From Bdellovibrionota bacterium (GTDB lineage: Bacteria; Bdellovibrionota_C; UBA2361; OMII01), in NCBI GenBank assembly GCA_044360195.1, contig JBIKKT010000005.1, positions 5,744-69,743 of the forward strand: 64,000 bases of DNA. Reading direction: 5' to 3'. The translations under genes were made by a program, and so were the position numbers. Under the pieces are notes generated by a model, which did not search any database, was not told where the DNA came from, and saw nothing but the letters and a program-made list of their open reading frames with translations. This document shows, in pieces, positions 1-64,000 of the stretch (its first letter is position 1; the number at the start of each line of letters is the position of its first letter).

Positions 1-8235: not shown

Positions 8236-9786
8236 CTATGGCCTTCCGCCACCTCCACCAGGGGGCTTACTCGGGCCACCCATACCAAATGAAATCTCTG
8301 GCGGAGAATCTCCGAGATGGATGCCGTCCGCTTTTAGCTGCTCATCAAAATTACTTGCCCACGAGTCAATACGCCACGTCGGTCGCACACCCTGCTTAAT
8401 GAGGGTAAACATCGGACGCACCTGTATTATCCCTTCAACGAAGTGCCCTACCTCTATGATTTCAGCTATGCGCGGCTTTCCGGTTGATTTCTCTCGTATC
8501 AACCACACCACACAGTCCACTGCGAGGGCTATCTGTTGTCTTATGATATCGATTGCCACGGATTTTTGGGCCCGGCCCAGTAAGCTCTCGAGTCGAACGA
8601 GTGTTTCACGTGCATTTCTCGCATGCACCGTTGACATTCCAACATGCCCCGTTTGTGCGCTCTCCAGAAATGCTTCCGCTGCAAAGGGAGTTCGCATCTC
8701 TCCTAGAATGACTCGCGTCGGCGTCATTCGAAGCGTTGTCTTAATATGCTCTTGTAACGTTACCTCTCCCACACCCTCTGCATTTGGCGATCTTGATACG
8801 AGAGAACGAAAGTAGGGGTGCTGAAAATTAAGTTCTGGCGTGTCCTCTACAGCCACTATGGACTCGCTCTCTCCAAACTGTGTCGCCAAGCACTTAATCA
8901 AGGTAGTCTTGCCGGTTCCGGTCTCGCCAGCCACCATCATCGTGGCGAGGCCGCTGCGTATCAGACACGCCAAGTAGTTTACAATCAGAGGTGGTGCGAC
9001 CTGAAAAGTAACTATGTTCTCAAGACTGACCTCCGCCATGCGCGGCACACGGATACATAGAAGCGGGCCCCGTTGCCCACACACACTCTCATGCACTGCA
9101 CAGAGACGTATGCCGTTAGGGAAAGAAGCATCAACGGTGTGCTGTTGAGTTGTAAGTGATTTGCCGAGTCGCATTAATAGTCGGTCGATGAAAGTCACGT
9201 AGGATTGGTGATTAGGCCACGACAACCCTGTTGTCTCACTGACCTTGCCGCGCTGTAGCACTACGGTCTGATAGTCGTAGACATGGATATCAGTCACCTC
9301 TTTGTTATCAACAAGGGGTTGAAGCACACCCCACCCCATCAGATCTTTCTGCAGGTGAATGATAATGTGAGCACGCTCGATGTCGTCGAGCACTTCGCCA
9401 CGCTTCTTGAGAACCCTATCTATCGCTTGCGCTATGACCGCTTCAGTCTTTGCCTGATTAGTCATCTGTTGCTGCAAAGTGAAATCGCCGCCTAACTCTC
9501 GTCGAGTCTCCCGCATAACTGTAGCAGCCACAGGTGAGATGTTTTCTTGCAGCGCTGTTGAAGTGCTTTTGCTGCGAGGTGCGGCCCCACCATCGGTAGC
9601 TCCCCCAGGAGCTCGCGGCGCCTGCTTCACTAATGGGGGTGATGACTGGGGAGAGTTCGGCAGCGTTTTTGAAGCTTCCTCACTTTGCGCCTTTTCAGAC
9701 TTTTCCACGGCACCTCGAGCATGGCTCGAGCGCGTCGAGAACATGCCAATCAGTCCATCCTTATCATCCTTCCCAGAACCCGCCAT
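8236..9786 (-). CDS. cpaF: CpaF/TadA-type secretion ATPase (VirB11/FlaI superfamily) with a disordered N-terminal extension
   Basis: Walker A GETGTGKTT. Asp box VAVEDTPEL. His box MSTVHARNA. Roughly 100-aa S/P/A/K-rich N-terminus and a Gly/Pro-rich C-terminal tail. Confidence 0.85.
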   Translation of the reverse strand: MAGSGKDDKDGLIGMFSTRSSHARGAVEKSEKAQSEEASKTLPNSPQSSPPLVKQAPRAPGGATDGGAAPRSKSTSTALQENISPVAATVMRETRRELGGDFTLQQQMTNQAKTEAVIAQAIDRVLKKRGEVLDDIERAHIIIHLQKDLMGWGVLQPLVDNKEVTDIHVYDYQTVVLQRGKVSETTGLSWPNHQSYVTFIDRLLMRLGKSLTTQQHTVDASFPNGIRLCAVHESVCGQRGPLLCIRVPRMAEVSLENIVTFQVAPPLIVNYLACLIRSGLATMMVAGETGTGKTTLIKCLATQFGESESIVAVEDTPELNFQHPYFRSLVSRSPNAEGVGEVTLQEHIKTTLRMTPTRVILGEMRTPFAAEAFLESAQTGHVGMSTVHARNARETLVRLESLLGRAQKSVAIDIIRQQIALAVDCVVWLIREKSTGKPRIAEIIEVGHFVEGIIQVRPMFTLIKQGVRPTWRIDSWASNFDEQLKADGIHLGDSPPEISFGMGGPSKPPGGGGGRP

Positions 9787-9923
9787 AATCCCCTTGCAGC
9801 AACGTGCGCCTACTTGAGTAAAAGCACCCAGTGTTGTTGTCGGCTAAATATGCGCGTAGGATTAGTAGAATGCGTCCAAAACGAGGTTATGACAGCTGGG
9901 ATTACTCCCAGGCAGATTCCGAC

Positions 9924-10775
9924 TTACTTGTCGGTTAACTTGGACTCGGGTACCAACTTCCCGTTTATAATAACAAAGCTCTTCCCATCGACCTTTACGG
10001 TACCCTCTGAAGGTATGGCCTGAGGTGTTTGAACAGGCAAAACACCCAATACGGACTCAATCGTTACCGTACGATTATCTGAAGTCTCTACGGGGTCATC
10101 ATCACCCCTCAGGGCCAAGCTAAGGGCGCCTGAACTTGAGGCTAGCTGAAGTTTGGCGGATTCTTCGGTAGTTACCATGATGGTCACTGTTGAGGCTGGG
10201 GGGCCCAACACGTCAGAACTCGTACTGCGCCCAGCGGAGAGAACCTTTGCATTTTGAATGATGACGGTAATTGCAGGCCTGTTGTTTAGGGCTGATGCCA
10301 GCAAAACATCAACTTTAGCACCCGCACGAGCCCAGCCTTCCACACTGGTTGTCGCATCAACTGCAAAAGATACCGCTCTATACCCCTCAGATATGTTGGC
10401 TTGAATCTGGTTAACCGGTGGCTTGAAAGTTACAAAGTCGCCTGAAAGCGGCTGACGAGCGGCAACATATGAGGCTGCGTATGCCCCTTTTATCTCATCA
10501 AAGGTATATATCGGATTGGGTACCAGTTGTGCCTCAGGCATGCTTTCCCTGCGAAACATACTGACATCCAGAACAGAACCGGCCTCTATCTCGCGAACAG
10601 TAACTAGCACCTCTGCTAAACCTGGGGACACCGGTGCAGCGACTTTAGGTTGCTCAGTGGTCTGATTAATGACTAGTGTGTAATAAAAGTAGCCGGCGAC
10701 TATTGATGCCGAGAGGAGGAGGAGACCCCCTAAAAGAATGATGGAGGACGAGCCAGACTCTAAATTGCTTTTCAC
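9924..10775 (-). CDS. cpaB: Flp pilus assembly protein CpaB/RcpC-like (SAF-domain periplasmic protein)
   Basis: N-terminal TM segment (IILLGGLLLLSASIVAGYFYY) then a CpaB/SAF-like region (VLVTVREIEAGSVLDVSMF). Start is GTG at 10775. Confidence 0.65.
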   Translation of the reverse strand: MKSNLESGSSSIILLGGLLLLSASIVAGYFYYTLVINQTTEQPKVAAPVSPGLAEVLVTVREIEAGSVLDVSMFRRESMPEAQLVPNPIYTFDEIKGAYAASYVAARQPLSGDFVTFKPPVNQIQANISEGYRAVSFAVDATTSVEGWARAGAKVDVLLASALNNRPAITVIIQNAKVLSAGRSTSSDVLGPPASTVTIMVTTEESAKLQLASSSGALSLALRGDDDPVETSDNRTVTIESVLGVLPVQTPQAIPSEGTVKVDGKSFVIINGKLVPESKLTDK

Positions 10776-10835
10776 ACTACTTTAGTCCGGGCGTTACGAC
10801 GTATGCATTTATCTCCAGAACTATGCCTGGGTATT

Positions 10836-10866
10836 ATATCCGCGACCTAAGTAAGGTCGCGGATAT
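10836..10866. terminator. perfect 12-bp-stem hairpin (ATATCCGCGACC-TAAGTAA-GGTCGCGGATAT) between the flp pilin gene and cpaB; possible attenuator or mRNA-stabilising stem-loop
   Basis: Palindrome read directly from the sequence. A U6 tract precedes the stem on the minus-strand transcript and none follows, so it is not a canonical intrinsic terminator. Confidence 0.35.
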
Positions 10867-10885
10867 AAAAAACAACTACTGCGGA

Positions 10886-11044
10886 TTACCCACCAATCTG
10901 GGCATTAACCGTACTGAACTGCGACGACACGCTTTGTCCGAGGATACGAACAGCCGCAATTGCGACAACAGCAATTAGAGCCACCAACAAAGCGTATTCC
11001 ACGAGCGAAGCTCCTCGCTCAGACTTTTTCTCAATGGATTTCAT
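10886..11044 (-). CDS. flp: Flp/Fap-family pilin (52 aa), absent from the ORF track
   Basis: Manual translation gives MKSIEKKSERGASLVEYALLVALIAVVAIAAVRILGQSVSSQFSTVNAQIGG. This is the classic Flp motif (G/ASLVEY cleavage site followed by a hydrophobic helix). GGAGA lies 9 nt upstream of the ATG. Confidence 0.8.
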   Translation of the reverse strand: MKSIEKKSERGASLVEYALLVALIAVVAIAAVRILGQSVSSQFSTVNAQIGG

Positions 11045-11263
11045 TATCTTCATTCTCCTGAAATAAACCGGCGTATCGCACAGGCGCTACTACCGCGCCA
11101 CAAAAGACGCAGCGTCTGGATAATTAAACACTAAACAGACGAGTCAGTGACACAGCGCAATATGATACCAGGTCAAAGTTAGATGCAAGTGTATATTTTT
11201 TGTTCTCAGATGCTTTATACAGGAGGGGTAAATCACACCCGACCAAAAGAGCCCCAAAAAAAG

Positions 11264-12508
11264 CTACCTCTTACCAAACAGCTTTCTAAATAAGCCAACA
11301 GACCCCTCGACCCCACTTCCAACAGCAGTGCTCTTATCGGAAGGTGCCACCTGCAATATCCCCAAACCTTTGGCAATCTGTTCAAGGGCGTTGCGAGTTC
11401 CCTTTTGCCCCATACTGTAAAGTGTGCGCCCACTTCCTGGCCACACAGCCGCTTTGGGGTCATTTGGAATCGATGGCAATCTCCACGGCGCATCCCCTAG
11501 CTGGTGTGCGGGTTCTAGGTCAGCGGCTATCTGATCAACACTTGCAAAGGCTCCGGAATACGGATTTACGAGAAAGCAGAGCTTATCGGTTGAGCCAATC
11601 AGCGATTTAATGAAAGAGAGGTAGAGATCCACTGCGGTGAGCCCCAATACCGTATCATCAATGACGAGTAGAACCACATCAGCGCTGCGAACAAGCCCTC
11701 CAACCGCCGGCCCCATCCTGCCGCCACTATCGATGAGAACAACATCAAACAAAACTCGCGCGATATCGACTACACGCTGAGCTATGCCCATACCATCTGC
11801 ATGACACACCAGATCCATAGACTCGGCGAATCGATCAGGCGGCATGAGAACTGAGACGTCACTACTAATCGGAATCAGCGCATCACGAAGAGACTCGCGA
11901 GATATATCTCGACTTCCATTCACCCATGAACTAACAACTCGAGCTTCCTCTCCATTTACAGTAAGAGAGCGACTAAGGTCGCGCGTCTCAACATCCAGAT
12001 CCCACAACATGGTGCGACGATTAAAAACGCTACACAACTCACCTAAAGCAGCAGTGATTGAAGTCGCACCCACACCTCCCTTGGCGTGCGCAACTAGTAC
12101 AACCTTGCCCTCGTGAGTGCGCCCCTCCTTTCGAAAATCGGAATGAATCGCAACCAGCTCCTGGAGAAAATCAAGGGGACTAGCGCTATCAGGAAAAACC
12201 TTCCGCACTCCAGCCTGGTGCGCTGCGCGGAACGCCCCGCCACCGTAGGCGCTGTCGGTGACAAACATGATGATCTGCACCCAAGGCGCAATCATGTGTG
12301 TTTGCCGAGCAATACTCGCCCCCTTATCGACAAGCCCAGAGCCTAGAACAACCACATCAGCTTCAGAAACCCGTTCAGCATAATCCACGTCGTTAACGAG
12401 CTTTACCTTAAGGTCAAGCACTTCCATATCGCTGCGTCCGAATGAATCGATACGCTTGGCGCAGAAGGCCTGAGCTTCGGCACTACTGTCGACAATAAGA
12501 AGTTTCAT
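11264..12508 (-). CDS. cpaE: CpaE/TadZ-like pilus assembly protein (degenerate receiver domain plus ParA/MinD-type ATPase)
   Basis: N-terminal receiver-like MKLLIVDSS. Deviant Walker A AKGGVGATS. Lies directly upstream of flp. Confidence 0.75.
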   Translation of the reverse strand: MKLLIVDSSAEAQAFCAKRIDSFGRSDMEVLDLKVKLVNDVDYAERVSEADVVVLGSGLVDKGASIARQTHMIAPWVQIIMFVTDSAYGGGAFRAAHQAGVRKVFPDSASPLDFLQELVAIHSDFRKEGRTHEGKVVLVAHAKGGVGATSITAALGELCSVFNRRTMLWDLDVETRDLSRSLTVNGEEARVVSSWVNGSRDISRESLRDALIPISSDVSVLMPPDRFAESMDLVCHADGMGIAQRVVDIARVLFDVVLIDSGGRMGPAVGGLVRSADVVLLVIDDTVLGLTAVDLYLSFIKSLIGSTDKLCFLVNPYSGAFASVDQIAADLEPAHQLGDAPWRLPSIPNDPKAAVWPGSGRTLYSMGQKGTRNALEQIAKGLGILQVAPSDKSTAVGSGVEGSVGLFRKLFGKR

Positions 12509-12518
12509 CCCCTACTCC

Positions 12519-13994
12519 CTAAAAACTAATATTTGCCAGCAGCGATGGCGCGACCATTCGCAAGAAAAACACACCGCACGCTATCCCCACCATCGCTGCC
12601 ACACAGAGCGCAACAACATCACTAAACTCCAATCGTTCACGGTCTTTCTCGAGATATCTCTTCGAGAGCGTTCGCATACGCACAGACTCTCGCCCTGGGC
12701 TAGGAACAACCGTCTCGCCTTCCCAGTCCTCCATGACTAGATTTTCCCTGCGAGACGAAACCGCACTGTCCGACCTTGAGAATCCGGTCGCAACAGGGTA
12801 GCCGCCTCCGTCGACCAGTCCGCCCCGATCGTCTACTTCTTGCTCTTCTTCCTCAGCGAAGTCAACAAAACCAGAACTAAGAACCGCTGTTCGATTTCCT
12901 CTATCCTGCGACTCCGACATAGCATTCAAGCCATCGATAGAGTTGAGACTGGGGTTGGAAGACGGAGCAGACGCGCTCAACGTGGGCTCGCGCTCCCGTT
13001 TGGCCATCGATTTTGTCAGACCTATGGACTTAGCGTCCTGTCCCTTTCCCTGAGAGGCTTCTTGAGACGAATCGGCCATGGATGGGCCGACAAATTTCTC
13101 AGCAACTCCGACCGCCGAAGTCGGTGCCGCCCCAAGCTTGTAGCCATACTTGGAAGCTATTTTCTGCAGCTCTTCAACTATTTCAAGACCGGATTGGTAG
13201 CGATGCTCCGGGTCGCGTGCCATAAGCTTAAGAACGCACTCGTCTAGCTCCTTTGGGCACTCAGGACGGTAGGTGCTCGGCGGATCCGGATCAGTCTTAA
13301 GGCGCTTGGTCATCGTCGCGTAAACGCTCTCTCCCCTAAATGGAGCTTCGCCACTGATCATCTCATAGGCCAGAATTCCCAGAGCATATATATCCGCTCG
13401 CCAGTCCACCTGGGACTTCAACATATACTCCGGTGCAACGTATTCGACTGTTCCAACTACACCGCCGTGTTCTGTCAACTTTGGACCGTGACGATTCCGG
13501 GCAATTCCGAAATCAGCTATCTTGACGTTCCCGTCTTTCGTCAGCAGAACATTTTCCGGCTTCATGTCTCGGTGCACAATTCCGGCTTCGTGAATCGCTT
13601 GCAAACCGGCTGCTATCTGACTCATCAATCGCACTATCTCTGAGAGAGGGATTCGTTCTGAGCCACTTAGTCGCTCTGCCAGATCGCCGCCGCCAACAAA
13701 CTCCATAGCATATGCAACCAGGTCTCCGTCTCTGAGGAGGTCGTATGCCCGGACTACGTTAGGATGGGAAACTTCGTAGGACGCCAAGACTTCGTTTCGG
13801 AAACGAGCAGAAGCAACCTTATCGGCAGCAACCTCAGGGAATAGCACCTTAACTGCCACCATCTGGCCCATCAGCTCGCGATTGCGACACGCGTACACCA
13901 GACCCATACTGCCCGAGCCAAGGCACTTCACGACCTCGTACTTACCGCCTATTACGGTGCCGGGTTGAAGACTTATGAGGTGCTCGTCAGTCAT
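12519..13994 (-). CDS. Hanks-type Ser/Thr protein kinase with a C-terminal transmembrane anchor
   Basis: GSGSMGLVY, VAVKVL, HRDMKPENVLL, DFGIA and GTVEYVAPE are all intact. S/P-rich linker. C-terminal TM VVALCVAAMVGIACGVFFL. Confidence 0.9.
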   Translation of the reverse strand: MTDEHLISLQPGTVIGGKYEVVKCLGSGSMGLVYACRNRELMGQMVAVKVLFPEVAADKVASARFRNEVLASYEVSHPNVVRAYDLLRDGDLVAYAMEFVGGGDLAERLSGSERIPLSEIVRLMSQIAAGLQAIHEAGIVHRDMKPENVLLTKDGNVKIADFGIARNRHGPKLTEHGGVVGTVEYVAPEYMLKSQVDWRADIYALGILAYEMISGEAPFRGESVYATMTKRLKTDPDPPSTYRPECPKELDECVLKLMARDPEHRYQSGLEIVEELQKIASKYGYKLGAAPTSAVGVAEKFVGPSMADSSQEASQGKGQDAKSIGLTKSMAKREREPTLSASAPSSNPSLNSIDGLNAMSESQDRGNRTAVLSSGFVDFAEEEEQEVDDRGGLVDGGGYPVATGFSRSDSAVSSRRENLVMEDWEGETVVPSPGRESVRMRTLSKRYLEKDRERLEFSDVVALCVAAMVGIACGVFFLRMVAPSLLANISF

Positions 13995-14026
13995 GATTAC
14001 TGGTTACCTATGCTACCGTGGCGCTC

Positions 14027-15136
14027 TTACTCAGTAGGTGGCTTTATTAAACATACATAGAAGGAGCGCTCGCCAAAGGAGACGATATCTCCATGACTAA
14101 GCGTACCCTTCTCTCCGGAAAGAAATTCCTCCTCGTTCGATCCGGCATGACGAATCTTGGTGCCGTTCTCAGAGAGCTGGTCGAGCACTTGAATGGTGCC
14201 ACCACTTCCAACCCGCATAATCGCATGCATTGGAGAGACCGAGGGATGAGCTACTACGAGACAGTTACCGCTGGCATCGAACTCACACGTTACCATCAGT
14301 CTCCCGGTTCTTAGCTCAACGTAATCCCCTTTTGGGTTGTTATCGTAGGAGAGCAAAAAGCCAACTAAGGTTGAATCTGAAGTCCACGCAATTGAGTCTC
14401 TTCTATCAACCTCCTCGATCTGTTCGGGCTCGGTTGGAACCACAAAGGTCTCCAAATACTCCTCCTGTGACATCGGCTTAAACTCGCGCGTCGGTCGCTG
14501 TCGTTGAGGCGCAGGCTGAGGCTGTTCTTCTTGCGAGTGCAATGGAGCCAACCGAGGCAGTGGCTTAGGACGCAAAATTCGAGCAGGCCCTGAACTATGA
14601 TCCTGTGAGGCTTCTACCTCCGACTCAGCATGGTCCTGTTTGAGATAGACATAACCATCATTATCATCAGCAGCTGGACTCACTGACTGCTCAACAGCCC
14701 TGGAGGTTTCAGGGGTCGATTCACGCTCAGGCATCGAGGGGCGTAGTCGAGGAGCTGGTTCATACTTCAATCTTTCCTCCTCCTGATAAGGCGCGGGTTT
14801 AGGATTCGGGACTTCACGGCGCGTTTCAAGCGGTGGTGATACCTCGTAGTGCTCCTCACCTGCACTCTCAGCTGAAAGATCCGTTGAAGTCACAGATGAT
14901 GCATCAAACTCAGGGCTCGTCCATCCTTCATCATCACCAGAAGATTCGTGCACAAAACCCCCAGAACGTTCGGGAGTAGGCCGTTGAAACTCACCGCCAA
15001 GCCGAGCACGAACCTGTCCGGTTAACTCAGAGGTCATCATCACCGTGCGATTGCGAGCTCGGGTGGTTGTATCGCCAACAACCGCACTCTCTGCTTTCGC
15101 TGCTCCCTGTCCTATCCTCTTTTCATCTTCCGTCAT
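14027..15136 (-). CDS. FHA-domain protein with a long Pro/Glu/Ser-rich disordered N-terminal region
   Basis: C-terminal FHA signature (LSENGTKI ... LSHGDIVSFGERSF). About 250 aa of low-complexity sequence upstream of it. Confidence 0.75.
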   Translation of the reverse strand: MTEDEKRIGQGAAKAESAVVGDTTTRARNRTVMMTSELTGQVRARLGGEFQRPTPERSGGFVHESSGDDEGWTSPEFDASSVTSTDLSAESAGEEHYEVSPPLETRREVPNPKPAPYQEEERLKYEPAPRLRPSMPERESTPETSRAVEQSVSPAADDNDGYVYLKQDHAESEVEASQDHSSGPARILRPKPLPRLAPLHSQEEQPQPAPQRQRPTREFKPMSQEEYLETFVVPTEPEQIEEVDRRDSIAWTSDSTLVGFLLSYDNNPKGDYVELRTGRLMVTCEFDASGNCLVVAHPSVSPMHAIMRVGSGGTIQVLDQLSENGTKIRHAGSNEEEFLSGEKGTLSHGDIVSFGERSFYVCLIKPPTE

Positions 15137-15151
15137 ACGTCCCCATGCCCC

Positions 15152-16114
15152 TTAAAAAAAATGCTTTGCGAGAAACCCTGCTGTAGTTACCACTGCGACA
15201 AATCCGGCCACCACCAAAGAGAGAACCAGGTGCTTTCCTAGACCGCGCCCCACACTTTCAGCTCGTACTTTTGGCGGTTTTGCAACGACAGACCCTGGTG
15301 CGCGTTTAACGGCAGGCTTGCGAGTCTTTTGCGCCGCTGGGGGAGGCGCTACTCGTAGCTGACCGGCCAACGGAATGATAGAGACTGTGATATTGTCGTA
15401 CCCTCCGCGGGCTTTAGCGAGCTCAACCAACTTGACACACGCCGACTGCGGCGAATGCGTGCACACGATCTGCGAGATCTCCATTTCAGCCACCAAACTG
15501 TAGAGACCGTCAGAGCAGAGGAGCACTCTATCATTCACATCTCCTGGCTTTGTGCCCCATACCCATAGCTTTCGAACGTCAACTTCAAGACCAGGTTCAG
15601 CACCGATGCAGCGGGTCAGGATATGTGCATCGGGATGCGCCAACGCTTCCTCTGGCCCAATCTCTCCACGCTCAACGAGTTGCTGCACGAGGGTATGATC
15701 AACCGTAAGCTGCTGAATTGCTCCATCTCGAATAAGATAAGCTCTAGAATCTCCGACATTGGCTACCGCAACCTCTGAGCCACTAAAGAGCAACGCAACA
15801 GCGGTGGTCCCCATAGATGCAAATGCTTGGTTTTGTCGCCGCAGAACTATCACGCGATTAGCTTCTATCAGTGCGTTACGCAGAGCCACCTCCGGAGGCA
15901 TTGCTTGCTGCTTTGACAGGTCTCGCTTTACGGCATCTATTACCAACTGAGCCGCAAGCTCTCCGCCAGTCGCGCCCCCCATCCCGTCACACAGGATCCA
16001 GGCGACGCCCAGAGCACATTCAATGACAGCGTAGCGATCTTCATTGAGATCTCTTTCGCAACCCGTATCGGTTATGGCAGCTGGAATGGTGGCGTCTTCG
16101 TGCTCCGAATTCAT
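15152..16114 (-). CDS. PP2C-family Ser/Thr protein phosphatase with a C-terminal TM anchor
   Basis: TDTGCERDLNEDRY, ILCDGMGG, GTTAVALL, VANVGDSRAYL, LLCSDGL. C-terminal TM LVLSLVVAGFVAVVTTAGFL. The track ORF extends to 16366. The preferred start is ATG 16114 (MNSEHED...), which puts the first PP2C motif about 17 aa from the N-terminus. Confidence 0.8.
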   Translation of the reverse strand: MNSEHEDATIPAAITDTGCERDLNEDRYAVIECALGVAWILCDGMGGATGGELAAQLVIDAVKRDLSKQQAMPPEVALRNALIEANRVIVLRRQNQAFASMGTTAVALLFSGSEVAVANVGDSRAYLIRDGAIQQLTVDHTLVQQLVERGEIGPEEALAHPDAHILTRCIGAEPGLEVDVRKLWVWGTKPGDVNDRVLLCSDGLYSLVAEMEISQIVCTHSPQSACVKLVELAKARGGYDNITVSIIPLAGQLRVAPPPAAQKTRKPAVKRAPGSVVAKPPKVRAESVGRGLGKHLVLSLVVAGFVAVVTTAGFLAKHFF

Positions 16115-16513
16115 CCCCTCTTGCCTCTGTTGTTCATCAACATGCATGTGCGACACACTCGACACGTCTCTGTCTACTTGGTGGTACAACTTCCCGACTA
16201 CGCTAGGTAGACACCCCTCATAAAGTGCCTGAATGGAGAGTCGGCAGATGCATGGGCGTACTAAATACTCGTACCCTTTTGATTTAATGAAATGTGGGGG
16301 ATAAAGCCTTAAAACGACCTTTGCGTGGTTAGACATCCGCGCTGCCTGCGGGAGATTAGCGGGCAAGCCTCGTTCAATAAGACTGATAAGTAGTTGTTTT
16401 AACTATACCAATCGCAGAAAAGCACTTACAAAGCACTATCCATCGCAATATCGACTTGCCTCCTACCCGGTAATAGCTAAAGCTCATAAGGTTGTTTGAT
16501 TATGTGAGGTTTC

Positions 16514-16780
16514 TTGGCACAAACAAAGACCTATCCCTACCTTCTGTACGCCTTGGCTGCCCTATGCGTAGTTCTTCTAGCACCATATGCTGGCTGCCAT
16601 ATCCTGACTTCAAAGCCACATACGGAGAGCGAGATCCTTGTTGACGAGTCAGGGGGCGCAACTCAAGGCGGAACAACAAGCGACGACCCACGCTCAGCAG
16701 CCGAGGCAAATGAGCATGCCTCTACCTCTAGCTCCCCTGATAAAATCGACGACATCGAAAAGGCTCTTAATCTCGAATAA
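16514..16780 (+). CDS. small secreted or lipoprotein-like hypothetical protein (TTG start)
   Basis: Signal-peptide-like N-terminus LLYALAALCVVLLAPYAGC. Acidic, S/T-rich remainder. Sits 13 bp upstream of the PduO-type gene. Confidence 0.35.
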   Translation: MAQTKTYPYLLYALAALCVVLLAPYAGCHILTSKPHTESEILVDESGGATQGGTTSDDPRSAAEANEHASTSSSPDKIDDIEKALNLE

Positions 16781-16792
16781 AAAGGATCGTTC

Positions 16793-17383
16793 ATGGTTAC
16801 TCTCAATCGTATCTATACTCGAACTGGTGACGACGGAACAACGGGTCTGGTAGGTGGATCACGAATCGCTAAAACCGCGCCGCGAGTGTGTGCTTACGGC
16901 GAAGTAGATGAATTAAACTGCCACATCGGCGTGTGTGCTACCACCTCATCACGACTCGCGATAACTGCAATCACAGAGAAGTTAACGCTCATTCAAAACG
17001 AGCTTTTTGATATTGGGTCTGAACTCGCTACCGCCCCCGGGCAATCGTGGCCTGGAGCGATCATAGCTCGCCCTGAGCAGTCAACCAGAATTGAGGAGTG
17101 GATAGATGAGCTTAACGCCGATCTGCCGCCCCTCACATCGTTCGTACTACCGGGTGGATGCGACCTCAATGCCCAACTTCATCTTGCTCGGGCCGTATGT
17201 CGACGAGCAGAACGTTCAGTGCTTTCTCTGCGGGAGGCAGAGGAGGTATCAGAGCACGTAGTTCGTTACCTCAATCGACTGAGCGACCTACTATTTGTGA
17301 TGAGCCGTTTTGCCTCTAAAGCAATTGGTGTTAGCGAGTACCTGTGGGCTCCGGGTGCAGGGAAGCCGCGGGAACGAGGGTAG
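16793..17383 (+). CDS. PduO-type ATP:cob(I)alamin adenosyltransferase (MMAB family)
   Basis: IYTRTGDDGTTGLVGGSRIAK ... AYGEVDELNCHIG matches the PduO/MMAB N-terminal signature. Confidence 0.8.
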   Translation: MVTLNRIYTRTGDDGTTGLVGGSRIAKTAPRVCAYGEVDELNCHIGVCATTSSRLAITAITEKLTLIQNELFDIGSELATAPGQSWPGAIIARPEQSTRIEEWIDELNADLPPLTSFVLPGGCDLNAQLHLARAVCRRAERSVLSLREAEEVSEHVVRYLNRLSDLLFVMSRFASKAIGVSEYLWAPGAGKPRERG

Positions 17384-17807
17384 CGGAGATATTGTGAGTA
17401 AACACGAGCTCCCCTCCTAAAAAACCAGTCCATACCGTTAAGACCACAAGCGATGATAGGGCAGCGTAGTATAAAGCTATAAAGAGTTGACGTCCGTGCA
17501 GTGCTACCTTCGCTATCCAAAAGAGGGCACACACTACAACAGCGCTGATGAGCGCCATGCGCCCCCAGGCATGATGCGAGCCAAGCGCATCTTCCACCCC
17601 TGGAGATAGATCACTCAAAAAGCTACTAGCGTGATAGCCGCTTGCAAAAGCCGCTACCGCACTAAGAAAACACGCAATCACAACTGGCTTACGAGCCGCC
17701 TCAGCAGCCCCACGCCACGCGGGTAATAAGCGAGCGAACTCAAGTATACTAAGCAAGAGGCAGAACGCGAACGGCATTCCACTCAACGCGGGGTGAAGGT
17801 GTACCAT
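17331..17807 (-). CDS. hypothetical integral membrane protein (4 predicted TM helices)
   Basis: Hydrophobic segments only and no recognisable motif. Its 3' end overlaps the PduO-type gene by 53 bp in convergent orientation. Confidence 0.45.
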   Translation of the reverse strand: MVHLHPALSGMPFAFCLLLSILEFARLLPAWRGAAEAARKPVVIACFLSAVAAFASGYHASSFLSDLSPGVEDALGSHHAWGRMALISAVVVCALFWIAKVALHGRQLFIALYYAALSSLVVLTVWTGFLGGELVFTHNISATLVPAASLHPEPTGTR

Positions 17808-17825
17808 AGTTGAGGTACGATACCG

Positions 17826-18980
17826 CTATGCAAGCCGTTTGAGAAGCACGAGGGTAACATCGTCCTTCAGCATACGCCCCTCTCGAAAGGTGTCAATCGC
17901 ATCCACTACGTCTGTTACAAGCTGCGCTGCACCGGCATCCGGACCACTCCTGCGAAGCACCTCAACGAGGCGGTCGGTACCAAAGACCTGCATCGCTCGA
18001 TTTTGGACCTCCGTAACCCCATCGGTCACAAGCAGCACCACATCCCCTAGCTCAAGATGCTCCCGCTGCACTTCATAGCTTGCCTGATCCACAAAACCGA
18101 TCGGAAACCCCTCACCTGTTACCAGTTTGCACTCTCCCGAACGGCGCACGAGCAGTGCGGGCGGGTGACCAGCTCGACACCATTGAAGCTCACCACTCTC
18201 GGGAAAATATCGACACAAGCCCATCGTAACGAATGTAGCAGAGGGGAGCTGTGGGCCAAGGAGTGCAGTCGTTTTTTCCACCTGCTTCGCCACATCATGG
18301 TCGTGGGCAGCAACCGTAGCGAGCTTAGTCATACTACTGATAAAGGCTGCCGAGAGGCCATGTCCTGAAACGTCAGCGATACAAAGCGTAAGTGCGCCGT
18401 CTGCCTCCTGAGAAGCGAAATACCAATCGCCACCAACCTGCTCTAAAGGGTTGTACGAGGCCGCAAGATCAAAGCGGTCATCTCGAGGTAAAGTTTCTGG
18501 CAGTAGGCCTTGCTGAATAGCGCGAGCTTGTTCGAGCTCACGCCGAAACCGTTCATTATGATCCCGGAGAGCGAGATTGATTTCTGCCAAAGTCGCAGTG
18601 GATTCATCTGCACCGGCCAACTTACGTAACCGCAAGGTGGTCGCTATAGTGCCAACTAATCGACCGACTGAATACGGAGCTGCCACATCCTGAATTCCAC
18701 CGAGCGTACTAAGAGAATCACCTTCTGAAGCATCTTCGTCTGATGAAACGGCGATCCGAATTATCGGAACCTCTCGAGTTTCCCTTTGCGACCTTAGAAA
18801 GGTGCACACTTCCGCCGCATCGGGAACGACACGGCCGTCTATCAAGATGATATCGCTCCCAGCGGCTACAACCTCAGCCAGGAACTCAGACGATGTTGGT
18901 TTAATCACGGAGTAGCCAAGCTTCTGCAGGAGCGCAGAGAGCTGTGCGTCATCAGAGCCGAGAAGGAAGATTGAGTTCAT
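17826..18980 (-). CDS. response-regulator receiver domain fused to a PP2C (SpoIIE/RsbU-family) phosphatase
   Basis: N-terminal receiver-like IFLLGSDD...IILIDG. PP2C/SpoIIE motifs GGDWYFA, ADVSGHGLSAAF and LLVTDGVTE. The preferred start is ATG 18980 (MNSIFLL); the track ORF uses TTG 19031. Confidence 0.75.
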   Translation of the reverse strand: MNSIFLLGSDDAQLSALLQKLGYSVIKPTSSEFLAEVVAAGSDIILIDGRVVPDAAEVCTFLRSQRETREVPIIRIAVSSDEDASEGDSLSTLGGIQDVAAPYSVGRLVGTIATTLRLRKLAGADESTATLAEINLALRDHNERFRRELEQARAIQQGLLPETLPRDDRFDLAASYNPLEQVGGDWYFASQEADGALTLCIADVSGHGLSAAFISSMTKLATVAAHDHDVAKQVEKTTALLGPQLPSATFVTMGLCRYFPESGELQWCRAGHPPALLVRRSGECKLVTGEGFPIGFVDQASYEVQREHLELGDVVLLVTDGVTEVQNRAMQVFGTDRLVEVLRRSGPDAGAAQLVTDVVDAIDTFREGRMLKDDVTLVLLKRLA

Positions 18981-19041
18981 TTGTCTTAGGTATCGGCCAT
19001 CTACCCGCAAGTCCTGAGGAAAACTAGGCAAAACCCCTTGC

Positions 19042-20352
19042 TTGCCCAGCGAACTGCGCTATCTTTCTGCCATGACAACAGATTCTACCACAACATCACC
19101 GCCTCAACAGCTAGATCCATTCCGTATAGCGGCCGGAATGCTTCGCGCAGACATCCTAATTCTGGTTCCCTTCTTAGCTCTTTTAAGTCTTACCACCATC
19201 GCCAGCACGTTGGTGCCCCTGGACAGGTTCTCTGCCGTACTTGCGCTGCTCATAGCTGACCGAGTACTCCAGCTTGTAGTCATATCGCTTATTGCGTTGC
19301 GATGGAGTGCGCGCTTTGAGAGCCATGGTCGATCGAACTACGCTCGAATCACCACGGCGCGACGGATTATTCTCTGGGGTTTTGGAATATGGTGCACCCT
19401 TTCGCTCCCTCGAGTACTAGCTGAGTTCGTTGGCAACAACGGGATCCAGGTGGCGCTTATAACCTCAGTGGGTGTAGGTATCTTTTGGAGTCTACGCTAC
19501 TACTTCTTCTTCGCCATGACCGCGCTGCTCGGCAAGACGATAAAAAACAGCGCGCAGTCAGCGATTCTTATTACGCGGCGACAACCTCAAGCTGCGCTAC
19601 GTTCCCTGCTTGGGCCGCTGGGAATTACAGCGCTGGCAACCGTTGCAGTGGTAGCACTACAACCTGACGGTCGCTCGCTTTGGATCAATGCATGCGCTGC
19701 CTCGGTAGAGGCTGTGTTTTGGCTCTTAAGCACCTACACAGCGCTCGCGTTCGCAGTTGTATTCATCGAAGAGTATGACTGGCGCACAGCGGGTTTAGTA
19801 CCCTACCGCACCGATCGCTTAAAGACACTGGAAGCGCGGGGGAAATCGCAAATTGCGACACTGCTTAGCCCGGCTACAGGAATTAAGCTACTTGCACTAT
19901 CCCTATTGGTGCTCTTTGCATCCCTCGCGCGGGAACAGCGAATGCCTCCAGCAGTCTCTATCCATGTAAAAAATGTAGAGCTCTACGATTACAAGGTGAA
20001 AGCAACTCTTGAGGTCTCAGACCCTACCTACCTCTTCCGGGGATTTAAGCCTGCAGGCTTTTCTGTACGAACAAAGAGCAATACCCCCGTAGCGGATGAA
20101 CTGACGAAAGCTTCCCTATCCGCTGATAAAGATGAAGTTCTGCTCTTCATGCCAAACTCGGACGGCTCTCCCCGCGATCTCTTTGTGGAGTTCCGATCTA
20201 CCAAGAGTCGAGAGAACCTTGGATCCATAGAGAATGCTTGGCTTTGGTATCAGCAGTTCCCGGTGGTAGCGCTTCCACTCACCGAACAACCAGAAGAAGG
20301 TGTTAAGGAACAGCCAAGCGCCACTCCCGCGCCCGCTCTACCCCAACCATAA
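19042..20352 (+). CDS. hypothetical polytopic membrane protein
   Basis: Multiple hydrophobic helices and no recognisable catalytic motif. Confidence 0.45.
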   Translation: MPSELRYLSAMTTDSTTTSPPQQLDPFRIAAGMLRADILILVPFLALLSLTTIASTLVPLDRFSAVLALLIADRVLQLVVISLIALRWSARFESHGRSNYARITTARRIILWGFGIWCTLSLPRVLAEFVGNNGIQVALITSVGVGIFWSLRYYFFFAMTALLGKTIKNSAQSAILITRRQPQAALRSLLGPLGITALATVAVVALQPDGRSLWINACAASVEAVFWLLSTYTALAFAVVFIEEYDWRTAGLVPYRTDRLKTLEARGKSQIATLLSPATGIKLLALSLLVLFASLAREQRMPPAVSIHVKNVELYDYKVKATLEVSDPTYLFRGFKPAGFSVRTKSNTPVADELTKASLSADKDEVLLFMPNSDGSPRDLFVEFRSTKSRENLGSIENAWLWYQQFPVVALPLTEQPEEGVKEQPSATPAPALPQP

Positions 20353-20788
20353 CAAAAAGTGTATCAGCCATCCCACCATACTGACCTGGCGCTAGCCTAA
20401 GCTCGTAGTAAGGCAGGTTTGAACGCGCGGGACCCCTACGAACGGTACCATCGAGTTTATATTCACTCGTCGTGTACATGGAGCGCCAATATTCCTTCTC
20501 GCCCACCCCAGACCGAACTAAAGGAGAGAGATCGTATGTACACGCAGTACTCATCGCTGAGAATCCACCAGCATCGTAGCGCACCGCTATCTTAAGCTCT
20601 GGAAATACCGTCAAAGGTGAATTCTGGAGGGTCTTAACTGACCCTAAGGTAAACAACCCCGGGGGACGCCGCTTTGTTCCGATATCGCATCCACTTAACA
20701 AAGAGAGCGCACTAACAACTATCAGCCATAGCACAAGGAAGCGGGGCAGGTCGGGGGCAAAACGCCGCAAGAGCCCTACTGAAGCCAC
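20303..20788 (-). CDS. hypothetical lipoprotein
   Basis: Signal peptide with lipobox LSLLSGCD. Confidence 0.45.
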   Translation of the reverse strand: MASVGLLRRFAPDLPRFLVLWLIVVSALSLLSGCDIGTKRRPPGLFTLGSVKTLQNSPLTVFPELKIAVRYDAGGFSAMSTACTYDLSPLVRSGVGEKEYWRSMYTTSEYKLDGTVRRGPARSNLPYYELRLAPGQYGGMADTLFVMVGVERAREWRLAVP

Positions 20789-21102
20789 GGAAGCTCTGTC
20801 TCTAGATTTTTGATTACATCCCGCAAACCGATACCGGATGGAGCGATAACAACCCCACCATCTACTTGACGCGCTATCTTTCCAAGAAACTCTTCTTGGT
20901 CGACATCAGCAGTACCTACCTTGATCGATTTCACACGGTCTGCACCTAAGAGGTCGAGGTCCTCTTCAAGAGTATCCTTCTCGTGGGTCAAGATAACCAG
21001 CCTGTGTCCATTTATACTAACAGCTGCCGGTTTCTTGCCGGTGTATGGTACGTAGAAGCTTTCCATTAGGGTAAGGTTAATCACCATCAAAGAAGTTTTC
21101 AA
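20776..21102 (-). CDS. hypothetical protein
   Basis: 108-aa ORF packed between its neighbours. No motif recognised. Confidence 0.4.
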   Translation of the reverse strand: MKTSLMVINLTLMESFYVPYTGKKPAAVSINGHRLVILTHEKDTLEEDLDLLGADRVKSIKVGTADVDQEEFLGKIARQVDGGVVIAPSGIGLRDVIKNLETELPWLQ

Positions 21103-21112
21103 CCAGAGAAAT

Positions 21113-22054
21113 TTATTCGATTACCCTTTTCTGTCGCCTCGTTTTGTATACATGACCTGGAAGGGGCTGCCCAATCAGCGCCTCTGCAAACTCTGCCGCA
21201 CCACACAATGTGTTGACATCTAGGCCAGTTACCACACCCAGCGAGTCACACAGATGAACCAGATCCTCTGTAGCCACATTACCTGCTGAGCCCGGGGTGA
21301 ATGGACACCCTCCAAGACCACCAACTGACGTCTCAAAAACAGCCACTCCAGCCTCAAGGCCGGCGTAGGCATTGCATAAACCCAACCCCCACGTATCGTG
21401 AAGGTGCAAGGAAACCACAACACCCATAGAAGAGACCAACGCGACGAGCTCTCGCACGGCTCTAGGGTTCGCACGCCCAACCGTGTCAGCCAAGCACACC
21501 TCATGGACCGGCTGTCCTACCGCAGTAGCACGCTCCAAAAATCGTTCAATAAGAGCTGCCACCGTGCCACAAGGTATCGCGCCTTCAAACTCACACCCGA
21601 ACGCTGTGGATACCATCAAACCCCACACCGATTTTCCAGCTGCTTGAAAGCAAGCGACCCACTCATCTATGGAACTGAGCGACTGCGCGATAGTTGTATT
21701 GTTGTTGGACCGCAAAAAGGATTCGCTCGGAGAAGTGTAGAGCCACCCTATATTTGAAAGCCGCTTAGTTGCTTCAGCACGAGCAAACCCCTTCGTGTTA
21801 AGATACAGGGCGGTGTACTCGATCCCAGCAACGTTGGGCAACGTTGCAATCAAGTGCTCAGCATCCGCCATCTGCGGTACCTTATCGCCGCGGACCATCG
21901 AAGTGACTTCAATATGCTTAAGGCCGCTCTGGGCTAGTTGCGAGATGAGCTCGACTTTTTTTTCTGTAGGATACACCGATGAAAGAGCTTGAAAACCCTC
22001 TCGCGGACCGACCTCACGAATCGTGACGTTCTGTGGAATAGCAGATTGGCTCAT
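21113..22054 (-). CDS. hydroxymethylglutaryl-CoA lyase family protein (HMGL-like TIM barrel)
   Basis: VTIREVGPREGFQ, HLHDTWGLGLCNAYAGLEAG and ETSVGGLGGCPF match HMGL signatures. Confidence 0.8.
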   Translation of the reverse strand: MSQSAIPQNVTIREVGPREGFQALSSVYPTEKKVELISQLAQSGLKHIEVTSMVRGDKVPQMADAEHLIATLPNVAGIEYTALYLNTKGFARAEATKRLSNIGWLYTSPSESFLRSNNNTTIAQSLSSIDEWVACFQAAGKSVWGLMVSTAFGCEFEGAIPCGTVAALIERFLERATAVGQPVHEVCLADTVGRANPRAVRELVALVSSMGVVVSLHLHDTWGLGLCNAYAGLEAGVAVFETSVGGLGGCPFTPGSAGNVATEDLVHLCDSLGVVTGLDVNTLCGAAEFAEALIGQPLPGHVYKTRRQKRVIE

Positions 22055-23322
22055 GACCCCCTTGTGCTCCGCCTTTCACAGATGGCTGCTCGCCACCATA
22101 CAAAACCTGATAACGCCATAGCAACCGTCGTAATCTGGAGCGCGTACGCCATCGCATTATCGACCACGCCATGATGTATGAGCTTATCCGCCATACCTCC
22201 AATCACAACCGGAGCCAGCGCTGCTCCAAAGAGCTGTATAAGAAATATTGTAACTCCCTGTGTCAGCGCCTCCAAGCCTTTTGGAGCGCAGGAGACCAGG
22301 ACGGTGTTGAGAGGTGCAACACCAGCAAAGAGTGCTAACTGCGCCACAAAACACATTGCAAAGAATGCCATTGGGGTCGAACCACAGAAGGCGAGTCCAA
22401 GAAAGGGCGTCCCCACAAGGGTAGTGGCCGCCACAAACAGCAACAAACCGTAGGCGGGGGTCTGGGCTCGTGCAGCTAAACGCGACGCCAAAGCGCCGCC
22501 ACCCAGCGCACCAACAAACCCCGTCAACGCTAGAATTGCTCCGAAATAGGTCGGGGCGCTCGCTCCATCGAGGCCCAACGATGAGACGTGTCTTACAACA
22601 AACATCGCCACCCCGTTGAGAGCGAATGTGTTAAACACATAACCAAGTATCGTGAGTAACAGCACTCGCGAACGAAAAATTTCAGCGACACCCGAGAAAA
22701 AACGAGTGTCAGCTACGCCATGGGTATACAACGGAGGCTCCCGCTGCTCTGGCGCTATGAAATAGAACCCCGCCGCCAACAATATCCCCGGTACACACGC
22801 CAAAAAAAAGAGCATCTGCCAACCAAACCGGCTCGCGATTTCACCGCCTGCTACGTAGCCAAGAGCTGAACCAACCGGAATAGCAACGTAAAAAAGCGAG
22901 AGTGCTGTGTTCAATTTAATAGTGTCAGGTATTCTCCCTTTGAGGTACGCGGGCGCGATAGCCCCAAAGCTTGCTTCTCCAATGCCGACCAAAGCCCTAG
23001 CACAAAAGAATGAGAGAAATCCGGTGGCAAGTCCGGTGAGCGCTGTGCAGAGGCTCCATGCTACAAGCCCAACAAGCATCAGGAGCCTTCGATCGACCCG
23101 CGCACCGAGGAAACCAAATAGGGGCGAAAATATGCAGTATCCAACAACAAAAGCTGCACCCAACGAACCCGACTGCTGATTCGTGAGCGCAAGATCTACC
23201 TTTAACAGGGGCTCTACCGCCTGAACGATATACCGATCAAAAAAGTTTAGGATATTTACTAGGGAGAGAAAGAGTATGAGTTTATAAGGCATACTCTCTG
23301 GCTCAGGGCTCCTAACCTTCAC
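22051..23322 (-). CDS. MFS transporter
   Basis: About 12 TM helices. MFS motif region GFLGARVDRRLLMLVGL after TM2. Confidence 0.75.
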   Translation of the reverse strand: MKVRSPEPESMPYKLILFLSLVNILNFFDRYIVQAVEPLLKVDLALTNQQSGSLGAAFVVGYCIFSPLFGFLGARVDRRLLMLVGLVAWSLCTALTGLATGFLSFFCARALVGIGEASFGAIAPAYLKGRIPDTIKLNTALSLFYVAIPVGSALGYVAGGEIASRFGWQMLFFLACVPGILLAAGFYFIAPEQREPPLYTHGVADTRFFSGVAEIFRSRVLLLTILGYVFNTFALNGVAMFVVRHVSSLGLDGASAPTYFGAILALTGFVGALGGGALASRLAARAQTPAYGLLLFVAATTLVGTPFLGLAFCGSTPMAFFAMCFVAQLALFAGVAPLNTVLVSCAPKGLEALTQGVTIFLIQLFGAALAPVVIGGMADKLIHHGVVDNAMAYALQITTVAMALSGFVWWRAAICERRSTRGS

Positions 23323-24112
23323 TCACATTACTAAGAAACTTGCGTTGAGAAGGAAGTCTCTTCTGTACAGCCTCAGAGAGTTTATCAACATCCCCGCGCT
23401 CCTCATCAGTGCGAGCTAAGGTGCGCAGTGCTAACACAGCCTGCGCGGCAGCAACGGTTCCCCGCTCTGCAAGCGCAACCAACGCTTGCTGCGCTACAGG
23501 CCTGTGAGCGTCAGAGTCAGCCAACGATTTTGCCAAAGCAAGACTCGCTAGCTCTGCCACCAAACGCTCCGCTGAAGCCTGCGGATACTGCTCCCAGGAT
23601 CCAGCAGTAAGGGCATCTTTAGCTCTATCCAGTTCACCGGTACGGGCTGCGATCAAACCACGATACAAACGCACGATGTCAGGGAATGAGCCAGAGGTCT
23701 CAAGCGCAGTAAGTTTAAGGGTCGCTTTCTCTTTAATCTGATTAACGTCACCTTCAAGCCCTTTTATCTTTTCCGCTTGATCAGCTGCCGGCGAACTCTC
23801 GGCCTTTAGGGATGCCAGCTCATCAAGCTTCACGCCGAGCGCTTCATACTCTTTTTGAATCGCCCGTACCTCCTGCGTAATCTGAGCTTTTCTATTTTGT
23901 TGCGTTACGGTGAAACGGTTTACCGCTACCATACCAAGCGCCAACGCAATCAGAGAGAAGAGAATGGTCTTTCCGTGCTTTACGACAAACCTTGCGAATG
24001 GGTCATTTTGCGCAGCAGCAGCTATAGCGGGGTCTTCAAAGATATTCCGGCTCGCCTTCGCAGGTTGCTCTGCCGGCACGTTCTTGGATTCAGGAATCAC
24101 CACGTTAGTCAC
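23312..24112 (-). CDS. hypothetical membrane-anchored coiled-coil or TPR-like protein
   Basis: N-terminal TM helix FSLIALALGMVAV followed by coiled-coil-prone sequence. Confidence 0.45.
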   Translation of the reverse strand: MTNVVIPESKNVPAEQPAKASRNIFEDPAIAAAAQNDPFARFVVKHGKTILFSLIALALGMVAVNRFTVTQQNRKAQITQEVRAIQKEYEALGVKLDELASLKAESSPAADQAEKIKGLEGDVNQIKEKATLKLTALETSGSFPDIVRLYRGLIAARTGELDRAKDALTAGSWEQYPQASAERLVAELASLALAKSLADSDAHRPVAQQALVALAERGTVAAAQAVLALRTLARTDEERGDVDKLSEAVQKRLPSQRKFLSNVSEG

Positions 24113-24221
24113 AATCTAAAGGCTCCAACTTATCAGACCCCACCTTCCTAACAGAGCCCGGCAAGATTGTACAGGTATGAGTGCGGCACAGTGCATACCG
24201 TTCAAGGTGCCTAGAGAACCC

Positions 24222-24827
24222 TTACATCTTGTATTTGAAATCTTCAGCATCAAGTTGATCAAGGATCTCCTGCCACTTATCCTTATCGATACCCTTAAAG
24301 TCTTGGGAAGAGTCCTCTGTTTGAGCCTGCTCCTCGCCGCCCTCTTCCTCGCCGGGACTGGCTTGTGCTGCCTCCGGAGAGGCCGCTCCAGGCACTGACG
24401 GCGGTGGGTTACCAGCAAAGGCTATTTTTGCCTGGTTGAGAACCTGATGAGTCACATAAATCGGAGCGTGCGCTCTAAGAGCCATCGCGATTGCATCACT
24501 CGGCCGTGAATCGAGTAGGAAGACTCTATCTCCCTGCCCGAGAACGAGCTCCGAATAGTAAGTAGAATCCTTCAACTCCGTTATTACCACCCGTTGCACC
24601 GTCACTCCGAGCTCCAGGAGAAGGTCGTAAAAGAGGTCATGCGTTAACGGACGCGGCATTGCGACCTGCTTTATAGCGCTAGCAATCGAGGTTGCCTCAG
24701 CTATACCGATCCAGATCGGAAGAGTGATATCGCCGGTGGCATCCTTTAATACAACTATAGGCGCCTGGGTACTCGGATCGAGAACCAAACCTCCTACAAA
24801 CATCTCAACTGCCGTCTCATTTCCCAT
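24222..24827 (-). CDS. bifunctional nuclease (BFN/DUF151 family)
   Basis: MFVGGLVLDPSTQAPIVVLKD...LPIWIGIAEATSIA...DSRPSDAIAMAL matches the BFN-domain pattern. Confidence 0.7.
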   Translation of the reverse strand: MGNETAVEMFVGGLVLDPSTQAPIVVLKDATGDITLPIWIGIAEATSIASAIKQVAMPRPLTHDLFYDLLLELGVTVQRVVITELKDSTYYSELVLGQGDRVFLLDSRPSDAIAMALRAHAPIYVTHQVLNQAKIAFAGNPPPSVPGAASPEAAQASPGEEEGGEEQAQTEDSSQDFKGIDKDKWQEILDQLDAEDFKYKM

Positions 24828-24910
24828 AGCAACCTTGCCTAACCGAATATGCGCTTCCTCATGCTATCATGCCGCAAATTGGTACGTCTATGCTGAGAAA
24901 AAGGCCGGTA

Positions 24911-26302
24911 TTATCCTGCCAAAGCCCCAAAAAGGGTATATCGCTTATGGCCAAGCACTTTCGCACGCACCAGGCTGCCCAAGGCGATACCAGGCTGATC
25001 AAGCGGTTCTGTAAAATTGAAGATAAAGTTCTGCGAGATTCGCCCCTGAAAACACGTTTCGTCGTGTCGGTTTCGACCATCAACGAGCACTTCAACCTCA
25101 CGCCCTACCCACCCCGCAAGGCGTTTAGCCATGATCTGCTCTTGGTGCTTTAACAACACCTGAAGACGTTCAAGTTTTTCCTCCTGCGTGAGAAACTCCT
25201 GCATTGACGCGGCTGCTGTTCCGGGGCGGGCTGAAAATGCATACGAGTAGCTCTGATCGAACTGAACCAAATCCATCATCTCAAGGGTCTGCTGAAAATC
25301 CTCCTCCGTTTCTCCTGGAAAGCCAACGATTATATCTGTTGTAACGGCTATATCTGGCACACGAGATTTAAGCGCCTGGATGATATTGAGATACTTAGAG
25401 CGACGGTAGTTTCTATTCATCAGGCTCAGAATCCGGTCACTACCTGACTGAAGCGGCATATGGACATGCTGCGCCATCTTCGGACACGTCGATACGAATT
25501 CGATAAAATCCTTGCGAATCTCTTGCGGATGCGGACTAGTAAACCGAATACGCTCTACGCCAGAAATTGCTGCTATGCGCTCTAAGAGCTTCACAAATGA
25601 AACTCGCGGGGTGAGATCAAGACCGTAGGAATTCACCGTTTGCCCAAGAAGGACGATCTCTTTACTTCCACGGTGAACCGCTATCTTCACCTCAGTTTCG
25701 ATCTCACTCATAGCACGCGAAACCTCTGGCCCACGAGTTGTAGGAACGATGCAATAGGTGCAGTTCTTGTTGCAGCCGCGACTAATGGAGATAAAAGCAG
25801 TGACGTGCTGTTTCTGCCCATTACGACCTGGATCAATATCGGCAAACCCAAGCGGTAGCTCCTCCCACTCCTCTCGGTAATTCACAGCTATCTGCGGAGG
25901 AGCGCCTTTTTTGCGAAGTTGTATCAGCGAGGGGACGAGCGATAGGTTGTGGGTGCCGAAGACGAAATCAACAATCGCTCCGCGCTTTACTATTTTTTCT
26001 CCTTCCTGTTGAGCAACACAACCGCACACTCCTACGAGCATCTCGGGCTTGTTCTGTTTGATCTCTTTAATCTCCCCCAAAACACTGTAAAGCTTCTGCT
26101 CAGGCTTATCGCGAACACTGCATGTATTAATCAGAACCAGATCAGCCTTCTCGGGAGCATCTACCGCGACATAATCCTGCTCCAGGATCTTATAAAGCTT
26201 TTGGGTATCGTACTCATTCATCTGACAACCGTACGTACGGATGTAGACACCCTTTTTATCTTCCCGGCAGGGATCTAATTGCTCGCCTATGTTCTGGGAC
26301 AT
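24911..26302 (-). CDS. miaB: tRNA-2-methylthio-N6-dimethylallyladenosine synthase (radical-SAM methylthiotransferase)
   Basis: VYIRTYGCQMNEYDT, LINTCSVRDKPEQK and a radical-SAM CNKNCTYC box. C-terminal TRAM-like region. Confidence 0.8.
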   Translation of the reverse strand: MSQNIGEQLDPCREDKKGVYIRTYGCQMNEYDTQKLYKILEQDYVAVDAPEKADLVLINTCSVRDKPEQKLYSVLGEIKEIKQNKPEMLVGVCGCVAQQEGEKIVKRGAIVDFVFGTHNLSLVPSLIQLRKKGAPPQIAVNYREEWEELPLGFADIDPGRNGQKQHVTAFISISRGCNKNCTYCIVPTTRGPEVSRAMSEIETEVKIAVHRGSKEIVLLGQTVNSYGLDLTPRVSFVKLLERIAAISGVERIRFTSPHPQEIRKDFIEFVSTCPKMAQHVHMPLQSGSDRILSLMNRNYRRSKYLNIIQALKSRVPDIAVTTDIIVGFPGETEEDFQQTLEMMDLVQFDQSYSYAFSARPGTAAASMQEFLTQEEKLERLQVLLKHQEQIMAKRLAGWVGREVEVLVDGRNRHDETCFQGRISQNFIFNFTEPLDQPGIALGSLVRAKVLGHKRYTLFGALAG

Positions 26303-26368
26303 TATACTTCTCTCTTCGATCCCTTAGAGCGCCTCCTCACGTGGCGCTGACTCTGTTCGAGCAAACCG

Positions 26369-27211
26369 CTATTCGGTTCTCACAGAGACTATTCGGATGA
26401 CAGGCCGGGGAGCCATCTGCAAAGCCGGCGTGACGCTCGTCTCGAGCGCCATCCTAAACGGCTTAGTCCCCCCAGATGCCAACTTCATATTCTGGATCTC
26501 AACTCTGCGCTCATTCTCAAGAATTTGATCTTGCAAATCAAGTTTATCTGCGTCCGAAAATCCAGCTAGGAGGGATACCCCTGAAATAGTGGCCCTACCT
26601 GCATTAAAAAACTCCCCTGTTATCGTGAACTTGACCCTACATTCATCTGGTGAGGCGCAACTTGGATCGGGCAGTCTATGAACCTCCAATCCGCGCAAAA
26701 CAAGCCCCTGACCGGTGGGCGGAGCTGTCGCGATCGGCTGACTACTAGCGGGAGCAGTCGTTGTCGACAAGGAGCCCCTGGCCTCTGCGCCCCACAACAC
26801 CTCGAGCTGATAATTCGATAATCCCGGAGACGCCAGCGCCACCGTAAAATCAGCAGGTCGATCTGGCTCCAACACCTTGAGGTCAGGAAGAAGCTCGCTC
26901 AAGGTATTACGGAGAGTTCGCTGGCTGCCGTTATCATCGAGCGCTGTTAATCTAAGCACTACCTCTTCAGCCGACCATCTCTCCTTTGAACTTACTCGCC
27001 CCTTAATAACCAATCTTTGGCCGTCGTTCGACTCATCAACAATATCAAGAACAAAAGGAGTAACTTCGGGCCGGGCACCGCTAGCACTATCAAGCGGCTC
27101 ATCCCCGATCGGCACAGCGACAACCGTGGGCGAGCATCCGACCAACGCAACCAGTACAAGACAAACAAGAAATCCGTATATGGCAAGCGCTGTCCGATTC
27201 ACTGTTATCAT
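26369..27211 (-). CDS. hypothetical lipoprotein
   Basis: Lipobox LVALVGCSP. Confidence 0.45.
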   Translation of the reverse strand: MITVNRTALAIYGFLVCLVLVALVGCSPTVVAVPIGDEPLDSASGARPEVTPFVLDIVDESNDGQRLVIKGRVSSKERWSAEEVVLRLTALDDNGSQRTLRNTLSELLPDLKVLEPDRPADFTVALASPGLSNYQLEVLWGAEARGSLSTTTAPASSQPIATAPPTGQGLVLRGLEVHRLPDPSCASPDECRVKFTITGEFFNAGRATISGVSLLAGFSDADKLDLQDQILENERRVEIQNMKLASGGTKPFRMALETSVTPALQMAPRPVIRIVSVRTE

Positions 27212-27214
27212 GAC

Positions 27215-27682
27215 CTACTGCTTGAGAGACTCCGAATCAACCACTCGGCTCTGCAAGCGCCATCCTGCGCCGGCCGAAAACTCCCAGTGCTGCTCTTCGA
27301 TCCTCGTTTTAACAACGTAAAACGGAACAGTATAATACCTCACCTTCAGCAACGCTTTGGCGCTAAAGGCTCCCTCTCCCCAATGGATATCATCAACTTT
27401 TGCGTCGACGACTTTGTCACCATCACCAAGCGCTCGCAACTGAGAAGCTATCTCTTCACGAGCCTCATCCGACACAACGCTTAGCGCCTGGGTCTTATTA
27501 CCCCACTGCAGACCATCTGAAAACTTCCTAAGCTCCTCTGCAAGCAGCGCCTGCCGATCTCCTTCAGTTGCGCCAGCCTCTTTAAATGCCTGAATAAAGG
27601 GAACCAACACACAACCGGGCATGGTCGTTACGACAAGTGCACACATCATTACCAGGAGGCCTATCCTAACTCTCTTTGTCAT
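27215..27682 (-). CDS. hypothetical lipoprotein
   Basis: Lipobox VTTMPGCVL. Confidence 0.45.
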   Translation of the reverse strand: MTKRVRIGLLVMMCALVVTTMPGCVLVPFIQAFKEAGATEGDRQALLAEELRKFSDGLQWGNKTQALSVVSDEAREEIASQLRALGDGDKVVDAKVDDIHWGEGAFSAKALLKVRYYTVPFYVVKTRIEEQHWEFSAGAGWRLQSRVVDSESLKQ

Positions 27683-27696
27683 AATGGATATGTGAC

Positions 27697-28023
27697 CTAT
27701 TTACTATGAATTTCTTCGTCTGAAGAATCAGCCGCAAATCCAAGAAGTTTTTTAAGAAGCCCCTTCATCCTCTGCTTATCTGTCGAAGGTAAAACGCTAC
27801 CTGCAGTTCGTTGAGGCAGTGATTGTGGATGGAGATAACGCCCCTCACCTTTTTGAAGGAGCGCGTCGCCGCGAAGCGTTCGCACGAGCTCCTGCGCATG
27901 GGTCTTCTGCTCATCAGAGTGTCTCCCTAGAGTGCGTCGCATATCGCGAGCAGCAACTAACACGACCGCCCCAGCAAATCCTACAATCATCAAAAACGTC
28001 AGCGCGCTGCGGATTAAAGCCAT
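27697..28023 (-). CDS. small membrane-anchored hypothetical protein
   Basis: N-terminal TM helix LTFLMIVGFAGAVVLVAA. Confidence 0.4.
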   Translation of the reverse strand: MALIRSALTFLMIVGFAGAVVLVAARDMRRTLGRHSDEQKTHAQELVRTLRGDALLQKGEGRYLHPQSLPQRTAGSVLPSTDKQRMKGLLKKLLGFAADSSDEEIHSK

Positions 28024-28087
28024 ATACTTTCTGAGCCCTCTACTTACCCGGTTTTACCCCAGCGGCCTGATTCTGGAAAGGACGAGT

Positions 28088-29491
28088 TTAATACGCGTTG
28101 CGGTTTTTAAACCCATTGACCAGCGTTAAGCACAGTATCTTCAGGTCGAGCAACAGCGACCAATTTTCGATATAATAGAGGTCGTACTCGATGCGCTTAT
28201 CAATCGAGGTATCCCCCCGCCAGCCGTGAACCTGTGCCCATCCCGTAATACCAGCTGGCACCTTATGGCGGAGCATGTAACGCGGTACTCGACGCCTAAA
28301 CTCCTCGATAAACACCGGTCGCTCCGGCCGTGGACCCACGATAGACATGTCACCCCTTAAAACGTTCAAGAGTTGAGGGAGCTCGTCTAGGCTAGTACCT
28401 CGAAGAAACCGTCCGAATGGCGTGACGCGGTCATCACCGGGCTTAGTCCAGCCAGGCCCCTGAGCCTCCGCATCTGTATACATCGTACGAAACTTGACGA
28501 TTGAGAACTTTGACCCGTCGAAGCTAACTCGCTCTTGCTTGAACAGGACTGGCCCCCGAGACGTCAGCTTAACAATGGCGGCGATCAGCGCCATAAGCGG
28601 CAAGAAGAGAACGAGCAGCACTGCAGCCAAAATGAGATCAACAACACGCTTAGTAATTAAATTAATTCCGTCTAACGGACACTCTTGGAGCGAGATAACT
28701 GGGAGACCCTCAAACTCCTCAATCGCCCCTCCAATACTGGTAAACTGATACAGGTCAGGAATGATCTTGATATCAACCAAGGAATCCTTGAGTTGAGCCA
28801 TAAGATCCGGCAACAGTTGGTGGTCCTCAAGAGGAAGCGCTACAATGATCTGATCAATATCTGTGCGATTGATAAATTTTCCTAGCTCTGAAAAACGGCC
28901 GACAATAGGAACGCCTCCGGGCCCCCACCCGCGCTCGCCATCTCTGGACAAACACCCGACAAGTTGAATACCAAGCTCTTGATGCAACCTCACGCGACTT
29001 ACGATATCCGATGCGACTCTTCCGGTTCCCACTATCAACATATAGCGCAAATTGTACCCTTTGCGCCGGAGCTCGCGCAGTAGAAACCGCAGGAAAGAGC
29101 GTTGACTTACCGTAAGAATGGTCGACAGCGCCCAGAAATAAACGAACACCAGACGTGAGAACTGCACGCTCTTCTCGCGGAAGAGGTAGGTGATAGAGAT
29201 AAGAACTACTATAGAGAGCGCATTCGAGTTTACAAGCATCCAGAACTCTCGCCCACGCCGCGCTCCGCGCATTGGTCGATACAGACCCATGCGCCGGAAC
29301 ACGAAGGCCCAGATGATCCAGATAAACACCAACATCGAGACGTAGTGAATAAATTCGGGAACGCCCTTTTCTACCGGGACGAAATCGGTCATGAAGCGTA
29401 GCCAATAGGAGATTATCCACGCTACGGTAACCATGACTAGATCAGCCACGGTAAAGAGGTATTCAAACAATTGACGCTTCTGCTTCAGCAT
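28088..29491 (-). CDS. polyprenyl-phosphate glycosyl-1-phosphate transferase (bacterial sugar transferase / WbaP-type priming enzyme)
   Basis: N-terminal TM helices. C-terminal sugar-transferase signature SIVGPRPERP. Confidence 0.8.
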   Translation of the reverse strand: MLKQKRQLFEYLFTVADLVMVTVAWIISYWLRFMTDFVPVEKGVPEFIHYVSMLVFIWIIWAFVFRRMGLYRPMRGARRGREFWMLVNSNALSIVVLISITYLFREKSVQFSRLVFVYFWALSTILTVSQRSFLRFLLRELRRKGYNLRYMLIVGTGRVASDIVSRVRLHQELGIQLVGCLSRDGERGWGPGGVPIVGRFSELGKFINRTDIDQIIVALPLEDHQLLPDLMAQLKDSLVDIKIIPDLYQFTSIGGAIEEFEGLPVISLQECPLDGINLITKRVVDLILAAVLLVLFLPLMALIAAIVKLTSRGPVLFKQERVSFDGSKFSIVKFRTMYTDAEAQGPGWTKPGDDRVTPFGRFLRGTSLDELPQLLNVLRGDMSIVGPRPERPVFIEEFRRRVPRYMLRHKVPAGITGWAQVHGWRGDTSIDKRIEYDLYYIENWSLLLDLKILCLTLVNGFKNRNAY

Positions 29492-30726
29492 AGTCCCGTC
29501 TTTCTCTCAGTATGCACGTCTAAGCTCGATTGAGCTACGTCCCCAGCTAACTCTGCGCTTAGCCCGCCGTTGATGCCGACGTGACGAGCAAATGATGCCC
29601 ACGCGCCGAAGAACGTTCGATAGCTAAAACAAGCAGCACGATTTTTAGCCACCATCGGGTCGAAAGCACTTTCGACCTCACAGAAGTACTTAACGGCTTG
29701 AGCAAGAGCAGCAGGGTCCCCACAGGCGCTCTTAGGTATGAATACACCGCTTGCGCGCTGAGGTACAAGCGACTTCCCACTCCACGGTCGATATCCGAGC
29801 ACAGATTCGCCTACTCCGCCTGCATCAATCCCTATCACCGGCCGCCCTGAGGAAAGACATTCAACTGGAACGATACCGAAGTCCTCAATGCCTGGGAAAA
29901 TAAGCGCTCGACACCGGCGATAACACTCCCACAACACCGCATCCTCCACCCTGCCGAGAAACCGAATGGTAGGGCCTGCCAACTGACGCAATCGCTCCAG
30001 CTCTGGTCCACCACCAACCACCCACAGCGGCAGTTGAAGCTCATTAAAAGCACGTATAGCAACATCGATACGCTTATACGGCACGAGAGCTCCTGCGCAG
30101 AGAAAGAAGGGCTCGTTCACATCAGCAAACAGGGATTGCTGCGTAACATTCAATGACAGATCAAGATCCGTGCGCATTCTAACGGGCGGTGGAATTACAA
30201 CCGACTCTCGTCCGTAGAATTTACGTATGCGCGCCGAAACAAAACTACTGATTGCAACAAAGTGGGTAACGCGGGACGAACCCCTTGCATCCCACCACCG
30301 CAAAACCTGAAGAATTGGCTGCGCAGCATAAAAAGCGATGCCGCGAAAATACGAGCGCGCCTGATCCCAAATATATCGCATCGGAGTGAAGCAATAGCAT
30401 ATGTGAGGCACTCCCTTAGGAACGGTGACATTTTTTGCCGCCGCATGACTAAGCGAGATAACGAGGTCATATCCCTCCAAACGAAGCGAAGATACTGCTG
30501 CTGGATACAACCAGAGGAACGCCCGATACACCCTAGCAATGCCCGGTATAGAACGCAAAAACGACACCTGCTTTACCCGCGCATCGATCTCAGGAGTAGT
30601 TGAGCCAGGAACGTGAACCAACGTGAAGATATCAGCCTGGGGATAGATCTGAAGAAAAGCCTCTAGGCACCGCTCGCCACCGCGCAAGCCGGTCAACCAG
30701 TCGTGTACGATGGCAACTTTGGTCAT
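29485..30726 (-). CDS. glycosyltransferase family 4 (GT-B)
   Basis: VAIVHDWLTGLRGGERCLE N-terminus. GT4-like C-terminal domain. Confidence 0.7.
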   Translation of the reverse strand: MTKVAIVHDWLTGLRGGERCLEAFLQIYPQADIFTLVHVPGSTTPEIDARVKQVSFLRSIPGIARVYRAFLWLYPAAVSSLRLEGYDLVISLSHAAAKNVTVPKGVPHICYCFTPMRYIWDQARSYFRGIAFYAAQPILQVLRWWDARGSSRVTHFVAISSFVSARIRKFYGRESVVIPPPVRMRTDLDLSLNVTQQSLFADVNEPFFLCAGALVPYKRIDVAIRAFNELQLPLWVVGGGPELERLRQLAGPTIRFLGRVEDAVLWECYRRCRALIFPGIEDFGIVPVECLSSGRPVIGIDAGGVGESVLGYRPWSGKSLVPQRASGVFIPKSACGDPAALAQAVKYFCEVESAFDPMVAKNRAACFSYRTFFGAWASFARHVGINGGLSAELAGDVAQSSLDVHTERKTGLC

Positions 30727-31868
30727 CCAATTACCTCCGTATGCATCGCACCCTGGTAAACGCTGAGCAGCTGCTGGGCTATCGCTTTACACGAATACCG
30801 TTCGAGAACCTGCGCATCACATACACGCGGGCTCTGCGCACTTTTCTTGAAGCCTGTAGCGATTGCTCTCGCCAGCGCATCAACTGAAAAATCAGAGGCA
30901 ACGGTGTCTCGATGAGACACCAGCTCCCGAATCGCCGGCACGGGCCGGCACACAACTGGAGTACCAACAGCCTGAGCCTCAAGAGCCGGAAGGCAAAATC
31001 CCTCCGCATGGGAGGGGACAACGAGAAGCGATGCATTTCGGTAAAGACGCCCAAGCAGCTCAGCCGGAACAGGCCCAGCAACTTCGACACCCTCTACAAC
31101 AGCGTCGGAATCCACGCATGCATTCGAGCCGAACCCCGCTATCACTAATCGCGGAGGTGTTGCCACCACGCTCTGCCACTCACCCTGTGTCCTAAACTGG
31201 TGATAGGCCCGCAAAAGGTCCTGCATCCCCTTGTGGGGCTTCGGGGTTGAAATAACGGCCAGGAGATATGAATCGGTCAACGGATTACGGGGTGCTATCT
31301 GAGCAGCCGACCTCACTGCAAATCGAGCAACTGCATTCGGAATGAAGGTAATCTTGTTCTCAGCAATACCGAAAGTTTCAATGACCTGCCGGCGAGTAGC
31401 TTCGCTTACTGCAACTATAGCTTGCGCTCTGCGAAGTGCCGAAGAGATCAAGAGTCTCGCCACTGTCGGATAGTAGAACTTCTGTGGATGCGTGATGTGA
31501 ATAAGATCGTGGATAGTAACTATTGCGGGGATAGGAAGTCGATACGGCAGCATGTAGTGCGGCGTATGAAATAGGTCAAAACGACTAAGCCCCAAGCGCT
31601 TGGGAAGAAAAAACAATTCATCAGCAGAATAGGGTCGCGAATCATCGAAAATCCACGATATTCCTTGAGTGCTGGTCAGGTCGGAAACCACCCCTGGCTT
31701 AGCAACAACAGTAAGCTCAACTCCTTGAACCTCAAGCAGCCCAGCTACTACATTCTCTATGTATACACCTATGCCGCCATCACCGATCTTGCGACCATCG
31801 ATAAGAACTTTCGGCGAGCGTCCGGTCACGCCCCTCGGTGGCACTACTTGATAGCTTGAAGCTTCCAC
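30723..31868 (-). CDS. glycosyltransferase family 4 (GT-B)
   Basis: GT4 fold with the EX7E-type region LLVVPSHAEGFCLPALEAQAVGTPVV. Confidence 0.7.
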   Translation of the reverse strand: MEASSYQVVPPRGVTGRSPKVLIDGRKIGDGGIGVYIENVVAGLLEVQGVELTVVAKPGVVSDLTSTQGISWIFDDSRPYSADELFFLPKRLGLSRFDLFHTPHYMLPYRLPIPAIVTIHDLIHITHPQKFYYPTVARLLISSALRRAQAIVAVSEATRRQVIETFGIAENKITFIPNAVARFAVRSAAQIAPRNPLTDSYLLAVISTPKPHKGMQDLLRAYHQFRTQGEWQSVVATPPRLVIAGFGSNACVDSDAVVEGVEVAGPVPAELLGRLYRNASLLVVPSHAEGFCLPALEAQAVGTPVVCRPVPAIRELVSHRDTVASDFSVDALARAIATGFKKSAQSPRVCDAQVLERYSCKAIAQQLLSVYQGAMHTEVIG

Positions 31869-32860
31869 GGCGCTCCACTATCGGGTTCGAGCCCGGTAAA
31901 GATGCGTCGCACTACATATGTCTTCTTGTTCTGCGACTCATAGTACGTACGCGCGAGCACTTCAGCGAGCAAACCAAAAACGAGAAATTGAAGACCAATG
32001 ATAACCATCATAACTCCCAGTGAGAGCAGCGGACGATTCCCCATAGGGACACTATGAAACATGCGTTGATACGTAAGCACGGCGAGCACTAGAGCCCCAA
32101 CAACCGACGACGCAGCACCAACAACCCCAAAGAGGTGGATTGGGCGCTTTGAATAGCCGAGCAAAAATTTCACTGTTATGAGATCCAGAACTACCCGAAT
32201 GGTTCTCGAGATTCCGTACTTCGATTTACCAAACTTACGCTCACGGTGATTGACTGGTATCTCTACGATGCGGGCACCCATTTCATTTGCCAAAGCTGGT
32301 ATAAACCGATGCATCTCGCCGTATAGGCGCAAGCCACGCGCGACCTCGCCCGTCATAGCCTTAAGGGTGCAGCCGTAGTCGTGCAGAGACACGTTGGTGC
32401 AGTACGAAATCAATCGGTTTGCGATCATGCTTGGGAGTCGGCGGCTTAGGAACTTGTCCTGCCGGTGCTTTCGCCAGCCGGCGACAAGATCATACCCCTC
32501 GTCGAGCTTGGCAACCATAGCCGGTATCTCCTTCGGATCGTTTTGGAGATCTCCATCGAGAGCAATCACGATATCATACCGCGAGTTATCGAAACCCGCC
32601 GACATTGCAGCTGTCTGCCCGAAATTCCGTCGGAGCTGTATCAATCTAAGATGAGGGTCATTGCCTGCAGCCTCAAGGAGGCGATTGACCGTAGCATCGC
32701 GAGACCCATCATCTACGTAGACGATCTCGTAGGGCATGTTCATAGATTGCAGAACACCTGAAACCTCGCGAAACCCTTCGCCGACGTTCTCTTCTTCATT
32801 GTAGACTGGAATTACGACTGATATGCCTCGCATACCCCCCTCAAAAAACAGATTGGTCAC
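31844..32860 (-). CDS. GT2 polyprenyl-phosphate sugar synthase (GtrB/ArnC/DPM1-like) with a C-terminal double TM anchor
   Basis: ISVVIPVYNEEENV, YEIVYVDDGSRD, ALDGDLQNDP. Two C-terminal TM helices. Confidence 0.8.
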   Translation of the reverse strand: MTNLFFEGGMRGISVVIPVYNEEENVGEGFREVSGVLQSMNMPYEIVYVDDGSRDATVNRLLEAAGNDPHLRLIQLRRNFGQTAAMSAGFDNSRYDIVIALDGDLQNDPKEIPAMVAKLDEGYDLVAGWRKHRQDKFLSRRLPSMIANRLISYCTNVSLHDYGCTLKAMTGEVARGLRLYGEMHRFIPALANEMGARIVEIPVNHRERKFGKSKYGISRTIRVVLDLITVKFLLGYSKRPIHLFGVVGAASSVVGALVLAVLTYQRMFHSVPMGNRPLLSLGVMMVIIGLQFLVFGLLAEVLARTYYESQNKKTYVVRRIFTGLEPDSGAPWKLQAIK

Positions 32861-33217
32861 TCGTCGACAGTAACTCTACCACAAGCGGGTAGCTAAACGA
32901 AGGGCAGCACCTGCCCCAGTACAGGGCCCCCACCCCCCGGCCTCCCAAATCCTCCAACGCACCTCAGTCATACTTTAACTTACTTAAACCTCAGCGCCTT
33001 AACACCCTGGTACCATTCAACAACCCCTCCACTTTCAGCCTGAAACCTTTCAACCTAAAACCTTCTCCTTCTGCAGGCTACTCACACCTTCCTCATCGCA
33101 CGCAACTCTTCTTTCCAATTTGCGATTTAAGAAAGCTATAGGACATGCCCCCTGCAACCCCCCAAGGTTCCCGGAGCATTCTGAGCTTTTGAGAGTGGTC
33201 CAGAGGGCAAGACCTGC

Positions 33218-34297
33218 GTGGCTAACGGGTCATTCCGTTCTGAGATTAGCCGCCCTCACCTGCCTTCTTATTTTGATTTGCGGATTTGGATTATGGGATA
33301 CAGACCTCGCTACTTCGTTTCAAACAAACTCTATGCTCTCTGTTTCCGTACAATAGAGGGGCTACCGTTTGTGGCCACCAGTTATATGAAACTTCTCCTT
33401 CTTGGGATCATGGCCCGCGCCCAGCGAGACCAAAAAGTGGTCCTCTGCCACTTCATATGGATGGGTAACCACGCTCATATCCTGGCTATCTTCAAAGACT
33501 CAGACCAAGCCAAAAATTTCTACGCCGAGGTTCAAAAGAAAATCACTGACTCTCTTAAATCCCTACTAGGTCTTCCTCACCTACGACTTTGGGAGCGGAG
33601 ACCGGTTGTGGCACAAGTTTTAGACCTTCCGGCAGCTATCCAGCAAACTGCGTACCTATACGCAAACCCCTCTAGAGCTGACCTCGTTGACTCAATCTCC
33701 CAGTATCCAGGGTGTTCTTCTTGGGATGTCTTCCAAGCACTTACCAGGACCCCAGAAAAGAATACCCTAACCACATCATCAACTATCAAAACTCTCTGGA
33801 TACCCTTCTCAAAGATACCGCTTCTCCCAGCTCTCTCTCTAAAAAAACACGCAGATATGGATTTTACGGCCCAACTGGCCCCCCTGGGAAGACCACACAA
33901 CCTCGAGCTCCATCCAAACGCTTGGATGCAGTGCTTTGGCATCTCCTACCCAAATGAAATAGCCACCACCAACCAGAAGATACTGAGCCTAATCGAGGAA
34001 ATGGAGGAAGATGCTCGGAAAAAGAGATTGCTGAACAATAAGTCAGTCCTTGGTGAGCGAGTGCTCAGGGTGCAAAACATCCTACGCCAACACACACCAA
34101 CCGGTAGGCGCACAAGACGGAGAGTCTTTGTTATCTGCTCTGACAAAGCTCAACGCATCGCTTATATAGCTAAAATACAGCAGCTATGCTGCATGGCGCG
34201 CATCTGTTATCACGACGCGCTAAAAGGAGTAAACCGATTATGGCCTCCGGGAATGTTTAGGCCACCCCTGCGCGCACTCGCATCGGCGCTCAAATAA
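33218..34297 (+). mobile_element. RAYT/IS200-like HuH Y1-transposase family protein with an approximately 190-aa C-terminal extension (probable start ATG 33293)
   Basis: HuH-like NHAHIL. WQRRF-like LWERRP. C-terminal YI..NP..AGLV-like motif TAYLYANPSRADLV. Flanked by a pyrimidine-rich tract and a CA-rich repeat with 19-bp direct repeats. Confidence 0.5.
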
Positions 34298-34554
34298 ATC
34301 AGGGACCGAATTTGTGACAGATTGCTAAGAATGCCCAACGAGGCGAAAAAGAGACAAAAAAGAAGAGAGCCCCGCACCTCTCAATAAGATCGCATGCGCT
34401 CAGGCGACTGAAATCATGCATAGGCATCCCCTGGCGCTGCTGAAAAGCGCCCCAAAGCTCGACGGGAGCGCACAATAAAGCAGACGAACACAGCCACCCA
34501 CCAACTAGAAACGGCCCTAACCTGCCAACCTATCTATCGACCATAGCACACCCA

Positions 34555-34650
34555 ACACTGGTGCATTGGAGCACCAAACAACACCACACCAACACCAAAC
34601 ACCAAACACCAACACCAAAGCACCAAAAAAAACACTGGTGCATCGGAGCA
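34555..34650. repeat. 19-bp direct repeats (ACACTGGTGCAT[T/C]GGAGCA) bracketing an imperfect (ACACCAA)n microsatellite-like tract
   Basis: Copies at 34555-34573 and 34632-34650 differ at one position. The intervening 58 bp is built from CACCAA/ACACCAA units and ends in an A8 run. Confidence 0.7.
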
Positions 34651-34678
34651 ATTAATTAAGAGCAGCGAAGCGGCGGGT

Positions 34679-35800
34679 TTACGGGCATGCCAACTCCATA
34701 CACGCACGAAATTTCTTCCGGCTCGCCCGCAGCGAGAACTCCCTTTCAGCCACCTCATGCAGATTCTCAAACCGCTTCAACTCAGACGGATCGGCCAGAA
34801 TACGGTTGACCGCGTTTCGAAAATTACTTTCATCCTTCACCACATAACCTATACCGTGCTCCTCAACAAATTGCGCCATGATACCGGTGTGGTTGCACAT
34901 GGACGGAATATTCATCGATGTGTATTCGAACAGACAAACCGGTATCGATTCATCGACACCGGCTTTTCTGAAAATGAAGCCGAGATCCATCTGAGCCAAG
35001 AGACTAGGAAGCTCCTCGTGGGCAACTGCCCCGTGAAAAACCACAGATATTCCATCCAGCTGCTCAGCAACCTTCTCGCGATTCCGGCCATTTCCAATAA
35101 GGTGAATCTCTACATTCTCCGCACCTTTGAAAGCAGTTAGCCATTCAAAGAGGTCCTTCTCCGCAAAGTTTCCCAGATATACGAGCCTTAGCGGACGCTG
35201 GCCATCGAACCATTTCTTGCCGGAAGGAACAAAAAGCTCTGTGTCAACGCCATTTGGCACAACAACTACATGAGGGTGCGATAGGGAACGTTTAATCCCT
35301 GCATTTGCCACGGTTATAACAGTAGCCGAACGAATGGCACGGGCCTGAAGAAAACTGTTTGCTCGCAAGATCAGAGAACCTAGCATCCTTGCCAGAGGCT
35401 TGGGTAAGAAGTGGGCAAGGTAGGCGCCATAATCAAGAAACGCGAGAGAATCGCGAAAGTCCAGCACCAAGACAGGGGACAACCGACTAAGAGCTGGCGC
35501 GAAAATCAACATCTCGTATTTAGGCACCGATAGCACAACAACATTCGGCTTGAATTTTCTGGCCAGTTGCTTAGCCCGCTTGCCCAGACGCACCAGGAAA
35601 CCAAGAAAAGAAACCGGTTTGCTCTCTGGCGGTCTATTTATCAGGGTGTACCCCTCTGGGGCTGGGCCATCTGCCAATAAGCCGCCCACGGCAGCTCTAT
35701 CCCAATCAGAAAGAGCTTCGAGCAGATTCTGAATTCGAACCTGAGGAGCACCCCGAACGGGAAAGAGTTCATCAAGAACGAAGAGAATTTTCTTGGTCAT
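34679..35800 (-). CDS. glycosyltransferase family 4 (GT-B)
   Basis: GT4 C-terminal domain with the E...E motif region VFHGAVAHEELPSLLAQMDLGF. Confidence 0.65.
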   Translation of the reverse strand: MTKKILFVLDELFPVRGAPQVRIQNLLEALSDWDRAAVGGLLADGPAPEGYTLINRPPESKPVSFLGFLVRLGKRAKQLARKFKPNVVVLSVPKYEMLIFAPALSRLSPVLVLDFRDSLAFLDYGAYLAHFLPKPLARMLGSLILRANSFLQARAIRSATVITVANAGIKRSLSHPHVVVVPNGVDTELFVPSGKKWFDGQRPLRLVYLGNFAEKDLFEWLTAFKGAENVEIHLIGNGRNREKVAEQLDGISVVFHGAVAHEELPSLLAQMDLGFIFRKAGVDESIPVCLFEYTSMNIPSMCNHTGIMAQFVEEHGIGYVVKDESNFRNAVNRILADPSELKRFENLHEVAEREFSLRASRKKFRACMELACP

Positions 35801-37920
35801 GAGTAACCCTGCACTTTCTCGCAGATCTTAGGCAATGTTTCAGGCTTCTTCATGGAGTACAATCGTATAGGGTGAGAAAGTGTGCGAACTTTGGTTGGTG
35901 CCTCGGCTTTGCCGCTAATTTTTCTCATGATGGCAGATATACGAAAAATCTTATTAAACCCCTCTCTGGACTTCCAGGCATCGCCGGAACTTAATAGATG
36001 AACCGTGTAGCCCTTTGAGCTAAAATAGCCAATCAGATCTCTTAACTTCTGAGGGTCCGCGAAGTCTCTCTCTGTTATTGCGAATGTGGGCTTGTCGAAA
36101 GAGAACCTGAGTGCAGTAACAACCGGAACCTCTGGAAAATCTTTTTTATCGATCAACAACAAACTACGCCCAGGAGTCGCTTGATCGATACAGGACATCG
36201 CTTCAAAAAACTGTTGCCCCTCTCTTAATTTCAGACGGGCCGCTAAGGGTTGATAACCAAGTGCGAAAATGCACATACAGAATAGAAGAATGGCGCTCTT
36301 TCTATATCGATACATTCGACTTGTCAGCACATAGATCGCTACCGACGCACACACAATCGCGAGAGGCAGCAATTCGCTCACTAGGTACCTTCCGAAATAG
36401 TATAGGTACGGCGTTGTTAGCTGTTTGCACGTGAGCGCCGCCAAGAAGCCCAGAGAGCAGATAGCTACCGGCCCTATCACCGATCTCAGTGCGGCAAGCC
36501 TTCCGACGTAAACCAAACCTATCAAGAAACTCACCAAACCCAGCGGTGAAAGCATCAAAGCGAGACTGTAGATGGTGAGAAATTTAAGCGACTCGGTACC
36601 AAGACCTGCGATATGCCACCGCAAGCCAAGCCAACGATTCGCCGCATAGTAATCTGTAAAACCCAGAAGATACCCACGCCAAATTATTACCCCAAGAACG
36701 AGGAGAACAAGCGCCCCAACTACGTAGGTGCGATAGCGAAGAATGTATTTACATAGAGGCTTCCAGCGGTCTCGATATCTCAACACCAGCCAACATCCAA
36801 CCAACCATGCCACACCTAGCACTACAAAGAGCAGAGAGGTGTGCTGAAGCCACGTCGGGGCAATTCCAAGTTTACCGCGATAAATATCACTTGAATAAGG
36901 GCGAGAAAACGTAAGCCCCCACATCACACTTAAACCGTACGTTCCAAGAACCCCTAAACCTGACCAAACTGCTCGCACATCCCTTCGCTTTAGAACTATC
37001 CAGGCGAGTGAACCAAGAATCAACGGGGCCGTGAGAAATCCAGTTATACGAGTAAAGAAAAGAGCGGCAAGGGGAAGAATCGCGGAGATTTGCCAGCGAT
37101 AGACCAGCATCGAAACCGCGGAGAGAAAGAAAAAACCTGCAACCGCTTCAGAAACTGGGGAAGTTCCGATGTAAGAATGCGCGGCATTCGTCGCCAGTAA
37201 AAAAGCTGCGGCCAATCCCGCCAATGGAGACAAGGATACCCTCAACGTAATAAGGTAGGCAGCTATAAGCGTCAACGATGACAGCAGAGCCAAAGTGAGC
37301 CCCTTCCACTCCTGCCCAAATACCCACTGACCGATAGCTAACCACACCGTGTTCACATGGTAGAATTGCGACACCCATTCGTTCTTGTTGAGGTCCTTGA
37401 GATAGACCCCTGGAAGCATGTGACCAAACCAGTGTCCCTCACCACTTTGAACTACTCGACGCAGCGACTTAGCAACATAATACTCACGCAAATCACTGCG
37501 CCCTTCAAATTCGTCAAGAAGCTTATCTTTGATTATCCAAGACCCATGCTCAGCGAAGTAGCTAGAGACGTTTGTGTATACCCCGGGATCTTGCCCACCA
37601 TAAACTACCATCGCGACATTACTTCGCAGAAGAAAGGCGATTATCACCAAGCCAACCAATCCCCACTCAGATCGACTAAACCCTCGCACAGCTGAACAAC
37701 GACGAAAAAAGATCACGGAAAGCGCAAACGCTACCAAGGCAGCCAACAGAACTGCCAGAGGCGTAAAGGCACTAACGCTCAAAAGCGCTATTGCAGAGAG
37801 CGACAGTAGCGAAAAGAAAATAACGAGCGCAAAAAACCACGCCTCAAGGGCTGACATGCGATGATGGGGCTCGGCTGAAATCATTAAATCTCGGGCAAAA
37901 GGAATTGCTTGGCTCCCCAA
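35797..37920 (-). CDS. large polytopic membrane protein, possibly a GT-C-fold (ArnT/PMT-like) glycosyltransferase
   Basis: 707 aa with at least 12 hydrophobic helices and a C-terminal soluble domain. Co-located with a GtrB-like GT2. No diagnostic motif could be verified by eye. Confidence 0.4.
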   Translation of the reverse strand: MGSQAIPFARDLMISAEPHHRMSALEAWFFALVIFFSLLSLSAIALLSVSAFTPLAVLLAALVAFALSVIFFRRCSAVRGFSRSEWGLVGLVIIAFLLRSNVAMVVYGGQDPGVYTNVSSYFAEHGSWIIKDKLLDEFEGRSDLREYYVAKSLRRVVQSGEGHWFGHMLPGVYLKDLNKNEWVSQFYHVNTVWLAIGQWVFGQEWKGLTLALLSSLTLIAAYLITLRVSLSPLAGLAAAFLLATNAAHSYIGTSPVSEAVAGFFFLSAVSMLVYRWQISAILPLAALFFTRITGFLTAPLILGSLAWIVLKRRDVRAVWSGLGVLGTYGLSVMWGLTFSRPYSSDIYRGKLGIAPTWLQHTSLLFVVLGVAWLVGCWLVLRYRDRWKPLCKYILRYRTYVVGALVLLVLGVIIWRGYLLGFTDYYAANRWLGLRWHIAGLGTESLKFLTIYSLALMLSPLGLVSFLIGLVYVGRLAALRSVIGPVAICSLGFLAALTCKQLTTPYLYYFGRYLVSELLPLAIVCASVAIYVLTSRMYRYRKSAILLFCMCIFALGYQPLAARLKLREGQQFFEAMSCIDQATPGRSLLLIDKKDFPEVPVVTALRFSFDKPTFAITERDFADPQKLRDLIGYFSSKGYTVHLLSSGDAWKSREGFNKIFRISAIMRKISGKAEAPTKVRTLSHPIRLYSMKKPETLPKICEKVQGYS

Positions 37921-38118
37921 AGTCTATCAAAGAGGGGATGATTTGCAACACCCTCCGCCATGAAGAACATCAGCAACCGTTCTCTTTCCGGAAAATCTTT
38001 TGGTAGTAGTAGCGCTCCTGAAAAATGATAGTTGAGGACGGTGCGCTTTGCTAACTTTGATGAGTTAAAATTACTATTGAATCCCGGTGAGATACTACCT
38101 ACCCTACACAGGAACTCT

Positions 38119-38961
38119 ATGCTCGACACAATCGAATTTTTAAAGACCGTTAAACTCTTCTCTCTCCTAGACGAGAAAGAAATGAATGCGCTTGCTGCTT
38201 CATTTAAAACAACCTCGTACGAGACTGGACAGGCTGTATTCTCTGAAGGAGACGCAGGAGACTCCCTCTACGTCGTACTATCGGGAAAACTTGAGCTATC
38301 CACCCGCGACTATACCGGCGACAAAATACTACTTGCCGAGGTTGGCCCCACCGAGCTGTTCGGCGAAACCTCGCTCTTCGACCTCGGCCCACGATCAGCA
38401 ACCGCAGTGGCTCTTGAGAAGGCAACGCTACTAGAGCTACATCGAGATGATCTTGTAAGCTTTCTTAAATCAAATCCCTCCGCAGCACTCGATCTACTAG
38501 CAATAATGGCGCGTCGCTTGCGAGAGACGGATCAACTGCTTCAAGGGCGAGTGTCGCGAAATTTAAACGAGGAGCTTGAGCACCACATCTCACCAATCCA
38601 GCGCCTTGCCACCTGGATAGCCGATTTTAGCGGCAGCATGGCATTTCTGCTCTTAAACGCCGGCATCTTCGTCGGATGGATAGTGTACAATCTTGAGATG
38701 CTACCCGGTGCAAATGCGTTTGACCCTTACCCCTTCGGCTTTCTAACGATGTCAGTATCACTTGAAGCAATATTTTTGAGCATCATCGTGCTGTTATCAC
38801 AAAACTTACAGGCCTCGCGCGAAAGACGACGAAACGAAATTGAATATGAAGTGAACTTAAAAGCTGAGCTTGAGATAGCACAACTGCACGAGCGTGTCTC
38901 CAAACTACACACCGATTTATCGCAGCGTCTGGGAGCCCTTGAGGGAAAGACCCGGAACTAA
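38119..38961 (+). CDS. cyclic-nucleotide-binding domain fused to a DUF1003 membrane domain
   Basis: cNMP-binding region LFSLLDEKEMNALAASF...GDSLYVVLSGKLEL...FGETSLF. C-terminal DUF1003-like region with two TM helices and a coiled coil. Preferred start ATG 38119. Confidence 0.7.
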   Translation: MLDTIEFLKTVKLFSLLDEKEMNALAASFKTTSYETGQAVFSEGDAGDSLYVVLSGKLELSTRDYTGDKILLAEVGPTELFGETSLFDLGPRSATAVALEKATLLELHRDDLVSFLKSNPSAALDLLAIMARRLRETDQLLQGRVSRNLNEELEHHISPIQRLATWIADFSGSMAFLLLNAGIFVGWIVYNLEMLPGANAFDPYPFGFLTMSVSLEAIFLSIIVLLSQNLQASRERRRNEIEYEVNLKAELEIAQLHERVSKLHTDLSQRLGALEGKTRN

Positions 38962-40139
38962 TCAACGGTCGTCAGCTGAGACGGCACCTGCTCTACAGGC
39001 ACCCCGTTACCACTCGTCAACTCGAGAAAAAGCCTTTCATATGTAGCAACAACGGCGTCCCAAGAATACGCAGCCAACACGCGTGCCTTAGCTTTTTCCC
39101 CGAAAGCACCGAGCTTTTTAGGATCGCTCCACAGGCGAGAGATGTGCTCTGCAAGCTCCTCAAAATTGTTTTTCGCAAACACTACACCCGCATCCGCAAC
39201 TACTTCGCGATTCTCAGGTGTTCCATTTGCAATAACGCAGTTTCCATAAGACATCGACTCGATCAGTGCGGGGTGAGTTCCTCCAACCTCGGTGGCTTGG
39301 ATATAGAGCCCACAATTGCTCTGAAACTCTTCATATGCCTCTCCAAATTGAAAGCCCGTAAAAATCACCCTATCATTTGCGGCCGCTCGGAGTTGCGCCT
39401 TGTACTCGTCAGCATACGGCGCATCACCAACGATAACGAGTGGAATCTCCGCGTTTGACTTCTTGTAAGCCTCAATCACCCCGAGAGCATTATTCTCGGG
39501 CTCAAGCCGACTCACATAGAGAATGTATTCACGAGGCGAGAGACCAAACTGAGCAAGGGTCGCCCCTGCAGGCCGAAAAGTCGGATGAACCCCATACGGG
39601 ATCACCGTAGACTCGCAGCCGTACGTTTCTCGATAGTAATCAGCGATGACGTTAGCGTCTGATATCAGCCGATTCGCTAACCACACCGATACCCTTTCGC
39701 CGAGAAGATACCAGAGCTTTCCGAAGCTGTTCCACTTCGCGCGATTACGTTCGATTCCATCTACGTTTATTAGAAGCGGAGTGCCTCTAATCTTGAGAAG
39801 CGGCGCGAACGGACTATTTGCGGCATTACAAACCAGGATGACATCGTATGAATGAAAAATAGCATCGATGAACGAAGTGAAAGCATGCAGCGGGGTCTCA
39901 AGATACTTATGAAATATAGTTGGCGTTACTCGGCGCTCGACACCAGATATCGACTCCCGCGCCCCCCAACCCTCTGCAATCCGACATCGTCCATACACCG
40001 TGACGCGGTGATTTCTCTGAACTAAGCGCTTGGAGATCTGCTCGGCAAAAGTCTCAAATCCCCCATATCGAGCCGGTATACCCCTAGTTCCCATAAGAGC
40101 TATACGAAGGGGGCGCGACTGGCTGGTTTGACTACTCAT
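38958..40139 (-). CDS. glycosyltransferase family 4 (GT-B)
   Basis: RIALMGTRGIPARYGGFETFAEQIS N-terminus typical of GT4. EX7E-like C-terminus. Confidence 0.75.
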   Translation of the reverse strand: MSSQTSQSRPLRIALMGTRGIPARYGGFETFAEQISKRLVQRNHRVTVYGRCRIAEGWGARESISGVERRVTPTIFHKYLETPLHAFTSFIDAIFHSYDVILVCNAANSPFAPLLKIRGTPLLINVDGIERNRAKWNSFGKLWYLLGERVSVWLANRLISDANVIADYYRETYGCESTVIPYGVHPTFRPAGATLAQFGLSPREYILYVSRLEPENNALGVIEAYKKSNAEIPLVIVGDAPYADEYKAQLRAAANDRVIFTGFQFGEAYEEFQSNCGLYIQATEVGGTHPALIESMSYGNCVIANGTPENREVVADAGVVFAKNNFEELAEHISRLWSDPKKLGAFGEKAKARVLAAYSWDAVVATYERLFLELTSGNGVPVEQVPSQLTTVD

Positions 40140-40310
40140 GGCGATACTCTCTGCGATTTAAACTTTCTATACCCTGCCGAGACGAATTTTCACTTTTCCT
40201 CTTCTACCATGATTACCTGCCATGTAAACTTCCCCCTGTCGGTAACAGAAGGTCGGGAGGGTGCTTGTACGCCCTGCACGCTCCGAACCGTCTGTTTAGA
40301 GGCCCGAGTG

Positions 40311-41855
40311 ATGAGCGGAGCAGCCGCGGATCACAATTGTCATCTCCTCGCTGAAAGTGGGCCCCAAGCAGCCCTCTCTCCTTCTGTTATTCAGAACCTT
40401 CCTGGAGCACTCTATTTTTCCCTTAACGCTGAGAGCGGACAGATACTTTGGACTTCGGGAAATACGAACGAGGTGCTCGGTTTAAGCGAACAGGCCGTTG
40501 CCGCCCACGGTGCCATCTTACGAGCGCGCATACATCACGACGATCGCTTCGCTATCGAAAACCTCCTAGAGCGCTCCCTGGCCGAAAAGCTACCTTTCAT
40601 TGCAACCTATCGCTGGATTCGCCCAGACTCAGGCTCGCTGCGCTTCCTGCACTGCAGAGCAATTTTTAGAACAGATAACGCGAGCCTCACCGGAATCGTG
40701 GTCGATATCACCGATATTCTCCCATTATTACAAGGTATGGGAGTCACAGCGGTAACCCTTGGAGAGAACTTGACCCTGATGGGCATCCACGGGATGACGC
40801 TTGACCTCGACCTATCAATCCGCACAGCCACCAGTTCTGCACCTCCAAACTCGCTCTCTTTCGGCCGCGACGACTGGACCGGTGAACCAATTGTTCCAGG
40901 GCAGTCATTTCTCAAACGATTCCAGAGCGAGCACTCAAAAAAATTTGTTTCAACATGTTTTGACTCAGCACTCTCTGCACCAGATCAGCACTCAACTCTT
41001 GAGTGGGCGGGATACCGCGCGATCATTCGCACTCTATCTCCCCAAGGCAACCCAGAGGGATTTCTCCTTTACGTAGTAGCTATCGATGAAGAACAACGAT
41101 TGCGCGACGAAAACAACTATTTGAAATCGCGATTAAAGCAACTCGAGGCTTCGGCACTACACGCGCAAGAACTCTTGAATCTGAGTCAGGAATCGCTAGG
41201 GTATGCTGCCATCATAAAAAGACAAACCGGCGACACCCCCCTTGTAAAGCACATGGCTCAAGCTCTAGCTACAAGCGTTAAGGAGCTTAGCGAGCGAGCA
41301 CGTGAGATCTCCACTCCACTACTTGAGAACGCACCAACACAGCCTGCTGCTCCCAAACTGCTCATCAGATCCCGCAAATCCACTCACTCCCCAGCAGCAC
41401 TCTACGCAGCATCTTCCAACAGCGTAAGCCACACACATGCCGCGCTCCTCTCGGATGCCGGCATATCCACTCGAAGCTGCACGCTCGACGATGAGTCCGT
41501 GCGCTCTATAGTAAAAGAGAACCCCTCGCTGCGAGCGCTAGTGCTCGATATCGCCAAGTCATCTCCCCAGCACACAGCTCTTATTCGATCCATCAGGAGG
41601 TTTTTCCCGGCCCTGCACATAGTTGCACTGGTTCCAGGAGCAGTGACACACTTCTCGGAAATTCAGCGTGCCGGCGCAATACTTGTGCTTGCTAAGCCCG
41701 TAGCCCCTCGTGAACTTGAACGCGTTGTTCGTGGACTCTTACACCTCTCGCTGGCGATGGATTCGGCAACTGATGAGCACCACCAAGAAGAAGTCTTCTT
41801 GCCACCAGCAACTGAGCCGCAACCAGCAAACAGGCGACCAGTCGTTAGAAAATAA
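40311..41855 (+). CDS. PAS-domain signalling protein with a degenerate receiver-like C-terminal domain
   Basis: Two PAS-like blocks (GIVVDITDILPL and GFLLYVVAIDEEQRLR) separated by coiled coil. C-terminal receiver-like fold. Preferred start ATG 40311; the track start 40128 would overlap the divergent GT4 gene. Confidence 0.5.
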   Translation: MSGAAADHNCHLLAESGPQAALSPSVIQNLPGALYFSLNAESGQILWTSGNTNEVLGLSEQAVAAHGAILRARIHHDDRFAIENLLERSLAEKLPFIATYRWIRPDSGSLRFLHCRAIFRTDNASLTGIVVDITDILPLLQGMGVTAVTLGENLTLMGIHGMTLDLDLSIRTATSSAPPNSLSFGRDDWTGEPIVPGQSFLKRFQSEHSKKFVSTCFDSALSAPDQHSTLEWAGYRAIIRTLSPQGNPEGFLLYVVAIDEEQRLRDENNYLKSRLKQLEASALHAQELLNLSQESLGYAAIIKRQTGDTPLVKHMAQALATSVKELSERAREISTPLLENAPTQPAAPKLLIRSRKSTHSPAALYAASSNSVSHTHAALLSDAGISTRSCTLDDESVRSIVKENPSLRALVLDIAKSSPQHTALIRSIRRFFPALHIVALVPGAVTHFSEIQRAGAILVLAKPVAPRELERVVRGLLHLSLAMDSATDEHHQEEVFLPPATEPQPANRRPVVRK

Positions 41856-41917
41856 GGATGAAAGGCCCGCAACACACCCCTAAAAACTAGCTTCTGCAGA
41901 CTTCTTCAGAGGCTTAC

Positions 41918-42355
41918 TTGTTAGATGCACTATGTAGCGCGCTTGGTATCGTTTTAGCGGTCGTTGACTCTAGCGGAATCTGCACCTTCCTCAATGATGT
42001 TGCCTACAGATTACTGGGCATTCCCTCAGACAGCGCGATTGGCAAAAATGCAAGTGAGCTCTCGCCATACCAAACTGCCGTTAGCGTTCTGTGCACGATA
42101 CTGCAACAGTTTCAATTGAGAAGAACAATCGCCAATATCGTGAGTTGGGCTTGCCCCTCACGCTCCTCAGGCGAGCAAGGCCATCACCATGATGGAGCGC
42201 AAACGTATGCACGTGGTGCGCCTGGTTAACGATCTCCTTGATGTGTCTCGCATTCAGAAGGGGCACCTCGGGCTTACCAGGTCTAAGATCTCGGTGCAAA
42301 GCGACGGCTCTTCGAAAGGTAGCACATTCCGAGTGATGCTTCCCTCATCAAAGTA
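41918..42355 (+). pseudogene. remnant of a PAS sensor histidine kinase (frameshifted, most of the catalytic domain deleted)
   Basis: A PAS fragment at 41918-42229 is followed in another frame (42190-42355) by MMERKRMHVVRLVNDLLDVSRIQKGHLGL and GSTFRVMLP. The first is the tail of a DHp domain and the second is the HATPase_c G2 box. About 120 aa of the catalytic domain are missing. Confidence 0.6.
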
Positions 42356-42418
42356 GGGAAACAGTGGGCCTGTGATTGGGGCTTTCTTGCGACCGTGAGG
42401 TAGTTCAGGATAGGCCCG

Positions 42419-43945
42419 ATGCTTGAGTCATTTGAAAAGTTGTGCGACCGGATTGCTCTCGTTGCCGAGCGAAGTTGGTTAAGCTTCGCCTCAGTGATGT
42501 TACTCCTCGTCTGGCGACTTCTGCCCCACTCTCCGGCCGACCCAGACCTCTTTGCTCGTCTTGCGATGGGTCGACTCGTGCAAACAAGTGGCACAGTTCC
42601 GCTTCTCGATCCTTTCGCGTTTACCGAGAAGCTTCCACAGTGGATAGATCACGAGTGGCTTTCAGGGGTACTCTTCCTGTGGGTGGTACAAAACTGGGGA
42701 GATGCTGGTTTAATCGCTTTTAAAATAATCTTTGCAACTCTCTCTGCTCTCTTTGTTCTGAGTGCCTCCAAAATACTTAATCCCTACTCTCCTGGACGCA
42801 CGGTCTGGGTTGCGCTGTGCTTCTTACACGCATCATACCTGTGGGGCTCAACCCTACGGTGTCAGGCTTTCACCTACCTCTTTCTTAGCTACCTCCTATT
42901 TGCCAGCGCTCATTTTCAGATTCGAAGCTGTTCTCGCTACCTCTGGGCCATGCCTCTTATCTCGATTCCGTGGATCAATCTTCATGGAGGATGGGCGCTA
43001 GGGATGGTTTCTCTTGGCATCTTCACAGCAACACAAGCTCTAACTCGTAAGTCGTTTGTTGAACCTCTGCTGATAACCACTCTATGCGGAATGGCTCTTT
43101 TTTTTACACCCTACGAACCAAACGTTTTCTCCTCGTTCCTCTTTGGGGCGCTCGGCATGGGACGCGCCACGATCTCTGAATGGGCACCTCTCATTAATTA
43201 CCCTGACCAGTTCTTAGCTACCCTCTTCTTTGCACTCGTAATGCTCGCCGGATTTCTTCACCGAAATGCTAAACGCGATCTTACTGCGCTCACTCTGCTA
43301 TCCTTCTCAGCCTACTGTGGATTCAGACACACCCGACTACTTGGATTCTTTATGCTGTGTGCTGCTGTATATGGGCCGAGTGCCGTTTCTACTATCGTGA
43401 AAACGATTGCAGCCGCCACTCCAGAGAGAGCCATAACGGCACGGAGAGCTTTGACGGTAGTATGTACCACACTGCTGGCGTTGCTGCCGTTAGACCTCGT
43501 ACGTACCTCGTTAAACCGAAACCCCTTCTCACTAGATCTATCGGGATACCCAACCGGAGCCATAAAGCATCTCGCTGCTAGCGGTGAAAGCGGCAGATTA
43601 TTAGTAGATTTTAACAACGGAAGCTTTGCTCTGTGGAGGCTCTATCCTCGTTTCCTAATCTCGCTAGATGGGCGCTACGAAGAGGTGTATCCTGAGTCTA
43701 CTACGAGAGAGGTTTCTGAGGCGCTGCTTTATGGCACACCGACAGGTAAGCAGTACCTGGAAAAGATAGCCCCAACGCATATCCTCACCCCCTCACGATA
43801 CCTCCACGATAGAGGTCTCCCCTCTCCCGATTGGAGCATCACCTTTGACGATGGTGCGTGGGCATTACTGCGAAAAGGCATCCCTGCCCAAGGTACTGCT
43901 CATCCGTCGCCTTCTGAGAGTTCGCTTTGGGAGCCGATGTTTTAG
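42419..43945 (+). CDS. hypothetical polytopic membrane protein (possible glycan-processing GT-C-like protein)
   Basis: 508 aa with 10 or more hydrophobic helices. Located in the glycan locus. No verified motif. Confidence 0.45.
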   Translation: MLESFEKLCDRIALVAERSWLSFASVMLLLVWRLLPHSPADPDLFARLAMGRLVQTSGTVPLLDPFAFTEKLPQWIDHEWLSGVLFLWVVQNWGDAGLIAFKIIFATLSALFVLSASKILNPYSPGRTVWVALCFLHASYLWGSTLRCQAFTYLFLSYLLFASAHFQIRSCSRYLWAMPLISIPWINLHGGWALGMVSLGIFTATQALTRKSFVEPLLITTLCGMALFFTPYEPNVFSSFLFGALGMGRATISEWAPLINYPDQFLATLFFALVMLAGFLHRNAKRDLTALTLLSFSAYCGFRHTRLLGFFMLCAAVYGPSAVSTIVKTIAAATPERAITARRALTVVCTTLLALLPLDLVRTSLNRNPFSLDLSGYPTGAIKHLAASGESGRLLVDFNNGSFALWRLYPRFLISLDGRYEEVYPESTTREVSEALLYGTPTGKQYLEKIAPTHILTPSRYLHDRGLPSPDWSITFDDGAWALLRKGIPAQGTAHPSPSESSLWEPMF

Positions 43946-44018
43946 TTTTAAGAATGTTCTACCCAAAAGACCCTTGTGTCTCACAGCAAGCTGAGGCATC
44001 AAGGACTAGACCCACCTC

Positions 44019-45311
44019 ATGAGACTCACCATGCAACGACTTACATCCGCTCTAATCACGTTTTTCGTCTCAACAGTCCCGCTATCGCCACTCGTTGCTC
44101 AAACAGTTATCCGGGGGCCCTACCTTCAGGTTGGAACATCAACCGGGGTAACGATTCGCTGGCGCACTGATACTGCGACCGCATCAACAGTACACTACGG
44201 TTCATCGCCAAAAGCACTTACTCAAAGTAGCGGATCGAGACCCCTCACGACTGAGCACGAAGTCACGCTGATGGGACTCTCGCCAAAAAGCCGCTACTAC
44301 TACTCTGTAGAAGGCGCTACTAGCACCGCGACAGCTTACCCCTTTTCAACCTACCCCGCTGATGAAAAAACTCCGCTGCGTGCCTGGGTGCTTGGTGACC
44401 CTGGAATTTCCGGAAAGCTGGAGAAGGGTGAAGACCCAGGTCAGGCTGCCGTACGAGATTCTTTCTTGAAAGTCGTACCTGCTGATTCACTCGATCTTAT
44501 GCTTTTGCTGGGTGACAACACCTACTACAAAGGTACCGACATCGAATATCAACGCGGGGTTTTTGATTTCTACAAATCTACCATCCGGTCCCTTGTGATG
44601 TGGCCTACTCAGGGAAATCACGACAATACCGATAAAGCGTACTACCACGTCTTTACCCTTCCCGAGCGGGGTGAAGCGGGTGGCATTGCGTCCGGAACCG
44701 AACGCTACTACTCGTTTAATTTCTCAAACACGCATTTTATCGTATTAAACTCAGAGATTGACGATGCTCCCTTTCGTACAGCGATGCTTGAGTGGCTGAA
44801 GCGAGACCTTGCGGCGAATAAGAGAACCTGGACTGTTGTTACCTGGCACCATCCACCACACACCAAGGGCACGCATGATTCGGACGATGTCGCCAAAGAG
44901 GGCACAAACATGTTGTGGATGAGAGAAAACGTTAACCCGATTATCGAACTGGCTGGAGTAGATCTCGTCTTAAGCGGTCACAGTCATAATTACGAACGGA
45001 CAGCGCTTATAGATGGATTCTATGGAGTCTCATCCTCGTTTGGTCCGCAGTACATCAAGCAAGCTGGCTTAGGAAATCCTCGTGAGGGAGCGGCGTATCA
45101 GAAACAAAGAAGTAAGCCGGACTCGGGAACTGTCTACGTAGTTGCCGGCAACGCTGGATTTGTTGAGGAGTGTCCCCTTAACCATCCCGCGATGGTTGAA
45201 TCTCACTACCGCCTCGGCTCGCTACTTCTTGAAGCTAACGACTCAACGCTTAGCGTTTCACTGTACGGCATAACTGGGCAGGTTGAGGATCACTTCACTA
45301 TTACGAAGTAG
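44019..45311 (+). CDS. secreted purple-acid-phosphatase-like metallophosphoesterase
   Basis: Signal peptide. FN3-like N-terminal domain. Metallophosphoesterase motifs GDPG, GDNTYY, GNHD and the GHxH box VLSGHSHNYER. Confidence 0.8.
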   Translation: MRLTMQRLTSALITFFVSTVPLSPLVAQTVIRGPYLQVGTSTGVTIRWRTDTATASTVHYGSSPKALTQSSGSRPLTTEHEVTLMGLSPKSRYYYSVEGATSTATAYPFSTYPADEKTPLRAWVLGDPGISGKLEKGEDPGQAAVRDSFLKVVPADSLDLMLLLGDNTYYKGTDIEYQRGVFDFYKSTIRSLVMWPTQGNHDNTDKAYYHVFTLPERGEAGGIASGTERYYSFNFSNTHFIVLNSEIDDAPFRTAMLEWLKRDLAANKRTWTVVTWHHPPHTKGTHDSDDVAKEGTNMLWMRENVNPIIELAGVDLVLSGHSHNYERTALIDGFYGVSSSFGPQYIKQAGLGNPREGAAYQKQRSKPDSGTVYVVAGNAGFVEECPLNHPAMVESHYRLGSLLLEANDSTLSVSLYGITGQVEDHFTITK

Positions 45312-45400
45312 GGATATGAGCTATCCGTCCCCTGCTCGCCTGGGTTCCTTGAAACCCTACGGGGGAGCCAGCGACTATCAAGCTTGCCGCTAAAAAGTCC

Positions 45401-46648
45401 CTACCCACAAAACTGCCACGCTGGTACGAGCGTTACTTTTGATCCATTTTCCAGCGTAATTGTCCCCGACTCCTGAGCTGTAACAATTGTTAGCTTTGCT
45501 TCGGGATGTTCTTTTTGCGCAATCTTAAGAGCATGTATTTCACGTTCTCTTGTTTCTATCGATATCAGATCAAGGCATACCTGTAATAGTTCGATAGTCT
45601 TATGCCCGTTTCGTAATAAAAAATCGACTTCCTTGCCGTCAGCGGAACGATAGAAGTATAGAGAATGCTGAGGAGTATGGCCACGACGGCGGAGTTCCAA
45701 ATAGATTGCATTTTCTAGCTGTTTGCCAAGAAGTGGAAATACTCCCTGAGCCTTCGCCGTGATCAGTCCTGTATCGATTGCGTATGGTTTACGCTCACTG
45801 CGTATTCGTTCTTTCGGCTTTGCACTAAAGGATGAAAGCTGTTCGATCAGGTATGCCTCACACAACATGCCAAAATACTTTTCAACTGTTACAGCACTTG
45901 GTGATCCATGAAGTGCTCTACTTACTGAGCGAGCGCTAAGACGTGCAGTAATGTTATCGATCAAGAGCGATGTGCAATTAGTAAGATAGCTTGGAGTTCT
46001 TATCTTTTTTCTTTTAATCAGATCCTTGAGTACAACTGCGTCAAAAAGTGCTGAGAGGTAGGAATTTTTATCAGAGGCAGATCCGATGACAACTTCGGGA
46101 AATCCGCCAAAGGTAAGATATGTTTGAAAGCTTTCCCAGGAAGACTCTGAGTTTGTTGCTTGGCAAAACTCAGCATACGAAAATGGAAGGAGCTCTATGG
46201 GAACATGTCTTCCGGTGAGTGCGGTTGCAAGCTCGGTGCTCAACAGATTTGCATTTGATCCAGTAACAAAAAGATTGAATCTTCTACGGTGTAGTTTGTT
46301 AATAAGATTTTCCCAATGAGGAAAATCCTGTACCTCATCGAGGTACCAATGTGTGGCATTTGGATACACGGTTTCGACAGCGGCGATCAGGCTCTCTCCA
46401 GAGAGCCTTTGAATATGCTCGTCTTCAAAATTAATGTAGGCAACCTGTCTTTCTTCAAGAACTTTCTGTATCAGTCTTGATTTTCCAGCACGACGTGGCC
46501 CCATAACCACTTTTATAAGTGGACTTTCTGCATGCCGTCGCAAATCAGACTCGCGCGCCCTTTCTACATAGGGGAGCTTTTTGAACCCTAAAAACTCACT
46601 TCTTTGCTTCAAAACCAGGTCTTCAGCTGTGTAACTTGTTGAGATCAT
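45401..46648 (-). CDS. AAA-family ATPase with a DUF4143 C-terminal domain
   Basis: Walker A GPRRAGKSRL. Walker B WYLDEVQ. DUF4143-like C-terminus. Confidence 0.75.
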   Translation of the reverse strand: MISTSYTAEDLVLKQRSEFLGFKKLPYVERARESDLRRHAESPLIKVVMGPRRAGKSRLIQKVLEERQVAYINFEDEHIQRLSGESLIAAVETVYPNATHWYLDEVQDFPHWENLINKLHRRRFNLFVTGSNANLLSTELATALTGRHVPIELLPFSYAEFCQATNSESSWESFQTYLTFGGFPEVVIGSASDKNSYLSALFDAVVLKDLIKRKKIRTPSYLTNCTSLLIDNITARLSARSVSRALHGSPSAVTVEKYFGMLCEAYLIEQLSSFSAKPKERIRSERKPYAIDTGLITAKAQGVFPLLGKQLENAIYLELRRRGHTPQHSLYFYRSADGKEVDFLLRNGHKTIELLQVCLDLISIETREREIHALKIAQKEHPEAKLTIVTAQESGTITLENGSKVTLVPAWQFCG

Positions 46649-46680
46649 TTAATTATAGCTTAGTGCAAAGTAGAAGGTGC

Positions 46681-46716
46681 TATACTTTGCAGTTTAGGCC
46701 AAAAGTGCAAAGTATA
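46681..46716. promoter_or_regulatory. perfect 11-bp inverted repeat TATACTTTGCA-N14-TGCAAAGTATA; a third TGCAAAGTA copy lies at 46663. Candidate operator just upstream of the DUF4143 ATPase gene
   Basis: Read directly from the sequence. Located 30-70 bp upstream of the minus-strand start codon at 46648. Confidence 0.4.
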
Positions 46717-46734
46717 CAAGTGTGAACTTTACAA

Positions 46735-46765
46735 GGGGGGATAGTTGGGGGCTCCGGGGAAAGGG
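46735..46765 (+). other. canonical G-quadruplex motif (GGGGGG-ATAGTT-GGGGG-CTCC-GGGG-AAA-GGG)
   Basis: Four G-runs of at least 3 with loops of 6, 4 and 3 nt. Further G-runs at 46878-46916 and 46938-46948. Confidence 0.5.
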
Positions 46766-47166
46766 AGTTAATTGCCAAGTACATTTTAGAGTTTTGGAGA
46801 TATCAAGGTTGCACCTCGAGTTTTTGGCATAAATTCGAGGTGACAAATCGGATTTATGCTGTGTGTGGGTGCATGTTGGGGGTTGTGATTGCGAGCGGTT
46901 GGGGAGGGGGAAGGGTTAAAAATAATTTGGTTTTTGTGAGGAGGGAGGTATTTTTGCGGCCCGCAAAGGCGTAGCGCTACATTTTATTGCTAAGTAATAT
47001 CAGTTGACCAGTTATTGCCGGCCTCGGCGTATGCGGGGTGCTGATTTATTATAGGCGAGAGAACTAAGGCGACGATAAAGAGAGGAGTTGATCGCGGAGA
47101 ACAACTCGTTATAGCGATTGTCCCCACCAAGGTCGTGAGTCAGGCACGCGGTCACTGAGACAAATC

Positions 47167-47724
47167 TTATTTAGAGGCACTCTCAAGAAGCACGAGCCAC
47201 CCGCTGCTGACATCTTTAGCGCCCGAATCATATTCGGCGCCATTGCTTCCGCTGGCTACGATGCGATCTGAGATCCCAGTCTTGCCCTTGATCACTCGAA
47301 TCTCAGCCTGACATGGCTCGGGCCGCGCGTTCCTCAACTGGCAGCGCGCATTATCGACTACCATCTTGAGTGTATCACTACCAACCCGCGCGTTCTGGTT
47401 GAGAAAAAGCGAAGCAATATTTTGATTACCAGTACCACGAAACGCGATCGAACCTTTTGGGCTTCTTAGAGAGATTACCTGCTTTGGTGTAGGACCACGG
47501 CTACCAAAATAATCCTTTAAGAGGCCCTGGCTGCCGTAGACGATCTGCATGACACGCTTGAAGCGCTTCTCTCCTTTAGCGCGATTGCGAATGGATGCAT
47601 TAAACGAAAGGTAATCGTTGTCAGATAAGGGTGCCGCAGTTGCTAGAGCCGGCATCCCCATCGTCAGCACAGAAGCGCATGCAGCGGTAAGAGTTATTTT
47701 AGCGAGCAGAGAAGATTTGTTCAT
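47167..47724 (-). CDS. hypothetical secreted protein
   Basis: Signal peptide LLAKITLTAACASVLTMGMPALATAAP. Confidence 0.5.
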   Translation of the reverse strand: MNKSSLLAKITLTAACASVLTMGMPALATAAPLSDNDYLSFNASIRNRAKGEKRFKRVMQIVYGSQGLLKDYFGSRGPTPKQVISLRSPKGSIAFRGTGNQNIASLFLNQNARVGSDTLKMVVDNARCQLRNARPEPCQAEIRVIKGKTGISDRIVASGSNGAEYDSGAKDVSSGWLVLLESASK

Positions 47725-48048
47725 ATAACTCCAAATGCTGTTAAAGTTTCACAGTAGTTTGCAATAGAAAGAGCCAACTAGTCAAGCCAAAGAGCCGCAG
47801 AATTAAAAAACACAATGAGACCATATGGTTAACACTCCCGTAGTCTTCTAATCTTAAGTGCGGAACAAATTACTTTAGCAGCTCGGCACAAATAGCCTCT
47901 GAGGCCGTGAGTAACTACTACACGGAAGAGCTCTTCTGCTTATTACCACTCAAGCAACAATCTTCGAATCCGGCGCGCGCTTGCTAATGAGAGAATCCCA
48001 GTAGGTCCATGGTTGGAAACGCGATCGATTTTCTAGCAGTGTGCGCTA

Positions 48049-49893
48049 CTACCCCTCCTCAACCAGCACACCATACTGCTTCTCCAACTGTTCAAGCTGC
48101 GCCTGTGCAGCTTCCCACTCAGCGAGTCTCGCTGCCAACTGCTTCTCTGACGTAGCGAGAGCCTGGCTGACACTGCGAATCCGCTCAGACTCTCCGCGCT
48201 CTGAGGCTTGCGCCAGCTCACGTTGCGCCTCAGTTACGCTCTGCTCGAGGGTTGCAACGGACTTCTCAAGCGTTGCAACTTTCTCCTTCGCTGGCGTGAT
48301 CACTCTTGAGCGCTCTTGAACGAGGGCCGCTCGCTCTTGCTTTGACCCTTTGGACTTATCGCCCCGCTTCTGCTTCTTACTCTTTGAAGGCGCAAAGGCA
48401 TCAAACTCCTCTTCCCACCCGACATCTTGCAGAAACTCGTCATAGCTCCCTTCGTATACGAAAGGTCTTTCGCCTTGGAATATAATGAGCCGCTTAGCGA
48501 GCCGCCGTAGCATCTCCTCACTATGGGTAACCATAAGAACAGCACCCTCAAACTCCTCAAGGGCTTCTGTGAGTGCCGACACAGACTCAATATCCAAGTG
48601 GTTTGTCGGCTCATCGAGTAGCAAAACATTACTCGGGGTAGCTACTATCTTACCAAGTAGCACGCGGCTCCGCTCTCCTCCTGACAGCACCGAGATCTTC
48701 TTAAGCGCATCATCTCCTTCAAACATCATACATCCGCAGATAGCGCGCACAGCCGTCCTACCGAGCGATGGATTAGCGCTTGCCACTTCCGATTCAATGC
48801 TTGAGGAGAGTTGTAGTCGGTTAGTATTTGTCTGGGCAAAGAAAGAGATCGCAGTGTTTGGGCTCGCTACTATCTCACCATTCTGGGGCTTATTCTCTCC
48901 GGCAATAAGCTTTAGCAACGTTGATTTTCCTCGACCGTTCTTACCGATAATTCCAATACGATCATCTTTTTTTATCGTGATAGAGAGGTCATCAACCAAC
49001 TTTTTCGTCATCCCCTCATATCCGAAAGAGAGCGATTTAACTTCAAGCGGAAAACGCCCGGGAAAGTTGGAGTACACGAATGAGAACTCCAGGTTCGCCT
49101 CGCTTGAAAGCTCTTCAAGCGTTCCCATCCGCGCCAGAGCCTTTACCCGTGACTGTACCAAAGTAGCCTTACTAGCCTGCGCTTTGAAGCGGTTTATGAA
49201 GCTCTCCATACGCTTAATCTCTTTCTCGCGATTAAGTCGTGTGCGCTCGTGCAACGCTTCATCCTCGGATATGCGCTCAAAGAGCTTGGCAGAATCACCC
49301 TCGATTTTCCTGACGCCACAGCGATACAGCAGTGCGCTGTGAGTGCTTACTTGATCGCAGAAATACCTATCGTGAGAGATTACGATCATCTCTCCTGGCC
49401 ACTCCTGCAGATACCGCTCAAGCCACCGCAGCGAAACGATATCAAGGTAGTTGGTGGGCTCATCGAGTAGCAGCAGATTCGGTTCAGAAAGAATGAGCTT
49501 GGCGAGATTTATCCGGATTTGGAAGCCTCCCGAGAGGGCTGTCGGAGCAAGCTCGTACTCTGCCTCTGAGAAACCAAGTCCTGTAAGAACGATCTCAGCC
49601 TTGTACTGCTCACAAATTGGATCACCCGTTAACGCCTGACACACCTCCTCAAGTACAGTTGGTTTTGAGAATGAAAGGTGCTGCTTCAGATACCCTATCT
49701 TGTAGCCGCGAGGGGTACTGATATCTCCCGAGTCGGCGCTTTCATCCCCGGCTATAATCTTAAGGAGCGTTGATTTACCAGAGCCGTTCCTCCCAAACAG
49801 CGCAACCCTTTCACCGGGCGCAACCGTAAAGGTGGCGCTATCAAAAAGAACTTGTTCCCCGTACTGTTTCTCTAAATTACTTATCTGCAACAT
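48049..49893 (-). CDS. ABC-F family ATPase (Uup/EttA-like, two ABC domains plus a C-terminal coiled coil)
   Basis: Two Walker A boxes (GRNGSGKST and GKNGRGKST). ABC signatures LSGGFQ and LSGGERSR. Charged coiled-coil tail. Confidence 0.85.
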   Translation of the reverse strand: MLQISNLEKQYGEQVLFDSATFTVAPGERVALFGRNGSGKSTLLKIIAGDESADSGDISTPRGYKIGYLKQHLSFSKPTVLEEVCQALTGDPICEQYKAEIVLTGLGFSEAEYELAPTALSGGFQIRINLAKLILSEPNLLLLDEPTNYLDIVSLRWLERYLQEWPGEMIVISHDRYFCDQVSTHSALLYRCGVRKIEGDSAKLFERISEDEALHERTRLNREKEIKRMESFINRFKAQASKATLVQSRVKALARMGTLEELSSEANLEFSFVYSNFPGRFPLEVKSLSFGYEGMTKKLVDDLSITIKKDDRIGIIGKNGRGKSTLLKLIAGENKPQNGEIVASPNTAISFFAQTNTNRLQLSSSIESEVASANPSLGRTAVRAICGCMMFEGDDALKKISVLSGGERSRVLLGKIVATPSNVLLLDEPTNHLDIESVSALTEALEEFEGAVLMVTHSEEMLRRLAKRLIIFQGERPFVYEGSYDEFLQDVGWEEEFDAFAPSKSKKQKRGDKSKGSKQERAALVQERSRVITPAKEKVATLEKSVATLEQSVTEAQRELAQASERGESERIRSVSQALATSEKQLAARLAEWEAAQAQLEQLEKQYGVLVEEG

Positions 49894-50089
49894 CTTTTAT
49901 TACCGCCACAACTTGAAGACCTGTGCGCGTGGTTTCTCCTCTAAGGATATAACCAGTAGCAATTAGTCGCTACAAGTAACCAAAGAAGGATAGTTTTCCA
50001 CACTATGACCCTCCTTGTTTACTATGAACCGAATTCAGAATACTAGAGTTGGGGTGTTTTCTGAAACCTGATGTTTTTGCAGTTGATCT

Positions 50090-51199
50090 ATGCCCTCTCT
50101 TAGCAATAAGCCTGAGCCACTTGCGGGATTTGAGAGGTGGCGCACCCCACGGTTTGTGAAATTTTGCTCGCTACTACCTGAACGTAGCCATGAGGGCAAA
50201 GCTGCCGGTGAAGCCCTTCTCGCTGCAACAGCGGAAACCCAGGAGGGGTTCGCACAGCGAACTCGGAACGTCGTACAATTGGGCCAGTTGCCGGGCTCTT
50301 ACGCCCTACCTGTTGCTGAACTAAGCGACATAATGGCTCCTCGTGCCTGCTTGGACCTTGGTTTCGAAGTTTTGAAATGGGCCAAGAATAAGGGGGACAA
50401 CTGGACATTCGCGCGTGCAATCTGTTACCTAAACAATGCTTGCGCTGTCGAGGACGGCAATGCCAACACAAAAATTACGGCGTATCAAACAGCTTTCCAA
50501 GCCGCTGCACAAGGTAACACGGAGAACATAGTAGTTTCGCTGGGAGCCCTGTTGCCGTATGCTGCTCACTTCCTTAGGCTGGTGAACGAGCGCAAGCGAT
50601 GGGACATTGCTGAACAATGGCTACCCTTAATCCAGGCTGCTCATTCCGCACATGGTAAAGAGGGATACGTATTTTTTGAGGTCGATCGAGAACTAATCGC
50701 GCGGATAACCGAAACACAAGCAGGCCTCAAGCTAGCTAAGGACAATCGGAAAGACCCTGACGTAGTCAAGAACGATATTAACGAGCTCCTTGCGGACGCT
50801 GCTGAAGCTCGCCGAGAAAGAAAGTACCTAAATGCCGAGCAGATACTCGCCTCAGCGATGCAGTATCTAGACTGCAGCAACGACCCCGAACTCGGTGGCC
50901 TTGGCCTCTATGCGGACCCCTCGAAGCTGCCCCTACTCGCAAAAGTTGCCTTGGTACGAGTTGAGACGCTGCTTGAAGGGGCTACGTACCAGTTCCACTC
51001 TGACACCGAAGCGCAGGACAGAGACGTGGCAAGGAATCTTTGTCAGGGCCTCTCGCACCTTCTTTTCTCTAAAGCGCGACTTCCTGGCAAACTCCGCAGC
51101 GCCATCGCTAAACTCATCCGACGGCCGGATCTCCTAGACTGGCTTCGTGTACGTCCCAGCAGACCGGATCTTTCTTCTTGGGAGCCTCCGTCTGATTGA
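50090..51199 (+). CDS. hypothetical protein
   Basis: 369-aa ORF with an ATG start. No recognisable motif. Confidence 0.45.
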   Translation: MPSLSNKPEPLAGFERWRTPRFVKFCSLLPERSHEGKAAGEALLAATAETQEGFAQRTRNVVQLGQLPGSYALPVAELSDIMAPRACLDLGFEVLKWAKNKGDNWTFARAICYLNNACAVEDGNANTKITAYQTAFQAAAQGNTENIVVSLGALLPYAAHFLRLVNERKRWDIAEQWLPLIQAAHSAHGKEGYVFFEVDRELIARITETQAGLKLAKDNRKDPDVVKNDINELLADAAEARRERKYLNAEQILASAMQYLDCSNDPELGGLGLYADPSKLPLLAKVALVRVETLLEGATYQFHSDTEAQDRDVARNLCQGLSHLLFSKARLPGKLRSAIAKLIRRPDLLDWLRVRPSRPDLSSWEPPSD

Positions 51200-51211
51200 T
51201 AGCTAGGACCT

Positions 51212-51421
51212 TTGAAATACGAGGATTTGCTTCACCAGGTGACTCGGCCGCACATACATGTGATATCATCAAATGGCGAGGCGAAATTTTGGCTTGAACC
51301 CGTGGTCGCCTTGGCCGATTCAGGAGGACTAAAACCCCTTGAACTTCGACGAATTCAAAAGATTGTGGAGCGTCAACGTGAAAAGTTCCGGAAAGCTTGG
51401 AAAGATTTTTTTGGGGTGTGA
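51212..51421 (+). CDS. DUF4160-family small protein
   Basis: 69 aa. The HIHVISSNGEAKFWLEP...GLKPLELRRIQKIVE pattern matches DUF4160. Confidence 0.6.
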   Translation: MKYEDLLHQVTRPHIHVISSNGEAKFWLEPVVALADSGGLKPLELRRIQKIVERQREKFRKAWKDFFGV

Positions 51422-51695
51422 GGTAGCTACTATTTCACCTTTCGGTGTGTGGGTGCTCGTAAGTGGACACGAGTATTTCCTCGACCACAAAAAGTTCCCT
51501 TGGTTTAAAGGGGCGGCAGTAGAAGACGTCCTGAATGTGGAGAGCCCAAGGGCTGGGCATCTAAGGTGGCCCGCCCTCGATGTGGACTTGCATCTTGAGT
51601 CTATTAACTCGCCGGAGCAGTTTCCTCTAGTGGCTCGTACTAAGAGACAAAACAAAAAGGCAGTGCGTAAGAGTAAACGTCCCCGCACGCATTGA
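51411..51695 (+). CDS. DUF2442-family small protein (probable TTG start, overlapping the DUF4160 stop)
   Basis: VATISPFGVWVLVSGHEYFLDHKKFPWFKGAAVEDVLNVESPRAGHLRWPALDVDLHLESI matches the DUF2442 pattern. Basic C-terminal tail. Confidence 0.55.
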   Translation: MGCEVATISPFGVWVLVSGHEYFLDHKKFPWFKGAAVEDVLNVESPRAGHLRWPALDVDLHLESINSPEQFPLVARTKRQNKKAVRKSKRPRTH

Positions 51696-51762
51696 TGTTC
51701 TGCTTCGCCAAAGGCTCAATCGAGTCGGAGATACACCCGCCTATAAGCCTACGGCCTACTTT

Positions 51763-53346
51763 TTACCCCCCAGCAAGTGCGCGCACACTTAAAAGAGTAT
51801 CAGCCTCAGCAATTTTTTTATCCCGCCGCCACCGCTTAATGCGCGGAAACCTTACAGCGACCCCCGACTTGTGCCGCTTTGATGGTTGAATACTATCAAA
51901 GGCTAATTCAAAAACGAGCGACGGGCGCACTGCGCGCACAGGACCGAAAGACTCAACGACTGTGTCTTTGATTATTTTATCTACTTCTCGCAGCTCACTG
52001 TCAGTGAGACCCGAATAAGCCTTTGCAAAAGGCACAAGCTGGCCCTCACTCCACACCGCAAAGGTGAAATCAGTAAAGAGGTTGGCGCGACGACCGTGAC
52101 CCCGTTGAGCATAGATGAGCACGGCATCAACTGATAGCGGATCCACTTTCCACTTCCACCACTCTCCTTTCGTTCTCCCGACCCCGTATGGCGCCTGCAA
52201 GCGCTTCACCATTACCCCTTCTGCGTTGTGTTCTTTACCTTTTGATTTCCACTCCATGACCTCTTGCCATGAGTTACACAGCATAACAGGAGAGAGCCGT
52301 ACAAGGTCTGTTGCGGTTTGTATCTTTTTAACCATCGCTTCAAGTATCCGTCGACGCTCCTGATATGGCTGCGCTCGGATATCTTCCAAACGCTGCTCAA
52401 GTACATCGTAGGCAATAAAACGCACCGGCGAAGACTTAAGTGTTGCTGCTGATACTTTTTTTCGGTTGAGCCGCTTCTGCAATTCTCCAAACGATCCTGG
52501 TATCTCTCCTGACCACGCCACCACCTCACCATCAAGAACGGTCCCATCCTCTACGATTGAAGCGAGTTGCTGAAACTCGGGGAACTGCTCAGTTACGATC
52601 TCCTCACCGCGCGACCAGATTGCAAGGCGCCCTGCCCGCTTTACAAGGTGCGCGCGTATCCCGTCCCACTTCCACTCAACACCCCATTCAGCGACATCTC
52701 CACTTTGTAGTAAGGACTCTTCAAACGGATGAGCTAAAAAGAACGGATACGAGACAAGCGAATCAGCGCGGTTGACATCCTCAGAGAGAGCGCTACGCGT
52801 GATGTCACAAGGGCTCTTACTTCCCAGGAGTCGGTGCGCGATGACACCAGGTTCACTTCCAACGATCTCTGCGAGAGCTCGGGCAACCAAACCGTGAGAA
52901 ACCCCGATACGTAGCCCACCGGTAAGGAGTTTGTTGAAAACTATCGCCTCATCTTGCGATAGCCGCAGCCACGCTGCGGTGACTAGCTCCCGCTTCTGAG
53001 CAAGCTCTGCCGCTCGAACCTCTTCGCATACTGCTATCCAATCGACAAGTGATACGTTGCTGGGTGCGACATCCCGTGCCACCAAGAGCGCGCACGTTTC
53101 TGCTAGATCGCCTACGACGTTGTAACTCTCCTCCACCAACCAGAGCGGTACTCCACTACATTCTGCTGCCCACTCACGAAGCACCTTCCCTGAGATAGTA
53201 CGTCGAAGGGTCCCCCCGCGAAGTAAAAAGACTGCCCATCCGAATTCGTTCTCAGGCACCGCAGCGAGATATTTTACCAATAGCTCGACTTTGGCTTTTG
53301 TACTGCTAGTTGCCGCCAACGAGTGATACAGCGCTGCAAAGCTCAT
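51763..53346 (-). CDS. lig: ATP-dependent DNA ligase
   Basis: Adenylation motif I EWKWDGIRAH. N-terminal DNA-binding domain. OB-fold C-terminus. Overlaps the upstream exonuclease gene by 4 bp. Confidence 0.85.
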   Translation of the reverse strand: MSFAALYHSLAATSSTKAKVELLVKYLAAVPENEFGWAVFLLRGGTLRRTISGKVLREWAAECSGVPLWLVEESYNVVGDLAETCALLVARDVAPSNVSLVDWIAVCEEVRAAELAQKRELVTAAWLRLSQDEAIVFNKLLTGGLRIGVSHGLVARALAEIVGSEPGVIAHRLLGSKSPCDITRSALSEDVNRADSLVSYPFFLAHPFEESLLQSGDVAEWGVEWKWDGIRAHLVKRAGRLAIWSRGEEIVTEQFPEFQQLASIVEDGTVLDGEVVAWSGEIPGSFGELQKRLNRKKVSAATLKSSPVRFIAYDVLEQRLEDIRAQPYQERRRILEAMVKKIQTATDLVRLSPVMLCNSWQEVMEWKSKGKEHNAEGVMVKRLQAPYGVGRTKGEWWKWKVDPLSVDAVLIYAQRGHGRRANLFTDFTFAVWSEGQLVPFAKAYSGLTDSELREVDKIIKDTVVESFGPVRAVRPSLVFELAFDSIQPSKRHKSGVAVRFPRIKRWRRDKKIAEADTLLSVRALAGG

Positions 53347-54380
53347 GGCACGAGCGGCTCCTCAAGTTCAGGAGTTTCATCATCACCAAATGCGGTTGAA
53401 AGGGAGGTTGCCTGAGGACCTTGTGAGGAGATCCACTTGCTGAATTCCTCGGTATAGCCGTGCGTGAGGAGCACTCTCTCGGCACCCGTAGCCTTAATCG
53501 CCGCGGTAAGCCCCGCAAAATCAGCGTGGTCTGAAAGCACAAAACCTCGGTCTACTCCGCGGCGACGTTTGATGCCTTTTATCGCCATCCAGCCGGACGC
53601 GGTCGCTACTTCGTGCGGAGCAAATCGTTGCAACCACTTTGTTCCGAGCACCGCCGGTGGCACAATAATAAGCGCCCCTCTGTACCGCTTTCCCTCCTCA
53701 ATGCGCTCGTAACGATCCATGGGAAGTGAGAGGGTCTTTGTCATATTCCATACCGCGCCGTGAAGAGCGATCGGAGCAACTGCTGCGCTTAGGTTGCAAA
53801 TGATCCTTTGTGCTTTTCCGAGCGAGTACGCACTCAAGACCGAATTTATTCCACGCTCGCTATTTCCCCTCCACCACTCCTCTATCTCATTGAGCACCTC
53901 TTGTTGCGGTTGCCATTTAAAAATGGGTAGCCCAAAGGTGCACTCAGAGATAAAGGTGTTACACGGTACAGGCTCAAACGGGGTACTGACGTTGTCATGC
54001 TCAACCTTGTAGTCACCGCTAAACACCCAACGCTCTCCGCTATACTCAACCAGTATCTGTGCTGAACCAGGGACGTGTCCGGCCGGATAGAACGAGAACC
54101 GGACGCCATTGATGGTACGCACCTCGCCATAATCGACACCCTCCACTTGGTGCGCCGCAGTCCCCAGCCGCGCATGCAGCAGCGGAACTGATGTGTGGTG
54201 AGTGAGGTAGTGTTGACTGCCGGGTCGAGCGTGGTCAGCATGTGCATGGGTAATGAGTGCACGCTTAACCGGTTTCCACGGGTCTAGGTACACATCCGCC
54301 TGCGGGCAGTAGAGGCCCAAGGGGGATAACTCAAGGAGTGGCTTCCTTCCGCCTTCTAGAACCATGATGTGGACCACCAA
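53343..54380 (-). CDS. ligase-associated DNA damage response exonuclease (metallo-beta-lactamase fold)
   Basis: MBL His motif THAHADHAR. Translationally coupled to the ATP-dependent ligase gene. Confidence 0.75.
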   Translation of the reverse strand: MVVHIMVLEGGRKPLLELSPLGLYCPQADVYLDPWKPVKRALITHAHADHARPGSQHYLTHHTSVPLLHARLGTAAHQVEGVDYGEVRTINGVRFSFYPAGHVPGSAQILVEYSGERWVFSGDYKVEHDNVSTPFEPVPCNTFISECTFGLPIFKWQPQQEVLNEIEEWWRGNSERGINSVLSAYSLGKAQRIICNLSAAVAPIALHGAVWNMTKTLSLPMDRYERIEEGKRYRGALIIVPPAVLGTKWLQRFAPHEVATASGWMAIKGIKRRRGVDRGFVLSDHADFAGLTAAIKATGAERVLLTHGYTEEFSKWISSQGPQATSLSTAFGDDETPELEEPLVP

Positions 54381-54457
54381 ATCGACGGATATAGTATACA
54401 GGGCAATCTATAATATTGTATAAAATTCATGCCTCTCTCATTTAGTATCTTAGTTTA

Positions 54458-54622
54458 ATGAAAAAAGCACGGCCTACTTTGCGCGGTTTTAAAGAACACC
54501 TTCCAACGAAGATTTGCCCTGTGTGCGACCGCCCGTTTTCCTGGAGAAAGAAGTGGGAGAGGTGCTGGGAGGCTGTTGTGTACTGCAGCAACGGATGCAG
54601 AAAGCGCGGGCTACCGAGGTGA
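54458..54622 (+). CDS. DUF2256-family mini-protein (54 aa), absent from the ORF track
   Basis: Manual translation gives [54 protein letters not shown]. It carries the DUF2256 CPxC...F.WRKKW...YCS..CR signature. Ends 8 nt before the photolyase ATG. Confidence 0.7.
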
Positions 54623-54629
54623 TAGAGAA

Positions 54630-56165
54630 ATGAAGACCACCCTGCGCCTCATCTTAGGCGACCAACTCAACATTCAGCACCATTGGTTCAGTGAACCGAA
54701 AAGCAGCGCAACGTATCTGATGATGGAGGTCAAAGATGAAGCCTCCTACGTCACTCACCACATCCAGAAGGTAGCAGCGTTCTTCCTAGCGATGCGAAGC
54801 TTCAAGGATATGCTTGTTGAGCAAGGCTACTCGGTCATCTACATAACCCTTGATGACCCCTCTAACCTTCATTCACTCGACAACAACATTGCGCAGCTCC
54901 TCTCAACCAAAAAGTTTTCGCGCTTTGAATATCAGAACCCTGATGAATTTCGCGTGAAAGAGATCCTCTCTCAGCTCTGCTCAAGGATTGACGTACCTTA
55001 CCAGAGCTTCTCATCAGAGCACTTTCTGACTGACGAAGCTTTTTTCAAGTCTGTGTATCACGGTCACAAGCGGTATGTGATGGAGACCTTCTATCGAGAG
55101 GTACGGAGGCGCCACAACATCTTTCTTGAGGATGGTGAGCCAATTGGCGGCAAGTGGAACTTTGATTCAGAGAACAGAAGCAAGCTCCCGGCCTCTATAA
55201 CACCACCACCTCCGCTGAACTTCCCGCGCGATGCGGCTAGTATCACATCCCTGCTTGAGCGATCTGGTGTTCAAACCATCGGCTCCATTCCTAACAATTC
55301 TCTCACCTGGCCGCTTACGCGCGATGAAGGCCTTAAAACTCTCGAGTATTTCTGCTCCACGCTCCTGCCACACTTTGGCTCGTATCAAGATGCGATGCAC
55401 ACCGACCATCGTTTTCTCTATCACTCACGACTCTCATTTGCGTTGAATGTGAAGCTCATATCTCCAAAAGAGGTCATCGCGCGGGCCATTGCCGAATGGA
55501 GAGCAAGACCAGAAGAGATAGCCATCCACCAGATTGAAGGCTTTATTCGCCAGATAGCGGGATGGCGAGAGTTTATTCGCGGTGTGTACTGGGCACACAT
55601 GCCGCGCTACAAGGAGCTAAATTTCTTTAACGCAAAGCGTCCCCTGCCACACTTCTTCTGGGACGCCGACACGAAGATGAACTGTGTGCACCACGCCGTA
55701 AAGCAATCACTGGAAGAGAGCTACGCGCACCACATTCAACGTCTGATGATAACCGGAAACTTCGCTCTCCTTGCGGGACTTGATCCAGACGAAGTTGACG
55801 CCTGGTACCTTGGGATCTACGCCGATGCAATCGAATGGGTACAACTTCCGAACACGCGCGGAATGAGTCAGTTTGCTGACGGAGGAATCGTTGGCACCAA
55901 GCCGTACGGCGCTAGCGCAAATTACATTAACAAGATGTCAAACTACTGCTCTGGGTGTGCGTATAAGTTCAAGCAGCGCATCGGCAAAGACGCCTGTCCG
56001 TTCAACAGCCTCTATTGGGATTTTTTGCTCCGTAACCGCGAAAAACTTGAGAAGAATCCGCGCATCGGTATGGTATACCGCACGCTTGCGGCCATGAGCG
56101 AAGAGGAGAGAGCCGATATTACCACACAGGCAGCTACAATTCTTAATTCACTTGAAACCATATAG
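54630..56165 (+). CDS. FeS-BCP family cryptochrome/photolyase (PhrB-like (6-4) photolyase with a 4Fe-4S cluster)
   Basis: N-terminal LRLILGDQL. A C-terminal cysteine cluster (YCSGCAYKF...DACPF) supplies three of the four expected Fe-S ligands. A GAGGTGA ribosome-binding site precedes ATG 54630. Confidence 0.75.
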   Translation: MKTTLRLILGDQLNIQHHWFSEPKSSATYLMMEVKDEASYVTHHIQKVAAFFLAMRSFKDMLVEQGYSVIYITLDDPSNLHSLDNNIAQLLSTKKFSRFEYQNPDEFRVKEILSQLCSRIDVPYQSFSSEHFLTDEAFFKSVYHGHKRYVMETFYREVRRRHNIFLEDGEPIGGKWNFDSENRSKLPASITPPPPLNFPRDAASITSLLERSGVQTIGSIPNNSLTWPLTRDEGLKTLEYFCSTLLPHFGSYQDAMHTDHRFLYHSRLSFALNVKLISPKEVIARAIAEWRARPEEIAIHQIEGFIRQIAGWREFIRGVYWAHMPRYKELNFFNAKRPLPHFFWDADTKMNCVHHAVKQSLEESYAHHIQRLMITGNFALLAGLDPDEVDAWYLGIYADAIEWVQLPNTRGMSQFADGGIVGTKPYGASANYINKMSNYCSGCAYKFKQRIGKDACPFNSLYWDFLLRNREKLEKNPRIGMVYRTLAAMSEEERADITTQAATILNSLETI

Positions 56166-56170
56166 GCTAC

Positions 56171-57568
56171 ATGAAGCAATACAAACGTTCTCTTCACATC
56201 TTCCGTCGTGACCTTCGAATCCAGGATAACACTGCATTAAACGCCGCACTATCATCCTCAGAGGAGGTGTACACCTGCTTCATATTTAACGATGCGCAAG
56301 TGAAACCGCACCGCTACCGCTCTGCAAATGGCTTAGCGTTTATGATTGAAAGCCTCGAGCAGCTCTCAGCCGATATTGAAGCAAAGGGCGGAAAGCTGCT
56401 TGTCCTTCACGGTGACCCTCTAGAGACACTCGGTCAGCTAATCAAGAAACTCTCAATCGATGCTATCTTTGTTAACAAGGACTACTCCCCTTATGGACGC
56501 TCTCGGGATGAAAAGCTTTCGGCTCTCTGTAGCGCTGAAGGGGTAGCGTTCTCACTACATGCAGATCTGCTCCTGGTAGACCCTCAAGTGTTTGGAAAAG
56601 ATGATGGTAAGCCGTACACGGTCTTTACCCCGTTTTATAAGAAGGCAAGCAAACTCGCCGTCGCTAAGCCTCATACCTGCTCACTATCTGCGCTTCGCAG
56701 CCCCTCGACAGAGCTTCACTGCGTTGATCCGCGCCAGTTCCTCCCTTCTGAGACTGCTCCCAAGAGAGTTAGCCATGGTGGACGGACTGAGGGATTAAAA
56801 CGCTTAAAACGCGCTGCTACGCTCACTGAGTACGACAAAGAACGAGATCTCCCCGGATTACAGGGCACAACGCTGCTTGCTCCGCACAATAAGTTTGGAA
56901 CACTCTCAGTGCGCGAAGTGTATCACACGATCGCTGAAACCTTGGGTACTGGCCACACCCTTATTCGCGAAGTGTATTGGAGGGATTTCTTTACCCACAT
57001 CGCGTGGCACTTTCCGCATGTGTTTGGCCACGCGTTCAATCGTCAATACGACAAGCTCTCATGGAGTAAAAGCGAGAAGCTTTTTGAGACATGGTGTGAA
57101 GGAAAGACTGGGTTTCCTATCGTCGATGCTGGGATGCGCGAGCTGGTTCAGACCGGTTTCATGCACAATCGGGTACGGATGATCGTTGCATCATTTCTTG
57201 TAAAAGACCTGCACATCTCGTGGCAGCGAGGTGAAGAGTTCTTTGCGCAACATCTGACCGACTACGATCCATGTGTAAACAACGGCAGTTGGCAGTGGGC
57301 GGCTTCAACAGGATGCGATGCGCAGCCTTACTTTCGAATATTCAATCCGTGGCTGCAGCAGAAGCGTTTTGACCCTGAGTGTATATACATAAAACGCTGG
57401 GTACCTGAAATTGCAAGCCTTCCCCCCAAGGCAATTCACGAACTACACGAAGAGGATATGTTTCGATCAGTGAACTACCCCCGTCCGATCGTTGAACACT
57501 CGGTGCAGAAGGTGATTGCCGAGGAGATGTTTAAGAAAGTGATAGCCAGCGACGCGGCGCGGAGCTAA
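56171..57568 (+). CDS. phr: deoxyribodipyrimidine photo-lyase (class I CPD photolyase/cryptochrome family)
   Basis: N-terminal LHIFRRDLRIQDNTAL. FAD-binding domain motifs WREFF-like (YWRDFF) and HNRVRMIVASFLVKDL. Confidence 0.85.
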   Translation: MKQYKRSLHIFRRDLRIQDNTALNAALSSSEEVYTCFIFNDAQVKPHRYRSANGLAFMIESLEQLSADIEAKGGKLLVLHGDPLETLGQLIKKLSIDAIFVNKDYSPYGRSRDEKLSALCSAEGVAFSLHADLLLVDPQVFGKDDGKPYTVFTPFYKKASKLAVAKPHTCSLSALRSPSTELHCVDPRQFLPSETAPKRVSHGGRTEGLKRLKRAATLTEYDKERDLPGLQGTTLLAPHNKFGTLSVREVYHTIAETLGTGHTLIREVYWRDFFTHIAWHFPHVFGHAFNRQYDKLSWSKSEKLFETWCEGKTGFPIVDAGMRELVQTGFMHNRVRMIVASFLVKDLHISWQRGEEFFAQHLTDYDPCVNNGSWQWAASTGCDAQPYFRIFNPWLQQKRFDPECIYIKRWVPEIASLPPKAIHELHEEDMFRSVNYPRPIVEHSVQKVIAEEMFKKVIASDAARS

Positions 57569-57610
57569 TGGCTGTCTGGTAGCTGAGAGAGGCTTCATCG
57601 GCTCTTTTAC

Positions 57611-58543
57611 TCAAGGAACATGGATAAACACATCCATCTGCTGCCCGACGTAGGAGTGCAGAGCCCCTGGATTGAACGCATAGAGCACCTGTAGGACCCG
57701 AGTATCAACCCGCTCGGTCGTTGACCCAGTTAAGGACCGCTTGGGAATAATATAGGGTTCCGTTCTCACAAATCGCAGAGGAACAGAGAGTGCACTCCGT
57801 CCCTTGAGATGACCCGTAGCATCGGCTCCTGGCGAAAAGCGCCAGACATCATTCTCATCAATATCGACCCGGACAAAAAACTCCTCTACGTCTCCGATTA
57901 TCATGATCGGGTGGCCTTTAGCCTCAGCTGATACCGCCTCTCCTACTTCAGCATCCATCTGCAGAACAGTGCCGTTAATCGGCGCCGTGACTGTTAGGCG
58001 AGCGATATCCGTGTCTATTGCTGCTAAAGCCGCTTCCGCCTGCGAGACTCGAGCGCGCGAAATCTCAACAGCGTGTCGACGCTTCTCTCTCTCTTCTCGA
58101 CTTATGGCTCCGGCCCCTTTGACTGATTCAGCCATCTCCAACAAAGTGGTAGCTTCTGCAAGCTGCGCTCGAGCTAAGCGCTCAGCCGCACGACGCACTT
58201 CTCGTTCTGCGCTGTAGCTTCTCTCATCAAGGGCAAATAGTGGATCGCCCGCCCGCACTGTGGCCCCCGCTTCAACGAAGACCTTAGCAACTATACCCGG
58301 CAGATGGCTGCCGATCTGGATATTTCTTGAGCGCGGTTCAATAATTCCTGCTCCTGCGATCGTTACGTTGTATCCGGATTGTGCGGGACGCTCCACCTGG
58401 CTCGCTGGGGCGGCGTCTGAGGCGTTCAGACCGATTGCAATGGCGGTAAGAAGAACGCCGCACAGAGCCAACACCGGCAATCCAGCCCCACGCGGGAGAG
58501 TTAACGGTCTTCTCTTCGAGGGTTCATTTGAATCAGTGTTCAT
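57611..58543 (-). CDS. HlyD/MacA-family periplasmic adaptor (membrane fusion protein)
   Basis: N-terminal TM helix. Coiled-coil hairpin. Beta-barrel and lipoyl-like segments. Confidence 0.75.
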   Translation of the reverse strand: MNTDSNEPSKRRPLTLPRGAGLPVLALCGVLLTAIAIGLNASDAAPASQVERPAQSGYNVTIAGAGIIEPRSRNIQIGSHLPGIVAKVFVEAGATVRAGDPLFALDERSYSAEREVRRAAERLARAQLAEATTLLEMAESVKGAGAISREEREKRRHAVEISRARVSQAEAALAAIDTDIARLTVTAPINGTVLQMDAEVGEAVSAEAKGHPIMIIGDVEEFFVRVDIDENDVWRFSPGADATGHLKGRSALSVPLRFVRTEPYIIPKRSLTGSTTERVDTRVLQVLYAFNPGALHSYVGQQMDVFIHVP

Positions 58544-59243
58544 AATTCTCTAACTCCTGCTCTGTTACCATTCCTTCAATCATGCCGTCGTTCATACGGA
58601 CAATCGCGTCAGCGTACGAGAAGATACGAGCATCGTGGGTTACAATTACAAGAGTGGTTCCCTCTTGATGGACCATCTCTCGAAGTATCCCCATCACCAT
58701 ACGCCCTGTCTGTGCGTCGAGAGCGCTTGTTGGTTCATCGCATACAATCAGTGAAGGTCGGTGAATGAGAGCTCTGGCTACGGCTACCCGCTGCTGCTGG
58801 CCCCCCGACAGCTCTGCGGGGAGTGAGTCAGCTTTATTACTCAGACCTACACGTTCCAGCATCTCGGCACCCCGCGCAATCGCTACTCGAGGCAACTCGC
58901 CCAAAATCATTAGAGGAACCGCCACATTCTCGGCCGCGGTGAGCTGCGGAATCAGATTGAACTGCTGAAAGACAAAACCGAGATTGACCCCGCGCCACTC
59001 AACTTGGCGATTAATTTTCATCTCTTTCAGGTTCTCGCCCAAGACGATGCACTCCCCTTCATCGTGTTGAAGTGTCCCAGCGACCACCGAGATCAGCGTC
59101 GTCTTACCACATCCCGATGGTCCGACGAGCATGAGCATCTGCCCTCGTGGTACTTCAAGAGCAATTCCGCGCAGTGCGAAGGCTTGTCGTTCGCCTGAGC
59201 CAAAGCTTTTAGTAACCCCTCTACATTGAATTGCATGCTGCAT
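58533..59243 (-). CDS. ABC transporter ATP-binding protein (MacB/LolD-type)
   Basis: Walker A GPSGCGKTT. Signature LSGGQQQRVAVARAL. Walker B LIVCDEPT. Preferred start ATG 59243 (MQHAIQC), 7 nt after the permease stop. Confidence 0.85.
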   Translation of the reverse strand: MQHAIQCRGVTKSFGSGERQAFALRGIALEVPRGQMLMLVGPSGCGKTTLISVVAGTLQHDEGECIVLGENLKEMKINRQVEWRGVNLGFVFQQFNLIPQLTAAENVAVPLMILGELPRVAIARGAEMLERVGLSNKADSLPAELSGGQQQRVAVARALIHRPSLIVCDEPTSALDAQTGRMVMGILREMVHQEGTTLVIVTHDARIFSYADAIVRMNDGMIEGMVTEQELENYEH

Positions 59244-59250
59244 AGGTCTG

Positions 59251-60411
59251 CTACGATTTAAAAACGATTGCTGGTTCAATTCGGAGAACGCGGTAGACGC
59301 TCAGGGTTCCGGCCATAATACAGCAGAGAACAATGCTCACCAATCCAAAGACGGGAACATGCCATGTCATACGAAAGGCGAGCTCACCGTCCCCAAGAAA
59401 AAACCCGCCAACACCGGCGATGCCAAGTCCTATCCCATAACCAACGGCTCCGGCCAGGGCAGCCTGGAGCATCACCATGCGTACGATGACCCTGTTCGGA
59501 GTACCCATCGCCTTGAGCGTCCCGAAATATCGTGTGTTATCCAAAACGAAATTGTATAGGAGCTGACCGGAGACCAGCACACCGATAATGAATCCAAGCC
59601 CTATCGTAATTCCAAAATTAATAAGAATCCCTGTCTTCTGAAGCGTGTACCACAGGGTTAACTCTTGAAATTGCTCGGCAGTGTGCGCCTTCATCCCAGT
59701 CATAGCCTCAATGTGCTTTGCAACGACCTGCAAATTCTCGCCGGGCCTGACCCGCGCGAGAACGTATGTGAGCATTTTTCGCTCTTGAGGCGCCATCTGG
59801 AGAGCCCGAGAGAATGTAGTGTAGACCATAGGCTCCCAGAAGAACTCTTTGTGCCTGCGAAAGACGCCGACGACGCGAGCCTCTGAATCATTCATCGAGA
59901 CCGCATCTCCGGTCCGAAGCGGTCGAGGTTCACGAGCGCGCTTGAGGATAAGGGTCGATTGCAAGTCCGCTTCGTCGACGAGCAGTGCCTTATCTTGTCG
60001 TAAGTCAGTCAGTGCCCCCTCGACCATTGTCGGTGGCCCGCCGATGAGACTCGCGTCATCTATCCCAATGACCCTAACTTGGTGAAGACTGCCGTCTGGA
60101 AGCCGCATCTTCACGTACCCTTTGAACATTGGCACCGCCCAGGCTACACCATCAACGCCACGAACACGATTAAGCATGCTGAGGCTCATCGACTTTGTGT
60201 CCTCGGTAAATTCAACCTGTGGGTCGAAGATCCACAAGTCAGCAGCCGCGCTATCCTTTAACCATGCAGTCGTACGCGACGCATACCCGGTGAAGATTGA
60301 GGCTTGCTGTGCGATGAGAAACGAAGAGAAAGCCAGGCCGGCTACTAGTCCGTAGTACTTAAGTTTATCTCCAATCAACATTCGTACTGCAACGTAGGAA
60401 AGCCGAGCCAT
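59251..60411 (-). CDS. ABC transporter permease (FtsX/MacB-like)
   Basis: N-terminal TM helix. Large periplasmic domain. Three C-terminal TM helices. Confidence 0.75.
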   Translation of the reverse strand: MARLSYVAVRMLIGDKLKYYGLVAGLAFSSFLIAQQASIFTGYASRTTAWLKDSAAADLWIFDPQVEFTEDTKSMSLSMLNRVRGVDGVAWAVPMFKGYVKMRLPDGSLHQVRVIGIDDASLIGGPPTMVEGALTDLRQDKALLVDEADLQSTLILKRAREPRPLRTGDAVSMNDSEARVVGVFRRHKEFFWEPMVYTTFSRALQMAPQERKMLTYVLARVRPGENLQVVAKHIEAMTGMKAHTAEQFQELTLWYTLQKTGILINFGITIGLGFIIGVLVSGQLLYNFVLDNTRYFGTLKAMGTPNRVIVRMVMLQAALAGAVGYGIGLGIAGVGGFFLGDGELAFRMTWHVPVFGLVSIVLCCIMAGTLSVYRVLRIEPAIVFKS

Positions 60412-60414
60412 AAA

Positions 60415-61071
60415 TCACCGTTCGACCGTTAAGCCCCTAAGTAAAGCGTCGATGAGCATGTCTGTGCGCCGTGCGAGTGGTGCCCACTCTAGCCAGTCTG
60501 TATGCTGCTCTTTGCAAATCTCAAGCGAAACGACGCCGTGCACTCCAGCCCAAAATGTTTGACACAAAAGCTCTACATCAGCAGACCGTGTACGGAAGCG
60601 CCGCGCCTTAAGAATGGCAGCAACGGTGTGTTGCAGAACGGCGTACGCATCCTGGGTCGGGTCACCTTTGGTAGCACCATCGTTGCCGTTACTACTACCG
60701 ACATACTCAACCATAAACATCAATCGGTAGTGATTTGGATTTTCCACACCGAACTGCACATACGCCCTACCGATGGCACCAAGTCGCTCAACTGGATCGA
60801 CAATCGAGAAGGCATTATGAAACCGCCCGGCGAAGCGCGCAAAATCGACCCGACAAATCTCTCGAATCAGTTCCTCTTTATCTGAAAAATGGCGATAGAT
60901 GGCCGGCGCCGTATACGAGATGGTGCTCGCGATTCGCCGCAGCGTTACCGCCTCGTAGCCCTCGCGCGCAAATAGCCCTCGGGCTACATCCATTATCTTT
61001 TCACGGGTTACCAGGCGCTCTTTCTCTCTTCGGGACATAGAGTGCGACGCCTGAGGTCTCTGTTTCGCCAT
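60415..61071 (-). CDS. TetR/AcrR-family transcriptional regulator
   Basis: Helix-turn-helix VTLRRIASTISYTAPAIYRHFSDKEEL. Lies upstream of the efflux genes on the same strand. Preferred start ATG 61071. Confidence 0.8.
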   Translation of the reverse strand: MAKQRPQASHSMSRREKERLVTREKIMDVARGLFAREGYEAVTLRRIASTISYTAPAIYRHFSDKEELIREICRVDFARFAGRFHNAFSIVDPVERLGAIGRAYVQFGVENPNHYRLMFMVEYVGSSNGNDGATKGDPTQDAYAVLQHTVAAILKARRFRTRSADVELLCQTFWAGVHGVVSLEICKEQHTDWLEWAPLARRTDMLIDALLRGLTVER

Positions 61072-61243
61072 ATAGTTTACATTGTTACCTAAGTTAACAA
61101 CGTAAACTAAGCTTCGAAGTTTTTCAAGCTCATTCGAGGAGCGCCTTTTGATGGGGCCCATTTCTAATAGAATCTCGTATCCACGTCACCGATCCGTGTC
61201 GGAACTCCATAACCTGTTTGAAGTGGTTTGAAACGGTTTTGGG

Positions 61244-62827
61244 ATGTCTGAGCAGAAATTCAACAAGGCACCAGGGGGTGACTCTCGCAACGCTACTGGT
61301 TTGTCAGGGCTGTTGGATCTATCTACGCAATTCTTCAATCGAAGCGTGCTCCCTATCGGCGCAGCGGTTCTGTTGGCTGTTGGAGATAGCCAAAAAGCTG
61401 AAGCTGCTCCGAATCTTCCCAAGAATAGCCTAACACCTCCTCCAGCCTCGGGGCTTGCAGCCCTCTCAGCTCCAAAGCAGGAAATTATCTCAGCGCACTA
61501 CAACATCCAGAAGGGCGACACTATCTCCCATATAGCTAAATGGTTTGGCATCTCACAGCGAGAGATTGAACGCGCCAATCCAGGCTTAGAACCACACAAG
61601 CTGCACGTAGGTCAGACCCTCTTCCTGCCTGGACTTCGAAGCGGATTCCACGTCATCAACAAAGGCGACAATCTGACAACGATCGGTCAGAAGCACGGGG
61701 TTTCACTCGAAGCGCTTAGCAATGCAAATCCAGGTATTGATCAGAAAAGGCTGCAACTTGGAACTCTCCTTAAGGTTCCAGCCCAAAAGCAGCACGTTGA
61801 ATCAAATCAAAAGCTGCCTAGAGTCCCCCCACAGCCCAGCATCAATCAGCCAGCACCCGTGCCAGCATCATTACCGAAGCAGCCCGTCGGTAGCTCGCTC
61901 GCGACCACCACGTCTACACAGCAGACGAACGGTGCCGCGACGGCTGTCGAATCACCCAGCTTTTGGGCAAGCCTGCTAGCTCTCTTCAACGGCGAGGGCG
62001 GAAAGACTAACAATCCGAATGACCGTGCCCACCAAGGCGACGTCAAAATGACCAATTTGGGCATCACACCCACGGCGATGAAACAGCACCTTAAAGCGAA
62101 CGGAGTGGCTGAACCAACTCCCGACATGATTAGAGATGGGATCAGCAAACTAACAACCGAAACAGCTATACCTATCTATGCTGCTGGCTACTGGAAGGCT
62201 GAATATCAACAGCTTGGATCAAAGTTGTCGTTCCTTGTATTTGACTGGGGTGTGAACTCACATCCCACAGTTGCCATCAAGCAGCTTCAAACAACGCTCG
62301 GTCTTGAACAAGATGGAAAGATAGGCACAGATACGCTTAAGAAGATTCATTCCTACCCCGAAGATCAGATCTGCAAGCTCTACATCGAGCGACGAAAGGA
62401 GTTTTACCGCTCGATAGTCGATGCGCATCCGAACCAGCATGAATTCCTTAAGGGATGGTTAGCGCGCTGCGACTCCGCCCTGGCATACGTAAGCTCTCCA
62501 TCTTTCGATCGTCTCAATAAACTATTCGAACGCACTGCTATTAAAGAACGCAGCCTTGCCATCCCGCTCCTCTATGGGGAAAAGACCTTAGGTTGGGGCG
62601 TGAATGAGCCTGCTCTGACCCGCTGGCTTCAGGAGAATCTAGTCAAAGCGGGCTGGCAGGTGAGTGTCGTTGACGGTCGTTTTGGCACAGAGATGACCAG
62701 AATCACAAAGAGCTTCCAAGACCACTACAAAATCGAAACAACACCGGATACGCATGGAAAGTGGGGCCCAATCGAGACCCGTGCACTACTGGCTTTACTT
62801 GCGGGTCCTACGTTGGCGAACAAGTAA
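61244..62827 (+). CDS. peptidoglycan hydrolase: two LysM domains, a GH108-like lysozyme domain and a PG_binding_1 domain
   Basis: LysM blocks (YNIQKGDTISHIAKWFGIS and HVINKGDNLTTIGQKHGVS). GH108-like EGGKTNNPNDRAHQGDVKMTNLGIT and FDWGVNSHPTVAIKQLQTTLGLEQDGKIG. PG_binding_1-like C-terminus. Confidence 0.65.
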   Translation: MSEQKFNKAPGGDSRNATGLSGLLDLSTQFFNRSVLPIGAAVLLAVGDSQKAEAAPNLPKNSLTPPPASGLAALSAPKQEIISAHYNIQKGDTISHIAKWFGISQREIERANPGLEPHKLHVGQTLFLPGLRSGFHVINKGDNLTTIGQKHGVSLEALSNANPGIDQKRLQLGTLLKVPAQKQHVESNQKLPRVPPQPSINQPAPVPASLPKQPVGSSLATTTSTQQTNGAATAVESPSFWASLLALFNGEGGKTNNPNDRAHQGDVKMTNLGITPTAMKQHLKANGVAEPTPDMIRDGISKLTTETAIPIYAAGYWKAEYQQLGSKLSFLVFDWGVNSHPTVAIKQLQTTLGLEQDGKIGTDTLKKIHSYPEDQICKLYIERRKEFYRSIVDAHPNQHEFLKGWLARCDSALAYVSSPSFDRLNKLFERTAIKERSLAIPLLYGEKTLGWGVNEPALTRWLQENLVKAGWQVSVVDGRFGTEMTRITKSFQDHYKIETTPDTHGKWGPIETRALLALLAGPTLANK

Positions 62828-62880
62828 GGTAGGTGGCGAAGCAGAGCGATAAGGATAATTTTTGCAGAGCTAGCACTCCC

Positions 62881-64000
62881 CTACCGCACCCGCACCGTTG
62901 AAGAGTTCTCGCCGTAGTCGTTCTCAACTCGGCATTTTACGGCTCGCGCTCTGGAACTACTCGGCCTCTTTAGCCTGAATGAGTAACTTCCAGATGACGA
63001 GCTATAGGCGGAGCCGCGCACTTTTCCGGAACATAGTAGATCAACATTTTCATCGCTGACTGCATCACCCCACGCATCTGTCATACGACCTGAGAGGATA
63101 GCAACCGAACCGCGCCTCTTTGCTTTTAAGGTAAGATAATAGGCTTCAGAATCCGGTGGTTCATCAGCAGGGGGAGAATCCGGATCCGGAGTTGGAGCCG
63201 GAGACGGAGCTGGATCGGATGGGCTCGGCGTCGTTGCGATGGCGGCTGCTAGAGCTGCAGCGACATTTATTCGTCCGCCTGATACAACTTTAGTTGTTAG
63301 CGCGGATATCGGATCGACTGTTTGCATCAGGATAGTTTTTATCTGTGAATAAGAGAGCCCAGAGTTACCAGCCTTCATGAGCGCTACCACCCCGGCTACA
63401 TGCGGCGTCGCCATTGAAGTGCCGCTGTAAGATGCATACCCCCCGGGAATCGTACTAACGATATTATTTCCAGGCGCAGCAACGTGAACTGTAGTTCGTC
63501 CCCAGTTCGAGAAACTCGCCAGCGAATCAGATGATGTTGTTGCTGCAACAGAGATCACATTCTCATGCACTGAATTTGCTGGATACGAAGGCGTTACGTC
63601 GTTATCGGTGGTCTCGTTTCCGGCTGCTACCACGACAAGGATATCAGCTGCTTTAGCTCCAGCGATTGCATCCTCTAATATAGAGCTGTTGTTTGAGCCG
63701 CCAAGAGACATACTGATAACAGAAACACCTCGGGCCACAGCGTAATCAATTCCTGCAGCGATATCTGAGAGGTAGCCAGAGCCCTGATTATCAAGCACCT
63801 TAACAGCCAGTAGCCCCACCTGCCAGTTTACACCCACCACACCAACGCCGTTGTTGCCGCGCGCCCCGATAGTGCCTGCGCAGTGAGTCCCGTGACCGTC
63901 ATCGTCATAAGGGTCACCGTTACTATAAGCAAAATTGTACCCTCGATAATCATCAACGTAACCGTTCCCGTCATCGTCAACGCTGTTATCCGGGATTTCA
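62881..64000 (-). CDS. S8 subtilisin-family serine peptidase, partial; the 5' end lies beyond the window end
   Basis: His motif DDDGHGTHCAGTIGA (translated from 63880-63930). Ser motif GTSMATPHVAG. Pro/Ser-rich linker and C-terminal domain. Confidence 0.8.
   Translation of the reverse strand, partial: EIPDNSVDDDGNGYVDDYRGYNFAYSNGDPYDDDGHGTHCAGTIGARGNNGVGVVGVNWQVGLLAVKVLDNQGSGYLSDIAAGIDYAVARGVSVISMSLGGSNNSSILEDAIAGAKAADILVVVAAGNETTDNDVTPSYPANSVHENVISVAATTSSDSLASFSNWGRTTVHVAAPGNNIVSTIPGGYASYSGTSMATPHVAGVVALMKAGNSGLSYSQIKTILMQTVDPISALTTKVVSGGRINVAAALAAAIATTPSPSDPAPSPAPTPDPDSPPADEPPDSEAYYLTLKAKRRGSVAILSGRMTDAWGDAVSDENVDLLCSGKVRGSAYSSSSGSYSFRLKRPSSSRARAVKCRVENDYGENSSTVRVR

What the first reader, a model, noticed from the sequence alone, without database searches (positions are those of the whole stretch)
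12519..16114. Tail-anchored Ser/Thr kinase, FHA protein and tail-anchored PP2C phosphatase directly upstream of the Tad-like genes
This is the classic phospho-threonine signalling triad (kinase, FHA reader, PP2C eraser). Both kinase and phosphatase have their single TM helix at the extreme C-terminus, an uncommon topology that puts both catalytic domains in the cytoplasm. The FHA protein carries about 250 aa of acidic, Pro-rich disorder. The CpaF ATPase downstream has an S/T-rich disordered N-terminal extension that could be the phospho-substrate. This resembles post-translational gating of T6SS firing by PpkA/PppA/Fha1.
Basis: inference. Interest (0 to 1): 0.55.

Follow-up and report, generated by a model that had tools for sequence, protein, structure and literature searches.

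The report
Phospho-threonine switch on a Tad-like machine
A membrane-anchored kinase, phosphatase and phospho-threonine reader head a gene cluster, conserved across dozens of uncultured freshwater Bdellovibrionota species, that joins a pilus-type motor to a lone type III secretion gate protein, and they probably switch that machine on and off.

Summary
On the minus strand lie a PP2C phosphatase (15152-16114), an FHA protein (14027-15136) and a Hanks Ser/Thr kinase (12519-13994). The kinase stops 10 nt before a TadZ-Flp-CpaB-CpaF-TadB-TadC set. Catalytic and phospho-threonine-binding residues are intact. Every kinase and phosphatase orthologue found ends in one C-terminal membrane helix with no sensor domain.

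The window comes from an uncultured Bdellovibrionota genome. In 47 of 52 related species with enough flanking sequence, the triad sits in the same place. A second, canonical Tad locus in the same genomes lacks it.

Two threonines are conserved inside otherwise variable, disordered sequence. T31 of the FHA protein (RARNRTVML) is invariant. T18 of the CpaF N-terminus (LFSTR) is absent from the triad-less paralogues.

It carries a lone SctV-like FHIPEP protein and a pseudokinase-TM-HEAT protein, but no secretin or prepilin peptidase.

My reading is a T6SS-like threonine-phosphorylation switch recruited to a Tad-like/SctV machine. It is an analogue of that pathway, not a member. Substrates and function are inferred only. 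I rate it a new variant of a known kind, with interest about 0.6.

The parts
15152..16114 (-). PP2C Ser/Thr phosphatase, 320 aa from the ATG at 16114 (the longest ORF extends to a TTG at 16366). Catalytic domain, then a basic Pro-rich linker, then a C-terminal TM anchor.
   Evidence: Pfam PP2C 1.2e-17 and PP2C_2 2e-11. NCBIfam Stp1/IreP 221.9 bits against a cutoff of 230. The metal-binding motifs NED, DGMGG, GDSR, SDGL and GGxDN are conserved in 48 orthologues. The start is supported by the orthologue alignment and an AGAGG motif upstream.
15173..15229 (-). C-terminal TM helix of the phosphatase, followed by a 6-aa tail.
   Evidence: The Kyte-Doolittle 19-residue window scores 2.35. A single C-terminal TM with a 2-25 aa tail is present in all 49 orthologues. 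The linker before it has net charge +10, which puts the catalytic domain in the cytoplasm.
14027..15136 (-). FHA adaptor protein, 369 aa. It has a conserved N-terminal peptide, a variable acidic/Pro-rich disordered linker and a C-terminal FHA domain.
   Evidence: Pfam FHA 3.7e-07. The family is restricted to this clade and is annotated only as 'FHA domain-containing' or hypothetical. AlphaFold pLDDT is 87-95 for residues 250-369 and 44-67 for residues 1-245. Orthologue length ranges from 188 to 486 aa because the linker varies.
15035..15061 (-). Invariant N-terminal motif R26-A-R-N-R-T31-V-M-M of the FHA protein (consensus RARNRTVML). It is the top candidate phospho-acceptor and FHA ligand, with a hydrophobic residue at pT+3.
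   Evidence: R26, N29 and T31 are invariant in 48 locus orthologues, in 31 aligned orthologues and in 70 database homologues.
14030..14371 (-). FHA domain, residues about 256-369, with an intact phospho-threonine pocket (G278, R279, S301, H304).
   Evidence: These columns are invariant in A2 and A5. The domain is a high-confidence beta-sandwich.
12519..13994 (-). Hanks-type Ser/Thr kinase, 491 aa. Kinase domain 19-267, then an S/T-rich juxtamembrane linker of about 170 aa, then a C-terminal TM anchor. There is no sensor domain.
   Evidence: Pfam Pkinase 1.8e-54. The best NCBIfam hit is the Stk1/PknB family at 297 bits, below the cutoff of 450, and there is no PASTA domain. The Gly-loop, beta3 Lys, HRD, DFG and APE motifs are conserved in 49 orthologues.
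13449..13475 (-). Activation loop with invariant T174 and T182. These are likely autophosphorylation sites.
   Evidence: T174 and T182 are conserved in 100% of 49 orthologues. The role is inferred by analogy with PknB-type kinases, from established knowledge.
12561..12617 (-). C-terminal TM helix of the kinase, followed by a 13-aa tail.
   Evidence: The Kyte-Doolittle score is 2.74. A single TM with a 4-57 aa tail is present in all 50 orthologues.
11264..12508 (-). TadZ/CpaE-like ParA/MinD ATPase with an N-terminal receiver-like domain. It starts 10 nt after the kinase stop.
   Evidence: Pfam AAA_31, CbiA and ParA hits, and an NCBIfam CpaE-homologue hit. Orthologues are 54-91% identical.
10886..11053 (-). 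Flp pilin, 55 aa.
   Evidence: Pfam Flp_Fap 2.2e-10. The processing-type motif G/ASLVEYALL is visible in the sequence.
9924..10775 (-). CpaB/RcpC.
   Evidence: Pfam RcpC 1.3e-17. NCBIfam TIGR03177 scores 124.8 bits against a cutoff of 71.
8236..9786 (-). CpaF/TadA secretion ATPase, 516 aa, with a disordered S/T-rich N-terminal extension of about 100 aa. It has no FHA domain.
   Evidence: Pfam T2SSE 2.4e-31 over residues 239-431 only. TadA-family NCBIfam hit. N-terminal composition.
9730..9753 (-). CpaF N-terminal motif L12-x-G-(L/M)-F16-S17-T18-R19. It is the second candidate phospho-site or docking peptide.
   Evidence: F16, S17 and R19 are present in 72/72 orthologues and T18 in 65/72. In the six triad-less paralogous CpaF proteins, T18 is present in 0/6 and R19 in 0/6. 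Together with FHA T31, T18 is one of the only two Thr conserved at 85% or more inside poorly conserved, probably disordered sequence in the module.
7249..8232 (-). TadB platform protein.
   Evidence: Pfam T2SSF 4.6e-14.
6321..7241 (-). TadC platform protein.
   Evidence: Pfam T2SSF 2.6e-11.
4191..6299 (-). Lone SctV-like FHIPEP protein, 702 aa. It starts 21 nt after TadC.
   Evidence: Pfam FHIPEP 2e-178, full length. NCBIfam SctV scores 579 (cutoff 692), above FlhA at 524 (cutoff 772). The best PDB match is YscV 7alw at 380 bits, against FlhA at 320. The gene is present after TadC in 55/58 loci, including very divergent ones. The TM domain is 62% identical at the median and the cytoplasmic domain 38%.
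1805..4165 (-). Receptor-like pseudokinase, 786 aa. A degenerate Hanks kinase domain, then one TM helix, then an ARM/HEAT-like alpha-solenoid of about 450 aa.
   Evidence: The orthologue profile matches StkP, PknA and PknB in the PDB at 4e-25. The beta3 Lys, HRD and DFG motifs are degenerate in the consensus. One TM is conserved. AlphaFold pLDDT is 76-93 for residues 440-786, all helical. Foldseek gives only generic importin, beta-catenin and adaptin matches. The gene is present in 42/47 loci. Precomputed Pkinase and HEAT_2 hits are on record for orthologues.

Best explanation
The three genes form a reversible threonine-phosphorylation switch tethered to the cytoplasmic face of the inner membrane. 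They are co-transcribed with, and most likely gate, the machine encoded immediately downstream.

That machine is a secretin-less Tad-like inner-membrane assembly (TadZ, Flp, CpaB, CpaF, TadB, TadC), joined to a lone SctV-like FHIPEP protein and a pseudokinase-TM-HEAT protein.

What is shown:
- All three enzymes or readers keep their functional residues.
- Kinase and phosphatase are C-terminally anchored with no sensor domain in every orthologue.
- The triad is linked to this Tad copy in about 90% of relatives, and is absent from the second, canonical Tad locus of the same genomes.

What is inferred:
1. Because the kinase cannot sense anything outside the cell by itself, it is activated by a partner. 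The best candidate is the operon's own pseudokinase, acting either as a periplasmic sensor or as a machine scaffold.
2. The kinase then autophosphorylates on the invariant activation-loop T174/T182.
3. It phosphorylates the invariant T31 of the FHA adaptor (RARNRT31VML, hydrophobic at +3), and possibly T18 in the disordered CpaF N-terminus (LFST18R).
4. The FHA domain binds one of these phospho-threonines. Binding is either in cis (a GarA-type switch) or in trans (a T6SS TssL/Fha-type recruitment). This changes whether CpaF/TadZ engage the TadB/C platform.
5. The anchored PP2C resets the system.
For: - Domains and intact motifs.
- C-terminal TM in 50/50 kinase and 49/49 phosphatase orthologues.
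- Triad present in 47/52 loci with at least 7 kb upstream, across CpaF identities of 59-92%.
- The upstream flank changes between subclades (a cob(I)alamin adenosyltransferase gene in 23 loci; unrelated 748-aa and 152-aa ORFs in 18 loci) while the triad-TadZ junction persists.
- Gaps of 10-32 nt from the PP2C gene to TadZ.
- Six MAGs carry a second Tad locus with TadE and TadG-like minor pilins that lacks the triad, FHIPEP and the pseudokinase.
- T31 of the FHA protein is invariant in 48, 31 and 70 sequences.
- CpaF T18 and R19 are specific to the triad-linked copy.
- These two are the only conserved Thr in poorly conserved, probably disordered surroundings.
- The pseudokinase fold is established.
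- Independent gene calls with precomputed Pfam show the same module on other contigs.
- Precedents: Fha binding to pThr of TssL activates the T6SS (PMC3953482). PknB phosphorylation of the MviN pseudokinase recruits FhaA, and the EssB/YukC pseudokinase scaffolds the T7SSb (PMC12599244).
Against: - There is no experimental or phosphoproteomic evidence. All organisms are uncultured MAGs.
- Gene order downstream is also conserved into housekeeping genes (a TlpA-like thioredoxin in 40 loci, tig in 25, clpP in 13). Part of the synteny may therefore be simple inheritance.
- Two orthologous loci (L065, L074) lack the triad at this position yet keep the CpaF FSTR motif.
- AlphaFold did not dock the T31 peptide onto the FHA domain; pLDDT there is 45-61.
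- The residue at +3 of CpaF T18 is not hydrophobic.
- Kinase and phosphatase are most similar to the general Stk1/Stp1 pair.
- Whether other Hanks kinases exist in the genome is unknown.
Confidence: 0.55

Rival explanations
1. The CpaF N-terminal extension is the main substrate. The FHA protein binds phospho-CpaF and thereby licenses ATPase docking, copying the T6SS TssL/Fha or Fha1 logic.
For: The CpaF N-terminus is disordered and S/T-rich. The LFSTR motif is conserved in 65-72 of 72 orthologues and its Thr and Arg are missing in all six triad-less paralogues. Precedent: pThr14 in the N-terminal tail of TssL is bound by Fha (PMC3953482).
Against: T18 is less conserved (90%) than FHA T31 (100%). 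The invariant residue in the motif is S17, which FHA domains do not read. The +3 position is S/T/A rather than the hydrophobic residue most FHA domains prefer. L065 and L074 keep FSTR without a neighbouring triad.
Confidence: 0.25
2. The triad is a general housekeeping PknB/PstP/FhaA-type regulator of the envelope, division or metabolism. It is merely inherited next to the Tad genes and does not control them.
For: The best family matches are the general Stk1 and Stp1 families. The FHA protein has the FhaA/GarA layout. Downstream synteny with tig and clpP shows that gene order in this clade is conservative in general. L065 and L074 show that the triad can be separated from the Tad genes.
Against: The triad-TadZ junction survives a change of the upstream flank. 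The gaps are 10-32 nt on the same strand. The canonical second Tad locus has no triad. The FHA family is found only with this module in 80 loci and 2 extra contigs. A CpaF motif co-varies with the module.
Confidence: 0.2
3. The FHA protein is a phospho-independent structural adaptor, like the cytoplasmic FHA-fold domain of SctD/YscD or the FHA domains of EssC. It links the SctV-like protein to the Tad platform. The kinase and phosphatase act elsewhere.
For: Some family members also hit Pfam Yop-YscD_cpl. A lone SctV-like gene is in the module. Divergent relatives carry a further two-FHA, YscD_cpl-like protein downstream.
Against: The canonical pThr-binding Arg, Ser and His (R279, S301, H304) are invariant. 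From established knowledge of the SctD and EssC FHA-like domains, phospho-independent FHA folds have usually lost these residues. The protein has no TM segment. The gene is sandwiched between an active kinase and an active phosphatase in 47 loci.
Confidence: 0.07

Closest known systems
T6SS threonine phosphorylation pathway (PpkA kinase, PppA PP2C, Fha1/Fha; PMC3953482, PMC5995506, PMC6082577)
   Same: It has a Hanks kinase, a PP2C phosphatase and an FHA protein encoded with an envelope-spanning nanomachine. There, a pThr in a short disordered N-terminal tail of a machine component (TssL T14) or in Fha itself is read by the FHA domain to trigger assembly. The logic proposed here is the same.
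   Different: PpkA has a periplasmic domain after its TM, whereas this kinase has only a 13-aa tail. PppA is soluble, whereas this PP2C is membrane-anchored. In Fha1 the FHA domain is N-terminal, whereas here it is C-terminal behind a disordered linker. There are no T6SS genes in the 64 kb; the partner machine is Tad-like plus SctV-like. This is not a member of that family.
Kil Tad-like prey-killing system of Myxococcus xanthus and its cooperation with a needle-less T3SS* (PMC8460266, PMC12428579)
   Same: It is a Tad-derived machine in a predatory lineage of former 'delta-proteobacteria', with FHA-domain proteins in the cluster. The authors already proposed a T6SS-like phospho-signalling cascade. 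Kil works together with a T3SS-derived apparatus, and here a T3SS gate protein is in the same operon.
   Different: The KilF ATPase carries its own N-terminal FHA domain, whereas this CpaF does not. Kil clusters list a secretin, a prepilin peptidase and minor pilins; none is found here. No kinase or PP2C is mentioned in the main text of PMC8460266, and its supplementary table lists only a 'Protein kinase G'-like match for MXAN_4648. Here the complete triad is present. The Myxococcus T3SS* is a multi-gene apparatus encoded elsewhere, whereas here only SctV is present. Kil/T3SS* co-occurrence was thought to be restricted to Cystobacterineae (PMC12428579). Orthology to Kil was not tested.
Actinobacterial PknB-PstP-FhaA module with the MviN pseudokinase (reviewed in PMC12599244; PMC11898655)
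   Same: It is an operon with a membrane Hanks kinase, a membrane-anchored PP2C and an FHA protein built as an N-terminal region, a long disordered linker and a C-terminal FHA domain. A membrane pseudokinase is phosphorylated and then bound by the FHA protein. The kinase and PP2C here score best against the Stk1 and Stp1 families.
   Different: There are no PASTA or other extracellular domains. The module is not linked to rodA, pbpA or cell-wall genes. The organisms are diderm Bdellovibrionota. The pseudokinase here is a stand-alone TM protein with a HEAT/ARM solenoid, not a MurJ fusion.
EssB/YukC pseudokinase and the FHA-bearing EssC of the T7SSb (PMC12599244)
   Same: It is a monotopic membrane protein with a cytoplasmic pseudokinase domain that scaffolds a secretion machine which also uses FHA domains. 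This is a precedent for the 786-aa protein being structural rather than sensory.
   Different: It belongs to a different machine and phylum. No active kinase/phosphatase pair is involved there.
Canonical Tad/Flp pilus (Aggregatibacter tad, Caulobacter cpa) and the Bdellovibrio bacteriovorus Tad system (bioRxiv 10.64898/2026.07.08.737194)
   Same: Flp pilin, TadZ/CpaE, CpaB/RcpC, CpaF/TadA, TadB and TadC are all present. B. bacteriovorus tad genes also lie near FHA, TPR, PilZ and histidine-kinase genes, and that organism lacks a dedicated TadV.
   Different: There is no secretin, prepilin peptidase or TadE/F/G in the operon or the window. TadZ is not fused to TadA as it is in B. bacteriovorus. 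FHIPEP, the pseudokinase and a Hanks kinase/PP2C pair are added.

Membership tests
T6SS threonine phosphorylation pathway (PpkA/PppA/Fha1) | Catalytically competent Hanks-type Ser/Thr kinase | tested here: met
   Pkinase 1.8e-54. The Gly-loop, Lys, HRD, DFG and APE motifs are conserved in 49 orthologues.
T6SS threonine phosphorylation pathway (PpkA/PppA/Fha1) | Kinase carries a periplasmic sensor domain after its TM helix | tested here: not met
   Only 13 residues follow the TM, and 4-57 in all 50 orthologues.
T6SS threonine phosphorylation pathway (PpkA/PppA/Fha1) | Cognate PP2C phosphatase | tested here: met
   PP2C 1.2e-17 and Stp1-family 221.9 bits. The metal-binding motifs are conserved. 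Unlike PppA, it is membrane-anchored.
T6SS threonine phosphorylation pathway (PpkA/PppA/Fha1) | FHA protein with an intact pThr pocket | tested here: met
   R279, S301 and H304 are invariant. The domain is C-terminal, unlike in Fha1.
T6SS threonine phosphorylation pathway (PpkA/PppA/Fha1) | Encoded within a T6SS core gene cluster | tested here: not met
   There are no T6SS families among the scanned ORFs of the 64-kb window. The neighbours are Tad-like and FHIPEP genes.
T6SS threonine phosphorylation pathway (PpkA/PppA/Fha1) | Demonstrated phosphorylation of a machine component or of the FHA protein | not testable with these tools
   This needs kinase assays or phosphoproteomics.
Canonical Tad/Flp pilus | Flp pilin, TadA/CpaF ATPase, TadB and TadC platform, TadZ/CpaE, RcpC/CpaB | tested here: met
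   Flp_Fap 2.2e-10. T2SSE, two T2SSF, AAA_31 and RcpC hits. TIGR03177 is above its cutoff.
Canonical Tad/Flp pilus | Outer-membrane secretin RcpA/CpaC | tested here: not met
   There is no Secretin hit in any scanned ORF of the window. CpaB and CpaF are only about 140 nt apart. It may be encoded elsewhere in the genome.
Canonical Tad/Flp pilus | Dedicated prepilin peptidase (TadV/CpaA) and minor pilins TadE/F/G | tested here: not met
   None is present in the operon or window. TadE and TadG-like genes are present only in the paralogous locus of the same MAGs.
Kil Tad-like predation system (M. xanthus) | Tad ATPase fused to an N-terminal FHA domain (KilF) | tested here: not met
   CpaF shows only T2SSE over residues 239-431. 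The N-terminus is disordered with no FHA hit.
Kil Tad-like predation system (M. xanthus) | Several FHA-domain proteins in the cluster | tested here: inconclusive
   There is one FHA protein here. A second, two-FHA protein occurs downstream only in divergent relatives.
Kil Tad-like predation system (M. xanthus) | Phylogenetic placement of CpaF/TadB/TadC/CpaB inside the Kil clade | not tested
   The reference Kil sequences could not be retrieved in usable form.
Kil Tad-like predation system (M. xanthus) | Role in contact-dependent prey killing | not testable with these tools
   The organisms are uncultured MAGs and their lifestyle is unknown.
Actinobacterial PknB/PstP/FhaA module | PASTA-bearing Stk1/PknB kinase | tested here: not met
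   NF033483 scores 297 bits against a cutoff of 450. The match covers the kinase domain only, and there is no extracellular region.
Actinobacterial PknB/PstP/FhaA module | Stp1/PstP-type PP2C | tested here: inconclusive
   NF033484 scores 221.9 bits, just under the cutoff of 230.
Actinobacterial PknB/PstP/FhaA module | Linkage to rodA/pbpA cell-wall genes | tested here: not met
   The neighbours are Tad-like genes.
Type III secretion / flagellar export apparatus (for the FHIPEP gene) | Full-length FHIPEP (SctV/FlhA) protein | tested here: met
   PF00771 2e-178, covering positions 2-655 of 657.
Type III secretion / flagellar export apparatus (for the FHIPEP gene) | Reaches the equivalog score for SctV or FlhA | tested here: not met
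   SctV scores 579 against 692, and FlhA scores 524 against 772.
Type III secretion / flagellar export apparatus (for the FHIPEP gene) | Accompanied by SctRSTU/FliPQR-FlhB and the ATPase SctN/FliI | tested here: not met
   None is present in the 64-kb window or between module genes in the 80 loci. The rest of the genome could not be examined.

The most novel reading that the evidence does not exclude
The module encodes a hybrid nanomachine that has not been described before. A secretin-less Tad inner-membrane motor (TadZ, CpaF, TadB/C, CpaB, Flp) would be physically coupled to a lone SctV-type gate or ion-channel protein and a pseudokinase scaffold or sensor, and fired by a dedicated, sensor-less, membrane-tethered kinase/FHA/PP2C switch. 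It would be a single-operon counterpart of the Myxococcus Kil plus T3SS* prey-killing pair. It would also supply the kinase that is missing from current models of how Tad-like predation machines are triggered.
Probability: 0.25. Interest if true: 0.85.

Novelty: new variant of a known kind. Interest (0 to 1): 0.6.

Why it matters
How Tad-like machines of predatory bacteria (Kil in Myxococcus, Tad in Bdellovibrio) are switched on at the right place and time is an open question. FHA proteins have been noted in those clusters and a T6SS-like cascade was proposed, but no kinase or phosphatase has been assigned.

This clade offers a compact, conserved operon in which all the parts lie next to the machine: writer, reader, eraser, a pseudokinase, and two concrete candidate phospho-threonines (FHA T31 and CpaF T18). 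The hypothesis can therefore be tested directly with recombinant proteins.

The conserved insertion of a single SctV-like gene into a Tad operon is unexpected. It hints at a mechanistic link between type IV filament and type III export components beyond Myxococcus.

Tried and rejected
1. I suspected that the 1.4-1.6 kb gap between CpaB and CpaF in the paralogous Tad loci encoded the missing secretin. It encodes TadE and TadG-like minor pilins instead.

2. My first tblastn count gave 45/52 loci with the triad, with L033 and L064 'partial'. ORF inspection showed both have all three genes, so the count is 47/52.

3. I tried to place CpaF relative to KilF and Bd0111 using the eLife supermatrix supplement. 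Species labels could not be found in it, so I abandoned this.

4. A profile search for the 786-aa protein family was swamped by ordinary kinases and returned only 6 true members. The AlphaFold alignment was therefore shallow, and the pseudokinase domain was modelled at low confidence.

5. Foldseek on that model gave only generic ARM/HEAT solenoids, none at E <= 0.001.

6. I ran AlphaFold on the FHA protein to see whether the T31 peptide docks on the FHA domain. The peptide stayed at low confidence, which is uninformative.

7. The promoter and terminator scan did not exceed the shuffled expectation (11 versus 10.6, and 22 versus 15.9). I do not use it as evidence.

8. I considered that FHIPEP is simply the flagellar FlhA. 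This is unlikely, though not excluded. It scores higher as SctV, falls below both equivalog cutoffs, diverges faster than CpaF, and no flagellar genes are nearby.

9. A direct sequence search of the FHA protein against the PDB found nothing.

10. Literature searches for tad+CpaF+PP2C+FHA found no paper.

Full report
**What is at the coordinates.** All genes of interest are on the minus strand.
- The ORF at 12519-13994 (491 aa) is a Hanks-type kinase. Pfam Pkinase scores 1.8e-54 over residues 19-267.
- The ORF at 14027-15136 (369 aa) has a C-terminal FHA domain, Pfam 3.7e-07 over residues 289-355.
- The ORF ending at 15152 is a PP2C phosphatase. Pfam PP2C scores 1.2e-17 and NCBIfam Stp1/IreP scores 221.9 bits.
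- The longest phosphatase ORF starts at a TTG at 16366. Orthologue conservation begins about 10 residues after the ATG at 16114, and an AGAGG motif precedes that ATG.
- Gaps are 15 nt (PP2C to FHA), 32 nt (FHA to kinase) and 10 nt (kinase to the next gene).

**The genes that follow on the same strand**:
- a TadZ/CpaE-like ATPase (11264-12508);
- a 55-aa Flp pilin (10886-11053, Pfam Flp_Fap 2.2e-10);
- CpaB/RcpC (9924-10775);
- CpaF/TadA (8236-9786);
- TadB (7249-8232);
- TadC (6321-7241).

**Topology and composition claims.**
- The kinase has a single strongly hydrophobic helix at residues 460-478 with 13 residues after it. The phosphatase has one at residues 296-314 of 320 with 6 residues after it.
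- The phosphatase linker before the helix is very basic (net +10), consistent with a cytoplasmic catalytic domain.
- The FHA protein's residues 46-255 are 12.9% Pro and 21% Asp+Glu, with net charge -22.
- AlphaFold, run with a 70-sequence alignment, gives pLDDT 44-67 for residues 1-245 and 87-95 for the FHA beta-sandwich.
- The first 100 residues of CpaF are 21% Ser+Thr and 15% hydrophobic.

**Whose genome it is, and whether relatives keep the triad.**
- The exact FHA protein occurs on several freshwater metagenome contigs.
- A scan of one genome per species with the CpaF protein returned 80 loci. Nearly all are uncultured Bdellovibrionota, 'Oligoflexia' or 'Deltaproteobacteria' MAGs from lakes and other waters, with CpaF 57-92% identical.
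- I ran tblastn of all window proteins against these loci, then inspected ORFs. The order PP2C, FHA, kinase, TadZ, Flp, CpaB, CpaF, TadB, TadC, FHIPEP, 786-aa protein recurs on one strand.
- Of 52 loci with at least 7 kb upstream of CpaF, 47 have all three triad genes.
- Three of the five exceptions (L075, L079, L080) are a second, paralogous Tad locus present in the same MAGs as an orthologous locus. Its TadZ is about 42% identical. It has TadE and TadG-like minor pilins between CpaB and CpaF, and it has no FHIPEP and no 786-aa protein.
- Only L065 and L074 are orthologous loci without the triad at that position.
- The upstream flank differs between subclades. A cob(I)alamin adenosyltransferase gene is upstream in 23 loci, and unrelated 748-aa and 152-aa ORFs in 18 loci. 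The triad-TadZ junction persists across this change.
- One caveat applies. Downstream of the module, a TlpA-like thioredoxin, trigger factor and ClpP are also syntenic in 40, 25 and 13 loci. Gene order in this clade is conservative, so adjacency alone is not proof of coupling.

**Are the three proteins functional?** Across 48-49 orthologues the following are conserved:
- the kinase Gly-loop, beta3 Lys, HRD, DFG and APE motifs;
- the PP2C metal-binding motifs (NED, DGMGG, GDSR, SDGL, GGxDN).

The FHA pocket residues G278, R279, S301 and H304 are invariant in 31 locus orthologues and in 70 database homologues. A single C-terminal TM helix with only a short tail is found in 50/50 kinase orthologues (tail 4-57 aa) and 49/49 phosphatase orthologues (tail 2-25 aa). 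The sensor-less, anchored topology is thus a conserved property and not an assembly accident.

**Candidate phospho-sites.** I looked for threonines conserved at 85% or more that sit in poorly conserved, probably disordered surroundings, in all module proteins (plus).
- One site is T31 of the FHA protein, inside an invariant N-terminal peptide with consensus RARNRTVML-TPEITGQVRARL. R26, N29 and T31 are invariant in 48, 31 and 70 sequences, and the +3 residue is L, M or I. This gives the protein a GarA/FhaA-like layout: an N-terminal Thr motif, a variable linker (total length 188-486 aa) and a C-terminal FHA domain.
- The other site is T18 of CpaF, in the motif L-x-G-L-F-S-T-R. F16, S17 and R19 are present in 72/72 orthologues and T18 in 65/72. 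The six paralogous, triad-less CpaF proteins have neither T18 nor R19.
- The kinase activation-loop threonines T174 and T182 are invariant.
- AlphaFold did not dock the T31 peptide. This neither supports nor refutes a cis interaction, because the model is unphosphorylated.

**What else belongs to the module.**
- Twenty-one nucleotides after TadC lies a full-length FHIPEP protein (4191-6299, Pfam 2e-178).
- It scores higher as injectisome SctV (579 bits) than as flagellar FlhA (524 bits), but it is below both curated cutoffs. Its best solved relative is Yersinia YscV, at 380 bits against 320 for FlhA.
- It follows TadC in 55 of 58 loci. Even in the most divergent loci, at 24% identity, the protein is still a full-length FHIPEP.
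- Its membrane domain is better conserved (median 62% identity) than its cytoplasmic ring domain (38%).
- No other type III or flagellar gene, no secretin, no prepilin peptidase and no TadE/F/G gene occurs in the operon or among the scanned ORFs of the 64-kb window.
- Twenty-five nucleotides further on lies a 786-aa protein (1805-4165) with no Pfam hit of its own.
- A profile of its orthologues matches StkP, PknA and PknB kinase domains in the PDB at 4e-25. The beta3 Lys is replaced (V-x-L-W), HRD is degenerate (CGD in the consensus, IGT in the window), and DFG is lost. It is a pseudokinase.
- A single TM helix follows, then about 450 residues that AlphaFold models confidently (pLDDT 76-93) as an all-helical ARM/HEAT-like solenoid. 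Foldseek gives only generic structural neighbours.
- Independent gene calls on other contigs list the same module, with Pkinase and HEAT_2 hits on this protein.

**Mechanism.**
- Shown: a complete and competent writer/reader/eraser set, tethered to the membrane without any sensor, tightly packed with one particular Tad-like gene set and conserved with it.
- Inferred: the kinase needs a partner for activation, and the operon's own receptor-like pseudokinase is the obvious candidate.
- The MviN pseudokinase, which is phosphorylated by PknB and then bound by FhaA, and the T7SSb scaffold pseudokinase EssB/YukC are precedents for both a signalling role and a structural role (PMC12599244).
- The kinase would phosphorylate FHA T31 and/or CpaF T18. 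The FHA domain would read one of them, in cis or in trans, and so control whether CpaF/TadZ engage the TadB/C platform or the SctV-like ring. The anchored PP2C would reset the switch.
- This is the logic of the T6SS threonine phosphorylation pathway, in which Fha binds pThr14 of TssL (PMC3953482).
- I put 0.55 on the general statement that the triad gates this machine. I put much less on any individual substrate.

**Rival explanations.**
- The triad may be a general PknB/PstP/FhaA-type regulator that is only syntenic (0.2).
- The FHA protein may be a phospho-independent structural adaptor of the SctD type (0.07). This is disfavoured by the invariant pThr pocket.

**Comparison with what is known.**
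- This is not a member of the T6SS pathway. The kinase has no periplasmic domain, the FHA layout is different and there are no T6SS genes.
- It is a Tad-family system at the level of its inner-membrane parts, but it lacks the secretin, peptidase and minor pilins locally.
- It resembles the Myxococcus Kil system in lineage, in being FHA-associated and in being connected with type III components.
- Seef et al. already suggested a T6SS-like FHA signalling cascade for Kil (PMC8460266). A 2025 review calls FHA proteins promising candidates and states that Kil/T3SS* co-occurrence seems restricted to Cystobacterineae (PMC12428579).
- KilF carries its own FHA domain, and this CpaF does not.
- A 2026 preprint on B. 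bacteriovorus notes FHA, TPR, PilZ and histidine-kinase genes near tad genes, a TadZ-TadA fusion, and PilD doing the prepilin processing. None of these matches this module.
- No paper in the searchable library combines tad, CpaF, PP2C and FHA.

**Verdict.**
- The finding is real and conserved.
- What appears new is the complete kinase/FHA/PP2C set attached to a Tad-like operon, the conserved sensor-less anchoring, the two concrete candidate phospho-threonines, and the embedding of a lone SctV-like protein and a pseudokinase in the same module.
- I classify it as a new variant of a known kind, with interest 0.6.

Noticed in passing
window 4191-6299 (-): A lone SctV-like FHIPEP gene follows TadC directly, with no other type III or flagellar gene in 64 kb. 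It is kept after TadC in 55/58 related loci, even where it has diverged to 24% identity. Its membrane domain is far better conserved than its cytoplasmic domain.
   Followed up: partly
window 1805-4165 (-): A 786-aa protein with no Pfam hit turns out to be a degenerate Hanks kinase (pseudokinase), then one TM helix, then an ARM/HEAT-like solenoid of about 450 aa. It is conserved as the last gene of the module in 42/47 loci.
   Followed up: partly
window 1-64000; operon 1805-16114: No secretin, prepilin peptidase or TadE/F/G minor pilins were found in the operon or among the scanned ORFs of the window. The Tad-like set is an inner-membrane subset only.
   Followed up: partly
loci L075-L080 (e.g. 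L080:6364-11509, L075:5252-10387): The same MAGs carry a second, more canonical Tad locus (TadZ, CpaB, TadE, TadG-like, CpaF, TadB, TadC). It lacks the triad, FHIPEP and the pseudokinase, and its CpaF lacks the T18/R19 motif.
   Followed up: yes
window 17826-19031 (-): A response-regulator receiver fused to a SpoIIE/PP2C-type phosphatase (RssB/SiaA-like) lies about 1.5 kb upstream of the triad. It is syntenic only in the closer relatives. It is a second phosphatase-based signalling protein nearby.
   Followed up: no
L074:17597-18958, also L063, L069, L070, L073, L081, L085 downstream of the module: In the most divergent relatives, a protein of about 453 aa with two FHA/YscD-cytoplasmic-like domains lies about 2.5 kb beyond the pseudokinase position. 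In some of these loci the pseudokinase itself is missing.
   Followed up: partly
window 1267-1830 (-) and 1-1232 (-): A TlpA-like thioredoxin lipoprotein lies immediately after the pseudokinase gene and is conserved there in 40 loci. Trigger factor follows, and ClpP follows in relatives. It is unclear whether the thioredoxin belongs to the module.
   Followed up: partly
window 61244-62827 (+) and 62881-63840 (-): A LysM + GH108 + peptidoglycan-binding protein lies next to a subtilase. These are possible secreted cell-wall-degrading or proteolytic enzymes, as expected for a predatory lifestyle.
   Followed up: no
window 28088-40139: There is a large polysaccharide cluster with a sugar transferase, five GT4/GT2 glycosyltransferases and a 707-aa ORF with no Pfam hit. 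It is interrupted by a cNMP-binding DUF1003 protein on the opposite strand.
   Followed up: no
L006 and L032 (same MAG, JBIIHY01): One MAG contains two orthologous-type CpaF genes (92% and 75% identical to the window's) on different contigs. This could be strain mixing in the bin or a genuine duplication.
   Followed up: no
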